Source of the DNA: a virus
Lineage: Duplodnaviria > Caudoviricetes
Virus record (IMG/VR): IMGVR_UViG_3300025121_000014
Coordinates: 168,945-232,944 of that record
Direction: 5' to 3' (one strand)
Length of the DNA: 64,000 nucleotides
Shown piece after piece: positions 1 to 64,000 of the stretch. The notes beneath the pieces are model-generated. The model saw nothing but the letters and a program-made list of their open reading frames with translations. It was not told the DNA's origin and made no database searches. Both the position numbers and the translations under genes were made by a program. How positions within the stretch are numbered: the stretch's first letter is position 1; each line of letters opens with the position of its first letter.

Positions 1-480
1 AATTTTAAAAGTTTTATTAATTGCTATAAATGTATTTTTATATTCTTTTTTATTTGTAATTTCTTCAGTAAACCATTTTTCTATTGGTAGCGTATCAATT
101 AATACTTCTGTTTCTGCTTCATATTCACAAACAATTAATTCAGTATCGTAATAAACAATAACATTCATAATTCGTTCAGGATCAATAGAATTAGGTACAG
201 TATATATTTTTCTATTTAATACTTTTCTACCTGCCAATACTATTGATAAATTAAATTCATCTTCTGATATTTTATAAATAACTTCTTTTTTAAATTTACT
301 ATTTTCGTCTACTAATATTAGTTGAAAATCCATATCATTAGTAGATTTAACTAAAACAGATAAACTATCGTGCAATTGACTAAGATAACCTATTGTAGTT
401 TCTACAAAATTGTAATTTTGTAAATCAGGTAATTTTGATTTATCAACTAAATATTTTTTATTTATTGATTTTTTAAACAT
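1..480 (-). CDS. Hypothetical protein, 3' end truncated by the window edge (possibly CYTH-like fold)
   Basis: Not in the ORF track. Hand translation from ATG at 480 is open for 160 codons to the edge (MFKKSINKKYLVDKSKLPDL...IVCEYEAETEVLIDTLP). The CYTH guess rests only on an ExE-like strand. Confidence 0.6.
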   Translation of the reverse strand, partial: MFKKSINKKYLVDKSKLPDLQNYNFVETTIGYLSQLHDSLSVLVKSTNDMDFQLILVDENSKFKKEVIYKISEDEFNLSIVLAGRKVLNRKIYTVPNSIDPERIMNVIVYYDTELIVCEYEAETEVLIDTLPIEKWFTEEITNKKEYKNTFIAINKTFKI

Positions 481-489
481 TGGTTTAAA

Positions 490-669
490 TTATTTTTTTT
501 CTAATATTATCCACAATATGACATATATAAAAAATATTGGAAATATAATAGTGTTGATAACACCAAAAAGTATTCTCCATATAATAGGATCTATATCTGT
601 ATATTCACCTATACCTTCACATACACCACCTATCCAACTATTTTTTTCTATTCTATATAATTTTTTCAT
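490..669 (-). CDS. pspC: PspC-domain membrane protein (59 aa)
   Basis: Hand-translated: MKKLYRIEKNSWIGGVCEGIGEYTDIDPIIWRILF... It has the PspC signature (LYR..GGVC.G..EY..IDP...R) and a hydrophobic C-terminus. Confidence 0.8.
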   Translation of the reverse strand: MKKLYRIEKNSWIGGVCEGIGEYTDIDPIIWRILFGVINTIIFPIFFIYVILWIILEKK

Positions 670-705
670 TTTACAAATATAATAAAAAATAGTAATATAA
701 CAAAA

Positions 706-918
706 TTATTTAGTAGGTAAAATAGCCCAAAGAATTATATAAGTTAATGCAAAAGGAATCCAAGTAAATATAGTTCCTAATATGAATATCAATCTCCACA
801 TCATAGGATCTGTATTTGTATATTCACCTATACCTTCACACACACCACCTAATATTCCTGGGGTTATTCTTCTTAATTTTCTTATCATTTTAAAATAATT
901 ATTTTTTAAATTTATCAT
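706..918 (-). CDS. pspC: PspC-domain membrane protein (paralog of 490-669)
   Basis: GILGGVCEGIGEYTNTDPMMWRLIFIL motif followed by a transmembrane segment. Confidence 0.8.
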   Translation of the reverse strand: MINLKNNYFKMIRKLRRITPGILGGVCEGIGEYTNTDPMMWRLIFILGTIFTWIPFALTYIILWAILPTK

Positions 919-934
919 AATTTTTCATATCAAA

Positions 935-1798
935 TTAGTTAGAAAGCTTATCATAGAAATCTTTCATCTCTTGAATTTGAATACTTAATTCTGGAATAGT
1001 TAAATCTATATCAGTTTCATTAAGAGTACTTAATGTTCTATTACACATAGATGACGCTTCTTTAGGTTCTACTTCTATGTTTAGTTCATAAATATTCGAT
1101 ATCATATTAACTAATTCTTCTTTTGTTACACTATTAGGTGAATATACGTGTTTAACACCTTCCCAATATAAATCATTTTTGATAATATATTCACATACTT
1201 TTGCAAATTGTAGACAAGTAATACCATTCCATGAATGATTAGTATAACCAAATACTTTTTTATCTTTATTCGATTTTATCCATTCAACTAATGATCTAGC
1301 TTGATTAACTTCTTCACCTATAATAGAAGTTCTAACAACAGTCGTATTTGCTGGTTCTCCTAATGATTTAGTTCTACCATAAATATCTGTTACATCATGT
1401 TCAGCATCTTCTTTATAATTACCGTTATTACCACTATATACACAATCCGTAGTTATATGAATTAATTTATAACCTAAAAAATCACAAGCATCTTTTAAAT
1501 CGTATGGGAATAATGAATTGATTTTAATTGCATTTTTCACACCTAATTTATCTACTTGTGGTTTTATAGTACCTATACAATTTATAACAATAACTTCATC
1601 TGTGTTTATTAATTTCATATTATCTAATTTTATCTTTAAGTCGTTTAGAGCGTCTTTTGATGCATCTAATATTGTTCTATCTGTTCCAATAACATCTATA
1701 CCTTTATTTAAAAAATATTTATAAACATATCTTCCTAACATTCCATTCTTACCTAATACTATAATTCTTTTTTTCATTTTATTTGTTTTATTTTTCAT
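935..1798 (-). CDS. RmlD-like NDP-4-keto-6-deoxyhexose reductase (SDR)
   Basis: GKNGMLG Rossmann motif, INCIG, IHITTDCVYSG, YGRTKSLGE. Confidence 0.85.
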   Translation of the reverse strand: MKNKTNKMKKRIIVLGKNGMLGRYVYKYFLNKGIDVIGTDRTILDASKDALNDLKIKLDNMKLINTDEVIVINCIGTIKPQVDKLGVKNAIKINSLFPYDLKDACDFLGYKLIHITTDCVYSGNNGNYKEDAEHDVTDIYGRTKSLGEPANTTVVRTSIIGEEVNQARSLVEWIKSNKDKKVFGYTNHSWNGITCLQFAKVCEYIIKNDLYWEGVKHVYSPNSVTKEELVNMISNIYELNIEVEPKEASSMCNRTLSTLNETDIDLTIPELSIQIQEMKDFYDKLSN

Positions 1799-2205
1799 CT
1801 ATATTCAATATCCCATATATCCCATTTATTATATGATTCTCTAAAATCATCGCCTTTACCTTCTTCCATAGTAACAGTTGAAAAGAATATTACAATTGTA
1901 TCTTCTTCTAATGTTTTAAATCCGTTATAATTTCCAGGTGGAATCCATAATATTTTAGGTGATGTATCACTTAAAACGAATTTATTAATTTCTTCTGTTT
2001 CCATATTAACTATACCTAATGATATAGAACCTTTTGGAACATAAACATATTTTCCTTCTTTTTTATGACCGTGCCAAGCTCTTATAAATCCTTTTTCATG
2101 ATTTTCTACTTGATAAAATCTTTTAACTCCTTCGAAGTTAAAATCATTTACAAATCTTAATGTTCCTCTATCATCCGTAAATAATGCGCCTTTTATTTCT
2201 TTCAT
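1795..2205 (-). CDS. Cupin NDP-sugar 3(,5)-epimerase (RmlC/WxcM-like)
   Basis: FTDDRGTL, IRAWHGHKKE, LWIPPG..NGFKTL cupin motifs. Confidence 0.8.
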   Translation of the reverse strand: MKEIKGALFTDDRGTLRFVNDFNFEGVKRFYQVENHEKGFIRAWHGHKKEGKYVYVPKGSISLGIVNMETEEINKFVLSDTSPKILWIPPGNYNGFKTLEEDTIVIFFSTVTMEEGKGDDFRESYNKWDIWDIEYR

Positions 2206-3170
2206 ATTTTCTTTAAATTGTTTTTATATTTTAGTTTATTTTTAATAAATTGTCCATTATAATATGTATTTTCTTTTACATCACTTATTCTTTTTTCTTT
2301 AAAAATTTTAATCATATTTTTTACTTCTGATTCAATAGTATATAATGGTCGATATTCAAAATTATCCAATAATTTTTTATTACTAACTTTATAATTTCTT
2401 GCATCTTCAAAAGATATTTCAGTATAATTTATTTTAGTTTCAGGAATTACTTTAACTACTCTTTCACCTAATGATTTCATAGTTGTATTTTCTTGAGATA
2501 ATATAAATGTTCCTCTAATATCTTTTCTTACTGCTTCTTCTATATATCCAGCTATATCTTTTATACAAATTAATGGTCTCCATTGTTCTCCACCAAATAT
2601 ATTTATTTCACCATCAAATATAGATTTCATAGTAATCACATTAACTACCAAATCTAATCTAATTCTAGAATAAGTATCTCCAATTCCATAAACAGTTCCT
2701 AATCTAAATATTGTTCCATTTTTATCGGTAATATATTGTTCAGCTTTTAATTTAGTTGAAGCATAAGCTGATAATGGATTTGTAGGACTATTTTCATCTA
2801 ACATATTATTTTGAGCACCATAAACAGAACAAGTACTCAAAAATATTAAATGTTTATCATCAGATATATTATCACATATATTTCTGACAGCTTCATGGTT
2901 TATTTCATTTGTCAGTTCTAAATCAATAGAACAAGCTGGATCACCAACTAATGCGGCCATTATTATTATTACTTCAAAATTTTCTGATAATTCTACTATT
3001 TTGTTAGTATCTCTAATATCACCATATATAAAATTTACATTTTTTAAATATCTAGTTTCATAGACTAATTTATCAAAAATTGTAACATCATAATCTTTAT
3101 CTGTTAGGTAATCGGTAGTATATCCTCCAATATAACCTGCCCCACCTAAAATTAGTATTTTTTTATTCAT
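2202..3170 (-). CDS. NAD-dependent epimerase/dehydratase (SDR)
   Basis: GGAGYIG, STCSVYG, YASTK, FRLGTVYG. Confidence 0.85.
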   Translation of the reverse strand: MNKKILILGGAGYIGGYTTDYLTDKDYDVTIFDKLVYETRYLKNVNFIYGDIRDTNKIVELSENFEVIIIMAALVGDPACSIDLELTNEINHEAVRNICDNISDDKHLIFLSTCSVYGAQNNMLDENSPTNPLSAYASTKLKAEQYITDKNGTIFRLGTVYGIGDTYSRIRLDLVVNVITMKSIFDGEINIFGGEQWRPLICIKDIAGYIEEAVRKDIRGTFILSQENTTMKSLGERVVKVIPETKINYTEISFEDARNYKVSNKKLLDNFEYRPLYTIESEVKNMIKIFKEKRISDVKENTYYNGQFIKNKLKYKNNLKKI

Positions 3171-4261
3171 TATAAAAGTTGATTTAATTTTTCTATAATT
3201 AAGTCTGATGTATTACCATTACCTAACCAATCAGAATTAATTTTTATTTTACCATTTAGTATATCAATTATATACATTGTAGCTTGTGGCCAACTATCAT
3301 CATATTTATTAACATTTAACATTACTGAACAATTATTTTCAACTGATTCTGGTCTTTCAGTAAAATCCCTTGGTACGATAACAGGGGTGTTAAATAACGA
3401 AGGTTCTTCTTGTGCAGTTCCACTATCGGATATAATGAATAAACTATGGTAAACAGCTTCTAAATAGGTTTTAAAAGACATTAAAGGAACAAGTTCTATA
3501 TTTTTTTTATCTAAATCGATATTAAATTTTTTTAGCATTTGTTCAGTTCTACCAAAATTTAACATTTTAATAGGTAAATTAAAAAATGTTTTTGACATAT
3601 CATTAGCATAATTAATAATATTAATTAATCTATGTGGATATTTGAAATTTTCTGGCCTATGAATATCTAATATAATTTGATTATTGCGTTTAGGTGTTTT
3701 AAATATTTCTTCTTGATATTGTTTTGCTACTTCCACAATTGTATTACCGACAACGAATATTTGTTCTTCTTTTATATTTTCTTGTAATGCTTTCTGTTTG
3801 TAATTTTCGTGATATACAAATAAATAATCTGAACAATGATCACAAACAACTCTATTTATTTCTTCTAACATTCTTTTATCATAACTTCTCATACCAGCTT
3901 CAATATGACCGATAGTATATCCTTCTTTTTTCAAAGATACAGCACAAGCTGCCGAATTAGAATCACCTAAAAATAATATCATATCAGGTTTTAAATTTTC
4001 ATTTCTAATTAATTCTATTATTTTAATTGATAAATCACCTAATTGATGGAAATGTTCTTTTCCTTTACCACCTATTTCTAAATTATAATCAGGTTTTCTA
4101 ATTTTTAGTTCATCAAAGAATACATCAGATAATAATTTATCATAATGCTGTCCACTATGAATTAAAATATGATTAAAATTATCATCTAATTTTTTAAAGA
4201 TTGTAGACATTCTAATAAAGTCTGGTCTTATTCCTGTTATTGTTATTATAGTTTTTTTCAT
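3170..4261 (-). CDS. wecB: Non-hydrolysing UDP-N-acetylhexosamine 2-epimerase (WecB/WbjD-like)
   Basis: GIRPDFIRM, HSGQHYD, HIEAGMRS..MLEEINR, SDSGTAQEE, TERPE. Confidence 0.9.
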   Translation of the reverse strand: MKKTIITITGIRPDFIRMSTIFKKLDDNFNHILIHSGQHYDKLLSDVFFDELKIRKPDYNLEIGGKGKEHFHQLGDLSIKIIELIRNENLKPDMILFLGDSNSAACAVSLKKEGYTIGHIEAGMRSYDKRMLEEINRVVCDHCSDYLFVYHENYKQKALQENIKEEQIFVVGNTIVEVAKQYQEEIFKTPKRNNQIILDIHRPENFKYPHRLINIINYANDMSKTFFNLPIKMLNFGRTEQMLKKFNIDLDKKNIELVPLMSFKTYLEAVYHSLFIISDSGTAQEEPSLFNTPVIVPRDFTERPESVENNCSVMLNVNKYDDSWPQATMYIIDILNGKIKINSDWLGNGNTSDLIIEKLNQLL

Positions 4262-4283
4262 ATTGTTTATATATGAAAAATCA

Positions 4284-5327
4284 TTAAAAGTTATTTTTTA
4301 AATCAAATTTCATTATAATTTCAACTAATTCTTTAAATTTAACTTTTGGTTCCCATCCTAATATATTTTTAGCTTTTGAATAATCACCGATTAAAATATC
4401 TACTTCTGCTGGTCTAAAATATTTAGGGTCAATTTCTATAATAATTTTACCTGTTTTTTTATCTATTCCTTTTTCATCTAATCCTTCCCCGAACCATTCA
4501 ATATTAAACATTGTATATTTATCTGTTTCTTTTATAAATTCTCTTATAGAATGTGTTTCGTTAGTTGCTAAAATAAAATCGTCAGGTTTATCTTGTTGTA
4601 ACATTAGCCACATACCTTCTACATAATCCGGTGCATAACCCCAATCTCTTTTTGAATCCAAATTACCTAATTTTAATGTATTATATTCTTCATTATTTTG
4701 AATAGATTTTTGTATATTTGATAATGTAGTAGTAATTTTTCTAGTTACAAATGTTTCACCTCTACGTTTTGATTCGTGGTTGAATAATATTCCATTAGAT
4801 ATAAATAAATTATAACTTTCTTTATAGTTTTTACAAATCCAATATGAATATAATTTAGCTACACCGTAAGGACTTCTTGGATAAAACGGAGTAGTTTCTT
4901 TTTGTGGAATTTCTTGTACTAAACCAAATAATTCTGAAGTCGTAGCATTATAAAATTTACAATTAGGTGTGTGTTTTTTCATTGCTTCTAATAATTTCAA
5001 TGTTCCTAAAGCATCTACTTGACCAGTGTATTCAGGTATTGAAAAAGATACATGAACGTGTGATTGTGCTGCAAGATTATAAATTTCATCTGGTTTAGTT
5101 TTAAATATAATATTATCTAATGATAACGAATCGCTCATATCACCGTAATGTAATTTTAAATTTGGATTATTGTAAATATGATTTATCCTACCTGTATTAA
5201 ATGAACTAGAACGTCTTATTATACCGTGTACTTCATATCCTTTATTAAGAAGTAATTCTGCTAAATAACTTCCATCTTGACCTGTCACACCCGTAATCAA
5301 CGCTATTTTTTTTCTTTTATTTTTCAT
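4284..5327 (-). CDS. gmd: GDP-mannose 4,6-dehydratase
   Basis: [51 protein letters not shown]. Confidence 0.97.
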
Positions 5328-5356
5328 TTATATATTTTATTTTTTTGATATATAGT

Positions 5357-6217
5357 TCATAAGTTAAATTTATCACCAATCATCATTTTAAGATTATCTT
5401 CATACCACATTTCATGATTTGTTTTTTCAAATTTATGGTTAGCTATTTTTTCTGGTATTTCGTTTGGATTATTAAAATAAATACAATCTTCAAATTGCAA
5501 TTCTTCATAATATCTTTCCATTCCTGGTTTTATTTGTTGAATTGGTATCGAACCTACAAATAAAATTTCCCAAAATCTAGGAGGAATAGATATTGCTGTA
5601 CTAATAGGGGCAACTACATATTTGTACTGGCTTATTAAATTAATATAATCTTCTGTACTTCTTTTATTATCATCTCTTTTAAAAACATCTACTTCAATAA
5701 CTTTACTAACTTTTTCTAAAATATCTTTCCTTTCCTTATGCCATGAAGCTTCATATTGTCCAACAAAAACCGCTTTATTTATTTTTGTTTCTGATATATT
5801 AAATTTATTTTTAAAATTTTTAGAAATTAAACATTTATTTAAATATTTATGATTATATCTTGCTGCATCTTCAATATCAATAAAAAACTGTGTAACATTT
5901 TTCATATTATCAATAGTTCTTTGATAATCTTCATTCCAAGGAAATGCAGAATTCCAAACTTTTTCGACATTTAAAATAACTACTTGAATATCACTATTAT
6001 CTAATCTTTTAATAAAATCTGAATAATTCCATTGTTCATTATTAGGAATAAAATGTTCATCTAATATAAATAATATATCAACTTTATCTAATGTAGATAT
6101 ATTTTTGTCATATATAAATACATTATCATTTGGAAACAAATTTATAATTGCATAATACCAATTTTGTATTATCATACAATAGGTATAATTACTACTTATT
6201 ATGCATATATTTCTCAT
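5357..6217 (-). CDS. Putative glycosyltransferase (GT-B, CgeB-like C-terminus)
   Basis: YKYVVAP...RFWEILFVGSIPI motif; paralogous to 8475-9320; lies in the sugar cluster. Confidence 0.55.
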   Translation of the reverse strand: MRNICIISSNYTYCMIIQNWYYAIINLFPNDNVFIYDKNISTLDKVDILFILDEHFIPNNEQWNYSDFIKRLDNSDIQVVILNVEKVWNSAFPWNEDYQRTIDNMKNVTQFFIDIEDAARYNHKYLNKCLISKNFKNKFNISETKINKAVFVGQYEASWHKERKDILEKVSKVIEVDVFKRDDNKRSTEDYINLISQYKYVVAPISTAISIPPRFWEILFVGSIPIQQIKPGMERYYEELQFEDCIYFNNPNEIPEKIANHKFEKTNHEMWYEDNLKMMIGDKFNL

Positions 6218-6220
6218 ATT

Positions 6221-7390
6221 TTAATTTATTTTTTTATTTACAATATCACATATAAATAATATTTCATCTTTTGTTATTTGATGATTATTAGGTAAATACA
6301 ATCCATATTTATCTACGTTATCAGCAAAATCAAATGATTGTTTTCCGTACATATCTATCCAAAATGGTTGATTTCCTATATTGCCACATATTAAAGGTCT
6401 ATTATCAATATTATTATTATTTAATTCTTTTACAATATCATCAATTTTAGGTGATATAATTGGATAAGCAAAATTAGAAATATAATTATAATCATAATCA
6501 GTTATTTTCCAATAATCATTTTTTATATTTTTTTGATATAATTTATAATTTTTATTTCTAATTTTATTATGTTTATCTATTTTATTTAATTGATTAATTC
6601 CTATGAAAGCCTGTAAATCTGTTGACCTAAGATTAAAACCAGGTACAAAAAAAGAATACAACGATTTAAAATCAGTAATATTATAATTGTTTTTTAATTT
6701 AGTTTGTTCATTTTCTTCTAAATCTCTAGACCAACCATGACTTCTTATAGATAATAGAATATTATATAATTCTTCATTATTTGTAGATACCATACCACCT
6801 TCTATAGTTGACATATGATGTCCAAAATAAAAAGAAAAAGAACTCATTAAACCAAATGTTCCTGTTTTATTTCCTTTATATTCTGTTCCAATACTTTCAC
6901 AAGAATCTTCTAATAATTGTACATCATATTTATTACAAATTTCTAATATTTCATCCATTTTATTAGGAAAGGCTAATGCATGAACAATTATTAACGATGA
7001 TGGATTTTCTGTTTTACATAAATATTCTAAATGTTCTAAATCTATACCTAGTGTATCTTTATCACATTCACATAAGATCGGGGTTAATCCTAAATGTATA
7101 GTCGGGGAAACCGTTGTTACCCAAGATACACTAGGAACTACGATTTTATTATTTTTTAATCGTTTTGATAAAATCAAAGAATATACCATTGCTAAATTAG
7201 CTGATGATCCCGAATTTAAATATACAGAATATTTAACTCCTAACCATTTTGACCATTTTTTTTCAAATTCTATTGTTAAACTTCCTTTCGTCAATTTAGG
7301 ATTTGTTTTTAACCACTTTCTTAATAATTTTATATCTTTCTTATCTATTGTATCTTTAACTAGCGGAATATTTAAATTTTTTAATGTCAT
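6221..7390 (-). CDS. colD: DegT-family PLP enzyme, ColD-like GDP-4-keto-6-deoxymannose 3-dehydratase
   Basis: NSGSSANL, EDSCES, SFYFGHHMSTIEGG (His where aminotransferases have Lys), RSHGWSR, GFNLR; no Fe-S Cys motif. Confidence 0.75.
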   Translation of the reverse strand: MTLKNLNIPLVKDTIDKKDIKLLRKWLKTNPKLTKGSLTIEFEKKWSKWLGVKYSVYLNSGSSANLAMVYSLILSKRLKNNKIVVPSVSWVTTVSPTIHLGLTPILCECDKDTLGIDLEHLEYLCKTENPSSLIIVHALAFPNKMDEILEICNKYDVQLLEDSCESIGTEYKGNKTGTFGLMSSFSFYFGHHMSTIEGGMVSTNNEELYNILLSIRSHGWSRDLEENEQTKLKNNYNITDFKSLYSFFVPGFNLRSTDLQAFIGINQLNKIDKHNKIRNKNYKLYQKNIKNDYWKITDYDYNYISNFAYPIISPKIDDIVKELNNNNIDNRPLICGNIGNQPFWIDMYGKQSFDFADNVDKYGLYLPNNHQITKDEILFICDIVNKKIN

Positions 7391-8141
7391 CTATTGTATC
7401 ATCCATTATTTTTTGATATTTATATTTAGTACTATTTAAATAAAATATTTTTCTTTTTAATAATAAATTATGATCAAAATTTTCTGTAACTAATTCATTA
7501 TAATTTAAATCGAATTTATTATATAATTCTCTAATAAAATCATTAATATATATTAATCTACCTGAGCCTACAATTTCATCATCTAATGCTATTATTGATT
7601 TTTCTATAATATATTTTGGATGAATTATATCTCTATAAAAATACGTATTGCCTATTTCTATTGAACTTTCATTAATTATAGAATCAAAAATTTTACTAAA
7701 TAAAAATCCTTTTTTTCTATATGGACTATTGAAATTAAACGGATAAATTATAATGACATTATTATAATTTTCTTTTATATAATTACTAATCATTTCTTTT
7801 GATTTTATATAAGGTGAATAATTATAACTATAATTTAGACTTAAATCAATAGGACCTTCACAATTATTCCATAATTCACACGTAGAATAATAAACTATCT
7901 TATTACATCTATCTTTAAAAAAATCAATCACTTTAATAGTATAATAAAAATTTATATTAATAAATAATTGATCGTCATTTTCTATAAATGTTCTTTGCTC
8001 TGCAAAAGTGATATATACTCTGTCAAATTTATCATTTTTATATTTATCAAAATCTATATTACGTGATGATATTTTTATATAATCATCTGGAAAATAATAT
8101 GATAATTGTGATGTATTACCTATTACTAAGTTATTCTTCAT
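7356..8141 (-). CDS. Atypical SDR-like epimerase/reductase
   Basis: Degenerate Rossmann start (IGNTSQLS), YSTCELW, YIKSK (YxxxK-like), RDIIHP. Confidence 0.55.
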   Translation of the reverse strand: MKNNLVIGNTSQLSYYFPDDYIKISSRNIDFDKYKNDKFDRVYITFAEQRTFIENDDQLFININFYYTIKVIDFFKDRCNKIVYYSTCELWNNCEGPIDLSLNYSYNYSPYIKSKEMISNYIKENYNNVIIIYPFNFNSPYRKKGFLFSKIFDSIINESSIEIGNTYFYRDIIHPKYIIEKSIIALDDEIVGSGRLIYINDFIRELYNKFDLNYNELVTENFDHNLLLKRKIFYLNSTKYKYQKIMDDTIDDIKKFKYSAS

Positions 8142-8478
8142 GTCCTTTATATAATTTTACTGAATCTTCAATTAAAGATTTATTTTGTTTTATTGATTTA
8201 TCAATCATTCTATTTATAGCTTCTACATATTTAGGTCTTTTTTGTTTAAAACAAATATCTATTTTCTTTTTATATTTAGCTATATCTTCATCATTTGTTG
8301 ATTCACCTATAACATCTTCTAGATACCACATTCTACAATGAAGTATAGATAATTTTTCTATTACTTCTCCTATATTATCAGTTTCTATTAAATCGTTTGG
8401 TAAATCAACTTCTTTACTATTATTCAATGTTTCATGAACTATATTTTTTATTACTTCTTCTATTTTTTCTCCTATCAT
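8131..8478 (-). CDS. Hypothetical helical protein (DUF4254-like)
   Basis: IEKLSILHCRMWYLED...R...VEAI pattern resembles small proteins of Bacteroidota glycan loci. Confidence 0.5.
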   Translation of the reverse strand: MIGEKIEEVIKNIVHETLNNSKEVDLPNDLIETDNIGEVIEKLSILHCRMWYLEDVIGESTNDEDIAKYKKKIDICFKQKRPKYVEAINRMIDKSIKQNKSLIEDSVKLYKGHEE

Positions 8479-9320
8479 AACAAATTATCATTTTTTAATA
8501 ATTTACCTATTGTATCTTCTAGCCATATCATATTATAACTATTATTTAATTTGCAATTATTTATTTTGTTTTTTAATTCAGATATATTTTCAAAAAATAT
8601 ACAATCATCAAATTGTGATTCTATATCATAATATTTTAATGTATTATTTTTTACTTCTTGTATAGGTATTGATTTAGCTAATAATATTTCATAAAATCTC
8701 ATTGGAAAAAAATGTGCATTACCAAAAGGTGAAATAACAAATTTATATTTTGCTAATTTATGAATATATTCTATCCAAGTCATATTATTACTTTCAATTA
8801 TATCTATTGGTATAATATTACTTATATGATTTAAAAGATTACGTCTTTTTTCATAACCTACACTACCTATAAATATTGCTTTATTTAATTTATCTTGTTC
8901 TTGAATTTGCCCCAAAAAACTTTGAACATACTTTGATGGTGGCATTCTATTAAATCTTTTATTTAATTTTATGACATCATCTACATCAGACACATATTGA
9001 TAAACATTATTAAATTTATTTACATATTCTTGATTTTCAACATTCCAAAAATAATCTGAATCCATAATACGTTCATTATTAAATATAATAACAATTATGT
9101 TGTTATTATTACATTCATTTATAAATTCTATATTCTTCCATATTTCTTTATTTTGTATATGGTGTTCATCTCCTATACACAATATTTCTATATCATTTAA
9201 ATCATTTATATTTTTAACTATTGTTAAATTTTTATAATGATACAGTATCGAATGATAATAACTTTGAAATAATGGATGTTTTTGGAAATTTAAATCACAT
9301 ATTATACCTACATTTTTCAT
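8475..9320 (-). CDS. Putative glycosyltransferase (paralog of 5357-6217)
   Basis: YKFVISP...RFYEILLAKSIPIQ motif. Confidence 0.55.
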   Translation of the reverse strand: MKNVGIICDLNFQKHPLFQSYYHSILYHYKNLTIVKNINDLNDIEILCIGDEHHIQNKEIWKNIEFINECNNNNIIVIIFNNERIMDSDYFWNVENQEYVNKFNNVYQYVSDVDDVIKLNKRFNRMPPSKYVQSFLGQIQEQDKLNKAIFIGSVGYEKRRNLLNHISNIIPIDIIESNNMTWIEYIHKLAKYKFVISPFGNAHFFPMRFYEILLAKSIPIQEVKNNTLKYYDIESQFDDCIFFENISELKNKINNCKLNNSYNMIWLEDTIGKLLKNDNLL

Positions 9321-9328
9321 TTAATTTA

Positions 9329-10009
9329 TTATTTTTTAGCTAATATCCAAGTTATTATTGGACAATCTATTTCATTAAATCCTGGTCTACTACTATAATT
9401 ATAATCTGACCAACCACTTGTAAATAAAGTATTTAAATATTGTCTATTTCCCCATTGACCAATTTCTAATATTTCAAAACCAGCTAATTTTGTCATAACT
9501 CCTAATCCTGATGGTGTTATACCAGTATAATAATGTTCGGGTGTACTATGTGGAATATTATTAGCTGGAACATTAGCATAAAAAATACCACCATCACATA
9601 AATGGTTATAAATATTTTTTAAACATAATATGGGATTATATAAATGTTCTATTGTTTGATTTATCATCAAAAAATCAAAATCTTTTTTATCTAAATTTAA
9701 AGTATGTAAATCATTATTAATAATATCTTCCGAATAATTATAATTAGTTATATTTTCGTAATTCATATACTCATATTCTGGATCAGAAGAACCATTAAAT
9801 GATAAAACATTTTTGAAAAAAAATCCATATTTTATCATATATCGTTCAAATTCTAAAAGTGATATAACTCTTGGAAAATCTTTACCTTCCCATTTCCATT
9901 TTTTAGTTGGTTTTTGTGGTGGTAAAGGAACATATCTATTTTTATATTCTTCTGTCTCATTTATTTTGATATATTTATTATAAATATCATAAATTTCATT
10001 TTGATTCAT
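9329..10009 (-). CDS. Class I SAM-dependent methyltransferase
   Basis: FDFLMINQTIEHLYNPILCLKNIYNHLCDGG (Methyltransf_11-like). Confidence 0.75.
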   Translation of the reverse strand: MNQNEIYDIYNKYIKINETEEYKNRYVPLPPQKPTKKWKWEGKDFPRVISLLEFERYMIKYGFFFKNVLSFNGSSDPEYEYMNYENITNYNYSEDIINNDLHTLNLDKKDFDFLMINQTIEHLYNPILCLKNIYNHLCDGGIFYANVPANNIPHSTPEHYYTGITPSGLGVMTKLAGFEILEIGQWGNRQYLNTLFTSGWSDYNYSSRPGFNEIDCPIITWILAKK

Positions 10010-10025
10010 AATTTATTGTTATTTT

Positions 10026-10799
10026 TTAACTATCACCCCATTCTACTTCCCAATAGTGTATAGCATATGAACAATTTTTAATATATTTTGATATATCTTT
10101 TTCTTTTCTAGAATCTGGTGGTAATGGATAAAAATAATCCACAGGAAAACATACAACACCATTTGTTTTATCATTTACATTTTCAAAAAATTTTTTAGTA
10201 TAAAAATATGTACCAGTAGTATCAAAAACATCTTTCCAATAACTATATGCAACTCTATTCATTTTGTGTATACAATCATGTAATATTGGATGATTTGGAA
10301 CACTTGCTATTATACCAATATTTAACTCTATCCATTTACTATTATACCCTATACCTGTAAAAAAATCTAAATATATTAAATCATCAAATGATTTTAAACA
10401 TTCAAAATCAGTATCTATATATAATCCACCATATTTATATAGTAATTCATATCTTAATATATCAGATTTTTGTCCAAAATGATTTGTTTGTTCATATAAG
10501 TTTCTATTAATCATATCTAATTTATCTACATCATCATTTGTCCATAATTTATATTCCCAACCTGGATTATATTTTAACCAGGATTCTTTTAATCTATTAT
10601 GATATTTAGGTACAGGTTTAGTACCTACCCAAATTTGGTGTATTATTTTAGGTATTTTATCTACCTTATCTTTATTAATAATATTATAATAATTATTATC
10701 ATATAATGTTTCTAATATTTTCCAATTAGGATATCTATTAAAATAATTTGTCCAATTATCTGAATTAGATTTTTCTAATAATTCTTTGAAATCACTCAT
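10026..10799 (-). CDS. GT32 (OCH1-like) glycosyltransferase
   Basis: IPKIIHQIWVG, SDILRYELLYKYGGLYIDTD (DxD). Confidence 0.9.
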   Translation of the reverse strand: MSDFKELLEKSNSDNWTNYFNRYPNWKILETLYDNNYYNIINKDKVDKIPKIIHQIWVGTKPVPKYHNRLKESWLKYNPGWEYKLWTNDDVDKLDMINRNLYEQTNHFGQKSDILRYELLYKYGGLYIDTDFECLKSFDDLIYLDFFTGIGYNSKWIELNIGIIASVPNHPILHDCIHKMNRVAYSYWKDVFDTTGTYFYTKKFFENVNDKTNGVVCFPVDYFYPLPPDSRKEKDISKYIKNCSYAIHYWEVEWGDS

Positions 10800-11605
10800 C
10801 TAATTTTTAACTTTTTTTCCCAATAATTAAATAACAATTTATCCATATTCCAGTTATTATTATTATTAATTCTTATGTATTCTTTTTCAAGAAAATCTTG
10901 TGTAATATCTTCCCATTCATTAACAAAACAAATTGGTAAATCTGTATAAAATTGATTATTTATGTTAATTTTTTCAATAGGTATTGTATTAAGATATAAA
11001 CATTCCCATGTTCTATGTGTATCTATTCCATTTCCTTCTGGACATATTACAAATTTATGATTGTAAATATTATCTAAATAATTTTCAAAATTAGTACCAT
11101 TTGCACCATATTCTAAATTAACCCAACTTAAATTTTTAAAAATTTCATATGGTTTTAATCTTTCTTTCCTATTGGTATCAATATGGTGATTAATATATAA
11201 TAAATTTTTATGATTTTTATTTTCATTTAATTTATTAATCATTTTACTTTTTTTATCTATATCCTTAAACCATCTATTATTTTCTAAACCGATAGGAATA
11301 GATTCTATTCTATCACTTTTAAATTTTACATTTTGTGAATACCATTTAATAACATTTTTATGTGGTTCGTCACATATATTATAATCACTATTATGTGATA
11401 TTAATATTATTTTTTTATTTGTATTATTTAATTCATTAAATAAATATTCTACATGATGTGTATGAGCATATATTAAATCATTATCTTGTAATTTATCTAT
11501 ATTAAAAGTATTTGTATATATATTAAATTCTGTACCTTTACGATTGTAAAAATATATGTAATCTGCTAACTGTACAAATTTTTCACCTTGTATAAAATCT
11601 ATCAT
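10796..11605 (-). CDS. Putative glycosyltransferase (exostosin/GT47-like C-terminus)
   Basis: HKFVICPEGNGIDTHRTWECLYLNTIPI motif. Confidence 0.65.
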   Translation of the reverse strand: MIDFIQGEKFVQLADYIYFYNRKGTEFNIYTNTFNIDKLQDNDLIYAHTHHVEYLFNELNNTNKKIILISHNSDYNICDEPHKNVIKWYSQNVKFKSDRIESIPIGLENNRWFKDIDKKSKMINKLNENKNHKNLLYINHHIDTNRKERLKPYEIFKNLSWVNLEYGANGTNFENYLDNIYNHKFVICPEGNGIDTHRTWECLYLNTIPIEKININNQFYTDLPICFVNEWEDITQDFLEKEYIRINNNNNWNMDKLLFNYWEKKLKIR

Positions 11606-11606
11606 A

Positions 11607-12320
11607 TTATTTTACTAAATTTCTTTTTAAATAACAACTATTAGGTAAACCGTGATCATCATTAATTGGACATAATAATTCTTTTTTTGGTAGTAATAAT
11701 GTATATTCAAAAAAATCACTATAATGTATTAATTCAAATTTATGAGGAGAATAAACATTTAGATTTCTACCCCAGTATTTATATGCATATTGCTTATTAA
11801 ATATACAATTTGTCCCTAGATAATATCTTATCCATTTTTTATTAATTAATCTAAAATTATTAGATGTCATTCTCATTATTTTACAATTATTATCTTCATA
11901 AATAGATGGTACAGTCGAATGATCACTTTTTTCTATTTCAAAAAATGATGTTTTTATTATATCAACACCATATTGTTCACATTTATTTATTAAATATTTT
12001 ATATAATTTATATCATTACATATAGATATATGATCTTCCTCAAAATGTTGAAAATAATTCTTTTCTGATTTATTTATAAATTCAATATAAATTTCATTAA
12101 AAAAGTTTATTTCGTTTGTTAATTCAAAATCAAAATTATGTTCTGTTAATTTTGATTTAATAATATCTATATATTCGGTATTTTCTACATTTAAATAAAA
12201 TTTAGATATTTCTGATAAATATGAATAACTATCTATTGTCAATAATAAATATTTTAACCTATCATCTATACTTTCATTTATTGTTGATTTTAATTTAATA
12301 TTTCCTATTATATCTATCAT
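11607..12320 (-). CDS. Hypothetical protein, possible GT-A fold
   Basis: Long ORF inside the cluster; HFEEDH acidic motif. Confidence 0.5.
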   Translation of the reverse strand: MIDIIGNIKLKSTINESIDDRLKYLLLTIDSYSYLSEISKFYLNVENTEYIDIIKSKLTEHNFDFELTNEINFFNEIYIEFINKSEKNYFQHFEEDHISICNDINYIKYLINKCEQYGVDIIKTSFFEIEKSDHSTVPSIYEDNNCKIMRMTSNNFRLINKKWIRYYLGTNCIFNKQYAYKYWGRNLNVYSPHKFELIHYSDFFEYTLLLPKKELLCPINDDHGLPNSCYLKRNLVK

Positions 12321-12706
12321 TATTTATTTTTTATTTTAATAAATTCGTCTATATCAAATATATAATCATTTGGATCATAATTTGTATTTGACATGACAAA
12401 AAGAATAGCATCATCAGTAATAAATTTTTGAGAATCCCATATTAAATTATCCACATAAACATATTCGTTTTTATTTAATATTTGTTTTTCTTCATTTATC
12501 CCATCAAATAATATAACTTCGATTTGTCCACTTATACAACAAAGTATTTGTTTAGTTTTATAGTGTGCATGATTACCTCTTATTGTATTAATTGGTACAT
12601 CTTTTACAAAAAAAACTCGTTTTATATAATATTGAAAATCAGTTAGTTCAAAAGGAATTAAACTTCCTAATTTACCATCAAATGATTTAAATTTGTTCAC
12701 ATTCAT
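12320..12706 (-). CDS. fdtA: FdtA/QdtA-like sugar 3,4-ketoisomerase (cupin)
   Basis: GSLIPFE, IKRVFFV, RGNHAHYKTKQ. Confidence 0.85.
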   Translation of the reverse strand: MNVNKFKSFDGKLGSLIPFELTDFQYYIKRVFFVKDVPINTIRGNHAHYKTKQILCCISGQIEVILFDGINEEKQILNKNEYVYVDNLIWDSQKFITDDAILFVMSNTNYDPNDYIFDIDEFIKIKNK

Positions 12707-13733
12707 AATTACTATATTTTTTTAAAAATTCTTCTATTTTTCTTATATCTTCTTCTTTAAGAAAAGGATGAATAGGTATAGATATTATTTTATCATTAAC
12801 TCTAAAATCAACTTTATTATATATTCCTTTTAAAGAATCCATTTCACTCACATGATATGGATAATGTATCATATATGGAATATTATTTTCTTTCATTTTT
12901 TCTATTATAAAATCCCTATTATTAAACATTATAACAAATTGATGATAAACAGAATATGAATTTATTTTTATTCCTTTTACTATTTTTTTATATCTATTTG
13001 CTATTTTAATTCTTATATCATTAAATTTATAAAATTGATTAAATTTTATATTTAAAATAGATGATTGTATTTCATCCATTCTACTATTAACACCTATAAA
13101 TTCTATATTATTATTATATTGACCATAAAATCTTAACTTTTTAAAGTATTCATAATCATCAATATTATTACAACATATCATCCCCCCATCTCCCATACTT
13201 GCTAATGGTTTTGTTGGATAAAAACTAAATACAGAATATTGACTATATATTCCTGAACCTGATCCAGTAGATTGAGCACAATCCTCAATAATAATATGAT
13301 TATTCTTAAGTGCATATTCATTTATAGCTTCCATATCACAATTATTACCAAATAAATGAACTGGTATTATAATACCGTTTTTAATGTTTTCTGGTAATTT
13401 CTTTGGATTAATAGTCATACTATAATCAACATCAATATAATATAATTTGTCTGTTATATTTTTACAAGCAACCGCTGTTGGATATGCACCAAAATTTGGT
13501 AATATTATTGTCATACCATTTTTATAAACTCTTTTTAAAACTAACATTATAGCATCAGTACAATTTTTAACAGATATAGCATATTTTTTACTAGTCAATT
13601 TAGTAAAATTTTCTTCTAATTTACTAGTTTCATTTCCAAATAAAAACCACCCTTTATTTCCTATATTATTTAATGAATTTACTATATCATCTTTATAATA
13701 TTCATATTCTTTACTTAAATCTAAAAATTTCAT
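12687..13733 (-). CDS. fdtB: DegT/DnrJ aminotransferase, FdtB-like
   Basis: EDCAQS, FSFYPTKPLASMGDGG (catalytic Lys present), NSRMDEIQ; adjacent to the fdtA-like gene. Confidence 0.8.
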   Translation of the reverse strand: MKFLDLSKEYEYYKDDIVNSLNNIGNKGWFLFGNETSKLEENFTKLTSKKYAISVKNCTDAIMLVLKRVYKNGMTIILPNFGAYPTAVACKNITDKLYYIDVDYSMTINPKKLPENIKNGIIIPVHLFGNNCDMEAINEYALKNNHIIIEDCAQSTGSGSGIYSQYSVFSFYPTKPLASMGDGGMICCNNIDDYEYFKKLRFYGQYNNNIEFIGVNSRMDEIQSSILNIKFNQFYKFNDIRIKIANRYKKIVKGIKINSYSVYHQFVIMFNNRDFIIEKMKENNIPYMIHYPYHVSEMDSLKGIYNKVDFRVNDKIISIPIHPFLKEEDIRKIEEFLKKYSNYECEQI

Positions 13734-13743
13734 TTTCTTTTAA

Positions 13744-14478
13744 TTATTTTAATTCAATATAACATAACCAAGTATATCCTTTACTTTCATTGAAAAATAA
13801 AGGATATTTATCTTTTTGGTCAATTTCCAATAATGGTGATACTGTCGGATATTTTTCATCCCATAAAGTATTCCATCTAGTTTTTTCATCTTTAAAAATA
13901 GGTGGCATTTCCTGATATATATCTATAATATTATTTAAATAATCAAAATTTTCTTGAATAGGTTCATATATCATTTTACCATAATAATATTTTTCATTTG
14001 ATAATATTATTTTTGGTGAATAACATCCACAATTAGGATTTGGATAATTATCTTCTATTATTATTTTTTTAAATCCTAAATTATAACAATGTTTAATTCT
14101 TTCTAATGAATCTTGATGGTCATCTAAAAAAATTAACGTATCATTTTTTGGCAAATCTGACCAATTACTTTCCAAAAAATCTTCTGTTTGATAAATAACT
14201 TTTTCACTTTTATATTTTAAATTACTCATATCTGGATCTATAGATATTATCTTAGAATAATGATGAGCTTGTTCAAAAAACCAAGTACCTAAACCATACC
14301 ATACTCCACTTTCTATAATATATTTAGGTTTAAGTTTTTTTATAATATACCATACTGGAAATAAATGAGATGATGTCATTCCTCCATTATTATTTTTAAT
14401 AGGTCTTTTTGAATATAATGTGTTAAATTCATCTATATAATTTAAAATATCTTTTCTATCCCATTTAATGTATTTCAT
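13744..14478 (-). CDS. Putative methyltransferase-fold protein
   Basis: IIESGVWYGLGTWFF..IISIDP..FLDDHQ pattern resembles class I MTase motifs. Confidence 0.5.
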   Translation of the reverse strand: MKYIKWDRKDILNYIDEFNTLYSKRPIKNNNGGMTSSHLFPVWYIIKKLKPKYIIESGVWYGLGTWFFEQAHHYSKIISIDPDMSNLKYKSEKVIYQTEDFLESNWSDLPKNDTLIFLDDHQDSLERIKHCYNLGFKKIIIEDNYPNPNCGCYSPKIILSNEKYYYGKMIYEPIQENFDYLNNIIDIYQEMPPIFKDEKTRWNTLWDEKYPTVSPLLEIDQKDKYPLFFNESKGYTWLCYIELK

Positions 14479-14479
14479 A

Positions 14480-15100
14480 TTAATTTAATGTTTTTTTTAA
14501 AATTAAACTTCTCCATTTTATATCATTTAATCCTGCATCTACATTTTCTATTAAATCAAATCCTGTTTTATCTAAAATTATTTTTAAATCATTTATATTT
14601 ATTATAGAATGATAAGTCCAACCACCATAAGATGGATTTAATATAACAGATGTATTATCAGTTGTAATATCTTGTCTATGTATAATAATATAATTATTAG
14701 CATAACTTAATATTTTTTCTAATATTATTAATGGGTATTGCATAATATCAATAAATGCATTCATAATTATAATATCATAATTACTAATAAATGATAAATC
14801 TTCATCATTTATAACATCAGATATGACATAAGTTAAATCACTAAAACATACTTTAGATACATACTTAATTATATGTTCCATATCAGAACCAGTATATTCA
14901 CCTTTAATTATGGTATTTATTAATGCTCCTCCACACCCTAAATCTAATACCCTACTATATTCTGTTTGTATTTTATCAAGTAAATTAATTAATACTTTAC
15001 CATGTTGAACTTCATTTAATGGTAAATGTTTTTTAATAGAATTTATCATTTCATCATAAACTTTTGGGATATACCAACAAGTTGTAGTATCTATTTCCAT
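14480..15100 (-). CDS. Class I SAM-dependent methyltransferase
   Basis: RVLDLGCGGA, YTGSD. Confidence 0.75.
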   Translation of the reverse strand: MEIDTTTCWYIPKVYDEMINSIKKHLPLNEVQHGKVLINLLDKIQTEYSRVLDLGCGGALINTIIKGEYTGSDMEHIIKYVSKVCFSDLTYVISDVINDEDLSFISNYDIIIMNAFIDIMQYPLIILEKILSYANNYIIIHRQDITTDNTSVILNPSYGGWTYHSIININDLKIILDKTGFDLIENVDAGLNDIKWRSLILKKTLN

Positions 15101-15101
15101 T

Positions 15102-15995
15102 TTAAATATATTTTTTTAATTGGTTATCAAATTTTAATTTAAGATTATTCATATTTTCTAATATTATATTTGGGTGAATACCATTAAATTTCCTAGTAAA
15201 TGTTGGTGTTCTTTTATGTGGTTTAAATTCATGAACTCCTGCATATTGCTGTTCTATTTTTAATTTATCTTCGTTTGTTTTTGCTAAAACCCAAGGTAAA
15301 TATATAGTATCAAAATAATTATCTATACAAATATCTTTACTAACCGCTCCTTTATAATATTTTATTTTTTGATATACTTGATCTGGAAATACATATGAAT
15401 AATGATACATTCTTATACCATAAGTATGTGCTAATGTATTAAAATCTAATAATTTTTCAGGAAATATATGTGCGCCAACTCTAGGATTATGTGCAATTAT
15501 AGGTGGTCTATGTCTTTCCCAATACGACCCTGGATATATTTTTCTAATTCTTATAAATGGTGCATTTTCTTCAAACCCACTTATAACATCATCAAATCCA
15601 CCATAAAATGATAAACTTTTAAAAGCAACGGTTGTATATCTATGTGTTTCTAATAATTCTAATATTTTTTGAATATCTTCTGGTTTAAATACTTCATCAC
15701 TATCTAAATTCCATATATAATCATTATCATCTTTTAAATATTGCATATATGCTTGACATTGTTCATCTTTCTCTTTGTATATAGAATGTACAATTGATAT
15801 CTTATTTTCTGGATCAGGAAAATTATCAAGAATTTCATTTGTTCCATCATCTGATGTTGTCATACCTTGTTCTTGCCACCAAGTAACAGGTCCTTCTGCT
15901 ATTAATATTTGATTAGCAAATGGATAAATATTTTTTAATGTTTCTTCTAAAACATAATTTCCATTTAAAACTATTATACCAAATGCTATTTTCAT
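15102..15995 (-). CDS. GT2-like glycosyltransferase
   Basis: WNLDSDEVF (DxD), YHYSYV. Confidence 0.7.
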   Translation of the reverse strand: MKIAFGIIVLNGNYVLEETLKNIYPFANQILIAEGPVTWWQEQGMTTSDDGTNEILDNFPDPENKISIVHSIYKEKDEQCQAYMQYLKDDNDYIWNLDSDEVFKPEDIQKILELLETHRYTTVAFKSLSFYGGFDDVISGFEENAPFIRIRKIYPGSYWERHRPPIIAHNPRVGAHIFPEKLLDFNTLAHTYGIRMYHYSYVFPDQVYQKIKYYKGAVSKDICIDNYFDTIYLPWVLAKTNEDKLKIEQQYAGVHEFKPHKRTPTFTRKFNGIHPNIILENMNNLKLKFDNQLKKYI

Positions 15996-16903
15996 ATCTT
16001 ATATTTATCTTTTATTTGTTTAAGATGATTAAAATAATCATCATAATATTTTTGTATTTCACCTTTAAAAAATGGACGTAAACAACTACCCCATTCTCCT
16101 TCTTTATCTATTTTATAAGTATCATTTTCATAATTTTCATCGAAATGAGAAAAATGATTAAATAATAAATTTTGTTGTTTATTTTTCCATATAATTTTAT
16201 TATCTCCTAAATATTGATATAATCCTAAATTCCAAGGAGCACCATGACCTATATCATCATCAAATATTTTTATATTTTCATCACCAAATAACAACCCAAA
16301 TGCTTCTAAATATTTTTGATCACCACAAGTACCATATTCTTTTGCCCATTGATTATCTTTATCAATCATACAATCTCTCCACCATTTTAAACAATTTATA
16401 CCAGGAACATCATTTCTAAAATATATTATACCCACGTTATATGCTCCTACATAACAACCAAAATTATTATGTCTATGTAATATTAATCCTATACTTTTAC
16501 CAATCATAATATCAAATAAAATATTAAAATCGCCATAAAATTTAATATCTGAATCTATATAAATTAATTCTGGTAAATCAAATTTTTTCATTAAATGATA
16601 AGTTATATAAGGCGCAGATGCATAATGATAAGTAGAAACATAATCTGGTCTACCTTTCATATTATCATCAATAGATTTACTACTTTTCATTAAAATTTTA
16701 AATTCATCGTCTTCAATAATATTATTAGCATGATATGGTATTAATTTAGGATTATTTATATTTTGTATTATATTATATGTTTTATCATCTAAACATAAAT
16801 AATATAATTTAAAATCTATATTTGATGTACTTTCTAAACTATCAAACAAAACTAATCCTTTATCAATATATTTTATATCTGATAATGTAACTAAATATTT
16901 CAT
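15992..16903 (-). CDS. GT-A glycosyltransferase
   Basis: YIDSDIKFY, YNVGII.FRND, GDQKYL, GAPWN. Confidence 0.75.
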   Translation of the reverse strand: MKYLVTLSDIKYIDKGLVLFDSLESTSNIDFKLYYLCLDDKTYNIIQNINNPKLIPYHANNIIEDDEFKILMKSSKSIDDNMKGRPDYVSTYHYASAPYITYHLMKKFDLPELIYIDSDIKFYGDFNILFDIMIGKSIGLILHRHNNFGCYVGAYNVGIIYFRNDVPGINCLKWWRDCMIDKDNQWAKEYGTCGDQKYLEAFGLLFGDENIKIFDDDIGHGAPWNLGLYQYLGDNKIIWKNKQQNLLFNHFSHFDENYENDTYKIDKEGEWGSCLRPFFKGEIQKYYDDYFNHLKQIKDKYKI

Positions 16904-17563
16904 TTATTTTATTTTATTTTTTATATACAATGCATCACCCCAAGTATAATCACTATGCCAAAATGTATCATATCTATTAAAACCAAAACTATATAAAAAG
17001 CTATCTAATTCTTCAATAATTACACAATTTTTATATAATTCTACTTTATTAACTTCACTCATTATATAATCAATATTTTCTAACGTATCAACAGAACCTT
17101 TAAATACTTCTAATTCATATCCTTGAACATCAATATTTATAAAATTATAATTATTTTTTTCAAATTTGATATTATCTAATTTTTGAATATCAATTTCTAT
17201 TTTATCATTAAAAACAATAAATGGATATTGTGTTGCATGTAACAATGGTTCTAGTAAAGAACTAGATTGACTTTCATTATCATATTCAACATACATTTCT
17301 GCTTTTCCTATTTTATTACCTAATGCCATATTATATAGATTAACATTATCATCATTGATATTTATTTTTAATTTTTCAAAAGTATGTGGTAATGGTTCAA
17401 AAAACATTAAATTATTTATATTTAAATTTTTATAAACTGAATATTCACTACCTATATGCGCACCAATATGAATAACACCTTTAATATTCATATTATATTT
17501 ATTTTTTAATTGTGCTAAATTCATTTTCATTTTATTATTTTTATTTTTTAGTATTCTATCCAA
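16904..17563 (-). CDS. FkbM-family methyltransferase
   Basis: VIHIGAHIG, FEPLP, NIDVQGYELEVFKG. Confidence 0.9.
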   Translation of the reverse strand: MDRILKNKNNKMKMNLAQLKNKYNMNIKGVIHIGAHIGSEYSVYKNLNINNLMFFEPLPHTFEKLKININDDNVNLYNMALGNKIGKAEMYVEYDNESQSSSLLEPLLHATQYPFIVFNDKIEIDIQKLDNIKFEKNNYNFINIDVQGYELEVFKGSVDTLENIDYIMSEVNKVELYKNCVIIEELDSFLYSFGFNRYDTFWHSDYTWGDALYIKNKIK

Positions 17564-18237
17564 TTATATTTTGAACTAACTCTTATATTTTTAGGATAAT
17601 TTCTTACATATGTATGATAATATAAATTATTTGTTTTTAAATTTAAATGTTCTACTAAACATTTATAAGACGATTCCATTAAATGTATTTCTTTAGCATT
17701 TTCTATTATATAGGAATAATCAAATAAACCATATGTTTTTAACGGTCTAATTATTTTAATATTTTTAGGCAATAAATCTTCTTTTATTTTAAACCCTCTA
17801 TCTATATCATCATGTACAAAAACATATTCATTTTCATTTAATCCTAATTCATTAAAAACAAATTTTTCTTTATCTATATTTCTTTCCATATAAAAATTAT
17901 CCCATTTTTTATTAAAAACTATTCCTGCTAATTTATAGAATTGCATATCAAAATTATCAGCATTTACATCACTTAATTGTAAATCACCAAATCCTATTTT
18001 TTTAAAATTTTTAATTTTATTATTTCTTATAAATGGTTCTATTACATATTCACCATCTAAATCTATTGGGAATAATTCTACATTTATATCTAAATACATT
18101 TGTTTAACATTTTCTAAATATACTTTAAAACAAAATATATGAATTTTATCATAACTTTTATATAATTCTCTTACCATTCCGTTACATATGATATTATCAC
18201 CTAATCCCATATGATGATATAAGTATAATTCTTCCAT
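17548..18237 (-). CDS. Hypothetical protein, possible glycosyltransferase
   Basis: HHMGLGDNIICNGMVR start resembles a GT-B GLGD motif; cluster context. Confidence 0.5.
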   Translation of the reverse strand: MEELYLYHHMGLGDNIICNGMVRELYKSYDKIHIFCFKVYLENVKQMYLDINVELFPIDLDGEYVIEPFIRNNKIKNFKKIGFGDLQLSDVNADNFDMQFYKLAGIVFNKKWDNFYMERNIDKEKFVFNELGLNENEYVFVHDDIDRGFKIKEDLLPKNIKIIRPLKTYGLFDYSYIIENAKEIHLMESSYKCLVEHLNLKTNNLYYHTYVRNYPKNIRVSSKYNWIEY

Positions 18238-19049
18238 TATTTATAATATTGATTATATTTTTTAACATCATATTCATTAGTTCTTTTAGTAACCTGATTA
18301 TATAATCTGTAATTTACTTGTGTTATTTCATATGGTACTGTTTTATCAATATATGCATCAACATGACATTGATGTATAACTGATGGATTATCAATTATTT
18401 TTATATTCATTCCTTTTTTATGAATACGTTCTAAAAATTCATTATCATCCCAAGCTAAACCATTAGCATATCTTTCGTCAAATCCACCTAAATCATATAA
18501 ATCTGATCTTGTTATAGCTGAACAAAAATGTAACATACTACGTCTATAAATTGAATGGTTATACCAACCATTAGTTCTATTATCACATGATATATTATTA
18601 TAAGGTTCTATAACATTTTTAATATTTTCTACGTAATTTTCTTCTTTATCAACATTATTTATTAATTCAGTTAAATTTTTATCTACTGAATAACAAGCAT
18701 AAGTTAAATATGTATTACCTTCTATATTTTTTTTAACAGATTCTATAATATTACCCATATGAATACATTCTGGATTCTGTATTATAATTACATCATTTGT
18801 AATTTGATTAAATCCTATATTATATGGTATACATGGATTCATCCAATGTTTTTTATCTTTATCTATTTTAATAATTTTAATATTCAAATCAAAAATATCT
18901 TTAAACTCAGTTATATCTTCATAACTCGCATCATCAATAATTAAAATTTCTATATCTTCATCATATTTCATATATGATGACATAGATTTTAATGTATTAA
19001 ATAATATACTTTTCCTATTATAATATGACATTATTATTGTTATGCTCAT
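18237..19049 (-). CDS. GT2 glycosyltransferase
   Basis: IIMSYYNR, IIDDAS, IQNPECIH, GGFDERY..G.AWDDNEF; paralog of 24631-25410. Confidence 0.85.
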   Translation of the reverse strand: MSITIIMSYYNRKSILFNTLKSMSSYMKYDEDIEILIIDDASYEDITEFKDIFDLNIKIIKIDKDKKHWMNPCIPYNIGFNQITNDVIIIQNPECIHMGNIIESVKKNIEGNTYLTYACYSVDKNLTELINNVDKEENYVENIKNVIEPYNNISCDNRTNGWYNHSIYRRSMLHFCSAITRSDLYDLGGFDERYANGLAWDDNEFLERIHKKGMNIKIIDNPSVIHQCHVDAYIDKTVPYEITQVNYRLYNQVTKRTNEYDVKKYNQYYK

Positions 19050-19058
19050 AATCTATTT

Positions 19059-19751
19059 TTATTTTTTATAATATTTTTCAATTATAGGTGAACGCTGATC
19101 ACCTAACGGTAAATCATTTTCAGCAATTGCTTCTCCAATAAAAGCAAAATTATCTATTTTTCTATCTCTTTTTATGGGTATACCTATATTTTCATAATTA
19201 TAATATTCATCATGTATTAGACAATCATTTTTAATAATCGGATATAAAATATCTCTTAGAAACATTTGATCAGTCGTTCTATTTCTATTATAATTAGCCG
19301 AATTTTTAATATAATTGTCCATTAATTCCTTTATATTAGTAATAATTCTGCCTTTTCCTCCCCACATACCAGCATTTATTACCCAACTATGACCAACTGG
19401 ATGATCCCTTATTATATGAAAAGATTTATTAGATTCTATCCATTCACTAACAGCAATTTCATCTCTTTCACTTATTCTAGAATCACAATCCCTTGATATA
19501 AAATAATCTACATTTTCACTTAAAGGAAAAAATCGCCAAGTTGAATTAATAAATCCTCTATCTTCATTAGTATTTATCAAATTAACACCATTATCTTTTA
19601 ATTCATTTAAAATATTTATAGAAGTGGTATTATTATGATAAACTCTCATTTCCCAATCAGTAAAAAGTTTTTTATGAAGCTTTGAATTATTTATAGCACC
19701 TATTGTATATTTTGATTCATTTCCATATAAAGAAAAACTTATTACTTTCAT
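19059..19751 (-). CDS. Conserved viral glycan-cluster hypothetical protein (GT-like)
   Basis: VISFSLYG..KY..GA, ISRDCDSR, IIRDHP, DQMFL. Confidence 0.6.
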   Translation of the reverse strand: MKVISFSLYGNESKYTIGAINNSKLHKKLFTDWEMRVYHNNTTSINILNELKDNGVNLINTNEDRGFINSTWRFFPLSENVDYFISRDCDSRISERDEIAVSEWIESNKSFHIIRDHPVGHSWVINAGMWGGKGRIITNIKELMDNYIKNSANYNRNRTTDQMFLRDILYPIIKNDCLIHDEYYNYENIGIPIKRDRKIDNFAFIGEAIAENDLPLGDQRSPIIEKYYKK

Positions 19752-19752
19752 T

Positions 19753-20562
19753 TTATATAATTTGTAATTTTTTTAAAGTATTATAAATATTATCTTCTGA
19801 TATTAAATATTTTTTGGCTTTTTCAAAATTTATTTTAACATATTCAAACACTTCATTATATTTATTTTCATTTAATGTATTTATAATATTATTTAAGTCT
19901 AAATAAGAATCAATTTGAATTATACCTCTATTATCAAAAAAATCATTAATACTTGGACAACCGTAATATATAGGTATAGTCCCCGTCATAAAACAGTCAA
20001 TTAATTTTTCTGTAAAATAATAATCTTTTTTAGTATTTTCTATTGCAACAGAAAATCTATAATCTTTTAACCCATCTAACTTATATTCTATGTTATTAAA
20101 CCCTCTTCCATATATTTCTAAACCTTTACAATTTTTAATTACATCATGTCTTAATTTATGACCAATTGTAAAATTTTTATCTGATGATATAATTGATATA
20201 TTTTTTGTTTTATCATAAATTAAATGATCTTCTGGTTTTATCCAACAACCACCTACAGGATTTAATTTAAATTTATCATTTAAATCTAATAAATCTTTAT
20301 CGAATGTTAAAATTAAATCAAATTTATCATAATTATTAGCTATCCATTCGTATGAACTTTTAGTAATAACAGGTGATTCTAATAACCAAGCTATTTTAGT
20401 TTTTATATTTAAATTAACACTTTTAAGATTATTATCAGTAAATATAACTATATCATCAATAGAATATGGTGTTCTGTCCCATTTCATTTTTGATGATTTA
20501 TTGAATAATGTGCTATATTCTACATGATTAAATATACTATCTTGTATCTTTATATTTACCAT
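19753..20562 (-). CDS. GT10 (alpha-1,3-fucosyltransferase-like) glycosyltransferase
   Basis: YRFSVAIENT..YYFTEKLIDCF.TGTIPIYYG matches the GT10 motif. Confidence 0.8.
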   Translation of the reverse strand: MVNIKIQDSIFNHVEYSTLFNKSSKMKWDRTPYSIDDIVIFTDNNLKSVNLNIKTKIAWLLESPVITKSSYEWIANNYDKFDLILTFDKDLLDLNDKFKLNPVGGCWIKPEDHLIYDKTKNISIISSDKNFTIGHKLRHDVIKNCKGLEIYGRGFNNIEYKLDGLKDYRFSVAIENTKKDYYFTEKLIDCFMTGTIPIYYGCPSINDFFDNRGIIQIDSYLDLNNIINTLNENKYNEVFEYVKINFEKAKKYLISEDNIYNTLKKLQII

Positions 20563-21311
20563 ATTAAAATTGAATTATTTTTATGTGTTTTTGGTTCTTC
20601 TTCTTTCATTGATATATTATTATTAATTAAATTAATTAATTCGTCTAAATTATAAGAATTTATATTAAATTTATCACTTATAAAATTGGCTGTTATATAT
20701 CCATTTTTACAATTATTCAATATTTTATTTATATAAATATCTTGAATATTTTTATCACACTCTGTAAATGCATAATTAGATATAACCAAATCATAATTTT
20801 CAATATCTTTTAATTGTGTTATGTCTTTAAAAAAAACATTATTTATATTGTTTAAACTTAAATATTTTTTTGATAAATCTAATGATTCTTCTAAATCAAT
20901 TAAAGTATATGAATTAAATTTAAAATATTTAGAAAAAATTAAACATTGTCCACCATATCCACCACCAATTTCAACTATATTTTTATTATTAAAATCCCCT
21001 AATATTATTAAATCAGATAAAACTTTAACATATCTTAATGTACTTGGTGATATATATCCTATATTTTCAAATAATATTTTATTTGGTGTACCAAATTCAT
21101 CATTAACTTTAAATTTATTAATATCATTAATCAATTGATTATTATCACGTTCTATTACTTTTAAATATTCTTTTGCTTGACTTTCAGATGTATGTTCTAA
21201 TATTTCTGTATAATCTGGCAATTGTTTAAATTTATTAAATAAAGATTGATTAATTAAAATTTGTTTAATAATATTTTTATATTTATCTGTATCACTTATA
21301 CTACTTTTCAT
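20556..21311 (-). CDS. Putative sugar O-methyltransferase
   Basis: SPSTLRY, IVEIGGGYGGQC, DLVISNYAFTEC. Confidence 0.75.
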   Translation of the reverse strand: MKSSISDTDKYKNIIKQILINQSLFNKFKQLPDYTEILEHTSESQAKEYLKVIERDNNQLINDINKFKVNDEFGTPNKILFENIGYISPSTLRYVKVLSDLIILGDFNNKNIVEIGGGYGGQCLIFSKYFKFNSYTLIDLEESLDLSKKYLSLNNINNVFFKDITQLKDIENYDLVISNYAFTECDKNIQDIYINKILNNCKNGYITANFISDKFNINSYNLDELINLINNNISMKEEEPKTHKNNSILIW

Positions 21312-22098
21312 TCAATTTTAAATTTATTTTTATTTCTTGATGACAAGATATATTATTAATATTATCAAAATCTTTCATATCTATAATATAATCATCTAAA
21401 TATTTATCATTTAATTCGTCAATATTTTCATTGCCATGTTTATTTGGATTATTATTTTGAACTATATTACAAGGATTATTAATTATAATTGATTTTTGAT
21501 AACATATCATTTTTGGTAAATTTATTGGTTTAACTGCCATATTTCCTTCAAACGAATTAGGATTTGTATAATTCATATATAATATATATGGTAATATTTC
21601 ATTAGTTCTAAATATATTACCATCTACTGACATAGGATAACCATAATCTCCTTTTTGATTTCTCCAATAAAATATATTATCATTATCAAAATCTGGATTA
21701 GAAATAGGAATAGATGCAGCATAACAATAAGTTAATCCAGGTTGTAATCTTAAACTTCTACATAATATTTCTTTATCATTTTTAAAAATATTCATTTGAT
21801 TATCAAAGAAATCAAAATCATTTTTAAAAACAATATCATCAACAAAAAATGTAGTAAATTCATTTGATTGATTAACTAAATTAATTAAATCTAATTTAAA
21901 ATACTTTTCTATTACAAAATTAATATGATGGAATTTATTAATTAATTTATCATATCCATTCTTAAAAGAATCATTTGAATATGTATATAATACATTAATA
22001 ATATATTTATCATAATCTTTAACATATTTAATAAAACTTCTAATAAATAAATCTAATTGCAATGCTCTATCTTTACTGAATACTATTATATTTATCAT
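21301..22098 (-). CDS. GT2-like glycosyltransferase
   Basis: IVFSKDRALQL, FFVDDIVF, YPMSVDG. Confidence 0.65.
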   Translation of the reverse strand: MINIIVFSKDRALQLDLFIRSFIKYVKDYDKYIINVLYTYSNDSFKNGYDKLINKFHHINFVIEKYFKLDLINLVNQSNEFTTFFVDDIVFKNDFDFFDNQMNIFKNDKEILCRSLRLQPGLTYCYAASIPISNPDFDNDNIFYWRNQKGDYGYPMSVDGNIFRTNEILPYILYMNYTNPNSFEGNMAVKPINLPKMICYQKSIIINNPCNIVQNNNPNKHGNENIDELNDKYLDDYIIDMKDFDNINNISCHQEIKINLKLNEK

Positions 22099-23024
22099 TT
22101 TATATTTTCTTCATAAATTTTTATAGTCTGTTTAATTCCATCATCTAAATTAATTTTAGGTTTCCAACCTAAATTATTTATTTTAGAAGTATCTAATTGT
22201 TTTCTAAATGTACCATTTGGTTTACTATCATCCCATATTATATTACCTTTAAAATCATAAGCTAATGCTATTTTTGTAGCTAATTCTTTTATTGTTAAAT
22301 CTATACCAGTACCAACATTTAACGGAATAACACCATCATAATTTAACATTAAAAATAACATAGCATCAGATAAATCATCAACATGTAAAAATTCTCTATA
22401 AACAGAACCATCACCCCATAATGTTACATCACTTTTATTTATTTTTGCTTCATAAAATTTTCTAATTAATGCAGCAAATACGTGTGATTTATTTAAATCA
22501 TAATTATCTTTTATTGATCCATATAAATTAGTTGGCATAACTGATATGAAATTACACCCATATTGTTTTTTATAACTTTCTGCCATTTTTAAACCAGCAA
22601 TTTTTGCAATAGCATATGGTTCATTTGTTTGCTCTAATTCACTAGTTAATAAATATTCTTCTTTTATTGGTTGTGGGCAATTTTTAGGATATATACAAGA
22701 ACTTCCTAATAATAATAATTTTTTAACTCCAAATTCTTTTGAATTATGAATAATATTAGATTGCATCATAATATTATTATAAATGTAATCAGCTCTACGA
22801 ATATTATTATCATAAATTCCACCTACTAAACCAGCACACATAAAAATATATTCAGGCATCATACTATTAAAAAACATTTTTGTTTTATATTGATCAGTTA
22901 AATCTAATTCATTACTAGATAGTGTTATTAAATTACTATAACCTTCTTGTTTTAATTTATTGACCATTGCAGATCCAACTAAACCATTATGCCCTGCAAT
23001 ATAAATTCTACTATCTTTATTCAT
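22095..23024 (-). CDS. fcl: GDP-L-fucose synthase / ColC-like epimerase-reductase
   Basis: AGHNGLVGSA, GSSCIYPK, TNEPYAIAKIAG, MPTNLYG, REFLHVDD. Confidence 0.93.
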   Translation of the reverse strand: MNKDSRIYIAGHNGLVGSAMVNKLKQEGYSNLITLSSNELDLTDQYKTKMFFNSMMPEYIFMCAGLVGGIYDNNIRRADYIYNNIMMQSNIIHNSKEFGVKKLLLLGSSCIYPKNCPQPIKEEYLLTSELEQTNEPYAIAKIAGLKMAESYKKQYGCNFISVMPTNLYGSIKDNYDLNKSHVFAALIRKFYEAKINKSDVTLWGDGSVYREFLHVDDLSDAMLFLMLNYDGVIPLNVGTGIDLTIKELATKIALAYDFKGNIIWDDSKPNGTFRKQLDTSKINNLGWKPKINLDDGIKQTIKIYEENIK

Positions 23025-23026
23025 TA

Positions 23027-23767
23027 TTATATTTTATTTTTTAATTCATCATATAATGGTTTATCTCTAATATATTTTGAAGTTTTTAATTGTTCTATCG
23101 TATTTATTTTCATATCATTTATGGGATTTAAATCATTATAAACATATAATATATCATCAATAAATTTTACATGATTTTTACCACACAATTCTAATAAAGG
23201 ATAAATATAAGACGCATCACTTGCAACTTTAAAATATTCACCGTTTTCATTTCTTAAATCTTTATCATCAATTAATTTCCATAATTTATTTTTAAATGTT
23301 CTTAAATGACCAGCAAACCAATTTCCACTTTTTCTATAAGTTCTAAAATTTAAAATATCTTTACAATATTTACCATAAGAACCACTTAATGGTATAAATT
23401 GACCATATGTCATATAAATATTATCATCTTGATATACATCGTTTAAATATGATAATACTTTATCATTATATAAAAAATCATCCCCATCAACCATAACTAT
23501 TATATCTTCTTTATCATCAGAATATAAATTAATTCCCTTAACAAAATTAGCCAATGGTGTATTAAGTCTGACATCATTTTTTATTAATTCAAAATCATAT
23601 TTGTTGTGTAAATAACTTAATTTTTTATATGTACTATCAGTTGAATTATCATCAATAACTATAATATTATAATTATTATAATCTTGCATAAGTACAGAAT
23701 TCATACATTTTTCTATATATTGTTCAGCATTATAAACTGGTATTATTATAATAAATTTATTTTCCAT
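23027..23767 (-). CDS. GT2 glycosyltransferase
   Basis: IIPVYNAE, IDDNSTD, VDGDD. Confidence 0.9.
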   Translation of the reverse strand: MENKFIIIIPVYNAEQYIEKCMNSVLMQDYNNYNIIVIDDNSTDSTYKKLSYLHNKYDFELIKNDVRLNTPLANFVKGINLYSDDKEDIIVMVDGDDFLYNDKVLSYLNDVYQDDNIYMTYGQFIPLSGSYGKYCKDILNFRTYRKSGNWFAGHLRTFKNKLWKLIDDKDLRNENGEYFKVASDASYIYPLLELCGKNHVKFIDDILYVYNDLNPINDMKINTIEQLKTSKYIRDKPLYDELKNKI

Positions 23768-23770
23768 TTT

Positions 23771-24631
23771 TTATAAAATATGTTTAATTAAATTTGAAAA
23801 AGTTATTCTATATCTATGATAATTTTCTTCATTTATCCCATTATTAACTTCTTGTGATGCTGCATGACCACCATACCAATGATAACCAATCGATTCTTCG
23901 CTAAAATCACCAATGTCAAAACCAGTTCTATAATTATCAATTATTCTACTCCAATCATAATGATAAACTAATGATGTTGGAATACTATAATGTTTTAAGA
24001 ATGGAAAGTTTTGTTGTAAATCCGGAAAAATATTAGCATTTGATCTATTTTTTCCAAACATACTATAAATAGCATCAACTCCATAAGATTGATAATTATT
24101 AGAACCATCTATATTAAATATACTTTTATATAATTTTTTATAAAAATTATTACCTTCTTTACTACCTAAAAATCCAATAGCAACATAATTATGTTGCTGA
24201 TATAATATAGTATCGTAATCATTTTCAATTATTTTATTATATTCATTATCAAATGGTCTAAAATATAATATATCCATATCTGAATAAAAACCACCATTTT
24301 TATATAAATCATAATATCTGAACATATCACTTTTATGAACTGGTGATATATTTTTAAATTTTTCTCTTAAATTATCTGGGATATCTATATCTTCAAAATT
24401 TATTATTGTAATACCTAAATCTTTTACATGATCTAAATAATCATCACCTATATAATTAGAAAAATCCTGTTGTTCAGGTCCAATCCATTCTTTACTAATA
24501 TGCTTGTTATCAGAATGATATAATATTATATCCCAATCTGGATTCATTTTTTTGAAAGAAAATAATGTCATATATCTCATCCAAGATAATTTTTCACCAC
24601 TCCAATAAAAAAACATTCTTTTTGGTATCAT
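23771..24631 (-). CDS. GT32-like glycosyltransferase
   Basis: MIPKRMFFYW, SDMFRY..LYKNGGFYSDMD (DxD). Confidence 0.8.
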   Translation of the reverse strand: MIPKRMFFYWSGEKLSWMRYMTLFSFKKMNPDWDIILYHSDNKHISKEWIGPEQQDFSNYIGDDYLDHVKDLGITIINFEDIDIPDNLREKFKNISPVHKSDMFRYYDLYKNGGFYSDMDILYFRPFDNEYNKIIENDYDTILYQQHNYVAIGFLGSKEGNNFYKKLYKSIFNIDGSNNYQSYGVDAIYSMFGKNRSNANIFPDLQQNFPFLKHYSIPTSLVYHYDWSRIIDNYRTGFDIGDFSEESIGYHWYGGHAASQEVNNGINEENYHRYRITFSNLIKHIL

Positions 24632-25410
24632 TATTTATTTATATTTTTTGCTTTATAATCTATTTCGTGTAACATTTGATTATATAATGTATAGTTTTTT
24701 TTAAATTTTGGATCGTTATAATATGAACTTAATCCGTGAAATTGATGAACAACAAAAGGTCTATCTATAATTTGTATATTCATTTTTTTTCTTTTTATTC
24801 TTTCTAAAAATTCATTATCATCCCAAGCAATACCATCCGCAAATCTCTCATCAAATCCACCTAAATCATCTAAATCAGATTTCATTATTGATGAACAAAA
24901 ATGTAACATACCTGGTTTAAATTTTGAATGGTTATACCAAGCTGTTTCACCGTCAACTCTAGTAGCCCTATTATTTAAAGGATTTAATATTTTTCCAATT
25001 TGATTAATATGTTTTGTAATTTCTTTTGTAATTCTTTCATCAACAGAATAACAAGCAAAATTTAAATACATATTTTCTTGTATGTTATTTATAGTATAAT
25101 CTATAATATCTCCAAAATGTAAACATTCTGGATTTTGTAATATTATAACATCACCTTTTACTTCTTTAAAACCAATATTAAAAGGTACACAAGGATTAGA
25201 CCACCATTTATTATTTTTTTCTATTCTTATTATTTTTAAATTTAAATCAAATTGATCTATAAAATCGTCTAATTTATGAATATCTTCACTAGCATCATCT
25301 ACTACTATTATTTCTATATCATTTTTATGTTTAGAATTTTCAATTGTTTTTAATGTATTAAAAAATAATTGTTTTCTATTATAATATGCTGTTACTATTG
25401 ATACTTTCAT
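24631..25410 (-). CDS. GT2 glycosyltransferase (paralog of 18237-19049)
   Basis: IVTAYYNR, VVDDAS, LQNPECLH, GGFDERF.DG.AWDDNEF. Confidence 0.85.
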   Translation of the reverse strand: MKVSIVTAYYNRKQLFFNTLKTIENSKHKNDIEIIVVDDASEDIHKLDDFIDQFDLNLKIIRIEKNNKWWSNPCVPFNIGFKEVKGDVIILQNPECLHFGDIIDYTINNIQENMYLNFACYSVDERITKEITKHINQIGKILNPLNNRATRVDGETAWYNHSKFKPGMLHFCSSIMKSDLDDLGGFDERFADGIAWDDNEFLERIKRKKMNIQIIDRPFVVHQFHGLSSYYNDPKFKKNYTLYNQMLHEIDYKAKNINK

Positions 25411-26249
25411 ATATTTTTAATTTTTCCAAAATCTTTAATTTTTTCTATATATTCTAAAAATTCAATATTGTTCATTTTTTTAATAGATTCATATAATTTT
25501 TTATTTTCCTCTATTCTAGAATAATAATTATTTAAAACATCAAATTTATTTTTACCTGAAAAATGATATAAATGTAAACAATTATATTTATCATCATAAA
25601 AAATATTTAGTCCAAAATTTTTAATTTTTATATCTACAATATCATCTTCATGTGCATAACCATAACAATTTTCATCAAAGCCTTTAATTTTTAAATAATC
25701 ACTTTTTCTTATAAAAAATGAACCACCAGTCAAAACACCTAAATCTTTTCCCGAAGTAACTGTTTTCATAGATGATAATTTATTAAAATCTAATTCTTTT
25801 GTATAAAATAAATGACTATTTATGTAATTTAAATAACTTATACTAGAATATGGCTTTACTACATCAAATTCTTTACTATCAATTAATTCAATATATTCAT
25901 ATGCTTTTTTATGCACAACTATATCACCATCTTGAAATATTAAATTATCGTATTTACAATTATTAACTCCAATATTATAACCCCAACCTTTATTAAAAAC
26001 ACCATCATTCTTAACAAAAATGTGATTGATTTCTATATTTTTATTAAATTTTATATTATTTAACCAATCTATAGTAGATTTATTATCTTGTTCAACAATT
26101 ACAATTTCGGTATTATATTTTAAATTATCATTAATATATTCTAATATCTTAATAATATTGAATTTTCTATAATTTTGATAATTTTTATAATTTACATTTT
26201 TATTAAAATGTGATTCTTTATAAGAAATTATAATTGATACGTTGTTCAT
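25407..26249 (-). CDS. GT2/GT7-like glycosyltransferase
   Basis: IVEQD, FNKGWGYNIG, FQDGD, GFDENCYGYAHEDD. Confidence 0.8.
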   Translation of the reverse strand: MNNVSIIISYKESHFNKNVNYKNYQNYRKFNIIKILEYINDNLKYNTEIVIVEQDNKSTIDWLNNIKFNKNIEINHIFVKNDGVFNKGWGYNIGVNNCKYDNLIFQDGDIVVHKKAYEYIELIDSKEFDVVKPYSSISYLNYINSHLFYTKELDFNKLSSMKTVTSGKDLGVLTGGSFFIRKSDYLKIKGFDENCYGYAHEDDIVDIKIKNFGLNIFYDDKYNCLHLYHFSGKNKFDVLNNYYSRIEENKKLYESIKKMNNIEFLEYIEKIKDFGKIKNI

Positions 26250-26253
26250 ATAA

Positions 26254-26262
26254 TATATATTA
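26254..26262 (-). promoter_or_regulatory. TAATATATA motif (candidate phage promoter) heading the glycan cluster
   Basis: Exact motif 4 nt upstream of the 26249 ATG; GAACT lies 12 nt before the TATATA core. Confidence 0.5.
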
Positions 26263-26281
26263 CATAGAATCAGTTCTAAAC

Positions 26282-26309
26282 AAAAAAAAGGGATATTTAA
26301 TCTCCCTTT
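26282..26309 (-). terminator. Intrinsic terminator after the topoisomerase C-terminal half
   Basis: Minus strand GGGAGAT-TAA-ATATCCC stem (one mismatch) followed by 8 T. Confidence 0.65.
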
Positions 26310-28444
26310 CTAAACTTTCGAACTTCTTTTTTCAGTTCTAATAAATCTTTATGCCACATTTGTTCAATAGATATATCAGTAATTATTTTAATTTCTTTTT
26401 TTAATTCATCAAATTCCTCTTTTAATTTTACTAATTCTTCTTTTGATAATTTATATAAAGGAATTGATAATAAATAATTATATGAATCTTCTATTTTATC
26501 TAATTTATTTGTATCTAAAGATAATAAAATTTTATCCATAGGAATGTTATTTATTAAAATTGTACCATTCAATACTAACTTAATAAATTTCATTATATTA
26601 GATAAACGTTTATATTTTAAATCCAATTTATTAAGAATATATTCTTTTCTATCAGTATAATATACTATTCTATTATTATAAAAATCATCTATTATTTCAT
26701 ATTGATTTTCATATTTTTTAATTTTCCCTACAATATCAAATAAATGCATATTTGACATATTTAATTTAGAAGTTAATTCAAAAATATTATATAAATCTTC
26801 ATCCGTATATGATTGTAAAATTTCTCTTGATATTCTAATTTTAATATTAACTTTTGTATCAGTACAATATTTAATATACGATTTAATTATCTTATCATCA
26901 ATTAATTTATCTAATGTTAAATAATATTTATCATTCCAGACACCAATAGGTAATTCTGTTATATTTAAAGTCGTGGTATTAATTCTATTTATAATACCTT
27001 TAGTTATATAAACCTTATTATCTTTATCATAAATAATATCTCCTTTAAAACCTTCATAAAATGGATTTAAATCAATGTTCTTTTTTTTATTATTTAATTT
27101 ATTAATAATGTAATCAGTTAAATCTTCAATTTTAAAAGATGGTATAAAGGATGACCAACCAGTACCTACACCATAGCTACCATTTAATAATATATTTGGA
27201 ATAATTGGAATATAAAAAACTGGTTCTACTATTTTTCCATCATTTTCAGAATATTTTATAATATTATTATCAACTTGCATAAAAATTAGTTTGGTTATAT
27301 CTCTTAATTTAGTATGAATATAACGAGGTGCTGAACTATCTTTACCACCAGATAATCTTGTACCAAATCCACCAATAGGTTCAATTAAACTTATATTGTT
27401 AGAACCAACATAATCTTGAGCCATATTTATAATACCTTGATCTAATGAAGCAGATCCATGATGGTATTCCGCATTAGCTTTAACATGACCAAATAATTCA
27501 CCGACATTTAATTCACCTCTATTTCCTAATTTAAATAAAGTGAATAATATTTTTCTCTGTGAAGGTTTTAATCCATCCATAACTGAAGATATATTACGAA
27601 TATTATCTGCCATACTATATTCTATAAATTCATCATTCATAAAAGAATCATATGTAGTTTTACCAACAAATTTATCTACAATATTATTAGGATTATAATT
27701 TAATAACCATTCTTTTCTATCATCGGCTCTTTTATTTCTAAAAGCCAAATCAATTAAATCTTCTGTTTTTTCAGGATTTTCATAATTAAATTTAATAAGA
27801 TGTTTAGATATATTTTTAAAAAATACTTTACCAACTCCTCTTTCAATTGTACCAAGACCTTTATAATATTTTATATAATAACCTTTACCATTATCTGTAG
27901 TTTTTAACCAATGATTAAATTCTGATACTCTATAAAAGAATTTTTCAATTTTACCTTTTTTAGCTTTTGATATAGGTGTTACAAATTCATATAAAAAATC
28001 TATTTTTAATAATTCTGGCCAAAATGTATCAAATAAATTAATTAATAATCCTTTTATATGATAACCATCTAGATCTGCGTCACTCATTATGACAACTTTA
28101 CCATATCTTAAAGTTTTTATATTTTTATATTTTTTACCAAATTCTAAACCAAGAATTTGCATTAAATTTTTTATTTCATCATTTTCTTTTATCTTTTTTA
28201 AAGTAGTGTCTCTTACATTTAATGGTTTTCCTTTTAATGGAAATGCACCATAATAATCTCTACCAGTTTCAGAAAATCCAGCAATTGCAAGAGATTTAGC
28301 GGAATTGTGAGAAATTATACCATTTGATAATGTAAAACTTTCATCATCTACCGATATATCAACCATATTTACATATTCATCGTTATATTCAATAGAATCT
28401 ATTTCTACTAATTCCAAAAAATTATTTTCTATCATTATTTTCAA
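26297..28444 (-). CDS. top2: Type IIA topoisomerase C-terminal half (TOPRIM remainder plus breakage-reunion domain), led by a split-intein C fragment
   Basis: After ...IISHN: SAKSLA, PLKGK, DADLDGYHIKGL, YYKGLGT, DGLKPSQRK, YHHG, SAPRYIHT (catalytic Tyr). Confidence 0.93.
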   Translation of the reverse strand: MKIMIENNFLELVEIDSIEYNDEYVNMVDISVDDESFTLSNGIISHNSAKSLAIAGFSETGRDYYGAFPLKGKPLNVRDTTLKKIKENDEIKNLMQILGLEFGKKYKNIKTLRYGKVVIMSDADLDGYHIKGLLINLFDTFWPELLKIDFLYEFVTPISKAKKGKIEKFFYRVSEFNHWLKTTDNGKGYYIKYYKGLGTIERGVGKVFFKNISKHLIKFNYENPEKTEDLIDLAFRNKRADDRKEWLLNYNPNNIVDKFVGKTTYDSFMNDEFIEYSMADNIRNISSVMDGLKPSQRKILFTLFKLGNRGELNVGELFGHVKANAEYHHGSASLDQGIINMAQDYVGSNNISLIEPIGGFGTRLSGGKDSSAPRYIHTKLRDITKLIFMQVDNNIIKYSENDGKIVEPVFYIPIIPNILLNGSYGVGTGWSSFIPSFKIEDLTDYIINKLNNKKKNIDLNPFYEGFKGDIIYDKDNKVYITKGIINRINTTTLNITELPIGVWNDKYYLTLDKLIDDKIIKSYIKYCTDTKVNIKIRISREILQSYTDEDLYNIFELTSKLNMSNMHLFDIVGKIKKYENQYEIIDDFYNNRIVYYTDRKEYILNKLDLKYKRLSNIMKFIKLVLNGTILINNIPMDKILLSLDTNKLDKIEDSYNYLLSIPLYKLSKEELVKLKEEFDELKKEIKIITDISIEQMWHKDLLELKKEVRKFRKGD
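28304..28444 (-). other. Split intein C fragment (IntC, 47 aa)
   Basis: MVDISVDDESFTLSNGIISHN followed by Ser(+1): intein blocks F and G. Confidence 0.9.
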
Positions 28445-29705
28445 TTTTATTTTGTATAAATTTTATTATTTTATCTTTTTTATCTTTTTCAAAATCCCAT
28501 ATAACTAATACATCAAAATTATTATTTTTACATAAATTTAATTTATCGATATCTTTATTATAAACATCTTCTGCATTTAATTCTTTATTAAACGGATGTT
28601 CCCAATTATCCCATTCGTCTTTAGTGTAAATTTCTTTATTAGGATGCCAAATTTTACCATTATATTCAATAATAATTTTATAATCTAATAAAGTATAATC
28701 ATAAAAATATATTAAATCTTTATCATTATTTTTTAAAAAATATTCGTTTTTACCATACAAACCATTGATGTTTAAATATTTATCAACATCTTTAAATATT
28801 TTTATTGATTCATTTGAATAAAAATTACTATTTCGTATTTTACTTAGCCAATTATTTCTTCTGATAATACCATCTATTTCTCCATATAATTTAGTGAAAT
28901 TATCTACTGATAAATAATAACTTTTTTGTGATATATAATCGTTATACTTTTTATTACCATCTATACCATATCTAAATATAAAACTATTCAATGTTTGTTT
29001 ACATTTATTTGTTTTTATTCTGAATTCAAATAATGCTAATTCCTCATTTCCTTTATTTTTTTTTATAAAATGTTGTAATGACGAACTATCTTTCTTACTG
29101 CATATTTCATTAAATATTTTTGTTCCTTTTATTTCTCCATACTTTTCAATATAATAACTAATAGTATGTGAATATTTTAATTTATTTTTAAAATTGTTAA
29201 ACTTAGTTTTATCTCCATTAAAAAAATTCATATCTCTTGTTTGATATTTTTTATATATTTTTATATCTTTATGGTTTTCTTTATAAAATGGAGATTTATT
29301 CCTTTTATGAATAAATTCTAAAGCATCATCTTTAGATAAATTTAATGATTTGGATACAAATTCAACTGAGTTTGGATTTAGTTTTTTCCCATAACAATTT
29401 TTATTTTTACCCCTACAATAAAATTTACTGTAAATAATTTTAACATCTTTTATTAAACACCCATTTTTATATTTTTCTAATTCGTATTCTAATTCATAAT
29501 CTGAATATGAATCACAAAAACCACATTTTTTTATTTCTTTATTTAAATAATTAATTAAATAAAAATCTAATGTAAAATTAAATTTTTTAATAAGTGATAA
29601 TTTTAATGATTGTATAATTCTTTTTTTATTATAATTATTAGAATCTATAAATGATTTTATAGACATTCTAACATATTTATCGTTCATTATGTAATATACA
29701 TTCAT
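28422..29705 (-). CDS. Free-standing homing endonuclease (Vsr/PD-(D/E)XK-like) between the split-intein halves
   Basis: C-terminal FYDY.LLDYKIIIEYNGKIWH..DK..LC....FDVLVIWD; YIEKYG-type repeats; position inside the fractured gene. Confidence 0.8.
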   Translation of the reverse strand: MNVYYIMNDKYVRMSIKSFIDSNNYNKKRIIQSLKLSLIKKFNFTLDFYLINYLNKEIKKCGFCDSYSDYELEYELEKYKNGCLIKDVKIIYSKFYCRGKNKNCYGKKLNPNSVEFVSKSLNLSKDDALEFIHKRNKSPFYKENHKDIKIYKKYQTRDMNFFNGDKTKFNNFKNKLKYSHTISYYIEKYGEIKGTKIFNEICSKKDSSSLQHFIKKNKGNEELALFEFRIKTNKCKQTLNSFIFRYGIDGNKKYNDYISQKSYYLSVDNFTKLYGEIDGIIRRNNWLSKIRNSNFYSNESIKIFKDVDKYLNINGLYGKNEYFLKNNDKDLIYFYDYTLLDYKIIIEYNGKIWHPNKEIYTKDEWDNWEHPFNKELNAEDVYNKDIDKLNLCKNNNFDVLVIWDFEKDKKDKIIKFIQNKIENNDRK

Positions 29706-29710
29706 ACCGT

Positions 29711-29719
29711 TATATATTA
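29711..29719 (-). promoter_or_regulatory. TAATATATA motif upstream of the endonuclease
   Basis: Exact motif 5 nt upstream of the 29705 ATG. Confidence 0.5.
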
Positions 29720-29752
29720 ATTATTGAAAATGTGTTTTTGATGGAAGGTATA

Positions 29753-31552
29753 TTATATTTTATCATAATCAACTAAAAAATGTATATTTTTATCAATTTT
29801 ATCACATTCTAACATAATTATAGAATTATCATTAATATTAAAAACTGAAAATTTATGATTATTTGTAGATAGTATTTCATCACCATCGATATAAATAATT
29901 TTATTAAATTTATCATCTTTAATATTTTTTATATCATTAATTTTTACTAATCCATTAAAATTAATATTTTTATTTATTATCATTTTATGTATTTTTATAT
30001 CTATATCTTTTGTTCTTACAAAAAGAAAATCATTTTTAATTTTATCATAAATAAACCATTTATGATTTTCTGAACATATTAATATTTCACCGTTTTTTAA
30101 ATTTATGGTAACACTTTTTTCTATTTTTTTTGTAATATTTGTGATTAATTTAAAATTTGATTTATGTGTAATTACAACATCATCTAATTTAACATCTTTT
30201 ATTTTAATTTTTAATTTTTCACTATCTCTTAATATTGTAATTAATGTTTCTTCATATAAACAATCACCTTCAGTTAAAAATAAATGACATTTTTCAGATT
30301 CAACTGTTCCTGCTTTATTTGCATCAACTAATTTATCTACTTTAACTTTTTTAAATACATCTTTATTTAATTCTTTTTGTAATTGAATTTGATCTTTCAT
30401 CATAGATAATTTAATTAAATCATCTAACATATCAGACTTAGATATTCTTTTAATTATAGCATCATTTAATTGAACATCTTTTAATTGTCCATTTAATTTT
30501 GATGTTAAATTTTCTTTTGTTTGATTATCAAATACTGGATTTACTATTTTTGAATTAATAAATATTAAAAATCTATTTTTAATATCATTAGGTCTTATAT
30601 TAATACCCTTATTAGTTTTAGTTAATAAGTCTTTTACTGCATTAACTACATTACTAGTTACAAAATTAACATGTGTTCCACCAAAAATTGTTGATATACC
30701 ATTTACCATACTAACATGTGTAAATAAGTCAGATGGTGATTTAGCAACACCAATTTCCCAAAAATCATTTATTTTTTCATAAAATATTTCACCATTAGGT
30801 TCAATAAATAATTTCATATAATCTCTAAATGATCTTACTGGAATCATTACACCATTTAAAAATACTTTAACGGTAGGATTATAAGCCGCTATATCAATGA
30901 CACGTTTTACTAATAATGATTTTGTTTGTTCATCGATAGTAATCATATCAAATTTTTCAAAATCTGGTTTATATGTTATTTTAGTAAAACTTTTTTTAGA
31001 TTTTCTTGTGACTGGTTTAGTCATGGATGACATATTTTTAGAAAATTTTTGACGATATACTTTTTTACCATCAGCAGTTTCTACTTCAAACATAGTTGAA
31101 TAAATATTAGTGAGTTTTGCACCATAACCGTTACGTCCACCTACAAACCGTTCTTCATCATCTGAATAATTTTCACCTGTAAGTAAATGACCAAAAACCA
31201 TTTCTGGAATGTAAATTTTTTCTTTACCGTGAATTTCAACTGGAATCCCAGGTCCATCATTTTCAACAGAAATAATTTCTTCATCTATATTAATTTTAAT
31301 ATAAGATACTTGACCTGTTCTTATAGCATGGTCAGATGCATTAGTAATAATTTCATCAAATATTTTAATAAAACCTGGATTATAAGTTACTGTCTTATAT
31401 TCCATTTTAACTTCTTTTATATTATCATAATCAGTAGCAACAAAAATATTTTTAGTATCCATTTGTATACTCCCTATATAAGTTTCTGATCGTTTTAAAA
31501 TATGCTCTTTATGAGTTAATTTCACGTATCTATCTTCAACTTTTTTTACCAT
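29753..31552 (-). CDS. top2: Type IIA topoisomerase N-terminal half (GHKL ATPase plus TOPRIM start), ending in a split-intein N fragment
   Basis: EHILKR..TYIGS, FDEIITNA.D, ENDGPGIP, GGRNGYGAKLTNIYS, QTKE.L, LFLTEGD followed by C-L. Confidence 0.93.
   Translation of the reverse strand: MVKKVEDRYVKLTHKEHILKRSETYIGSIQMDTKNIFVATDYDNIKEVKMEYKTVTYNPGFIKIFDEIITNASDHAIRTGQVSYIKINIDEEIISVENDGPGIPVEIHGKEKIYIPEMVFGHLLTGENYSDDEERFVGGRNGYGAKLTNIYSTMFEVETADGKKVYRQKFSKNMSSMTKPVTRKSKKSFTKITYKPDFEKFDMITIDEQTKSLLVKRVIDIAAYNPTVKVFLNGVMIPVRSFRDYMKLFIEPNGEIFYEKINDFWEIGVAKSPSDLFTHVSMVNGISTIFGGTHVNFVTSNVVNAVKDLLTKTNKGINIRPNDIKNRFLIFINSKIVNPVFDNQTKENLTSKLNGQLKDVQLNDAIIKRISKSDMLDDLIKLSMMKDQIQLQKELNKDVFKKVKVDKLVDANKAGTVESEKCHLFLTEGDCLYEETLITILRDSEKLKIKIKDVKLDDVVITHKSNFKLITNITKKIEKSVTINLKNGEILICSENHKWFIYDKIKNDFLFVRTKDIDIKIHKMIINKNINFNGLVKINDIKNIKDDKFNKIIYIDGDEILSTNNHKFSVFNINDNSIIMLECDKIDKNIHFLVDYDKI
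29756..30262 (-). other. Split intein N fragment (IntN, 169 aa) with a duplicated block B
   Basis: Begins CLYEET directly after EGD; contains CSENHKW and STNNHKF 69 residues apart. Confidence 0.88.
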
Positions 31553-31716
31553 ATTTTAAAATTCTTGTATTTTTTATTTCATTTCAGTATATATAGTATT
31601 TTTCATAGTTTGTTTAACTAATCAAATGAACTATACATTAATTCTAATATTTTTCTATATCTACCATAATTACTTATTTTACATTATTATATTTAAAAAG
31701 TTTAATATTTCATATA

Positions 31717-31732
31717 TAATATATAATATATA
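31717..31732 (+). promoter_or_regulatory. Two overlapping TAATATATA motifs
   Basis: Copies at 31717-31725 and 31724-31732, just upstream of the 31738 ORF. Confidence 0.45.
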
Positions 31733-31737
31733 ATATT

Positions 31738-32079
31738 ATGAAAATAATTAACAATGATATGTTATATTTACAAAATTTTAAAAACTATATTATGAATGAA
31801 AATATAAATCAACATACTGATGACGAAAATTATATTACAAAAATTATTAAAAATATAGATAAAGATTTTAATATTGTTTTTACTGATAGACAAATAATAT
31901 TATCTATACAAAATCGATTTAATAGAGATAATCCTGTTTCATTTTCGAAAATGAAAAAATGTATGGAAAAATTTATAATAATCGAAAAAATATTAAAATA
32001 TAATAATTTAATAAATTCTGATCCAGATGCTATAGAATTAGATACCTATAGAATTAAAGCTAAATACACTTTTAATTAA
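31738..32079 (+). CDS. Hypothetical protein with a CTS-like N-terminus
   Basis: An alternative start at 31759 gives MLYLQNFKNYIMNE. Confidence 0.6.
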   Translation: MKIINNDMLYLQNFKNYIMNENINQHTDDENYITKIIKNIDKDFNIVFTDRQIILSIQNRFNRDNPVSFSKMKKCMEKFIIIEKILKYNNLINSDPDAIELDTYRIKAKYTFN

Positions 32080-32103
32080 ATTCCCTATTTTTAATAATTT
32101 ATA

Positions 32104-32132
32104 TTTTCCTAATTATAAATAAATTAGGAAAA
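32104..32132. other. Perfect 11-bp hairpin
   Basis: TTTTCCTAATT-ATAAATA-AATTAGGAAAA. Confidence 0.55.
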
Positions 32133-32172
32133 AGGAGCAAGATTATGATATATGTATTTTTATTTTTATTTT

Positions 32173-32219
<47 letters not shown>

Positions 32220-32308
32220 GATTTCAAAGTTTTTTTCAGACTTTATTTTAAATTTTAAATATATTATACTACTACACTAAAAAATAGGTATAAAATAAAA
32301 TATAATGT

Positions 32309-32989
32309 ATGGAAAATATAAATGGAAAATTAATAGTTCTTGAATCTTGTGATTCAGGAGGAAAATCAACCCAAGTAAAAATAATAAAAAATTATTATGA
32401 ATCTTTAGGAAAAACAATAAAACATTTACATTTTCCTATGTATGGTCACAATCAGTTTAGTGATATGATAGCAAGATTTCTTAAAGGTGAATTTGGAAGT
32501 AACGATGAAGTTGATCCATTATTTGTAGCTAATATTTACGCAATGGATAGGTATTGTTATAAAGACCAATTGATAAAAGATATAAAAGATTTTGATATTG
32601 TATTATTAGATAGATATGTTTTGTCAAATTTAGCATATCAATGTTCAAAAGTAAAAAGTGATGAAGAAAGAAATAAATTATTTGATTGGATATTAGAATT
32701 TGAGTTTGGATTTTTAGATTTACCTTTTCCTGATTTAACAATATATTTTGATTTACCAATTGGAACTATAAAAGAAAGATTAAATACTGAAAGAATAGGT
32801 GATGATAGAAATTATTTAGATGGTGAGCAAGATATACATGAAAGCGATATATTATTTCAAGAGAGAGTTAAAAACATTTACTTAATGATGGAAAATGTTT
32901 CAAACTATTTTATAATTAAAGCCTATAATGAAGATGGTATATTATCACCAAACGATTTATTTAACACATATAAGAACTTATTAAAATGA
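32309..32989 (+). CDS. tmk: Thymidylate kinase
   Basis: LIVLESCDSGGKSTQ P-loop, FPMY, LLDRYVLSNLAYQ, PDLTIYFD. Confidence 0.9.
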   Translation: MENINGKLIVLESCDSGGKSTQVKIIKNYYESLGKTIKHLHFPMYGHNQFSDMIARFLKGEFGSNDEVDPLFVANIYAMDRYCYKDQLIKDIKDFDIVLLDRYVLSNLAYQCSKVKSDEERNKLFDWILEFEFGFLDLPFPDLTIYFDLPIGTIKERLNTERIGDDRNYLDGEQDIHESDILFQERVKNIYLMMENVSNYFIIKAYNEDGILSPNDLFNTYKNLLK

Positions 32990-33147
32990 TATTATTAAAA
33001 AAAATTCTATGTTTATTACCTCTTTGGGGTGCTTTTTTTATAGCAATTTTTGGATTATATGAATGGTATGATAAAAATAAAATATATTATCATTTGTGGT
33101 ATATACCTACTTCAATAATATTAATTTATTTAATATTTAAATTTTAA
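32986..33147 (+). CDS. Small membrane protein (53 aa, two hydrophobic segments)
   Basis: Hand-translated MILLKKILCLLPLWGAFFIAIFGLYEW...IILIYLIFKF; ATGA overlap with the tmk stop; fills the gap exactly. Confidence 0.55.
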   Translation: MILLKKILCLLPLWGAFFIAIFGLYEWYDKNKIYYHLWYIPTSIILIYLIFKF

Positions 33148-33152
33148 ATATA

Positions 33153-33836
33153 ATGTTACACAAAAATTTGTTCTATTTTGATATAGAAACAGTAGGAAAA
33201 TATAAAGATTTAGAAACATTAAAATCTAATGATGAACGAGGATATAAATTATTTCTTAAAAAATATAATACTAACTCTTGGTTGCAAGAAAAAGGAACAA
33301 TTGAAGAATCTTATTTACAATCATCTTCTATTTTATCAGCATTTGGTAAAATAGTATGTATATCATTTGGGTATTATACAAATAAAAACGAAATTGGATA
33401 TACAATAAATTCTCTTTATGGTAATGAAGAAAAAATTATTGTAAAAGAATTTAATAATTTATTAAAAAAAGTAGGACAAAAACATATGTTATTATCTGGT
33501 TGGAGAATATTATCATTTGATATTCCTTGGATAGTACATAAATTAAATAAATATGAAATAGTTCCATCTAATTTATTAGATATCTATGGAGTAAAACCTT
33601 GGGAAATAAAAGCATTTGATTTAGCTGATGAATGGAAGCAAAAATTTGGTCATTATACGTCATTTGATGAAACTACATATGAATTGGGTATAGATAGTTC
33701 AAAAGATGATATAGATGGAAGTAAAGTACACCAAACGTATTGGAATGACCAGGATATTAATCGTATTAAAGTTTATTGTGAAAAAGATGTTTTAAAATCA
33801 ATGCAAGTATCTGAAAAAATGATAGGACATAGGTAA
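33153..33836 (+). CDS. 3'-5' exonuclease (PolB exo-like, DEDD)
   Basis: FDIETV, GKIVCIS, GWRILSFDIP, KPWE, IDGSKV, YCEKDV. Confidence 0.85.
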   Translation: MLHKNLFYFDIETVGKYKDLETLKSNDERGYKLFLKKYNTNSWLQEKGTIEESYLQSSSILSAFGKIVCISFGYYTNKNEIGYTINSLYGNEEKIIVKEFNNLLKKVGQKHMLLSGWRILSFDIPWIVHKLNKYEIVPSNLLDIYGVKPWEIKAFDLADEWKQKFGHYTSFDETTYELGIDSSKDDIDGSKVHQTYWNDQDINRIKVYCEKDVLKSMQVSEKMIGHR

Positions 33837-34478
33837 TTATTCTATATTTTCATCTTCATCTTCATCTTCATCTCGTTTATTTTTTTTATTAAATGGTTCT
33901 ATTAAACTTTTAAAACTTTCATAAAGATTATCATGCATTTGCTTACCGATTATATCATCATCAAATACAATATTAAAATTTTGAGATATACCTAATTCTC
34001 TATTAAGAGAATATAACTGCTGTAATTTATAAACATATTTACTATAATATGCTAATTTTTTATATTCGATTTCTGTTAAATTAATAATTACAGCATTATA
34101 TGACATTATAAAAACTTTCGTTTCATGTTTTATTTGTGTTATTAATTTACCTCTTTTGTATCTAAATATAAAAGACCACCAAAATTTTCTTCGTAATTTT
34201 TTAATTTTATCTTTTGGAGAAGAATTTAATAATATATTTTTCATTTTATCTGATAATAAGGGAAAATATTTTTCATTTAATCCTTCTACTATTTTTATTT
34301 CATTTTCAATTCTTATAAAAAAGAAATGATTGTTATTCCTAACTACAATAGATTCTATTATAGGGCTATCATCTATAGGTGATTCAAATATTATTTCAAC
34401 ATTTCTTTCTTTTAGTATTTTTTTAAATGCTTCTTTCATTTTAACATTTAACTCTATATCTAATTCTTTTAAATCCAT
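33837..34478 (-). CDS. Hypothetical protein
   Basis: 213-aa ORF with a TATATA motif upstream. Confidence 0.6.
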   Translation of the reverse strand: MDLKELDIELNVKMKEAFKKILKERNVEIIFESPIDDSPIIESIVVRNNNHFFFIRIENEIKIVEGLNEKYFPLLSDKMKNILLNSSPKDKIKKLRRKFWWSFIFRYKRGKLITQIKHETKVFIMSYNAVIINLTEIEYKKLAYYSKYVYKLQQLYSLNRELGISQNFNIVFDDDIIGKQMHDNLYESFKSLIEPFNKKNKRDEDEDEDENIE

Positions 34479-34578
34479 TATATAATTTCTATTTTAATCT
34501 ATATATAATAGTTATTAAGTTTAATTCGAAATTAAACATTTTACATTTTCTTTAATATAAAAATAAAAACTAATTAAA

Positions 34579-35043
34579 ATGAAAAAGTCAATTGATGATA
34601 CATATCAAGAATTAGATAATTTATGTGATAATCATTTGGATTATACTGATGAAGAATTATCCGAAAAATTAAAAATTATTTACCATATTTTCCCTATACA
34701 TCATATGAAAATGGAAAATATTGTTGCTAATAGAGTAAAAAAATATTGTGATAAAAATAAAATGAAATTAGAAGATTATAAAGGGGTATTACCTTATAGA
34801 AAATTTATTATACCCGTAAATAATTTATCTTATAAAGAAGCAAGAAAAAAAATTAAAAGCCTAATGAAAAATTATGAAGATATGAATATATCATTAGATA
34901 ATTTAGGTAATCTTGAAATAAATCAAAAAATTGATGACGTTAAACAAATAAAATATACTTACAAAAATGATAAAGGTGATATTAAAGTTAAAGATTTGGA
35001 TAAATATGAAAAAACTAAAAATAGGAAATGGATAGACGAATAG
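34579..35043 (+). CDS. Hypothetical protein
   Basis: 154-aa ORF, first of a tightly packed run. Confidence 0.6.
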   Translation: MKKSIDDTYQELDNLCDNHLDYTDEELSEKLKIIYHIFPIHHMKMENIVANRVKKYCDKNKMKLEDYKGVLPYRKFIIPVNNLSYKEARKKIKSLMKNYEDMNISLDNLGNLEINQKIDDVKQIKYTYKNDKGDIKVKDLDKYEKTKNRKWIDE

Positions 35044-35384
35044 TTAAAAAATGGAAAGATATAATCGAAAGTTTGTTATTTCCATATGAAATAAATAAAG
35101 GTATGATACCTATTATTGCAGAATATTTAGAAGAATGTATAGAAAAAGGAATTGATTATCAAAATAAATTAATGGAATTTAAAGGTAAATTATTAGATGA
35201 TGAAAAATTTAAAATTGATGTAGAAAGAACATATTTTCATAAAACTGAAAATTGTATAGTATATGAATTAAGTAATGGGGATAGTGTTTATATAGAAAAT
35301 AAACCTATTGTTGTTAAAGATAATGAAAATGTAAATTCACTGAACGATTTATTTAATTCAGTAATAAACAAAAAAGAAGAATAA
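35028..35384 (+). CDS. Hypothetical protein
   Basis: 118-aa ORF overlapping the previous gene. Confidence 0.55.
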   Translation: MDRRIVKKWKDIIESLLFPYEINKGMIPIIAEYLEECIEKGIDYQNKLMEFKGKLLDDEKFKIDVERTYFHKTENCIVYELSNGDSVYIENKPIVVKDNENVNSLNDLFNSVINKKEE

Positions 35385-35388
35385 AAAT

Positions 35389-35679
35389 ATGAAAACTAAT
35401 TTACCATTTGCTCTTAAACTTGCTGGGTATGCTACATCATTAGATAATGTTAAAATAACACCAGTAAATTTTGATACTGGTGTTAGAACAACTATTAGTA
35501 CTTTAAATATTTTTGGTTGGAAAAAACGATTACTAAAGAAAGCTATTAAATATATTAATAATGATATTAACATTTATCCTTATGGTTCTGAAATACAAAT
35601 ATATTCATTCGGTGGATATTTTTATAAAAAATATATTTGGATTAATACAGATTTAAAATATAACATTGTAATGAAATGA
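35389..35679 (+). CDS. Hypothetical protein
   Basis: 96-aa ORF in the operon-like run. Confidence 0.5.
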   Translation: MKTNLPFALKLAGYATSLDNVKITPVNFDTGVRTTISTLNIFGWKKRLLKKAIKYINNDINIYPYGSEIQIYSFGGYFYKKYIWINTDLKYNIVMK

Positions 35680-35900
35680 ATATAAAAGATTTAAAAGAAT
35701 GGTTATCAGAATTACCATTAGAATTTGATGAACACCAATTAGTGTATAGAGAAATATCAACTTTAAATGATGATTATTGGGCAGCAAAAGATATACCATT
35801 AACAACAAGTGGAATTGATGAAGAAAATAAAGAATGTTATTTTTGTAATGAAAAATCCTATTTAACAATGGTAAAACATGACGAAAATAAAAAAAAATAA
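35676..35900 (+). CDS. Hypothetical protein
   Basis: 74-aa ORF, ATGA overlap. Confidence 0.55.
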   Translation: MNIKDLKEWLSELPLEFDEHQLVYREISTLNDDYWAAKDIPLTTSGIDEENKECYFCNEKSYLTMVKHDENKKK

Positions 35901-35905
35901 AGACA

Positions 35906-36562
35906 TTAATTAATTATTATTTTTCTTGTTATTCTATCAAAAATTTCTTTTTGTTCAATTTCAGTAAAACCGTATAAATGAAAAGTATAGTATTTTTCTT
36001 CACCTGTCGAATAATCTAGTTCAGGACTTGATGTAGAATAATATGTATCTATCCAAAACTTTGAATTTGAAGTAGTATAAGCACCATTATATTCTAAAAA
36101 ATCAACGGATTTTTCAACAACAGTTTGTTCATCATATTTCCAATTATCAGGAATCATATTTTCACCTTCTTCATTTTCCCATCCTTGATCTGCATAATCA
36201 CCATTTTCAGCACTTTCTGGTGTTATTGTTTGATATGTAGTACGGATTATTCTTTCAGTTAAATTATCAATGTTTTTTTGTATTTCTTCATCTGTTGGTT
36301 TAAGTTTATCATTTAAATTATAACGTCTTATTTTATCTATTTTGTCAAGTGGTGATAATTTATTAAAATTTATATCCATTAAATCAGCAAGAGCTTTAAT
36401 AATTTCTTCATCACTTGGTTTAAATTTATCATCTAAATTTTCATCATTAATTTTTTTTAATCTATCAAGTGTATTTAGATTTAATAAAGCTTTTTCAATA
36501 TCTGCTTCTGATTTAGGTTTCAATAAATTTTTAATACCTTCATATGTTTTTAGATATTTCAT
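35906..36562 (-). CDS. Putative internal head protein: tag, two helical repeats, unknown C-terminal domain
   Basis: MKYLKTYEG-IKNLLKPKSEADIEKAL; LDDKFKPSDEEI and LNDKLKPTDEEI repeats. Confidence 0.65.
   Translation of the reverse strand: MKYLKTYEGIKNLLKPKSEADIEKALLNLNTLDRLKKINDENLDDKFKPSDEEIIKALADLMDINFNKLSPLDKIDKIRRYNLNDKLKPTDEEIQKNIDNLTERIIRTTYQTITPESAENGDYADQGWENEEGENMIPDNWKYDEQTVVEKSVDFLEYNGAYTTSNSKFWIDTYYSTSSPELDYSTGEEKYYTFHLYGFTEIEQKEIFDRITRKIIIN
36463..36519. repeat. Dispersed 57-bp repeat, copy 1 (copy 2 at 46037-46093)
   Basis: 55/57 identical by manual alignment. Confidence 0.85.
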
Positions 36563-36587
36563 ATTTTTAAACTAATTTTATATTATA

Positions 36588-36596
36588 TAATATATA
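36588..36596 (+). promoter_or_regulatory. TAATATATA motif
   Basis: Exact motif 22 nt upstream of the 36619 ATG. Confidence 0.45.
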
Positions 36597-36618
36597 TAAA
36601 AAATAAACAATAAAAAAT

Positions 36619-37239
36619 ATGAAAAAAGTATCTGTAATAATGGCTAGTTATCTCGGGTTCTACCCAGGAAGAAATACAAATCCAGATAAAAAATTTATAA
36701 GAGCAGTTAATAGTTTTTTAAAACAAACATATGAAAATAAAGAACTTGTAATAATAGCCGATGGTTGTAAGCAAACAGAAGAAATATATGAAAAATTTTT
36801 TAAACAATATGATAATATAAAATTAGTTTCTATACCTAAACAACAAATATATTCAGGAGAATGTAGAAATGCTGGATTAAACATAGCTACTGGTGAAATA
36901 ATATCTTATTTAGATAACGATGATGTATTAGGTAAAAAACATTTAGAAACAATTATGGAACAATTTACCGATGATGTTGATTTAGTTTATTACGATGATT
37001 ATCTTGTTATGAGTAAAGATTTTAAAACTTTACAAAAAAGAATAGTTGAAACAAGATATGGATCAATAGGAACTTCATCTATTACTCATAAAAATGTAGA
37101 TTGGATCAGATGGCGTACTGGTTATGGACACGATTGGTTATTTGTGCAAGAATGTATTATGAAAGGTATGCAGTTTAAAAAGTTAGAAAAAACACCAGCT
37201 TATTTAGTGGCACATTACGGTGGAGGTGGTGATTTTTAA
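36619..37239 (+). CDS. GT2 glycosyltransferase
   Basis: VSVIMASY, IIADGC, RNAGL, YLDNDD. Confidence 0.85.
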   Translation: MKKVSVIMASYLGFYPGRNTNPDKKFIRAVNSFLKQTYENKELVIIADGCKQTEEIYEKFFKQYDNIKLVSIPKQQIYSGECRNAGLNIATGEIISYLDNDDVLGKKHLETIMEQFTDDVDLVYYDDYLVMSKDFKTLQKRIVETRYGSIGTSSITHKNVDWIRWRTGYGHDWLFVQECIMKGMQFKKLEKTPAYLVAHYGGGGDF

Positions 37240-38103
37240 TTTTTCTAAAATATTATCATTATATCTAATCCTAATTAAATGAATATTGTTATTTTTACAA
37301 TATTCATTTTTTATTTTATCTCGTTTTTGTTGTTCATTAAATTTATTAATACCACCAAAAAAATCAATAGGTTTATAATGCTGTTCTCCGTCATATTCAA
37401 TACATATATTTTTTTCAGGTAAATAAAAATCAAAAGATAAAGAAAAAATATTTTTACAATCATCAAATTTTTTTTGAGTTTCAAATTTTATATTATTATG
37501 TTCTAATATTTTTTTAATTTCTATTTCACCTCTACTTCTACTACATATAGGACAACCATTTCCTTGTATGTGATTGTCTGGTCTTACTTTAAATTCACCA
37601 TGTTCAGAACATATTATAATAATTTTTGTTTTATTATTTGTATAATTCACTTTTGAGTAGTTATATTTATTATTATGAATTTTATTAGAATTTATTATAA
37701 ATTCGTCTTTTTTGTTATATTTGCCACTACATATAATACAACCATATCCAGATAAATGATCATTAGGTTTTTGTTCAAAATCACCATGTTTTGGACAATT
37801 TATAATAACTTTTGTTTTTGCGGTCTTATATACAACTTTATCATAGTTATATTTATTATTATGAATTTCGTTAGATTTTTGGATAAAATTTTTAATATTA
37901 TTTTTACCATTATTAAAACATAGTGGGCAACTAATACCGTTAATATGAATATATGGATATTGTTCTATTATTCCATGTGTTGGGCAAATATATTTAATTT
38001 TAGTTCTCCTATTAATATAATTTGATATATTATAATCATATTTATCACCATGTTTTTCTTTTGATTTTTTTATAAATTCTTCTGTTGTTAATTTTTTAGG
38101 CAT
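37204..38103 (-). CDS. Homing endonuclease with three Cys/His repeats (DUF723-like) and a Vsr-like nuclease domain
   Basis: Three KY.Y....Y.....K....C..HG......H..G..C..C repeats; FDFYLPEKNICIEYDGEQH. Confidence 0.8.
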   Translation of the reverse strand: MPKKLTTEEFIKKSKEKHGDKYDYNISNYINRRTKIKYICPTHGIIEQYPYIHINGISCPLCFNNGKNNIKNFIQKSNEIHNNKYNYDKVVYKTAKTKVIINCPKHGDFEQKPNDHLSGYGCIICSGKYNKKDEFIINSNKIHNNKYNYSKVNYTNNKTKIIIICSEHGEFKVRPDNHIQGNGCPICSRSRGEIEIKKILEHNNIKFETQKKFDDCKNIFSLSFDFYLPEKNICIEYDGEQHYKPIDFFGGINKFNEQQKRDKIKNEYCKNNNIHLIRIRYNDNILEKLKITTSTVMCH

Positions 38104-38337
38104 TTTAAATCATTAATTTTTTCTTTTAAAATTCTTTAAATCTAATTATTTAATTCTTCGTGTAAATTAGATAAAAAATATAGTTTTTAAATAGTATTTT
38201 CATACGTTTTTATTTTATATATAGTAATAGTAATATTAAAATTATCAATAAAAAAGATAAATAACATAAATCTATTAAGGATAAAATATACAAAATCAAA
38301 AAATATAAATGATATATTAAATAAGTGTTTAATAAAT

Positions 38338-38346
38338 TAATATATA
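38338..38346 (+). promoter_or_regulatory. TAATATATA motif
   Basis: Exact motif 31 nt upstream of the 38378 ATG. Confidence 0.5.
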
Positions 38347-38377
38347 CATTATAAAAATAAAAATAAACATATAACAT

Positions 38378-48182: not shown

Positions 48183-49076
48183 ATGAAAAAATTATTATTA
48201 TTATTAGCAAGTTTATTTCTTTTTATAAGTAATTTATTTACACAAAATTATACCGATACTATATATGAAAAAAGTGCAACCATTATAAATAATTATTATA
48301 TTGAAGATGACTATGATTATTATGATTCATATGATTACCGTATACACAGATTTCACAGAGATTATTTTTTTGCACCAAGGGTATATGTTTCATATAATTC
48401 ATGGTCATTTTCTTATTATAATTATTGGTCATTAGGTTATTATGATTATTATTATGATTATTATTATGATTATAACTATTGGTATTATACTACTAGGTAT
48501 AATCATTATTGGTATTATGGAAATTATTATAATCCTTATTGCAGTAATTACTGGTATTATGGAAATTATTATAATCCTTATTACAATTATGATAATAAAC
48601 CATTTAATAATGAATATTATGGTAATAGAAATAGAGTAGCTACAAATGGTAGTTCTAATAGAACGAATAATGGTGTAAGGTCAACTAATTCTATTACTAA
48701 CAAACCTGTTACTAATAGAATTGTTAGTAATAAACCTGTTACTAATAATAGAACTATACCATCAGAAAAACCAAAATATACTACACCTACAAGTTATAGT
48801 AAACCACGAGTTAGTAGTACAACAAATAATAACAGACAAAATAATTATAATCCTAGCTATACTAAACCTAGCACAACAAGATCTTATAATACAACACCAA
48901 CACGAAGTTCAACAAATATTAATAGTAATAAACCTAAAATAAATTCTACAACTTATTCTAAACCACAAACATCTACTGTAAAAAGTATTACACCAACACG
49001 AAGTTCAACAACAAGAAATACTATACCAACAAAACCACCTACCACACAAAGTTCAAGTTCTTCAAGAAAAAGATAA
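48183..49076 (+). CDS. Exported Tyr-rich and Ser/Thr/Arg-rich low-complexity protein
   Basis: Signal peptide MKKLLLLLASLFLFISNLFTQ; Y/D/N/W-rich core; S/T/R/P-rich tail. Confidence 0.7.
   Translation: MKKLLLLLASLFLFISNLFTQNYTDTIYEKSATIINNYYIEDDYDYYDSYDYRIHRFHRDYFFAPRVYVSYNSWSFSYYNYWSLGYYDYYYDYYYDYNYWYYTTRYNHYWYYGNYYNPYCSNYWYYGNYYNPYYNYDNKPFNNEYYGNRNRVATNGSSNRTNNGVRSTNSITNKPVTNRIVSNKPVTNNRTIPSEKPKYTTPTSYSKPRVSSTTNNNRQNNYNPSYTKPSTTRSYNTTPTRSSTNINSNKPKINSTTYSKPQTSTVKSITPTRSSTTRNTIPTKPPTTQSSSSSRKR
48510..48582 (+). repeat. 31-bp direct repeat, 42-bp period
   Basis: tggtattatggaaattattataatccttatt at 48510 and 48552 (encodes WYYGNYYNPY twice). Confidence 0.85.
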
Positions 49077-49079
49077 AAC

Positions 49080-49109
49080 AAAAAAGGGAAATATTAGTTT
49101 CCCTTTTTT
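49080..49109. terminator. Bidirectional intrinsic terminator
   Basis: AAAAAAGGGAAA-TATTAG-TTTCCCTTTTTT perfect 12-bp stem between convergent genes. Confidence 0.8.
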
Positions 49110-49240
49110 AAATTTTCATAATACCTTTTACGTCTTTTTTTACTTTTCATAGTTAATTTTAAACGATGTAATTTACGTTTCTTTTTGCCTTTTTTATCAA
49201 ATAATTTATTATCTTTTAATGTTTCTGTAGAATTTATCAT
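49094..49240 (-). CDS. Small highly basic protein (48 aa), possibly bS22-like
   Basis: Hand-translated MINSTETLKDNKLFDKKGKKKRKLHRLKLTMKSKKRRKRYYENLKKGN; follows 49254-49427 and stops inside the terminator. Confidence 0.5.
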   Translation of the reverse strand: MINSTETLKDNKLFDKKGKKKRKLHRLKLTMKSKKRRKRYYENLKKGN

Positions 49241-49253
49241 TATGAATTTTTAT

Positions 49254-49427
49254 TTATATATATTTATTTTTAATATTGTGAATTATTTTATTAATTTTTT
49301 TATATCGTTTTTCTAATAAATGTCTTTGAACAGCTTGATTCCAAGTTTCATCTGGTCTTAATCCTATTAAATCTTCATCAATAGATTTATCTGCTATTTT
49401 TTTTGCAATTGGTAATAACGATTTCAT
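49254..49427 (-). CDS. Small hypothetical protein (57 aa)
   Basis: Hand-translated MKSLLPIAKKIADKSIDEDLIGLRPDETWNQAVQRHLLEKRY...; starts 1 nt after the upstream stop. Confidence 0.55.
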   Translation of the reverse strand: MKSLLPIAKKIADKSIDEDLIGLRPDETWNQAVQRHLLEKRYKKINKIIHNIKNKYI

Positions 49428-49428
49428 A

Positions 49429-50622
49429 TTAACTAACTAAATATTTAAATAAATCAATTCTTTTTTTATTAATTTTTTCTAGAGTATATTTTTCTAAAAC
49501 TAATTCATTTAATGCTTCACCCATTTCTGTTACGGCACTAGGGTTTTCAACAAAAAATTTCATTTTATTAGCCCAACCCATTTTATCATTTTCATCAATT
49601 AAAAATCCGTGTTTTCCGTCTATCACATCTATTGTATATGGTCCAAAATTACTAGCAATAACTGGCATTTTATGAGCACCTGCTTCAATAATTTTTAATT
49701 GACTTTTAACCATATTAAATTTCATTCCTGATTTAAGAGGTGAAATAACAACATCGGCTTCATTATACATAGTACCATAAGTTAAAATAGGTTTAGTCCA
49801 TCTTCTTTGATAGAATTCGTCTTTAAATTTTTCATTATATCCATAATTTAACCTACCCATATCATCGTGTTTTCTCAACCAACTACTATGTTCACTGTTA
49901 GTAATCCATTTCCAACTATTAGTAAATATTGATTCAAATTGTGTCCAAACACTTCTTCTAGGATCATCCATATAAACCCCTGTTTGTGTTCTCATTCTTA
50001 AATCATATCCACACATAACCATTTGTGTTTTAGAAATAAATTCTTTATTAAATGATTTAAAAGAATCTTTTAATAACATTAAATCGGGTTTATGTGTAAT
50101 TCCGCCTCCCCAAATAAATCTTATTTTATCTGATTTTATCTTCTTAGGTATCCATTGAAATTCATTAGCGTTAACTGCATTCTCCACTATTAATACATTT
50201 TTATTAAATTCCATTATATCAGATGCAAAATAAGGTGTAGTTGTAGTAACATAATCAGCGGCAGATAATTGTGCTAAAACTGTTTCTTTAGAATTACTTT
50301 GTTTCCAATTTCTATAATTAATATGTGAGGGGTGAATTTCCCAATGATCATCAATATCAAATACTATTTTAATATTATATTTTTTAATTATACCATGAAA
50401 TTTCTCTGCATTAGTTCGATCTTTAAATGGAATTCCTTTATGATATACAATAATATTAAAATCTTTTAAATTTTCTTCAGTAAATCTAAATGTGAAATCA
50501 GTATTACTTAAAAAAGTAACTTCAATATCTGGATCATTTAATGCTAAATAAGGTGAATTAATCCTGTAATAACCTACACCGTCTTGGTCGTTACTAATAG
50601 CAAGAATTTTTATTTTATTCAT
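49429..50622 (-). CDS. GT-B (GT4-like) glycosyltransferase
   Basis: GVGYYRI, FDIDDHW, WGGGITH..D, KSQLKIIEAG, PVIASNFGPY. Confidence 0.8.
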   Translation of the reverse strand: MNKIKILAISNDQDGVGYYRINSPYLALNDPDIEVTFLSNTDFTFRFTEENLKDFNIIVYHKGIPFKDRTNAEKFHGIIKKYNIKIVFDIDDHWEIHPSHINYRNWKQSNSKETVLAQLSAADYVTTTTPYFASDIMEFNKNVLIVENAVNANEFQWIPKKIKSDKIRFIWGGGITHKPDLMLLKDSFKSFNKEFISKTQMVMCGYDLRMRTQTGVYMDDPRRSVWTQFESIFTNSWKWITNSEHSSWLRKHDDMGRLNYGYNEKFKDEFYQRRWTKPILTYGTMYNEADVVISPLKSGMKFNMVKSQLKIIEAGAHKMPVIASNFGPYTIDVIDGKHGFLIDENDKMGWANKMKFFVENPSAVTEMGEALNELVLEKYTLEKINKKRIDLFKYLVS

Positions 50623-50740
50623 ATATAAACATTTATGTTATTTTTTAATATTATATTGATAAAGGTTATGATGGAGTATCAAAAAATTTTATATATAATA
50701 TGTATTAATTAATTGTATTATAAAAAAATAATAAAGTTTT

Positions 50741-52177
50741 GTGTTAGTAAAAGAAAAAATTAACGTTAAAATTAAAAATAAAAGACAATTATATTCATTA
50801 AATAAAAATGGTATTAAAGGATTAGTTGGTGATGTAGTAGAAATGTTAATTAGTGAATTACCTATTGGATCTCATGAAATTATTCAAATAAAATGTGATA
50901 ATTGCGGTAAACTTAAAGATATGCAATTTAATAATTATTATAGATCAACAAACGGATTAACAGAAGAATATTATTGTAAAAATAAAGAATGTGTGAATAT
51001 AAAAAGAACATTAAATATTAGAAAAAAATATGGTGTAGATAATGTTTTTCAATTAAATGATGTAAAAGAAAAAATAAAAGAAACAAATTTAGAAAGATAT
51101 GGTGTCGAAAACCCTCAACAAAACAAAAAGATAAAAGAAAAAACAGAAGCAACAAATTTAGAAAGATATGGATTTAGAAATCAGTTTCAATGTAATTTAA
51201 TTAAAGAAAAAATAAAAGAAACAAACTTAGAAAGATATGGTGTTGAATATCCCCAACAAAGTAAAGAAATAAGATCAAAATATTCAACATTACACAAATC
51301 ATCTAAAGTAGAAAATGAATTATTATTATTTATTAAAAATAATTATGATAGTGAAATAGTATCAAATTCTAAAAAAATTATATTAGGGTATGAATTAGAT
51401 ATTTATATACCTGATTTAAAGTTAGCATTCGAATTTAATGGATTATATTGGCATAATGAATTAAGTAAAGATAAAAATTATCATCTTATAAAAACCGATT
51501 CTTGTGAAAAGCAAAATATCCAATTAATTCATATTTATGAAGATGATTGGGAATTTAAAAGGGATATAGTCAAATCAATGATTTTAAATAAGTTAGGTAA
51601 AACAATAAATAAAATATATGCAAGAAAAACTGAAATTAAAGAAATAACTGATAATAAATTAGTTAGGGGATTTTTAAATGAAAATCATATTCAAGGTTTT
51701 GTAGGATCATCAATTAAATTAGGATTGTTTTATGAAAATGAATTAGTTAGTTTAATGACTTTTGGTAAAAAACGTAAAATAATGAATGGGATTTCAAATA
51801 ATAGTGAATTAGAAATGTTACGTTTTTGTAATAAATTAAATACTAATGTTATAGGTGGTGCTTCAAAATTATTTAAATATTTTATAAGAAATTATAATTT
51901 TAAAGAAATAACTACATATGCAGATAGAAGTCAATCAAATGGAAAACTATATGAAATTTTAGGATTTAATTTTATACATAAAACAGAACCCAATTATTTT
52001 TATGTTGTTAATAGAAAAAGAGAATTTAGATTTAAATATAGAAAAGATGTTTTGATTAAAGAAGGTTATAATGCTAATAAATCAGAACATGAAATTATGT
52101 TAGAAAGAGGAATTTATAGAATTTATAATTCGGGAAATATAAAATATGTTCATACTTTAGATAATGTGTTTGACTAA
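50741..52177 (+). CDS. Hef-like homing endonuclease (23-aa repeats, PD-(D/E)XK nuclease, GNAT-like C-terminal domain)
   Basis: KETNLERYG repeats; ELDIYIPDLKLAFEFNGLYWH; C-terminal YARK..RFCNK..GGASKL..YADR. GTG start. Confidence 0.8.
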   Translation: MLVKEKINVKIKNKRQLYSLNKNGIKGLVGDVVEMLISELPIGSHEIIQIKCDNCGKLKDMQFNNYYRSTNGLTEEYYCKNKECVNIKRTLNIRKKYGVDNVFQLNDVKEKIKETNLERYGVENPQQNKKIKEKTEATNLERYGFRNQFQCNLIKEKIKETNLERYGVEYPQQSKEIRSKYSTLHKSSKVENELLLFIKNNYDSEIVSNSKKIILGYELDIYIPDLKLAFEFNGLYWHNELSKDKNYHLIKTDSCEKQNIQLIHIYEDDWEFKRDIVKSMILNKLGKTINKIYARKTEIKEITDNKLVRGFLNENHIQGFVGSSIKLGLFYENELVSLMTFGKKRKIMNGISNNSELEMLRFCNKLNTNVIGGASKLFKYFIRNYNFKEITTYADRSQSNGKLYEILGFNFIHKTEPNYFYVVNRKREFRFKYRKDVLIKEGYNANKSEHEIMLERGIYRIYNSGNIKYVHTLDNVFD

Positions 52178-52194
52178 GATAGATTATTTATATT

Positions 52195-52203
52195 TAATAT
52201 ATA
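52195..52203 (+). promoter_or_regulatory. TAATATATA motif
   Basis: Exact motif 27 nt upstream of the 52231 ATG. Confidence 0.5.
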
Positions 52204-52230
52204 GATAAAAAGTAATAAGTTTTATATACC

Positions 52231-54369
52231 ATGTCAACTTACTCAAAAAGAATAAAAATCCAATCAAATGTATTAATTGAATATATATTTGATAATAATA
52301 ATTTTAAATCAGAAAATTTTAATGTATTAACTAATGTTAAAGAACATTCTAAAAGTTTTTTATCAACATCTAATATAAATAATTATGATAATAGTTTATT
52401 TTTAATAGATTCTGTATTAAGTAAATATTCTAAAATGGATATTGAAAATTTTAATTATTTAAGAAATACAAAATATTTTACATCACCTGTACCGTATGAT
52501 AAAATAAAAATATATTTTCCAAGTGGGTTTGATTTTTATGATGATTATTTAGGATTTTATATAAACATATATATAAAAGGATATTCAGATAATACAAAAT
52601 ATTCTTTTTCTAATTTTCATTATTTAAAATCAAATACAAATGCAATAACATTATTTGAATTACCAGTGCCTTTTTATTATGATGAAAAATTTTGGGTTAG
52701 AAGTTTTGATTTAGATATACCATCAGTTGATACTGTATCATCACAAAGATTAATTACTAATACATCAAATACTGTCATACCAAATAGCATTAATCAAAAT
52801 TTAACTTATGGTGAAGGAATATCATCTACATCTCCAATATTTATTGATTTTCGTTTTATAACAGCAACAAAAACAATATTAGATATCCCATATTATTTTA
52901 CAGGAGATGCATATTCAGCATCATTACCACAAACACCAGAATTTAAGGAGTTAGGTATTAATGTAACAGAATCTTTAAATGGAGATTTTTTTGAAATATA
53001 TGCTACTTATTTAGGTTCAAATGAAAATATGGATGAATTTATAGCAGAAGAAGAAGCAAAAGGAAATAATATACAATTAGAATATGTTGTTAATTTATAT
53101 GAAGAAAATATTTTAACAATAACACAAACATTTCAAGTAACAGATAATTTTACAAAAAAAATGTTTTATAGACCAGTTATACAATTTTCTAATACTACTG
53201 CTGTTATTGATGTAGAATTAAAAATTGTTAATGTAATAGATGGTAGTTATATTTCTAAATTTGGATCATTAGGTATAACAAATAGTATTAATAAATATGG
53301 GTTAAGATTAAGTCAATTAAATATGAATGCAGGTGTTTTAAATCCAGAAATTTTTAATTTAAAAATTAAAAATACTATGAGTGTTTCAGGACAAATTAAT
53401 TCAATTATAGATGTTATGAAAGTACCATACCCTATAATGGTAGACAAATATAGAATTTTAACAAAAAGTACAAATGCTTCACCAGGAACTAATGATTATA
53501 CTCCTAATGGTTTATTAGAAATATTAATAACATCATTTGATAATGTTATTAATTTTAATATAGCAAAAGATATAAATTCAAAAGGTGAACCAATACCTTA
53601 TGATTTGTCAGAAATAAATACAAATTCTAAAATACTTTTAGTTTTTAAATCTGATAGTGAAAAATTAGAAAAAGAAATATTTTATGAAGGTGATAATAAT
53701 TACGAAATAGGTAATATATATTATAAATTACAAGAAAAAGATTATAATATTTTAAGAAGGATTTATAATAAAGGTTATAATAATTTTTATATTATTGTTA
53801 GTGCATCTGGTATTAATACACAAGTATATTCAGGTAAATTTTTATTTTATGAAGACGTTACATTTGTAAATAAGTCTACAACAGGAACAACGAGTGAATC
53901 GGTATCAAAAGGAGATCAAGAAATTATAAACACAGAAAGTATAGATAATGTAAATCCAAATGATAAAACAAATATGGATTTATATTATGAAGATAAATTA
54001 ATTGATAAAGGATATTACAATGCAATTGTTTACATTAAAGCATTGAGCGGGGCAGCAGGTGGATACATTAAAACGGATGCTAATAAATATTTTGTTAATA
54101 ATAATTTTAAAATTAAATTTAAACGTAATGATATTATGTATTATATAGAAAGAATTTACATTAAAGATTTAGTAGAATTAGAAAAACAAACATTTATAGA
54201 TACTGTTTATAGATTAGAATTAGGATTAGGTCAATCAAATAAAAAACGAAAAACAACTAAAATAAAACAAGTCGAAAAAGATACGGTTTATAAAAAACCA
54301 AAAAAACCATCAGGTGATATAGACGATAAATTAAATCAAATTAATATTGCAAAAAAGAATGAAAAATAA
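52231..54369 (+). CDS. Large hypothetical protein, possible structural protein
   Basis: 712-aa beta-rich ORF near the tail-tube-like gene. Confidence 0.55.
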   Translation: MSTYSKRIKIQSNVLIEYIFDNNNFKSENFNVLTNVKEHSKSFLSTSNINNYDNSLFLIDSVLSKYSKMDIENFNYLRNTKYFTSPVPYDKIKIYFPSGFDFYDDYLGFYINIYIKGYSDNTKYSFSNFHYLKSNTNAITLFELPVPFYYDEKFWVRSFDLDIPSVDTVSSQRLITNTSNTVIPNSINQNLTYGEGISSTSPIFIDFRFITATKTILDIPYYFTGDAYSASLPQTPEFKELGINVTESLNGDFFEIYATYLGSNENMDEFIAEEEAKGNNIQLEYVVNLYEENILTITQTFQVTDNFTKKMFYRPVIQFSNTTAVIDVELKIVNVIDGSYISKFGSLGITNSINKYGLRLSQLNMNAGVLNPEIFNLKIKNTMSVSGQINSIIDVMKVPYPIMVDKYRILTKSTNASPGTNDYTPNGLLEILITSFDNVINFNIAKDINSKGEPIPYDLSEINTNSKILLVFKSDSEKLEKEIFYEGDNNYEIGNIYYKLQEKDYNILRRIYNKGYNNFYIIVSASGINTQVYSGKFLFYEDVTFVNKSTTGTTSESVSKGDQEIINTESIDNVNPNDKTNMDLYYEDKLIDKGYYNAIVYIKALSGAAGGYIKTDANKYFVNNNFKIKFKRNDIMYYIERIYIKDLVELEKQTFIDTVYRLELGLGQSNKKRKTTKIKQVEKDTVYKKPKKPSGDIDDKLNQINIAKKNEK

Positions 54370-54387
54370 TAATATTTAATGAAAATA

Positions 54388-56112
54388 TTATTGTTCAGGA
54401 ATTTTTAAGTATTTAAATTTTAAATTACCAGAATTATAAATTCTATAAATCTTTCTTTCTAACATAATTTGGTGTTCGGTTTTATTAGCATCGTATCCTT
54501 CTTTAATTAAAATATCTTTTCTAAAATTAAATCTATGATGTCTGATATTATCGATAACATAATAATAATTTGGTTTAGATGTATGTATATATTTGAATCC
54601 TAATATTTCATATAATTTACCATTCGAATGACTTTTATCTGCATATGTGATTATTTCTTCAAAATCGTAATTCTTAATAAAATATTTAAATAATTTTGAA
54701 GCACCTCCAATTATATTTGTATTTAATTTATTACAATATCTAAGCATTTCAAATTGTCCTTCACTCGAAGTCGAATTCATAGCTTTTCTCAATTTACCAA
54801 AAGTCATTAATGATACCAATTCATTTTGAAAGAATAATCCTATTTTTACTTTTGAACCAACAAATCCTTGAATATGATTTTTATTTAAAAATTCTCTGAC
54901 TAATTTATTATCAACTACTTCTTTTACTTCAGTTTTTCTTGCATAAATTTTATTTAATGATTTACCTAACTTATTTAAAATCATTGATTTGATTACATCT
55001 TGTTTATAAATCCAATCATCTTCATATATATGAATAAGATTAATTCCTATTTTTTCACATAAATCGGATTTATTTTTATGATAGTTATTCGGTTTATTCA
55101 ATTCGTTGTGCCAATAAACTCCATTAAATTCAAATGCTAACTTTAAATCAGGTAAATAAATATCTAATTCTTTACCGTTTAATATTTTTCTATCATTTGT
55201 AATAATTTCTTTATCGTAATTTTCTTTTATAAAATCATAAAAGAAAATTTCTTTACCAGATGTTGTTCCATTATTTGGATTACATATTAAGCATTGTTTA
55301 GTATTAATTGCTTTTCTATTTTGAAATATAGACATAGATGTTTTAAATGTATGATTTTTTTTACAGTCACAGATCATTTCTAATTGTTTATTGTTATAAT
55401 CGACTGATAATATATTTGGATATTTTTTAATTAAATTTAATGATTTTGTAGCAATAACTTTATTAATAATATTGATATTTTGCATTGGATTATTATAACC
55501 GTATTTTTCTAAATTTGTTTTTATAGTTTTTGGTTTATTATTAAATGTGCTATCATTATATTTTTCTAATTTAGTTTTTTTTATTTTATTTTTTATATTA
55601 TTATTTTTATTAGGGTGTTCTACACCATACTTTTCTAAATTTGTTTTTTTATATTTATTTTTAGTTTCTGTTAATTGCATGATATGTTTTACCCCATATC
55701 TTTTTAAATTTGTTTTTATCTTTTTATTTTCGAATTCGTTTATCATAGACGACCTAACTACACCATATTTTTCTAAATTAGTTTCGTTTGTTTTCTTTTT
55801 AATTTCAATATTTTTCATTGGATGATCAACACCATATTTTTCTAAATTTGTTTCTTTATTTTTAATATATGAACATTTTTTACAATAATATTTTTCTATT
55901 AATCCATTTGATAATTTATGATATGTTCTGAATTCCATACTTTTAATTAAACCACATATATCACATTTAGCATCTATTTTTAAATGACTTCCCTTATTTA
56001 TATCTTTACTTTTAACGCTAATATGATCTTTTAAATTAGCATCATATCCTTTATTCAAAAAATATTTATGATTATATTTATTTATTTGTAATGTTATATA
56101 ATCATCAATCAT
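54388..56112 (-). CDS. Hef-like homing endonuclease (paralog of 50741-52177)
   Basis: KETNLEKYG repeats; ELDIYLPDLKLAFEFNGVYWH; same C-terminal domain. Confidence 0.8.
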   Translation of the reverse strand: MIDDYITLQINKYNHKYFLNKGYDANLKDHISVKSKDINKGSHLKIDAKCDICGLIKSMEFRTYHKLSNGLIEKYYCKKCSYIKNKETNLEKYGVDHPMKNIEIKKKTNETNLEKYGVVRSSMINEFENKKIKTNLKRYGVKHIMQLTETKNKYKKTNLEKYGVEHPNKNNNIKNKIKKTKLEKYNDSTFNNKPKTIKTNLEKYGYNNPMQNINIINKVIATKSLNLIKKYPNILSVDYNNKQLEMICDCKKNHTFKTSMSIFQNRKAINTKQCLICNPNNGTTSGKEIFFYDFIKENYDKEIITNDRKILNGKELDIYLPDLKLAFEFNGVYWHNELNKPNNYHKNKSDLCEKIGINLIHIYEDDWIYKQDVIKSMILNKLGKSLNKIYARKTEVKEVVDNKLVREFLNKNHIQGFVGSKVKIGLFFQNELVSLMTFGKLRKAMNSTSSEGQFEMLRYCNKLNTNIIGGASKLFKYFIKNYDFEEIITYADKSHSNGKLYEILGFKYIHTSKPNYYYVIDNIRHHRFNFRKDILIKEGYDANKTEHQIMLERKIYRIYNSGNLKFKYLKIPEQ

Positions 56113-56158
56113 AGATATAGTTTTTTCTTATATATAAAAAATTATGAAGATTGTTTTT

Positions 56159-56167
56159 TAATATATA
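56159..56167 (+). promoter_or_regulatory. TAATATATA motif
   Basis: Exact motif 19 nt upstream of the 56187 ATG. Confidence 0.5.
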
Positions 56168-56186
56168 ATTTAAAATAATCTAAAAA

Positions 56187-56834
56187 ATGAGAATAAGTTC
56201 GCAGAATAATCAATTCATATTTAATTTACCAGAAGATTTTATATCTCGTAGATTAGAAGAACAATTTCAATTATTAATGGATAATAATTTAATACCATAT
56301 GCAGATGTTATGGCATATATTAATTCTACAATTAAAGATATAGTTTTTCCGAGTTTATCATATAATACAGTTGAACAAACTATATATCATGGTAAAAAAG
56401 TAAATTGGAGAGAATCGGGTAGTGTTACAGATAAATTTCAACATGAATTAGATGTCAATTTTCGATCAGTAGATTCTCATTTAAATTATTTTATTATTCT
56501 ACAAATATTAAATGATTTTTATTTACAAAAACCAAATTATTTAGATGCAATATCAATAAAAGTATTAAATAACGAAGGTGATTTAATTTATACAGTAATA
56601 TTTAAAGATATTATTTATAAATCATTATCAGAATTAAGAATGGCTTATTATAAAACAGATTTTAATGAACAAGTTTTTACTGTTCAATTTAATTATACCT
56701 GGATAGATATAGTTTGGGAATTAAATGAAGAAAGTCCAAGTGATGGTTTATCTATATTTGATATTCCAATTGTTGAAGTAGATCCGAGAGATACAAAAAG
56801 ATTAGAAACAGAACATAAAAAAAGATTAAGTTAA
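56187..56834 (+). CDS. Tail-tube-like protein (T4 gp19/gp54 fold)
   Basis: IVFPSLS, ELDVNFR.VD..LNY, IKVLN.EG....V.F, VFTVQFNY: pattern typical of tube proteins. Confidence 0.6.
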   Translation: MRISSQNNQFIFNLPEDFISRRLEEQFQLLMDNNLIPYADVMAYINSTIKDIVFPSLSYNTVEQTIYHGKKVNWRESGSVTDKFQHELDVNFRSVDSHLNYFIILQILNDFYLQKPNYLDAISIKVLNNEGDLIYTVIFKDIIYKSLSELRMAYYKTDFNEQVFTVQFNYTWIDIVWELNEESPSDGLSIFDIPIVEVDPRDTKRLETEHKKRLS

Positions 56835-56901
56835 ATTTAAACTTTTAAATTACTTCAATATATATACCTTAAATAAGTATTAATTTAAAAACAAAAAAAA
56901 A

Positions 56902-58155
56902 ATGATAAAAGAAGAAATTGTAGATCAATCTACAAAAAAAATAGAATGGCAATTATCCAATAACGATTTTGATTTTGATAATGTTATATTAGATAATCGT
57001 ATTCCTAAATTTAAAGATCTCATAGAAGAATTAAATAATTCGGTTGGTAAATTTAATTCGGAAACAATGAGCAAATTTAAATTATATGAAAGATATGTTA
57101 ATGTCGGTCAAATAAATGTAGGTATGATTATTAATGGTGCTATAATAGAAATTAACAGCAAAGAAGTTGTAATCGATATAGGTGGAAAGGATAATATTTT
57201 TATTGATAGAAAAGGATCAGAAGATAAAATTTGTAGACAATTAAAAATAGGTCAATTTATTGATGTTTTAATTACAGATGTTAATGAATCTCCATACCTT
57301 ATTAAAGGTTCTGTTGCAGAATTAGTTAAATATAATGTGGAGCAAAAAATGAAAATTTATTTTGTAGAAAATACACCAATTATTTGTTTCATTAAAGAAA
57401 TAATTCCTGCTGGTTATTTAGTAGATATCGAAATCGAAGGTATAGTTATTGATGCATTTATGCCTAATACATTAGCTGATGTAAATAAATTATACGATAA
57501 TAATATATTATTAAATCAACGAGTTTATGTTATGTTAGAAACATTACAACAAGATAAAGGAATTTATGTTGTTAGTAGAAAAAAATACCTTAAAACTTTA
57601 ATTCCAGAAAAAATTAAAGAACTTAAAAAATTTGATAAAAATAAAGTATATGAAGGTAGAGTAACTGGAACTAGAAGTTTTGGAATATTTATTCAATTTG
57701 AAGAATGTCTTACTGGTATGATACATAAAGCTAATATTAGAGAAGATTATCAAAATAAAATAAATGAAATTGAACCAGGAACTTTAATAGATTTTTATAT
57801 TAAAGACGTTATTAAAGGTGGTAGCCAAATTATTTTGACACAAATTCTTACTGATTCGTTATGGGATACGATTAGAGTAGGTGATACGATTGAAGGTAAA
57901 GTAATAACAGTTAAACCATTTGGTGCTCTTATCGAATTAGATTATGAAACAAACGGCTTAATCCAAACTTCTTACATTAATAAAAATAATAAAAAATTAT
58001 TAAGTGGTGATAAAATTAAAGTAGTTGTTATTTCAATAATAAGGGACGATAGAAAAATTTATTTAACATTTGATGATGATACTGAAACTGTTAATAGATT
58101 AAAAGATAAATCAAATGATTTAGAAAAATTAAAACAGAAATATAGTAGAAATTAA
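56902..58155 (+). CDS. rpsA: Ribosomal protein S1-like (four S1 domains)
   Basis: GAIIEINSKEVVIDIGGK, AFMP, VVSRKKYL, GRVTGTRSFGIFI...GMIH, GKVITVKPFGALIEL...GLI. Confidence 0.85.
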   Translation: MIKEEIVDQSTKKIEWQLSNNDFDFDNVILDNRIPKFKDLIEELNNSVGKFNSETMSKFKLYERYVNVGQINVGMIINGAIIEINSKEVVIDIGGKDNIFIDRKGSEDKICRQLKIGQFIDVLITDVNESPYLIKGSVAELVKYNVEQKMKIYFVENTPIICFIKEIIPAGYLVDIEIEGIVIDAFMPNTLADVNKLYDNNILLNQRVYVMLETLQQDKGIYVVSRKKYLKTLIPEKIKELKKFDKNKVYEGRVTGTRSFGIFIQFEECLTGMIHKANIREDYQNKINEIEPGTLIDFYIKDVIKGGSQIILTQILTDSLWDTIRVGDTIEGKVITVKPFGALIELDYETNGLIQTSYINKNNKKLLSGDKIKVVVISIIRDDRKIYLTFDDDTETVNRLKDKSNDLEKLKQKYSRN

Positions 58156-58175
58156 ATATGTATAATTTCCTTATT

Positions 58176-58212
58176 TAAAAATCCCTGAATTTTTCTTTAT
58201 CGGGGATTTTTA
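58176..58212 (+). terminator. Intrinsic terminator after rpsA
   Basis: TAAAAATCCCTGA...TCGGGGATTTTTA 13-bp stem with one G-U pair. Confidence 0.7.
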
Positions 58213-58216
58213 GTTT

Positions 58217-58225
58217 TAATATATA
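58217..58225 (+). promoter_or_regulatory. TAATATATA motif
   Basis: Exact motif just after the terminator, 32 nt upstream of the 58258 ATG. Confidence 0.55.
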
Positions 58226-58257
58226 AAAAATCACACAAAATCAATTAAATATAAAAT

Positions 58258-58812
58258 ATGAAAAATGAATTATTAGATTATGATACTGCGAAATTTAAAA
58301 AATTTGGTGGTGAAGTAATTGATGATGTAGCTGAATACATCAAGAATTATATTAAAGACCGGAGTAATATCAGAATTGTCGTAGGATGTGATTCACAACA
58401 AAAAAGAAGAATTACATTATATGCTATTACTATTGTATTATATGATGAAGTAAAGCATAAAGGAGCACACGTATTATTCTTAAGACAAAAATTGAAAAAA
58501 AATAAAGATATGTTTTCAAGGTTAATGAACGAATGCTTATTTTCATTAAATCTTGCTGAATGGTTAAATGAAAAGTTAAAATATTCATATACACCACCTA
58601 AATTTGAAGTAAATTCTTATGATGGTAATTTACCAACTAAAAAAATTGAAGTTCATGTTGATGTAAATCCAATTGCAGGTAGAAATAAACAAAATAAATC
58701 TAATATTGTTTATAATTCTGTTATGGGTATGGTAAGTGGAATGGGTTATAAAGTCGTTTCTAAACCATATGCATATGCTGCTAGTTGTGCTGCAGATTTA
58801 TTAGTAAAATAA
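58258..58812 (+). CDS. RNase H-like protein (YkuK/DUF458)
   Basis: VGCDSQ, RL.NE..FS, IEVHVDVN, KP.AYAASCAAD. Confidence 0.8.
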   Translation: MKNELLDYDTAKFKKFGGEVIDDVAEYIKNYIKDRSNIRIVVGCDSQQKRRITLYAITIVLYDEVKHKGAHVLFLRQKLKKNKDMFSRLMNECLFSLNLAEWLNEKLKYSYTPPKFEVNSYDGNLPTKKIEVHVDVNPIAGRNKQNKSNIVYNSVMGMVSGMGYKVVSKPYAYAASCAADLLVK

Positions 58813-58935
58813 TATTTCTGTTTTTAATATATAATATGTATGATGAATAAAATTTACACAAAAATAAAATATTCCGTTATCGTTTTTAATTAAACTTTAA
58901 TGGATTTTTTATTTAAAAAATAATGTAATAAATTT

Positions 58936-59685
58936 ATGAATAGAGTTTATCCTAAAAAAAGAAACGGAAATGGAAATGGAAATGGTAGTGATGTTATGGA
59001 GTTAATAAAATTAGAAGAAATTACTAAATCACCAAATCAAATTTTAAAAAGAAATATAAAAATTAAATGTAAAAACGAGAAACAAAAAGAATTTATAAAA
59101 CTTATCGATAATAATCAAATAATATTATGTGATGGTCCATCTGGTTGTGGAAAATCTCATTTATCTATATTGAAATCGTTAAGTTATCTTACAGATGAAA
59201 ATACAAAATATAATAAAATATATATTTTAACACCGACTGTCGAAATAACTAAAAATGGTGTAGGTTTTTTACCTGGTTCTTTTTCTGATAAAGTATCTAT
59301 GTTTATGCATAGTGTATATAATTTATTCGATAAAATAATTGGTAAAGAAAATAGTGATAAATTATTAAAAGAAAATATAATTGAAATTTTAGGTCTAGGG
59401 TATATAAGAGGAGAAAATTTAGATAATTGTCTACTTATCGTAGATGAAGCTCAGAATATATCAAAAAAAGAAATGTTAACAATATTAACTAGGATAGGTA
59501 GTAATTGTAAAATGATTATATCTGGTGATATAATGCAAATTGATAATTTTAAAAATAAGGAAGAAAGTGGATTATATCATGCTATTCAAAATTTAAAAGA
59601 TATTAATGATATAGGTATATTTAAATTTACAATAGACGATATAGTAAGAAATACAATTATAAATAAAATATTAGAAAAATATTAA
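58936..59685 (+). CDS. phoH: PhoH-family ATPase
   Basis: GPSGCGKS, GFLPG, RG..LDN..IVDEAQN, LTRIG, GD..QID. Confidence 0.92.
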   Translation: MNRVYPKKRNGNGNGNGSDVMELIKLEEITKSPNQILKRNIKIKCKNEKQKEFIKLIDNNQIILCDGPSGCGKSHLSILKSLSYLTDENTKYNKIYILTPTVEITKNGVGFLPGSFSDKVSMFMHSVYNLFDKIIGKENSDKLLKENIIEILGLGYIRGENLDNCLLIVDEAQNISKKEMLTILTRIGSNCKMIISGDIMQIDNFKNKEESGLYHAIQNLKDINDIGIFKFTIDDIVRNTIINKILEKY

Positions 59686-59763
59686 TATTTCATAAATAAT
59701 TTATTATAATATTTTTGTTTTTTGTATAAATATTTTTTATCTTAGCGATATTAAATAATTTAT

Positions 59764-61134
59764 ATGAACCAATTACAAATATTAAAAGTTATTGAATCTT
59801 GGCGTAAACCGGGAAGATTAGGTGTATCTATTAATGATGTAGATAAATATTTAAACTATGAAGATGTAAAACATTGGTTTTATGTAAATGGTTTTAGTGA
59901 TAATTGGTTTTATATTGCCGTTTATGATAGTTTAATTGTGGGTTATTATTTTAGAAATAATAGAGTTGGTGGAAGAGTTGAAGTATTACCCGCTTTTAGA
60001 AAAAGCGGTATATATGGTCATCTTAATGTTTATAAAGAATTATTAAATAGAATTACAGAAAGATTTCCTAATGAATTTTATTCCACAGTTAGTTGTTTAA
60101 ATATTCCATCATTATCTTCACATTTTAAAAATAATTTTAAAATCGATGTCATTAACCATTATGAAAATGAAAAAGATGATTTCATTTATAATTTGATAAC
60201 AAAAGTTGTAATGGGTAAAAAAAATATTGATGAAAATCCTATAAGTAAAAGAAAAATAAAATTAAATTTGTTTTATGAATATGGTGATAAATCTTATAGA
60301 TATGATGATAAAACGAACTTTTTTAATATCAAAAAAATGTTCATTGATTATTCACGTGAAATAAAATGTTATGTTTTAACACGTAATGGTAAAATATATT
60401 TAGAAAAAAAAGATAACGAATTCGAATTTCCAGAAGGATATAAAAATAAATTTAATGTATATGACGTTAAATATAAATTAATATACCCTAAAGTATCAAC
60501 TAAAATAATTAAAGATAAATCTGTTGTAAAAAAAGATGATTTAAATATTGAAGAAATTAATAAAAAAAATACTTTAATTGATTGGTTTAATAAATTGAAA
60601 CCACTTAATGTTAATTATAGATTATCAATGGAAATACAAAAAAAAGAAATTAGAATAAACAAAGCTAGAAAAAAACAAAAAGAAATGGATAAAATAAAAA
60701 AAGCCGAAAAATTAAAAGTAGAAAAACTTCAAAAATCTGAAAAAATAAGAATCAAAAAACTTAATATAAAAAATAAATTTCTTAAAATTTTTAGATTTAA
60801 AAATTCAAATGAAACAGAAATAGAAAATCTACAAAGAAGCATTTTTGAACAATCTAAAAAATTAAATAAAAATGAAATTAATGATATTAGAGAAAATTTC
60901 ATTAAAAAAGGTAAAGAATTAAAAACTGATATTGTTCCACGTGGAACAATACCAAAAAAGAATGTTGTTAATGGTTTTGCAAGTCATAGACATCTTAAAA
61001 AAAATGAAGCAATTATATCACCTGATGGTTTTATAGAAACCAAACCTAAAATAGAAGAATTTAAGAAAAAAGAAATTTCTGATGATGGAAAAGAAACATT
61101 ATGGGGAAAAATACAAAACAATTTAAATAATTAA
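59764..61134 (+). CDS. Hypothetical protein with a GNAT-like N-terminus and Lys-rich coiled C-terminus
   Basis: VEVLPAFRKSGIY and N.PS...H.KNNF resemble GNAT motifs A and B. Confidence 0.55.
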   Translation: MNQLQILKVIESWRKPGRLGVSINDVDKYLNYEDVKHWFYVNGFSDNWFYIAVYDSLIVGYYFRNNRVGGRVEVLPAFRKSGIYGHLNVYKELLNRITERFPNEFYSTVSCLNIPSLSSHFKNNFKIDVINHYENEKDDFIYNLITKVVMGKKNIDENPISKRKIKLNLFYEYGDKSYRYDDKTNFFNIKKMFIDYSREIKCYVLTRNGKIYLEKKDNEFEFPEGYKNKFNVYDVKYKLIYPKVSTKIIKDKSVVKKDDLNIEEINKKNTLIDWFNKLKPLNVNYRLSMEIQKKEIRINKARKKQKEMDKIKKAEKLKVEKLQKSEKIRIKKLNIKNKFLKIFRFKNSNETEIENLQRSIFEQSKKLNKNEINDIRENFIKKGKELKTDIVPRGTIPKKNVVNGFASHRHLKKNEAIISPDGFIETKPKIEEFKKKEISDDGKETLWGKIQNNLNN

Positions 61135-61866
61135 TTATCTTTTGTGTTCATTTGAATAAACTCCTTCTACTATTGCATCATCTGGTAATACTAAATTAAA
61201 TCTACTACGTTGATAATTACAATATAAATTTCCACCTACATATAATTTTTTACCAATAGTAGTAATAGCATTATTATTTAATTGCAAATCCCCTTCTACT
61301 CTTAAATTATTTGGAATTTTAGTTATATTATTTTTATTTAAATTCAAATTCTTATTTACTTTAAAATTATTTGGAATTTCAGATATTTTATTATTTGATA
61401 AGTAAATACTGCCATCATAACTATTATAATTTGTTTTTAATACTTTTAATTTTTTTGGGAATTCTGTTATATTGTTATTTGGTGCGTACAAATATCCATT
61501 AATTGTAAAATTATCTGGTAATTTATCTATTTTTAAATCATCGTGTAATAAATTTAGGGAATTGATTATTAAAGTTTTATTATAAAAACAAATACCTTGT
61601 TCGTTTCTTGGTAATAAATCATAATCTAGTTTATTTCTAATAATTTGATATATTTTTTCATCATTTGATAAGTCATCTAATGCAAAAATCAATTCTTCTT
61701 TGGTTGGTAGAAAATTTTTAGGCAATCCAAATTCATAAATTTTTTCTACCTGTTCAAATACGTTTAAACTTTTTAATGAATTTAATATTTCATTATCAGA
61801 TTTACCTTTAAGGGTATCCATAATACTTTCATTGATAAATATTTGGAATTTTGTAATCATTTTCAT
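61135..61866 (-). CDS. CTS plus two helical repeats plus LRR-like repeat protein
   Basis: KFQIFINE|SIMDTLKGKSDNEI; about five 22-aa L.V.G.L.L....I..[LI]P.. repeats. Confidence 0.7.
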   Translation of the reverse strand: MKMITKFQIFINESIMDTLKGKSDNEILNSLKSLNVFEQVEKIYEFGLPKNFLPTKEELIFALDDLSNDEKIYQIIRNKLDYDLLPRNEQGICFYNKTLIINSLNLLHDDLKIDKLPDNFTINGYLYAPNNNITEFPKKLKVLKTNYNSYDGSIYLSNNKISEIPNNFKVNKNLNLNKNNITKIPNNLRVEGDLQLNNNAITTIGKKLYVGGNLYCNYQRSRFNLVLPDDAIVEGVYSNEHKR

Positions 61867-61913
61867 ATCTTTGTGTTTAAATATATCTACATATTAATTT
61901 TATATATAAAAAT

Positions 61914-63137
61914 ATGTTAATAGAAAAACTTAAAACAAAAATAGATTTACCTGAAGATATTCTTGTCTTTCATCGTTTATTCGATAAAGAAGGTCAAAAA
62001 TTATTTGTTGTTGGTGGAGCTGTTAGAGATTTTGTAATGAGAAAGAAACCACATGACTATGATTTGGTTACTGATGCATTGCCAGAAGTTACTATGAAAA
62101 TTTTAAAAGATTTTAAAACTGATTTACAAGGTGTAAAGTTTGGTATTGTTCGTGTATTTACAAAAGATGAACCAGGTGGATATGAGATAGCATCTTACAG
62201 AAAAGATATATCTAAAGGTAGAAATACAAAAGGTGATGATAAAAAAGTAGAAATAGGTAAATATATTACTATTGAAGATGATGTTAGAAGAAGGGATTTA
62301 ACCATAAATGCGTTATATTATGATATAGGAAGTCAAGAAATTATTGATGTTGTAGGTGGATTAAATGATATCAGAAATAAAATTGTTAGATCGGTTGGTA
62401 ATCCTGATAAAAGATTCGGCGAAGATCGATTAAGAATAATTAGGGCAATAAGATTTGCTGCAACAACAGGTAGTGATATTGATAATGAAACAGCTAGTGC
62501 AATTCATAGAGATAATAGATTATTTGGTATTTCATATGAAGATGATGTATCTAAAGAAAGAATTTTTAAAGAATTTATAACTGTAAAACAAAAAGCTAAA
62601 ATCAACAATGATGGTTATATGTTAAAAAGGTTTATTGAAATGTTAATTGAATTTGGAATTTTACAACAAGTATTTCCTGTTCTTGTAGCTGAAAAAGATA
62701 TTAAACCTACTACATATTTGACAGTAGCATTAGCACAAACATTAAGAAGAAATACAATAAATAATGAATTTAAAGAAACTTTAATAAATGCTAGAATTTA
62801 TAAAGATTATGTAGAAATTATAGCATTATTAATTGATATATATAAAAATGGTGTTGATCCTAAAAATATTTTTGATTTATATACATCTCTTATATCCAAA
62901 AGTGTAAGAAAAGATATTTTAGAAGAATGGTATAGAGTTATGAATATTAAAGATAAATATGCAAAAGCATTGTTATATTATAGACCATCAGTAAGGGGTA
63001 ATGATATAATTGATGATGGATTTAGAGGATCCGAAATTGGTGTAGAAAAGAATAGAAGAGAAACTGAAAAATTCCTTGAATTAGTAGATAAATTAAATGA
63101 ATCTACTATTTTAAAATTCGATGAATTTAAAATATAA
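61914..63137 (+). CDS. cca: Class II tRNA nucleotidyltransferase (CCA-adding/poly(A) polymerase family)
   Basis: VGGAVRD..DYD, RRDLTINA, EDRLRIIRAIRF, SKERI..E; no HD domain. Confidence 0.88.
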   Translation: MLIEKLKTKIDLPEDILVFHRLFDKEGQKLFVVGGAVRDFVMRKKPHDYDLVTDALPEVTMKILKDFKTDLQGVKFGIVRVFTKDEPGGYEIASYRKDISKGRNTKGDDKKVEIGKYITIEDDVRRRDLTINALYYDIGSQEIIDVVGGLNDIRNKIVRSVGNPDKRFGEDRLRIIRAIRFAATTGSDIDNETASAIHRDNRLFGISYEDDVSKERIFKEFITVKQKAKINNDGYMLKRFIEMLIEFGILQQVFPVLVAEKDIKPTTYLTVALAQTLRRNTINNEFKETLINARIYKDYVEIIALLIDIYKNGVDPKNIFDLYTSLISKSVRKDILEEWYRVMNIKDKYAKALLYYRPSVRGNDIIDDGFRGSEIGVEKNRRETEKFLELVDKLNESTILKFDEFKI

Positions 63138-63146
63138 AATAACAAA

Positions 63147-63239
63147 ATGGCTTTTAAATTTTTATTAAGATTCGATGATTTATTAGAAAAAGTTCAAGAT
63201 GATTTTTTTGAAAAAAATCCTGATTTTTATTTATATTGA
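63147..63239 (+). CDS. Possible 30-aa peptide (MAFKFLLRFDDLLEKVQDDFFEKNPDFYLY)
   Basis: Starts 9 nt after the cca stop and ends at the TnpB element boundary; short, so uncertain. Confidence 0.3.
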   Translation: MAFKFLLRFDDLLEKVQDDFFEKNPDFYLY

Positions 63240-63241
63240 CC

Positions 63242-63286
63242 GTCAAAGAAAACCGTTAAATCTTCAGTTTAATGGATGAATTTGAC
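63242..63286 (+). mobile_element. Candidate left-end hairpin of an IS200/IS605-type (IS1341-like) element
   Basis: GTCAAA...TTTGAC outer inverted repeat enclosing a CCGTTAAA-TCTTCAG-TTTAATGG hairpin, 5' of tnpB. Confidence 0.55.
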
Positions 63287-63319
63287 TTTCAAAAATGGGA
63301 AAAAGTGACTTTTTTTGTT

Positions 63320-63328
63320 TAATATATA
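63320..63328 (+). promoter_or_regulatory. TAATATATA motif upstream of tnpB
   Basis: Exact motif 26 nt upstream of the 63355 ATG. Confidence 0.5.
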
Positions 63329-63354
63329 CTTATAGAAAAAAAAAATTACCATAA

Positions 63355-64000
63355 ATGTTAAAAGCATTCAAATATAGAATCTATCCAAACCAAGATCAAA
63401 AAGAATTACTTTCAAAGATTTTTGGTCAAGTGAGATTTGTATATAATCTAGGTTTAGAAACTAAAATTAGTGCTTATACTGGAAACAAAAAACACCTTGA
63501 TATGTTTAATTTAACTAAACAAATTAAAGAATTAAAAGATACTGAATGCCAATGGCTTAACGAAAGCCCATCTCAAGCACTTCAAATGAGTATTAGAAAT
63601 CTTGATAATGCTTATACAAACTTTTTTAGAGGAAAAGGTTTTCCAAAATTTAAGAATAAATATTCAAAACAATCATTTCAGTTACCTCAAGGTGTATATT
63701 TAAGTGATACCAAAAAACAAATTTTCATACCAAAATTAAAATTCACAGATATAGATTATCATAGAGAATTTAAAGGTGAAATTAAAACGGTAAATGTAAG
63801 TAAATCAGTAACTAATAAATATTATATAAGTATTTTAGTAGATAACAAAAAAGAATTACCTGAAAAACAACCAATTAAATTAAATACAACGGTTGGTGTT
63901 GATTTAGGGATTAAAGATTTTGCTATCACTTCAGATGGAAAGAAATTCAAGAACCACGATTTCTTTAAATCTGCTTTAAGAGAACTAAGGGTTGAACAGC
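63355..64000 (+). CDS. tnpB: TnpB RNA-guided endonuclease (IS200/IS605 family), truncated by the window end
   Basis: Hand-translated MLKAFKYRIYPN...GQVRFVYN...SQALQ....LDNAY.NFF....FPKFK...VGVDLGIKDFAITSDG (RuvC-I Asp present); no tnpA upstream. Confidence 0.92.
   Translation, partial: MLKAFKYRIYPNQDQKELLSKIFGQVRFVYNLGLETKISAYTGNKKHLDMFNLTKQIKELKDTECQWLNESPSQALQMSIRNLDNAYTNFFRGKGFPKFKNKYSKQSFQLPQGVYLSDTKKQIFIPKLKFTDIDYHREFKGEIKTVNVSKSVTNKYYISILVDNKKELPEKQPIKLNTTVGVDLGIKDFAITSDGKKFKNHDFFKSALRELRVEQ

Follow-up and report, generated by a model that had tools for sequence, protein, structure and literature searches.

The sequence comparisons and structure models presented here indicated that a groundwater jumbo phage of about 233 kb very probably carries a fractured gene, in which a single-chain type IIA topoisomerase of 1098 aa (T4 gp39 and gp52 fused) is encoded as two polypeptides that would be rejoined by a split intein. 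The window that we analyzed was a 64,000-nt stretch of this genome, and a T4-type topoisomerase and a baseplate gene identified the source as a phage rather than a giant virus. A preliminary description of the window had proposed a first half ending in a 169-aa IntN and a stop codon, a 427-aa nuclease gene, and a second half reading ISHN/SAKSLA (slashes mark extein-intein junctions or the insertion site). This anatomy was found, coordinates included, as three genes on the minus strand in the order Top2-N with IntN, Vsr-like endonuclease, and IntC with Top2-C:

29753-31552, minus strand: open reading frame of Top2-N plus IntN (599 aa, ...FLTEGD/CLYEET..., followed by a stop codon)
30263..31552, minus strand: Top2 N-extein, residues 1-430 (GHKL ATPase, transducer, and start of TOPRIM, ending ...FLTEGD)
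29948..30262, minus strand: putative IntN core, about 105 aa (Cys1 in CLYEET, block B ICSENH, net charge +6)
29756..29947, minus strand: IntN tail, about 64 aa, predicted extra small beta-barrel domain (stop codon at 29753-29755)
29706..29752, minus strand: 47-nt spacer from the IntN stop codon to the endonuclease start codon, read directly from the sequence
28422..29705, minus strand: free-standing putative homing-endonuclease gene, 427 aa (four-Cys finger at the N terminus, then helical repeats, and a Vsr-like nuclease at the C terminus)
nt 28425-28832, minus strand: predicted Vsr-like nuclease domain, residues ~292-427 of the endonuclease
26297-28444, minus strand: open reading frame of IntC plus Top2-C as read from TTG (contains ...NGIISHN/SAKSLA...)
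28304..28435, minus strand: putative IntC, 44 aa (MIENNF...NGIISHN), blocks F and G, net charge -11
26297..28303, minus strand: Top2 C-extein, 668 aa plus stop codon, beginning SAKSLAIAGF

IntN and IntC were located in distinct open reading frames, each with its own stop and start codons. One boundary had to be moved: IntC had been assigned 47 aa, and we shortened it to 44 aa because 20 of 20 homologous C-halves start at a Met that matches ATG 28435 (MIENN...), which makes this ATG, and not TTG 28444, the probable start codon. The ATG overlaps the endonuclease gene and sits in its final 14 nt. In the spacer, TTAATATATAA was located 5 nt upstream of the endonuclease ATG; this motif was not enriched across the window (5 matches versus 3.6 expected). 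No RNA family was found at the locus and, therefore, no group I intron. The locus was absent from all RNA runs.

The type IIA domain order (GHKL ATPase, transducer, TOPRIM, and breakage-reunion) was present over the two exteins in Pfam and PHROG comparisons. Specifically, HATPase_c and DNA_gyraseB were identified in the first open reading frame, and Toprim, TOPRIM_C, and DNA_topoisoIV (E 5e-100) were identified in the third. The N-extein matched phrog_543 (T4-type topoisomerase II large subunit; E 6e-101), and the C-extein, which contained the remainder of TOPRIM with an intact DADLDG, TOPRIM_C, and a breakage-reunion domain with ...SAPRYI..., matched phrog_551 and phrog_543. The motifs EGD/SA, DADLDG, and ...PRYI... 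were readable in the extein sequences.

The exteins were colinear with uninterrupted alleles, which are 1097-1099 aa long and read FLTEGDSAKSLAIAGF at the site. In the case of uninterrupted allele P0169, the N-extein covered residues 4-432 and stopped exactly at the D of EGD, the C-extein covered residues 432-1098, and no residue was lost or doubled at FLTEGD/SAKSLAIAGF. The calculation that 430 and 668 residues give a 1098-aa enzyme was thus confirmed, as was the idea that joining the exteins restores EGDSA. One of the uninterrupted alleles had a gene neighborhood resembling that of a fractured locus (L003).

The sequences that flank the break carried the proposed hallmarks of a split intein. 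The putative class 1 N-terminal nucleophile, Cys1, directly follows the N-extein (...TEGD/CLYEET) and was invariant in 24 aligned alleles. Block B, which has the form (T/S)xxH, reads ICSENH, is in register with CSEEH of gp41-1, and had invariant Cys, Ser, and His residues; C1, S64, and H67 were invariant in alignments of 22-24 IntN alleles. Blocks F and G read ...NMVDISV...F.L.NGIISHN, followed by Ser+1, and IntC residues D26, F34, G39, S42, H43, N44, and the following S45 (Ser+1) were invariant in 21 alleles. As for the fold, the best PDB sequence match of the IntN core was the gp41-1 intein (E 0.002), and the model of the core had a HINT fold, with matches to Npu DnaE-N (Z 8.7, rmsd 3.1, 93 aa), gp41-1 (Z 8.1), Hedgehog Hint (Z 8.1), and NrdJ-1 (Z 7.9). 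Mean net charges were +6.5 for the IntN core and -9.8 for IntC. The predicted IntN-IntC complex had an ipSAE of 0.70, compared to 0.00 for the best control, although the model may reflect memory of solved split inteins; of 80 solved complexes, 58 attained a value of 0.70, as did 2 of 110 mismatched pairs. The predicted IntC interface involved the IntN core only and not the tail. Based on motifs and models, the locus most likely encodes a naturally split class 1 intein.

We propose that the two halves of the topoisomerase, broken within the invariant TOPRIM motif EGD/SA, are translated separately, such that the N polypeptide ends with the 169-aa IntN and the C polypeptide opens with the 44-aa IntC. 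The IntN core, which is basic, and the acidic IntC would pair posttranslationally to form a class 1 HINT domain, and Cys1, the His of block B, the His-Asn that ends IntC, and Ser+1 would carry out trans-splicing, ligating ...FLTEGD to SAKSLA.... The spliced enzyme would have a layout identical to that of intein-less alleles.

The alternative that survived best was that the intein halves no longer splice and instead serve as a tight noncovalent dimerization module for the topoisomerase halves, as the tails do in HEG-split Aeh1 NrdA or T4 gp39/gp60. Noncovalent rescue is documented for HEG-split phage genes, including the T4 topoisomerase that is split by mobA (PMC3045599). Furthermore, intein position 1 is Thr rather than Cys in five of the relatives' cluster representatives, which may splice poorly, and the extra IntN domain could aid assembly. 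However, the residues that are needed only for the chemistry (Cys1, the block-B His, the terminal Asn, and Ser+1) were invariant in the window and in 22-24 close alleles, and an unspliced 213-residue insert inside the TOPRIM active-site motif would probably be disruptive. We considered the loss of splicing to be quite improbable.

The locus was not a one-off; the element is ancient and widespread. We found 25 further Top2-N plus IntN proteins and 20 further IntC plus Top2-C proteins. The three-gene layout also occurred in four independent assemblies from other samples (L002-L005), with endonuclease identities of 47-65%, and in most of 19 IMG/VR contigs (L008-L026). Among 190 cluster representatives (50% identity), 80 ended in an IntN with a tail, and the protein cluster count for the layout was at least 80 at that identity. 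Some relatives lacked the endonuclease or had a decayed one, some were also fractured at two additional sites (up to three fracture sites per gene), and two phage-metagenome alleles (P0147 and P0230) had a contiguous mini-intein at the identical site. No IntN relatives were found among 185,579 species genomes.

These relatives and the reads bore on whether the gene breaks are real. In principle, frameshift errors or a chimeric join could have broken up a contiguous intein that contains an endonuclease domain, since the window comes from a metagenome assembly and depth in the runs was low. However, stop and start codons occurred at homologous places in the independent assemblies and IMG/VR contigs, which were 35-72% identical, and the endonuclease has a start codon of its own after the 47-nt spacer. 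The Vsr-like family is also known from free-standing genes rather than from intein domains (PMC2677866, PMC3239194). Finally, the read check proposed for the two junctions was run, and Logan unitigs spanned both with no differing letters. The bridging unitigs covered 28239-29183 and 29162-30305 in run X1, which is possibly the source sample, and 28177-28608 and 29593-31391 in run X4, which is from a different study but shares its sample with a possible source run. The gene breaks were thus real, and an artefact was extremely improbable.

We also compared selection on the parts of the locus, using two closer relatives; dN/dS values are rough because dS was near saturation. They were 0.16-0.18 for the IntN core, 0.07-0.13 for IntC, and 0.21-0.41 for the exteins; an IntC range of 0.07-0.15 was also recorded. 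In amino acid identity, the IntN core (78%) exceeded the N-extein (66%), and IntC (86%) exceeded the C-extein (63%). The intein was thus conserved more strongly than the enzyme, and purifying selection on it is stronger because loss of the split intein would kill an essential gene. A decaying pseudogene, in which the endonuclease insertion inactivated the topoisomerase and the pieces are drifting, has nothing specific in its favor beyond the tolerance of jumbo phages for many selfish insertions, and it is hardly credible given the purifying selection on all parts (dN/dS 0.07-0.41), the better conservation of the intein parts, both frames being open in the at least 80 diverged clusters, and no second topoisomerase II copy being seen in the window.

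The gene between the halves had been described as Vsr-like, and the structural comparisons agreed. The AF2 model (pLDDT 92.4) placed residues 292-427 close to the DUF559 protein 3hrl (Z 9.4), Vsr 1cw0 (Z 9.4), and I-Bth0305I 3r3p (Z 8.6, 96 of 98 residues aligned, 24% identity). Sequence similarity was weak: the family profile had 3r3p as its best PDB match at a marginal E of 0.017, the single sequence had no match to solved EDxHD/Vsr nucleases, and the window protein had no match in Pfam, with 4 of 45 relatives matching DUF559. Residues E321, D336, E347, H354, and K388 were conserved. The EDxHD composite motif, as defined previously (PMC3239194), corresponds to E321, D336, N349, H354, and D385 in the window protein, and over 45 family members the E, D, H, and last D were present in 44, 44, 43, and 30, respectively. 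The gene had 132 homologues and, at a dN/dS of 0.33, appeared to be under purifying selection. Taken together, the fold, the selection, and the motif residues supported its identification as a Vsr-like homing endonuclease of the EDxHD type.

The best PDB match of the family profile, I-Bth0305I (PMC3239194; PDB 3R3P), shares the C-terminal nuclease fold, a presumed N-terminal DNA-binding region, and similar spacing of E, D, N, H, and D. The local motif is IIEYNGKIWH here and IEVNGVYWH in 3R3P, and the H is Ala in the crystallized mutant. In contrast to I-Bth0305I, the window protein is longer (427 aa versus ~266 aa), its N-terminal region combines a four-Cys finger with several helical YGxxxG repeats, and an insert of ~24 residues separates the His from the last Asp; NUMOD-2 motifs were not demonstrated in that N-terminal region. 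The ancestral endonuclease presumably cleaved intein-less alleles at or near the EGD/SA codons, which would have spread the element. The element is now old and inherited mostly vertically, with a dispensable endonuclease that is lost or decaying in some relatives.

The locus adds to the class of fractured genes described by Dassa in 2009 (PMC2677866), which comprises gp41-1 to -8, NrdJ-1, IMPDH-1, NrdA, DnaE, ligase, and TerL; in this class, the halves flank a free-standing endonuclease gene of the Vsr-like or GIY-YIG type. That paper names eight host enzymes; topoisomerase is not among them, and our host enzyme is new to its list. Our literature searches found no report of a fractured topoisomerase with a split intein, in agreement with the preliminary description, which gave the layout as described for phage gp41, NrdJ, IMPDH, and similar genes and as not known to occur in a type II topoisomerase. 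As in the Dassa class, the three parts lie on one strand, the origin is phage or metagenomic, the host is a DNA-metabolism enzyme, the break falls between motifs N4 and C2, where endonucleases are canonically inserted, the halves are charge complementary, and gp41-1 is the closest solved intein by sequence. The differences are the type IIA topoisomerase host, the TOPRIM EGD/SA insertion site, and a charge polarity of basic IntN and acidic IntC. In addition, an extra tail domain derived from a repeat brings IntN to 169 aa, compared to 88-105 aa in the class, a descriptive range and not a strict criterion, and the 44-aa IntC falls in the corresponding range of 33-54 aa (PMC2677866).

Two other systems were relevant. 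In T4, the topoisomerase II large subunit is encoded by genes 39 and 60, which are separated by the mobA endonuclease gene (PMC3045599). The enzyme family, a break in or near TOPRIM, a free-standing homing-endonuclease gene, and posttranslational rescue are common to both loci, but T4 has no intein and assembles noncovalently, whereas covalent ligation by intein halves is expected here. The break points also differ, as the T4 break probably lies closer to the DxD site, which serves as fracture site b in relatives of this phage. Contiguous inteins are known in cellular GyrB and virus topoisomerase II genes (PMC4760082, PMC5784728). Those inteins also lie within the GyrB/Top2 ATPase-TOPRIM module, but they are single chain and ours is split. 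In Synechocystis GyrB, the intein is probably followed by SA.

The naturally fractured genes and sites known so far, which are few, thus gain an essential, well-studied type IIA topoisomerase and its TOPRIM active-site motif. The fractured-gene class is the source of the widely used split inteins gp41-1, NrdJ-1, and IMPDH-1. The family described here offers dozens of diverged Ser+1 pairs, a 44-aa IntC of unusual acidity, and variants that either have or lack the extra domain, and its members are candidate orthogonal ligation tools for protein engineering. One gene also provides a homing-cycle series (empty site, contiguous mini-intein, split intein with endonuclease, split intein with decayed endonuclease, and split intein alone), and this series, together with up to three fracture sites per gene, can test the gene-breaking model. 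Such genes are likely to be annotated as two unrelated partial topoisomerases and a hypothetical protein.

The IntN tail was modeled as a separate domain (pLDDT 86-95) whose best fold match, AXH, was weak (Z 5.4). It repeats core residues 53-93, with STNNH as a second TxxH-like motif, and an hhalign comparison of core and tail gave a probability of 91.8% and an E of 7e-7. By these alignments, the tail is a conserved internal repeat, about 65 aa long, of the block-B segment of IntN itself; its invariant residues were S, H, F, S, M, C, H, and Y. One possible, if on balance doubtful, explanation is that duplication of the block-B hairpin gave rise to an accessory module that controls trans-splicing. 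The tail might be a cage or an intramolecular chaperone, holding the 599-aa N precursor in a soluble or inactive state until IntC is available, or it might link splicing to the assembly of topoisomerase dimers. If the tail does control splicing, then this would be a natural regulated split intein rather than a plain one. The contiguous allele P0147 and two short split alleles, P0240 and P0243, lacked the tail. Two loci without the endonuclease (L017 and L019) still keep it, and therefore a role in the intein or enzyme is likelier than one as an endonuclease cofactor.

Three ORFs lay in succession on the minus strand between positions 26297 and 31552. The outer two encoded the N- and C-terminal parts of a type II topoisomerase (Top2-N and Top2-C), each fused to an intein fragment (IntN and IntC), as follows:

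29753-31552, minus strand: Top2-N+IntN ORF, 599 aa, with HATPase_c and DNA_gyraseB domains
28422-29705, minus strand: endonuclease ORF, 427 aa, with no Pfam match
26297-28444, minus strand: IntC+Top2-C ORF, 715 aa with a TTG start or 712 aa with the ATG start at 28435

The third ORF contained Toprim, TOPRIM_C, and DNA_topoisoIV domains (E 5e-100) and had a faint Intein_splicing match at its N-terminus. In the first ORF, the extein ended with ...KCHLFLTEGD and was followed directly by CLYEETLITIL..., with the stop 169 residues past the Cys; in the third, MIENNFLELVEIDSIEYNDEYVNMVDISVDDESFTLSNGIISHN preceded SAKSLAIAGF.... A 47-nt spacer separated the Top2-N+IntN stop from the ATG of the endonuclease gene, and the final 14 nt of the endonuclease gene overlapped the ATG of the IntC+Top2-C gene. 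Thus, the ORFs, domains, and junctions agreed with the three-ORF layout with intein halves that was proposed in the preliminary description. The length of 47 aa given there for IntC was corrected to 44 aa because all 20 homologous C-halves began at the Met equivalent to position 28435. A local HMM scan of the window found IntN, IntC, and the endonuclease gene only once each. A scan for promoters and terminators was uninformative in this AT-rich DNA, and the TTAATATATAA box ahead of the endonuclease start showed no enrichment.

The two halves of the topoisomerase fit together precisely. Uninterrupted alleles (P0168 to P0170) were 1097 to 1099 aa long and read ...KCHLFLTEGDSAKSLAIAGFS... at the corresponding position. 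Aligned with P0169, the N-half of the window protein covered residues 4 to 432 and ended exactly at the D of EGD, and the C-half ran from residue 432/433 through to the end. Joining residue 430 to Ser45 would thus produce an enzyme of 1098 aa and about 126 kDa in which no residue is missing or repeated and which contains the junction peptide ...FLTEGDSAKSLAIAGF....

Recurrence and read data both indicated that the locus was almost certainly a real fractured gene. The closest relatives of the endonuclease (47-65% identity) were found in independent assemblies of other samples, and each lay between a Top2-N of about 600 aa with the same intein fragment at its end and a Top2-C with the same IntC at its start. 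Searches with IntN alone retrieved 25 further Top2-N+IntN proteins (47-72% identity across all 169 residues), and searches with IntC retrieved 20 further IntC+Top2-C proteins. When 1.84 billion cluster representatives were searched with a profile, 190 matched, and at least 80 of these had a full-length IntN at the extreme end of the protein. In IMG/VR, the element was present on 19 viral contigs, the longest of 292 kb, and no IntN relatives were found in GTDB genomes. The preliminary description had allowed for an assembly error at the junctions; in the reads, both gene junctions were bridged, with no differing letters, by Logan unitigs of two groundwater runs (X1 and X4). X1 is a possible source sample and X4, from another study, is of a sample common to a possible source run, so these runs are supporting rather than fully independent. 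Many apparent joints in the read layout were disregarded, as they were 20- to 25-nt matches in low-complexity AT-rich DNA. A group I intron was rejected because no Rfam family was detectable in 26000-32000 (E up to 1).

The class 1 splicing residues (Cys1, block B [ICSxxH], the block F Asp, the terminal His-Asn, and Ser+1) were all present and were invariant across alleles. By sequence, the closest solved intein was gp41-1, which was in register through block B (E 0.002). In the AlphaFold model of IntN (pLDDT 79.7), residues -2 to about 102 superposed on the N-parts of Npu DnaE-N (Z 8.7), gp41-1 (Z 8.1), and NrdJ-1 (Z 7.9). Inteins ranked first in a Foldseek search with this model, none at an E value of 0.001 or better, and a PDB search with the single IntC sequence returned only noise. 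The mean charge of the IntN core (its first ~105 aa) was basic (+6.5) and that of IntC was strongly acidic (-9.8), a complementarity of the kind described for natural split inteins. A model of the IntN-IntC complex scored 0.70 versus 0.00 for the best of three controls; among solved complexes, 58 of 80 attained the score mark, as did 2 of 110 mismatched pairs. The score could in part stem from the model having memorized solved split inteins. The predicted interface was restricted to the IntN core.

Compared with the fractured relatives L003 and L002, identity was 78% for the IntN core and 86% for IntC versus 66% and 63% for the exteins. Likewise, against the two closer relatives, dN/dS was 0.21-0.41 in the exteins and lower in the IntN core (0.16-0.18) and IntC (0.07-0.13), values that are rough because dS was near saturation. 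Better conservation of the intein than of its host enzyme would be expected if an essential enzyme depended on splicing. From these data we infer that the Top2 halves are spliced, and the locus very probably trans-splices as the preliminary description proposed. The locus represents a genuine, conserved, naturally split intein in a phage type IIA topoisomerase, with a Vsr-like endonuclease encoded as a free-standing gene.

The unexpected feature of the locus was a repeat-derived extra domain at the C-terminal end of IntN. IntN was 169-177 aa in all close alleles; the range given by Dassa 2009 is 88-105 aa. The last ~65 residues, here called the tail and spanning residues 536-599 of the Top2-N+IntN protein, were missing from a contiguous mini-intein at the same site (P0147) and from some split alleles of more distantly related gp39-type subunits (P0240 and P0243), and for this reason the tail is an addition that the intein does not require. 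It arose as a repeat, within IntN, of the block B hairpin (residues 53-93). A profile-profile comparison of core and tail gave a probability of 91.8% (E 7e-7), and repeat z-scores for single sequences were 3-8 in seven of the eight alleles tested (0.9 in the eighth, P0143). Eight residues of the tail were invariant, it had a (T/S)xxH-like motif of its own, and it was the most confidently modeled part of IntN (pLDDT 86-95). In the model of IntN alone, it folded into a small, separate beta-barrel, for which the best fold match, AXH, was weak (Z 5.4). The idea that the tail substitutes for IntC was rejected, given this separate barrel and the absence of the tail from the residues confidently touching IntC, which lay on the core. 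Language-model look-alikes of the tail were phage HINT/intein clusters, all under the 0.9 trust mark. Among the matches, protein-terminal IntNs with a tail occurred only at topoisomerase junctions or on fragments without a readable junction, and the tail was kept in loci that had no endonuclease gene.

The family of the endonuclease comprised at least 132 metagenomic proteins, a few of which were annotated as very-short-patch-repair endonucleases or matched DUF559. A PDB search with the single sequence gave only noise, and the best match of a 45-member profile was I-Bth0305I (3R3P), with an E value of only 0.017. In the AlphaFold model (pLDDT 92.4), residues 292-427 matched the DUF559 endonuclease-like protein 3hrl (Z 9.4, rmsd 2.3), Vsr (1cw0; Z 9.4), and I-Bth0305I (Z 8.6, 96 of 98 residues, 24% identity). 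The residues of the EDxHD motif, as defined for the I-Bth0305I family (PMC3239194), were E321, D336, N349, H354, and D385; the first four were nearly invariant in the family, and the final Asp was present in 30 of 45 members. The N-terminal part had four conserved Cys residues (61, 64, 97, and 104) and a run of helices. Because the gene was under purifying selection (dN/dS about 0.33) and had diverged about as much as the exteins, its sequence suggests long co-inheritance rather than recent invasion.

The endonuclease was full length in most of the 19 IMG/VR loci, was cut down to a C-terminal stub of 71 or 93 aa in L013 and L018, and was missing from between the intein halves in L017, L019, and L020. 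IntN, with its tail, and IntC persisted in all five of these loci. Together with the other alleles, the family included an empty site, a contiguous mini-intein, a split intein with an endonuclease, a split intein with a decayed endonuclease, and a split intein alone. Thus, all of the stages expected by the gene-breaking/homing-cycle model occur in one gene family. The gene neighborhood of the intact allele L006 resembled that of fractured L003. In an N-extein tree, four intact alleles formed one clade nested within fractured ones; the sampling of intact alleles was biased by the queries, so the tree shows only that close relatives include both states. At the insertion point, the Asp-Ser codons were GAC-AGT in L006 (4280-4310) and GAT...TCN in all four fractured loci examined; the matching window positions were 30263 and 28303. 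The L006 codons, seen in one lineage only, could mark a cleavage-resistant empty site.

The topoisomerase gene is a hot spot for fractures in relatives. Some carried a fracture at the TOPRIM DxD motif, either as an additional break or as the only one (VIMSDAD/CLCEDT...; L005:4160-5340 and P0171), and another Zn-finger endonuclease-like ORF followed. Others were fractured in the breakage-reunion domain, at YHHG(E/A)/CLDYDTE (P0149, P0152, and P0154). Together with the EGD/SA site, these fractures mean that a single gene can be broken into three or more pieces; the window topoisomerase was unbroken at the other two sites. In five proteins (P0189, P0200, P0210, P0214, and P0219), Thr replaced Cys at intein position 1 (FITEGD/TIHE...) and block B was SPEHR, which would make this subfamily either a rare Thr1 intein or a nonsplicing derivative.

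The window locus shared its layout with the fractured genes listed by Dassa et al. 2009, which were gp41, IMPDH, DnaE, NrdA, NrdJ, ligase, terminase, and one unknown protein, with no topoisomerase among them. Contiguous inteins are known in GyrB, GyrA, and viral topoisomerases, and in T4 the mobA endonuclease gene is known to divide the gene for the large topoisomerase subunit, with no intein involved (PMC3045599). A search of full-text literature for split inteins in topoisomerases returned nothing relevant; a prior description is possible because subscription journals were outside its scope. The class of fractured genes is known, and a type IIA topoisomerase as host is a new member of it.

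The host is a jumbo phage, and its topoisomerase II is a single fused chain. The Top2 halves matched T4-type PHROGs, namely that of the large subunit (phrog_543, E 6e-101) and that of gp52 (phrog_551, E 2e-109). The Top2-N+IntN protein was recorded on a sequence of 232,944 bp, and the runs containing it were groundwater metagenomes. A giant-virus origin, guessed from the 21% GC of the window, was rejected in light of the T4-type PHROGs, a baseplate wedge protein encoded in the window, and the relatives on IMG/VR phage contigs.

Elsewhere in the window, two paralogous ORFs of 478 aa (50741-52177, plus strand) and 574 aa (54388-56112, minus strand) matched phrog_3339 (homing endonuclease) and phrog_559 (HNH endonuclease), with E values of about 1e-122; a 712-aa ORF without a PHROG match lay between them. 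Genes diverged from about 31600-32300: the topoisomerase was encoded on the minus strand, and the genes that came next were on the plus strand. GC skew changed sign at about 32 kb, and the intergenic stretch there contained a long A/T-rich (AAG/AAA)n run at 32099-32280.

Follow-up and report, generated by a model that had tools for sequence, protein, structure and literature searches.

In protein engineering, split inteins are workhorses whose N-fragments have a notorious tendency to aggregate. A canonical mini- or split intein has one block B, with an N-fragment (IntN) of about 88 to 123 aa; in Ssp DnaE, block N4 is followed by a short unstructured extension. Some inteins carry extra domains at the endonuclease insertion site, such as the DNA-recognition region of PI-SceI and the Stirrup domain of PI-PfuI. 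The Hint fold itself is thought to have descended from the duplication of a small subdomain, an idea that has so far rested on structural symmetry alone.

The phage N-inteins described by Dassa et al. in 2009 are 88 to 105 aa long and occur in eight host genes, none of which encodes a type IIA topoisomerase (PMC2677866). In phages, insertions of the homing endonucleases MobA and MobE split T4-type Topo II and NrdA genes, adding C- and N-terminal extensions, and one metagenomic Topo2L is split by a VSR plus Hint/HintC (bioRxiv 10.1101/2022.08.31.505936). An ancient duplication of a subdomain has been invoked to explain the pseudo-C2 symmetry of the HINT fold (PMC7664689 and references therein). 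Our full-text searches of the literature turned up no account of an N-intein with such a repeat inside its N-fragment.

A predicted split intein in a phage topoisomerase locus

We analyzed a 64-kb stretch of DNA, here called the window. According to the ORF list and the letters themselves, a minus-strand ORF of 599 aa (31552..29753) ends with ...FLTEGD↓C (the arrow marks the insertion point), followed by a 169-aa IntN and a stop codon (Table 1). The first-pass annotation had placed this IntN at 29756-30262, given about 90 to 110 aa as the usual length of phage split IntN fragments, and noticed two block B histidines, H67 and H136. Direct reading of the codons (H67, 30064..30062; H136, 29857..29855) bore this out, and two block B-like (S/T)xxH segments, S64xxH67 and S/T133xxH136, are present. 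The length of 169 aa compares with 88 to 105 aa for phage N-inteins (PMC2677866), the excess being due to what appears to be an extra half-Hint domain.

Table 1. Features of the topoisomerase locus, in coordinates of the window
Feature	Coordinates	Strand	Evidence
N-extein, topoisomerase IIA ATPase/transducer part, 430 aa, ending ...FLTEGD	30263..31552	-	Pfam HATPase_c + DNA_gyraseB; ORF list
Whole IntN, 169 aa (~100-aa canonical N-intein + ~69-aa tail)	30262..29756	-	
IntN core, residues 1-100, canonical N-intein: C1, S64xxH67 (block B), H92	29963..30262	-	AF2 superposition, Pfam Intein_splicing, IntC contacts
Repeat copy 1, IntN residues 38-95, confident core 53-92	29978..30151	-	hhalign + reciprocal HMM
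IntN tail, residues 101-169, predicted extra half-Hint β domain	29756..29962	-	AF2, PDB match, ESM Atlas, weak Pfam
Repeat copy 2, IntN residues 109-164, confident core 123-161; S/T133xxH136 + H161	29771..29938	-	hhalign, HMM
Putative homing endonuclease, free-standing 427-aa ORF separating the intein halves	28422..29705	-	Homologous ORFs, shared motif
IntC, 47 aa counted from TTG start, ending ...NGIISHN	28304..28444	-	Pfam Intein_splicing profile positions 119-155
C-extein, 668 aa, opens SAKSLA: Toprim, TOPRIM_C, DNA_topoisoIV domains	26297..28303	-	

Pfam Intein_splicing matched the IntN core over profile positions 23-93. In IntC, blocks F and G read ...NMVDIS...NGIISHN↓S, and D26, H43, N44, and S45 are invariant among 21 sequences; the corresponding database proteins begin at an ATG three codons after the TTG. 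Intein-less relatives of 1,080 to 1,100 aa read ...TEGDSAK... uninterrupted across the insertion site. The class 1 features found here are a C1 nucleophile after TEGD, block B, blocks F and G, a +1 Ser, and a modeled Hint fold. Judged from its sequence, the element is a naturally split class 1 intein that interrupts the type IIA topoisomerase of a jumbo phage at the TOPRIM EGD↓S site, and we predict that it undergoes trans-splicing to restore TEGDSA. An HMM search of the 64-kb window found no Hint sequences besides this intein.

The intein halves lie on adjacent genes with a free-standing putative endonuclease ORF between them. This arrangement is kept at loci L001, L005, L006, and L008, where homologs of the middle ORF, 376 to 384 aa long, occupy the corresponding place. 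The 427-aa ORF and these homologs have the motif E(Y/F)(D/N)GxxWH in common, and the ORF matches phrog_22677, a family of unknown function; it gave no Pfam match and no PDB sequence match, and a four-sequence profile search yielded no credible result. The motif is reminiscent of Vsr/DUF559 enzymes, but with no credible match in these searches a “Vsr-like” label can be no more than tentative.

The window has 21% GC and encodes a single-chain Topo II, which raised the suspicion of a giant-virus origin. We rejected this origin because the window also encodes a baseplate wedge protein (phrog_219) and because the one match to it in the phage collection comes from an uncultured phage of 462 kb.

The IntN contains a diverged tandem repeat

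The first-pass annotation had seen residues 37-96 of the IntN echoed by residues 105-164. Tested against shuffles, this self-similarity was marginal for the single sequence and strong at the profile level. Smith-Waterman alignment of residues 1-100 with residues 101-169 scored 56, compared with 35.8 ± 6.6 for shuffled sequences, 21 of 2,000 of which reached the same score. We then built tail and core profiles from an alignment of 43 homologous IntN sequences (alignment A1) and compared them with hhalign, which returned Prob 95, E 3.7e-8, and a score of 43.8. The controls, 150 column-shuffled tails and a reversed tail, scored 11.4 ± 2.7 (maximum, 22.7) and 15.1, respectively. The alignment pairs residues 123-161 with 53-92, is extendable to 101-169 versus 33-100, and has the same consensus residue in 17 of 39 aligned columns. 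On the window, the tail HMM found IntN residues 38-95 and the core HMM found residues 109-164, nearly identical to the repeat first proposed. Chance self-similarity arising from Lys/Ile/Asn-rich composition and β-strand periodicity, which a single-sequence score only about 3 SD above shuffles might allow, is very improbable given a profile score about 12 SD above column shuffles, reciprocal HMM matches at corresponding coordinates, and the shared consensus residues; we therefore regard the repeat as real and not as a composition effect.

Where a canonical N-fragment has a single N2-B-N4 unit, this one has two, at residues 38-95 and 109-164. On sequence grounds, we identify the tail as a tandem copy, since diverged, of the IntN segment at residues ~38-95, comprising blocks N2, B, and N4. 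The tail profile aligned with the IntC profile at Prob 15 and a score of 19.6, inside the shuffle range. Derivation of the first tail strand from IntC is a lead only, one that a permuted IntC-IntN intein as the best structural match (see below) fits.

The duplication is family-wide and conserved

Both copies were present in all 85 distinct relatives, every one of which is a split intein inserted into a phage type IIA topoisomerase at TOPRIM EGD↓S. All 45 homologs found by word search span 100% of the IntN, and all nine IMG/VR loci span its residues 1-165/169. When the tail profile was searched exhaustively with HMMER, 48 of 59 proteins, among the matches listed, aligned in two or three stretches; the full-length matches were topoisomerase N-parts, together with a few short stand-alone ORFs. 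We found no contiguous (unsplit) intein with this IntN among longer proteins, which is weak evidence. Position 1 is C in 80 of the 85 relatives and T in 5. In block B of copy 1, S/T64 is kept in 82 and H67 in 85; in the tail, S/T133 is kept in 82 and H136 in 84.

Copies 1 and 2 are 26.6% identical within a protein and 25.6% identical between proteins, compared with 42% for copy 1 against copy 1 and 34% for copy 2 against copy 2. These identities point to one old duplication that preceded the radiation of the family; being family-wide, it is no local accident. The tail HMM scored all 85 family cores with a median of 17 bits but gave merely 6 to 8 bits on the DAD-site inteins of related topoisomerase genes, which argues that the core of this same intein gave rise to the tail.

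The tail is retained down to about 25 to 30% identity across the 85 sequences, with a majority-residue frequency of 0.60 versus 0.72 for the core. Its pN was 0.18 to 0.31 and its pS 0.55 to 0.80, pN lying well below pS in every pair compared. The constraint is weaker than in the core, and the dN/dS values are rough because dS is near saturation. This pattern indicates that the tail is under purifying selection.

The tail is modeled as a separate Hint-half domain

AF2 modeled the whole IntN with a pLDDT of 90, residues 1-102 forming a standard IntN. With VIA-align, residues 1-101 of the model superposed on the Npu DnaE IntN (4qfq_A) with a Z score of 10.8 and an rmsd of 2.1 Å over 93 of 101 residues, and the 48 chains matched at a Z of at least 8 were inteins and other Hint-fold proteins. 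The tail alone was modeled with a pLDDT of 94.2 and six strands. Its best PDB match by VIA was a permuted Npu intein (Z 6.4, 60 aa, 28% identity), which is too weak to stand alone; its ESM Atlas neighbors were phage Hint/intein clusters, and Pfam Intein_splicing weakly matched the tail in 24 of 43 members. Foldseek against the PDB returned no match at an E value of ≤0.001 for either the whole IntN or the tail. Rather than an unrelated fold, which the first-pass annotation had considered for residues 100-169, the models suggest that the tail is an autonomous small closed β domain of the Hint-half type. It is located at the canonical split point, or endonuclease insertion point, of inteins. We saw no nested LAGLIDADG or HNH domain after block N4: the 69 residues match just Intein_splicing, weakly, and the ORF then stops.

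We also modeled the IntN:IntC complex, as had been proposed, to see which copy completes the Hint fold. The complex reached an ipSAE of 0.62, against 0.16 for the best control, passing a mark that 58 of 80 solved complexes and 2 of 110 mismatched pairs pass. The runs, which took our own alignments as input, had at least 87% of contacts in common and a partner pLDDT of at least 66. The pass may mirror likeness to, or memory of, solved split inteins, and what the model supports is only that the N- and C-fragments bind each other. All confident contacts fall within IntN residues 1-99, pointing to copy 1 as the one that completes the fold; residues that the model does not name are merely uncertain, and the missing tail contacts are therefore weak evidence.

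The tail also occurs apart from active inteins

At the divergent locus L016, a 97-aa IntN lacks the tail and keeps all its catalytic residues (C1, TxxH, and H92); this active-looking IntN coexists with a separate tail-bearing protein. That arrangement suggests that the tail need not be joined to an active IntN. At both L016 and another divergent locus, L017, a splicing-dead permuted IntC-IntN-tail protein is encoded between the topoisomerase halves. In two such proteins, P0101 and P0112, C1, H67, the block F Asp, and the block G His are lost and H136 and H161 are retained; no further dead permuted proteins were found in IMG/VR. In addition, two free-standing tail-like genes of 70 to 75 aa each lie immediately upstream of a ClpP-like protease gene, but the two loci are homologous and so amount to about one observation. 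The presence of the tail in splicing-dead proteins and as free-standing genes hints at a function of its own.

Possible roles of the tail

The reading that we prefer, at a probability of roughly 55%, is that copy 1 is catalytic together with IntC and that the tail is an ancient, selected accessory half-Hint, for which a stabilizing cap is the most probable role. Several indirect lines argue for copy 1 as the catalytic copy, with a tail that seemingly takes no part in splicing; the cap role is more tentative. The appended ~69-aa domain would stem from a single event in which the second half of IntN (N2-B-N4, residues ~38-95) was duplicated in tandem and in frame. Copy 1 (C1, S64xxH67) and IntC (block F Asp, SHN↓S) would form the splicing-competent Hint fold, and the duplicate would fold independently as a half-Hint, outside the splicing active site, and be kept by selection. 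As a folded C-terminal cap or holdase, the tail would maintain the solubility of the free IntN precursor and shield it until IntC, which is strongly acidic, docks onto the basic core. Net charge is +7 for the IntN core, −10 for IntC, and −2 for the tail. The tail may still serve as a chaperone for fragment capture or as a regulatory switch, two of the roles raised by the first-pass annotation. It is unlikely to be a second electrostatic capture site for IntC because it is about neutral beside these values. A conserved IntN with a self-folding extra domain may reveal a natural fix for aggregation or a control point of trans-splicing.

Less probable, though the strongest competitor, is a tail that acts as an independent module whose conserved (S/T)xxH...H surface binds a partner or ligand, beyond stabilizing IntN; it might, for example, time or regulate Topo II assembly, recruit a phage or host factor, or handle the excised intein. 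Its motif is nearly as strictly conserved as catalytic block B, which would seem to exceed the needs of a plain stability cap, and this reading would also suit the natural variants: H136 and H161 outliving the splicing residues, the dead proteins between topoisomerase halves, the ClpP-linked genes, and the separate tail-bearing protein at L016. Against it, the conserved histidines may be purely structural, the tail's charge is unremarkable, the ClpP-linked genes count about once, and our analysis offers no candidate for a partner, ligand, or interface. A bolder version, which we hold to be somewhat less likely again, makes the half-Hint a free-living module with its own (S/T)xxH...H site by which phages control split-intein assembly. 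It would exist in three forms, as the IntN tail, in the dead permuted proteins, and as stand-alone 70-aa proteins; the dead proteins could hold or release the topoisomerase halves between which they are encoded. If true, phages would provide the first natural case of a regulator or chaperone system that acts in trans on protein trans-splicing, along with a living example of the autonomous subdomain presumed to be ancestral to the Hint fold.

We think it unlikely that the tail is a neutral relic of a duplication during endonuclease gene invasion or repair, kept because it is hard to remove. The 3′-terminal part of the IntN gene, which encodes the tail, does adjoin the putative endonuclease gene, a place where illegitimate recombination is plausible, and the tail is less conserved than the core. 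However, pN is well below pS in each comparison, near-invariant residues persist at ~25 to 30% identity, and a stop codon could easily remove the tail, as the L016 IntN illustrates.

The first-pass annotation had also raised a redundant or domain-swapped catalytic module, in which copy 2 supplies, or can alternatively supply, block B in a register-shifted or domain-swapped Hint with the other copy looped out. A tandem duplicate topologically permits either register, and (S/T)xxH is kept in 82 to 84 of 85 tails. Nonetheless, we disfavor this reading still more: AF2 confidently models residues 1-101 in the place of a canonical IntN, with residues 1-102 alone superposing on the Npu DnaE IntN, the modeled IntC contacts lie within residues 1-99 only, the tail closes upon itself as a separate domain in the model, a natural 97-aa IntN does without the second copy, and in the dead proteins H67 decayed alongside C1 and the C-terminal His/Asn while H136 was spared.

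Comparison with known systems

Fractured-gene split inteins such as gp41-1, NrdJ-1, and IMPDH-1 (PMC2677866) resemble this one in being class 1, in breaking between blocks N4 and F, and in having a free-standing ORF that separates the neighboring genes for the two halves. The differences are the host, here a type IIA topoisomerase, and the middle ORF, whose endonuclease type is putative. Fractured-gene hosts now also include phage type IIA topoisomerases, both fused and T4-type, interrupted at TOPRIM EGD↓S. Like gp41-1, the best PDB sequence match of the IntN (E 0.002), our intein has a basic N-intein and an acidic C-intein. Compared with Npu and Ssp DnaE, the length of IntC and its blocks F and G are canonical and the core superposes on the Npu DnaE IntN, but the DnaE IntN stops after block N4, whereas here a conserved 69-aa duplicate, predicted to be folded, follows. 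In LAGLIDADG- and HNH-bearing inteins, too, the insert follows block N4, a topologically equivalent position; the insert here is instead a copy of part of the Hint fold, with no endonuclease or DNA-binding match in any search.

As in the MobA/MobE case, the topoisomerase gene of a phage is interrupted within its TOPRIM domain by a mobile endonuclease gene, here a putative one, and the conserved C-terminal extension of the upstream ORF is always kept; there, however, the halves join noncovalently via tails of about 44 aa (10.1101/2022.08.31.505936), whereas here we predict a true split intein whose extension is a folded Hint-derived domain. Finally, the pseudo-C2 symmetry of the HINT fold relates the N- and C-subdomains of one fold and is invisible by sequence (PMC7664689). 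The repeated unit here is likewise the size of a Hint subdomain, and the isolated tail is like the small β barrels proposed for the ancestor, but it is a third, sequence-detectable unit added to a complete two-subdomain Hint fold. A Hint half that is detectable in sequence, is modeled as self-folding, and also occurs as a stand-alone gene makes the idea of subdomain duplication testable at the bench.

A split intein at the EGD|S site of a type IIA topoisomerase

Three genes follow one another on the minus strand of the window: the topoisomerase N-part ending in IntN (the intein N-fragment), the middle ORF, and IntC (the C-fragment) leading into the topoisomerase C-part. The 599-aa product of the first runs to ...FLTEGD and then continues with a Cys and 168 more residues, and in intein-less relatives of about 1090 aa the TEGDSAK sequence at the insertion site is uninterrupted. 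The topoisomerase is of type IIA and is interrupted at its TOPRIM EGD|S site by a split intein; splicing would be expected to yield an enzyme of 430+668 aa. The middle ORF shares the bases at its 3' end with the TTG start region of the IntC gene, and overlaps of a few bases occur between these genes in homologous loci too, which suggests coupled expression.

The source is a tailed jumbo phage, and the surrounding genome has a GC content of 21%. A giant-virus origin was rejected because the genes of the window include one for a baseplate wedge protein (phrog_219) and the sole phage-collection match is a 462-kb uncultured phage. A database protein with a sequence identical to this gene product comes from a 233-kb contig. 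A long homopolymer run, which reads as poly-Lys or poly-Phe in mechanical ORFs, sits between the topoisomerase and thymidylate kinase genes.

Features of the window and of related loci (L0xx); positions are those of the window unless a locus is named
Feature	Position	Strand	Content
Topoisomerase N-part ORF, 599 aa	31552..29753	minus	HATPase_c + DNA_gyraseB (Pfam): ATPase + transducer domains of type IIA topoisomerase
IntN, 169 aa	30262..29756	minus	core, residues 1-100; tail, 101-169
T32-H33 of IntN	30164-30169
H92 of IntN	29987-29989
Middle ORF, 427 aa	29705..28422	minus	Pfam: no match
IntC + C-part ORF, 715 aa	28444..26297	minus	first 47 residues end ...NGIISHN, then SAKSLA... into Toprim, TOPRIM_C, DNA_topoisoIV
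Middle ORF/IntC gene overlap	28422-28444		23 bases
Homopolymer A/T run	32099-32280
Relative, L011	L011:4489-4805
Relative, L003	L003:7776-13776
Three Hint-related genes in a row	L016:2316-6136		ClpX-like gene nearby
L016 gene 1			Topo II N-part with 97-aa IntN without tail
L016 gene 2 (P0101), 211 aa			dead IntC fused directly to dead IntN + tail
L016 gene 3			IntC + C-extein, beyond an opposite-strand ORF
P0112	L017:61-1222		dead IntC-IntN-tail protein and the IntC-TOPRIM gene that its gene overlaps
P0118, P0146	L018:569-781, L014:108-335		free-standing 70-75-aa genes matching tail profile

The block-B segment of IntN is tandemly duplicated

The first-pass annotation, made from the sequence alone, had proposed that residues ~37-96 of IntN are repeated at ~105-164. 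Smith-Waterman alignment of residues 1-100 with 101-169 of the single sequence scored 56, compared with 35.8±6.6 for shuffles, which reached at least that score in 21/2000 cases; by itself, this is only suggestive of a repeat. A word-indexed search returned 45 homologues at 43-73% identity, all of ~600 aa and all covering the full 169-aa IntN, and 43 of them were used to build an alignment, A1. When tail and core profiles from A1 were compared, hhalign paired residues 123-161 with 53-92 (Prob 95, E 3.7e-8, score 43.8), whereas column-shuffled tails (n=150) scored 11.4±2.7 with a maximum of 22.7 and the reversed tail scored 15.1. A permissive setting lengthened the alignment to 101-169 against 33-100. 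In the protein from this window, the HMM derived from each half also detected its counterpart, at 38-95 (copy 1) and 109-164 (copy 2). The profile score, far above its shuffled controls where the single sequence had been weaker, and the reciprocal HMM matches confirm the duplication, and the proposed coordinates were essentially exact.

Structural models agree. Whole IntN modelled by AlphaFold2 on A1 (pLDDT 90.1, pTM 0.71) has strands at 50-54, 60-64, 68-73, 78-83 and 92-94 that recur at 121-125, 128-132, 137-142, 147-152 and 161-166. The tail modelled alone, on its own alignment A2, forms six strands (pLDDT 94.2). Among solved structures, its best match is 5ol6_A, a circularly permuted Npu intein (Z 6.4, rmsd 2.3, 60 residues, 28% identity), and its residues 1-70 map to IntN ~30-100 of several IntN chains (Z 3.4-4.9); all of these Z values are too low to stand alone but agree with the sequence evidence. 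Weak Pfam Intein_splicing matches were found in 24/43 tails, at profile positions ~42-89, and the ESM Atlas neighbours of the tail are mostly phage Hint/intein clusters. When Foldseek alignments forced the tail to match the portion of full inteins that corresponds to IntC, the rmsd was ~16 A, so the tail, as modelled, does not take the place of IntC.

The duplicate is old and under selection

Searched exhaustively with HMMER against 1.84 billion representative proteins (E<=0.001), the tail profile matched 59 proteins, 48 of them in two or three stretches. On inspection, the full-length matches were topoisomerase N-parts ending EG(D/L/F/N)|C... with a long IntN, single-chain and T4 gp39-type enzymes both among them; the remainder were either pieces of genes of this kind or short ORFs that stand alone. 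Residues 1-165/169 of IntN are covered in nine IMG/VR loci too. An ORF lies between the intein halves in L005, L006, L008, L010 and L012. L011 has no ORF of at least 90 aa there, and in L003, which has a GIY-YIG gene upstream, the C-half was not found within 6 kb; split and tail therefore persist without a neighbouring endonuclease gene.

Of 85 distinct IntN sequences, 82 retain S/T64 and all 85 retain H67 in the block B of copy 1; in the tail, S/T133 is retained in 82, H136 in 84 and H161 in 65. Outside the standard intein blocks, D28-x-V-I-T32-H33 is near-invariant (84/85) and H92, the counterpart of H161, is kept in 78/85. Intein position 1 is Thr, an uncommon N-terminal nucleophile, rather than Cys (EGD|TI...) in five (P0096, P0099, P0106, P0107 and P0131).

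A different intein, split in P0071 and P0077 and contiguous in P0076, occupies the TOPRIM DxD motif (...DAD|C) of related topoisomerase II genes; its IntN has a normal length of ~93 aa, without the duplicate. The tail HMM matched all 85 family cores at a median of 17 bits and this DAD|-site intein at only 6-8 bits, so the duplicate derives from the core of the EGD|S-site intein itself. Identity between copies 1 and 2 is 26.6% within a protein and 25.6% between proteins, while orthologues share 42% in copy 1 and 34% in copy 2, which indicates a single duplication before the family radiated, without later gene conversion. Tail pN values of 0.18-0.31 are much lower than the pS values of 0.55-0.80; with dS near saturation the ratios are only approximate, although their direction is clear. 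Constraint is weaker than in the core.

Copy 1 is favoured as the splicing copy

The idea that the extra half-Hint is a second catalytic module is disfavoured, since four indirect lines favour copy 1. First, modelled residues 1-101 superpose canonically on Npu DnaE IntN 4qfq_A (Z 10.8, rmsd 2.1 A, 93 residues) and on dozens more inteins, with the tail outside those alignments. Second, in the IntN:IntC complex, modelled with our own alignments, every confidently placed IntC contact falls within IntN 1-99, the tightest being 51-56 with IntC 11-17 (residues not named are merely uncertain). The complex reached an ipSAE of 0.62 (best control, 0.16), a mark reached by 58/80 solved complexes and 2/110 mismatched pairs, although the model may owe this result to solved split inteins that it had memorised; runs had at least 87% of contacts in common and a partner pLDDT of at least 66. 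Third, the tailless IntN of L016 keeps C1, TxxH and H92, and an intact IntC starts its partner gene. Fourth, in P0101 and P0112, encoded between or just before topoisomerase halves, the Cys at position 1, the block F Asp and the block G His are lost and H67 is replaced by Ser or Thr, while H136 and H161 are kept; decay of H67 accompanies that of the splicing chemistry, and H136 is spared.

L016 resembles the outcome of a tandem intein duplication in which the middle copy has been retained as an intact but splicing-dead protein. P0112 is very divergent, and its gene immediately precedes and overlaps an active-looking IntC-TOPRIM gene on a contig that ends too soon to show the gene upstream.

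Possible roles of the tail

A second electrostatic capture site for IntC is unlikely, given that the tail is near neutral (family-average charges: core +7, IntC -10, tail -2). In well-studied split inteins one part of IntN becomes ordered only on binding IntC, as studies of 'capture and collapse' in Npu DnaE reportedly showed, and the tail would lie at the end of this part. Our best guess is that the tail is a folded cap stabilising the free N-precursor. Three observations count against a plain cap and make a separate role in binding or regulation a serious rival: the tail motif is strikingly invariant, the tail survives in splicing-dead proteins, and it occurs in the free-standing genes P0118 and P0146. 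Both of these genes are set off by a stop codon upstream or by unrelated neighbours, a gene for a ClpP-like protease directly follows each, and their products may be autonomous half-Hint proteins.

Comparison with known systems

The arrangement matches the 'fractured genes' that Dassa et al. 2009 (PMC2677866) described in phages, whose N-inteins are 88-105 aa and whose listed hosts do not include topoisomerase. In one preprint, a Topo2L from a metagenome is mentioned in passing as split by VSR plus Hint/HintC (10.1101/2022.08.31.505936). The position of the middle ORF is conserved, and it has an E(Y/F)(D/N)GxxWH motif in common with its homologues; Pfam, PDB sequence and profile searches did not confirm a Vsr-like endonuclease assignment. 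No description of a duplicated N-intein was found in the literature searched, and the reading of this IntN as an unusual architecture is supported. The extra half-Hint is of interest for intein biology and engineering. The pseudo-C2 symmetry of the Hint fold has itself been ascribed to an ancient duplication (PMC7664689), but that duplication is invisible in sequence and relates the two halves of one fold, whereas in the IntN described here a third unit has been added.

Follow-up and report, generated by a model that had tools for sequence, protein, structure and literature searches.

A putative T4-like capsid-targeting tag and an undescribed 32-residue helical repeat precede unrelated cargo domains in five genes of a huge phage

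The window analyzed here (the whole 64 kb stretch of DNA) has a GC content of 22% and is a fragment of a T4-related huge phage of groundwater origin. Huge phages (0.2–0.7 Mb) are known solely through metagenomes, and we know of no account of what their capsids contain. A megablast search with positions 38000–46400 and a tblastn search with the P0002 cassette both gave no match among 50,697 deposited phages, and the phage thus has no cultured relative there. Five genes in the window are composed, as judged from their sequences, of a T4-like capsid-targeting tag, an undescribed 32-residue helical repeat, and cargo domains that are unrelated to one another. P0001 (35906..36562, minus strand, 218 aa) starts with the tag variant MKYLKTYE (36539–36562), which recurs in P0059 and P0078. 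According to the unit profile, its module at approximately 36248–36517 has two units and a partial third, and the cargo (35909–36247) is an acidic orphan. P0002 (43360..44094, plus strand, 244 aa) has the tag MKTYEEFINE (43360–43389), four units of 32 aa each (43390–43797), and a DUF8033 cargo (43798–44091); its units 2 and 3 have a DNA identity of 94%. The tag of P0003 (44800..45282, minus strand, 160 aa) is MKNFKNFING, in which Gly replaces the predicted cleavage Glu, and is followed by one unit (approximately 45127–45252) and an orphan cargo. This protein is the weakest member, with an E value of 1.7e-5 in the library search. P0004 (45282..46142, minus strand, 286 aa) is counted from the Met at 46142, a start that agrees with independent gene calls. 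It carries the tag MKTFQEFANE (46113–46142), one mosaic unit plus a partial one (approximately 45960–46112), and ankyrin repeats (45285–45959). P0005 (61135..61866, minus strand, 243 aa) has a tag ending in FQIFINE, two units (approximately 61612–61827), and an LRR-like cargo beginning with LLPRNEQGIC.

The start of P0002 is located 3 nt downstream of the end of a gp6-like baseplate wedge gene (41696..43357, plus strand; phrog_219, E 3e-16), a neighbor that places it, by gene order, inside a predicted run of structural genes. Directly upstream of the wedge gene, the gene at 41002..41694 (plus strand) has the tag MKKFNEFILNE and lacks the module. Two further tag-only genes, 46144..46389 (MKTFKEFN) and 47049..47495 (MKRFKQFINES), belong to the same minus-strand run as P0003 and P0004, and four of the six genes in this run (44800–48067) bear the tag. 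Tagged proteins that lack the module are common in the genome from which the window was taken, so the module is unnecessary for whatever the tag does.

The initial annotation had listed five ORFs with a common PKS-E-x-E-I motif and had counted 2, 4, 1, 1, and 2 repeats in P0001 to P0005, respectively. All five ORFs exist, matches to the motif in the window are limited to them, and the unit profile recovered the same copy numbers with additional partial units in P0001 and P0004. In a six-frame search of the 64 kb, the five genes scored at least 49 bits, and the next best match was 5.9 bits. When leave-one-gene-out profiles were built and each held-out gene was compared with 500 shuffles, every gene still scored above the shuffles. 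Specifically, P0001, P0002, and P0004 had 54–64 bits, while the scores of P0005 (22 bits vs. 10) and P0003 (15 bits vs. 12) were moderate and marginal, respectively. The unit consists of 32–33 residues forming helix A, helix B, and a 3-10 turn; it opens with a helix cap, P-[ST]-D-E-E, and closes with the 3-10 turn, a conserved L-D-x-K-F-L-P. The units are mostly spaced by 32 aa, and the spacing of unit 2 in P0001 is 40 aa. The shared D/N-L-L-x-P-K-S-E-x-E-I segment, which had been described as standing ahead of the repeats, is present in all five genes but is not a separate linker; its homology to the P-[ST]-D-E-E-I opening of later units identifies it as the beginning of unit 1.

AlphaFold2 models of P0002 and P0010 had pLDDT values of 86 and 82, respectively, with values above 95 across the regular units. 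In agreement with the initial failure to assign the repeat to a known family, the Pfam search left the module region without any match to a repeat family or otherwise, the PHROGs search gave no match to the module, and a sequence search of the PDB with the unit gave none either. Structural comparisons of the module returned matches only at E values of at least 0.12 (Foldseek on the PDB) and at least 0.26 (AlphaFold DB clusters), a best Z of 4.2 (VIA-align against the PDB), and a TM of at most 0.33 (Atlas). By sequence and predicted structure, the unit is a new kind of alpha-repeat that is compact, confidently predicted, and without a known structural relative. Its two-helix organization of about 32–33 residues and its tandem arrays of variable number resemble those of alpha-solenoid repeats (ankyrin, 33 aa; TPR, 34 aa; PPR, 35 aa), whereas the unit shows no significant profile or fold match to Ank, TPR, PPR, HEAT, Sel1, or LRR variants. 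The module was also considered as a strongly acidic DNA mimic, and this idea was dropped because the mean net charge per unit is merely −0.7 across the family (neutral to mildly acidic).

The DNA of the cassette (tag plus repeats) bears traces of exchange between the genes. The 55/57 nt identity between 36463–36519 and 46037–46093 was reproduced, and it lies within a wider match of 85% over 128 nt (36419–36546 vs. 45993–46120). The unit of the ankyrin gene P0004 is indeed a mosaic of units 1 and 2 of P0001; it runs along unit 1, crosses over to the unit 2 register (36299–36351 vs. 45993–46045, 49/53), and returns to unit 1 at LDDKFK. Alleles with three and four units occur, and the copy number differs among near-identical strains. 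Cassette shuffling, in which the tag and repeats are moved or homogenized by recombination onto unrelated cargos, is therefore well supported by the near-identical DNA, the mosaic unit, and the 3- and 4-unit alleles. Conserved cassette DNA recombines between paralogs with units gained or lost in register, which places one leader on unrelated cargos, and the long proteins are serial chains of predicted cut site, module, and cargo. The proposed likeness to polymorphic effector systems holds for the architecture: in both, a conserved N-terminus for trafficking is followed by a repeat or linker on which recombination can act and by swappable C-terminal domains. It does not extend to the cargos, among which the Pfam and PHROG catalogue contained no toxin domain, and delivery here would be by the capsid rather than by a secretion system. 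Some of the long multi-domain chains, which are probably processed by a protease, also recall the polyvalent proteins of phages.

The tag of P0002 shares 8 of 10 residues with MKTYQEFIAE of T4 IPII and IPIII, and the tag of the gene at 46144..46389 equals that of T4 IPI (MKTFKEFT) at 7 of the first 8 residues. In the T4 capsid targeting sequence (CTS), residues 4 and 7 act in targeting and residues 8 and 10 (Glu) act in processing (PMC9026906). The P0002 match covers these mapped positions. The family alignment and logo likewise display the T4-type pattern of a 10–19-residue N-terminal propeptide with residues 4, 7, 8, and 10, the exceptions being P0003 without Glu and P0001 with a shortened variant that is common to other members. 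Glu is the sole residue of the cassette that is more than 90% conserved. In addition, phrog_2667 (“internal head protein”) was aligned to P0002 residues 1–13 with an E value of 0.018.

By analogy, the family is seen as a variation on the internal-protein scheme known from T4. As in T4 IPI, IPII, IPIII, and Alt, the N-terminus is a short propeptide, almost identical in sequence, with Glu at the cut site (predicted here), and fast-evolving, diverse bodies follow a single conserved tag. The T4-related lineage is a further likeness, as are the protease (gp21 family) and the capsid protein (Gp23 family), both of which were read in a related contig. The T4 proteins differ in that no repeat module separates the tag from the body and in that they are small and basic, unlike the units here and their ankyrin or LRR-like cargos. 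The T4 site is [LI]-x-E followed by A, whereas x-N-E followed by S or G is preferred here, and many members of the present family are multi-cassette, polyprotein-like chains.

A profile search of the kind suggested in the initial annotation found 94 clusters (E ≤ 1e-3) among 1.84e9 proteins. An N-E-[SG] site lies within the first 35 residues of 83 of 99 members, and most of the remaining ones have variant tags. The repeat is found almost exclusively behind the tag, not mostly in proteins without it. The members have 1–9 units in tandem and a median cargo of about 105 aa, and P0010 and P0024 consist of the module without cargo. Cataloguing of the C-terminal domains gave ankyrin, LRR-like, DUF8033, and DUF7448 domains, orphans, or none. 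A literature search on DUF8033 and on capsid targeting together with ankyrin yielded nothing relevant. The 94 clusters, which belong to related megaphages, suggest a large recombining set of proteins that may be loaded into the phage head. Ankyrin is, on the other side, the commonest cargo (23/99), large viruses often expand such families, and the ankyrin multigene families of large viruses are frequently non-virion proteins. The cassette could then be the conserved N-terminus of paralogous intracellular host-interaction proteins (ankyrin or LRR) that are never packaged, with an ancestral or coincidental likeness to the T4 tag; packaging is deduced from sequence, and all members are metagenomic. 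We consider this reading unlikely, given the conservation of the functionally mapped CTS positions, with Glu as the most conserved residue, and the retention of processing but not targeting determinants in internal cassettes. It is also at odds with the identical x-N-E where protease and scaffold join and where the capsid propeptide ends (see below). Finally, the cassette is found on unrelated cargos such as DUF8033, which excludes common descent of whole genes.

The link to a prohead protease comes from related contigs. In one of them (G008), tagged, unit-bearing ankyrin genes occur with a protease of head maturation (phrog_207, E 6.7e-25), to which about 12 copies of a scaffold repeat (Y-S-E-Y-I-A-E-N-L-D-K-N-I-x) are fused, and this protease/scaffold gene adjoins a Gp23-family capsid gene. 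At the protease/scaffold junction of the relatives, [LI]-N-E-S-L-G is conserved, and NE[SG] was counted 376 times vs. 97 expected. In 118 of 120 homologs of the capsid protein, the final Glu ahead of the shell core is part of [SQ]-[LMI]-N-E-N-V, and the propeptide boundary was assigned from this conserved Glu. BLASTP gave no significant match between the G008 capsid protein and the N-terminal fragment of T4 gp23. A PF03420 match was missing from 14 of 15 related IMG/VR fragments, but each of these is 1–19% complete, and the absence is uninformative. The tag shares x-N-E with the protease/scaffold junction and with the boundary of the capsid propeptide, which suggests that a gp21-type prohead protease cleaves at this motif.

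Long proteins of the family contain further candidate cleavage sites (40 internal sites in 23 proteins). P3 is hydrophobic in 30 of the 40, against a background of 36% (p 6e-7), and an aromatic residue at P3/P4 is present in 15% of internal sites vs. 83% of N-terminal ones. The internal cassettes thus retain hydrophobic-N-E followed by S/G, while the aromatic residues of the tag are gone. Cassette-initial units are a distinct subtype, and an N-E site precedes 105 of the 117 units of this “K-S” type and none of the 126 tandem units.

In the inner-head and ejection proteins of phiKZ, SPN3US, and 201phi2-1, the functional part is preceded by an N-terminal stretch that ranges from tens of residues to more than 100, and a gp21-like protease processes these proteins after Glu (PMC5694885). 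The tag and module, which is always positioned between tag and cargo, might similarly be a long propeptide that is removed and cleared from the capsid to leave the cargo alone, as with the phiKZ/SPN3US inner-head propeptides of over 100 residues, whose purpose is unknown (PMC5694885). In 53 members of simple architecture, cleavage-like motifs ([LIVM]-x-E or x-N-E) were neither conserved nor enriched in the 30 residues past the last unit; per 100 aa, this junction had 2.6 of them and the cargo 2.2. Module-only proteins would leave no product, and internal cassettes have the cut site ahead of each module, not behind it. The long region is cut off in the phiKZ-type proteins, whereas the only conserved cut site here precedes the module, which is related to those regions by neither sequence nor fold. 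Removal of the module is accordingly very improbable; with no second conserved cleavage motif between the two, it would stay joined to the cargo.

The module might instead be a true scaffold-docking or protease-presenting element that extends the short tag, and very large capsids would need it for loading or cleavage to be efficient. A predicted helix spans the cut site into the first unit, the post-cut S-L-R-D-K-M continues the hydrophobic spacing of the 14-aa scaffold repeat, and the separate subtype of cassette-initial units would fit. This role is nevertheless quite improbable, since tag-only proteins are frequent, the later tandem units have no scaffold-like features, and internal cassettes would need no docking. 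A PSSM of the scaffold repeat ranked T4 IPII and IPIII first and second of 42 and P0002 second of 82, with other tags lower, and the likeness of the tag to the scaffold repeat is only suggestive. The predicted complex of two copies of the G008 scaffold-repeat segment with the tag and first unit of a G008 ankyrin protein had a score of 0.00, which argues neither way on binding.

On balance, we lean slightly toward the five genes being part of a large family of head-internal, “internal protein”-like proteins of T4-related huge phages, with loading into the capsid inferred from their sequences. By T4 genetics, the first 8–13 residues would dock the protein into the prohead scaffold core through aromatics at about positions 4 and 7, followed by a hydrophobic residue, Asn, and Glu. 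A gp21-family prohead protease would then cut past the near-invariant Glu (N-E / S/G). In the sequences and models, the predicted mature N-terminus is S/G-[LIV]-[RK]-D-x-[ML]-x-[PG]-K-S, followed by the units. The module most likely acts in the mature protein rather than in targeting, since internal cassettes keep the module and cut site and lose the targeting aromatics; speculatively, it may be a stalk or leader of variable length that serves ejection or the geometry of packaging. The proteins might be ejected with the DNA, and the cargos might act on host proteins. A more far-reaching version is possible but doubtful: capsids of this megaphage clade would carry an effector arsenal, partly as polyproteins cut at x-N-E/S inside the head. 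Each piece would have its own alpha-repeat leader working after cleavage (e.g., ordering or priming for tail passage), and the tag would mimic one 14-residue scaffold repeat. The signature of tag, x-N-E cut site, and repeat unit flags candidate packaged proteins in huge-phage genomes; ankyrin or LRR-like binders, which could affect the host at the time of infection, make up many of these. The tag and module are also a candidate packaging handle for T4-type display and delivery systems. The internal cassettes amount to a natural experiment in which the T4 CTS is split into its targeting and processing parts, and the outcome fits the T4 genetics of the 1990s.

The repeat unit is shared by five genes of the window. 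Their translations match the description in the initial annotation, and ten units align cleanly when anchored on the helix start P-x-[SD]-E-x-E-I. The motif D/N-L-L-x-P-K-S-E-x-E-I, which had been described as a linker between the tag and the repeats, is present but is the start of unit 1 rather than a separate element. The copy numbers first proposed for the genes at 36562, 43360, 45282, 46142 and 61866 (2, 4, 1, 1 and 2) are changed slightly by the unit profile, which gives 2 plus a partial unit, 4, 1, 1 plus a partial unit, and 2. The profile search suggested at that stage recovers the five genes, and six-frame translation of the window gave nothing above 6 bits outside them. With leave-one-gene-out profiles every one of the five scores above 500 shuffles (three strongly, the 61866 gene moderately and the 45282 gene marginally), and all five were found again in an independent library search with the unit profile.

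The family was defined by searching 1.84 billion representatives with a unit profile of 33 positions (A3), which matched 94 clusters at E ≤ 1e-3, of which 30 reached E ≤ 1e-10. Every member is a metagenomic protein. The first unit begins at residue 16–25 in nearly all of them and is preceded by M-K-x-[FY]-x-x-[FY]-(I)-N-E-[SG]-[LIV]-[RK]-D-x-[ML]-x-[PG]-K-S, in which the Glu is the sole cassette position with more than 90% conservation. Proteins carry 1 to 9 units (mode 3), and of about 120 pairs of adjacent units 62 have a spacing of 32 aa. The cargo beyond the last unit has a median length of 105 aa and is of ankyrin type in 23 of 99 cases and DUF8033 in six; the others include an LRR-like subfamily, single other families and many orphans, and 7 of 97 proteins consist of the module only. 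The LRR-like cargo (window 61135–61611; 10001–10979 of L001, a locus outside the window; family proteins P0036, P0055, P0056, P0067 and P0073) has only weak PHROG or Pfam LRR matches, with a conserved L-L-P-R-N-E-x-G-I-C-x-Y start followed by L-P-D-N-L-x-V-x-G-x-L-x-C repeats.

The tag resembles the capsid targeting sequence (CTS) of T4, in whose record MKTYQEFIAE opens IPIII and IPII and MKTFKEFT opens IPI. The 43360 gene begins with MKTYEEFINE, the ankyrin gene at 46142 with MKTFQEFANE and a tag-only gene at 46389 with MKTFKEFN. Residues 1–13 also show a weak alignment with a PHROG of internal head proteins. Genetics of the T4 CTS assigned residues 4 and 7 to targeting and residues 8 and 10 to processing, and Asp at position 10 blocked processing but not targeting (PMC9026906). 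The conserved tag positions are those mapped in T4 for these two functions. The 45282 gene naturally has Gly where the other tags have the Glu. That one conserved CTS is carried by diverse T-even internal proteins is textbook knowledge (PMC3012670; PMC9026906).

The cassette also occurs internally, with 40 copies in 23 long proteins and seven in a single protein of 1,591 aa. In each internal copy a unit comes after N-E-[SG]-[LIV]-[RK]-D-x-[ML]-x-[PG]-K-[ST]. Two unit types can be distinguished: “x-K-[ST]” opens a cassette and is preceded by an N-E site in 105 of 117 cases, while “P-x-D” extends the tandem array and accounts for 110 of 126 tandem units, none of the 126 being preceded by such a site. 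A hydrophobic P3 residue is present at 30 of the 40 internal sites against a background of 36% (p 6e-7), whereas the tag aromatics at P3/P4 and P6/P7 fall from 83% and 91% at N-terminal tags to 15% and 38%, respectively. Selection at internal cassettes has thus kept the T4-type processing determinants and the module and relaxed the targeting determinants. Such a pattern would be expected of a polyprotein that enters by means of its first tag and is subsequently cleaved into pieces.

The putative cleavage site was compared with the head proteins of G008, a related 135-kb contig with tagged ankyrin genes bearing the unit. A fusion protein of 798 aa at about 46.5–48.9 kb (locus L026) has an N-terminal gp21-like head maturation protease (phrog_207, E 6.7e-25; weak Peptidase_S77 match), and in the remainder a 14-aa scaffold repeat, Y-S-E-Y-[IL]-A-E-N-[LV]-D-K-N-I-x, occurs about 12 times. 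The fusion has 1,743 database relatives, many of which scored PF03420, on contigs of up to 735,411 bp. Throughout this family, the end of the protease domain has a conserved [LI]-N-E-S-L-G, and NE[SG] occurs about four times as often as expected. In G008 a Gp23-family major capsid gene (316–1956 of locus L050) lies directly downstream of the fusion gene. In 118 of 120 capsid homologs the last Glu ahead of the conserved shell core lies within [SQ]-[LMI]-N-E-N-V, about 62 residues ahead of the core, and this is a likely propeptide cleavage site. The stretch before N-E is charged and helical, as in the T4 gp23 propeptide. Since hydrophobic-N-E is seen in the tags, at the protease/scaffold junction and at the capsid propeptide boundary, we infer that it is the cleavage site of this lineage. 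The T4 CTS segment Y-Q-E-F-I-A-E resembles one 14-aa repeat of the G008-type fusion, and the N-terminus of T4 gp22 is MLKEQLIAEA.

AlphaFold2 models were confident, with pLDDT values of 86 for the 43360 protein and 82 for P0010, a module-only member of 280 aa and 8 units (above 95 over units 1–4). Each modelled unit has a helix A of 8–10 residues and a helix B of 10, then a 3-10 turn at D-x-K-F and a short L-P linker; a helix spans the putative cut site. The initial annotation could not assign the repeat to a known family, and we likewise found no sequence or structure relatives of the module in Pfam, PHROGs, the PDB, AlphaFold DB clusters or the ESM Atlas. Cleavage-like motifs show no enrichment at the module/cargo junction, so the module probably stays part of the mature protein. 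Many proteins of the genome carry the tag alone, and thus the putative function of the tag does not need the module. Because the module is apparently retained, tag-only proteins are common and the acidity of the units is only mild, we favour a function in the mature protein, namely as a length-variable stalk or leader, or as a structural internal protein in module-only members. The module may serve as a spacer, in ejection or on the host side. We infer packaging, cleavage and ejection of these proteins, and the protease and capsid comparison is drawn from related contigs.

Near-identical cassette DNA occurs on unrelated cargos in one genome. The 55/57 identity reported between the cassettes of the 36562 and 46142 genes is exact and lies within a wider match of 128 nt (85% identical). 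The unit of the ankyrin gene is indeed a mosaic: read against the 36562 gene, its register switches patchily, first from unit 1 to unit 2 and then back again. Units 2 and 3 of the 43360 gene, 94% identical in DNA, are a recent tandem duplication; two alleles from other assemblies are otherwise identical but lack exactly one 32-aa unit, and strain differences at the module are whole units. Together, these sequence comparisons show ongoing unequal crossing-over and gene conversion, for which the cassette is the homologous substrate. As far as our literature search reaches, new findings are the repeat module, how tightly it is coupled to the tag, the chains of several cassettes, an x-N-E motif common to tags, protease and capsid protein, and the size of the family in megaphages.

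The window has a GC content of 19–26%, and no deposited phage searched resembles it. Identical genes are carried by groundwater metagenome contigs, the longest being 232,944 bp; this contig, the window's own, encodes a further member (P0225) amid more tag-only genes. Related IMG/VR fragments have 20–27% GC and CheckV completeness of 1–19%, from which genomes of roughly 0.6–0.7 Mb are estimated. Two members share a 616,614-bp contig, with a T4 gene-30.3-family gene, a tRNA synthetase and a 2,129-aa tail-fibre-like protein as neighbours. Products of the window's genes include a T4-style split type II topoisomerase (26297–31552; Pfam domains of both halves, with a 427-aa ORF at 28422–29705 between them), a gp6-like baseplate wedge protein (phrog_219, E 3e-16), PhoH, a CCA-adding enzyme, homing endonucleases and a large sugar/glycosyltransferase block.

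Two homing-endonuclease paralogues (phrog_3339, E about 1e-122) at 50843–52177 (+) and 54388–56112 (−) form an inverted repeat (817 nt, 79%), contain internal 69-nt tandem repeats and flank an orphan gene of 712 aa (52231–54369). IS200/IS605-type TnpB-like genes (MLKAFKYRIYPNQ...) were found at the window end (63355–64000) and at 11260–11931 of L045, a locus elsewhere in the same genome, where the gene adjoins another module gene; a Cas12f1-like_TNB gene is present in L045 as well. Next to the run of tagged genes, in divergent orientation, a gene at 48183–49076 encodes 297 aa, with an N-terminus that resembles a signal peptide and a low-complexity region rich in Tyr and Asp. The 299-aa protein encoded at 37204–38103 is made up of three direct repeats, each about 186 nt long (61–73% identical), and shares 52% identity with a gene on another contig, G001.
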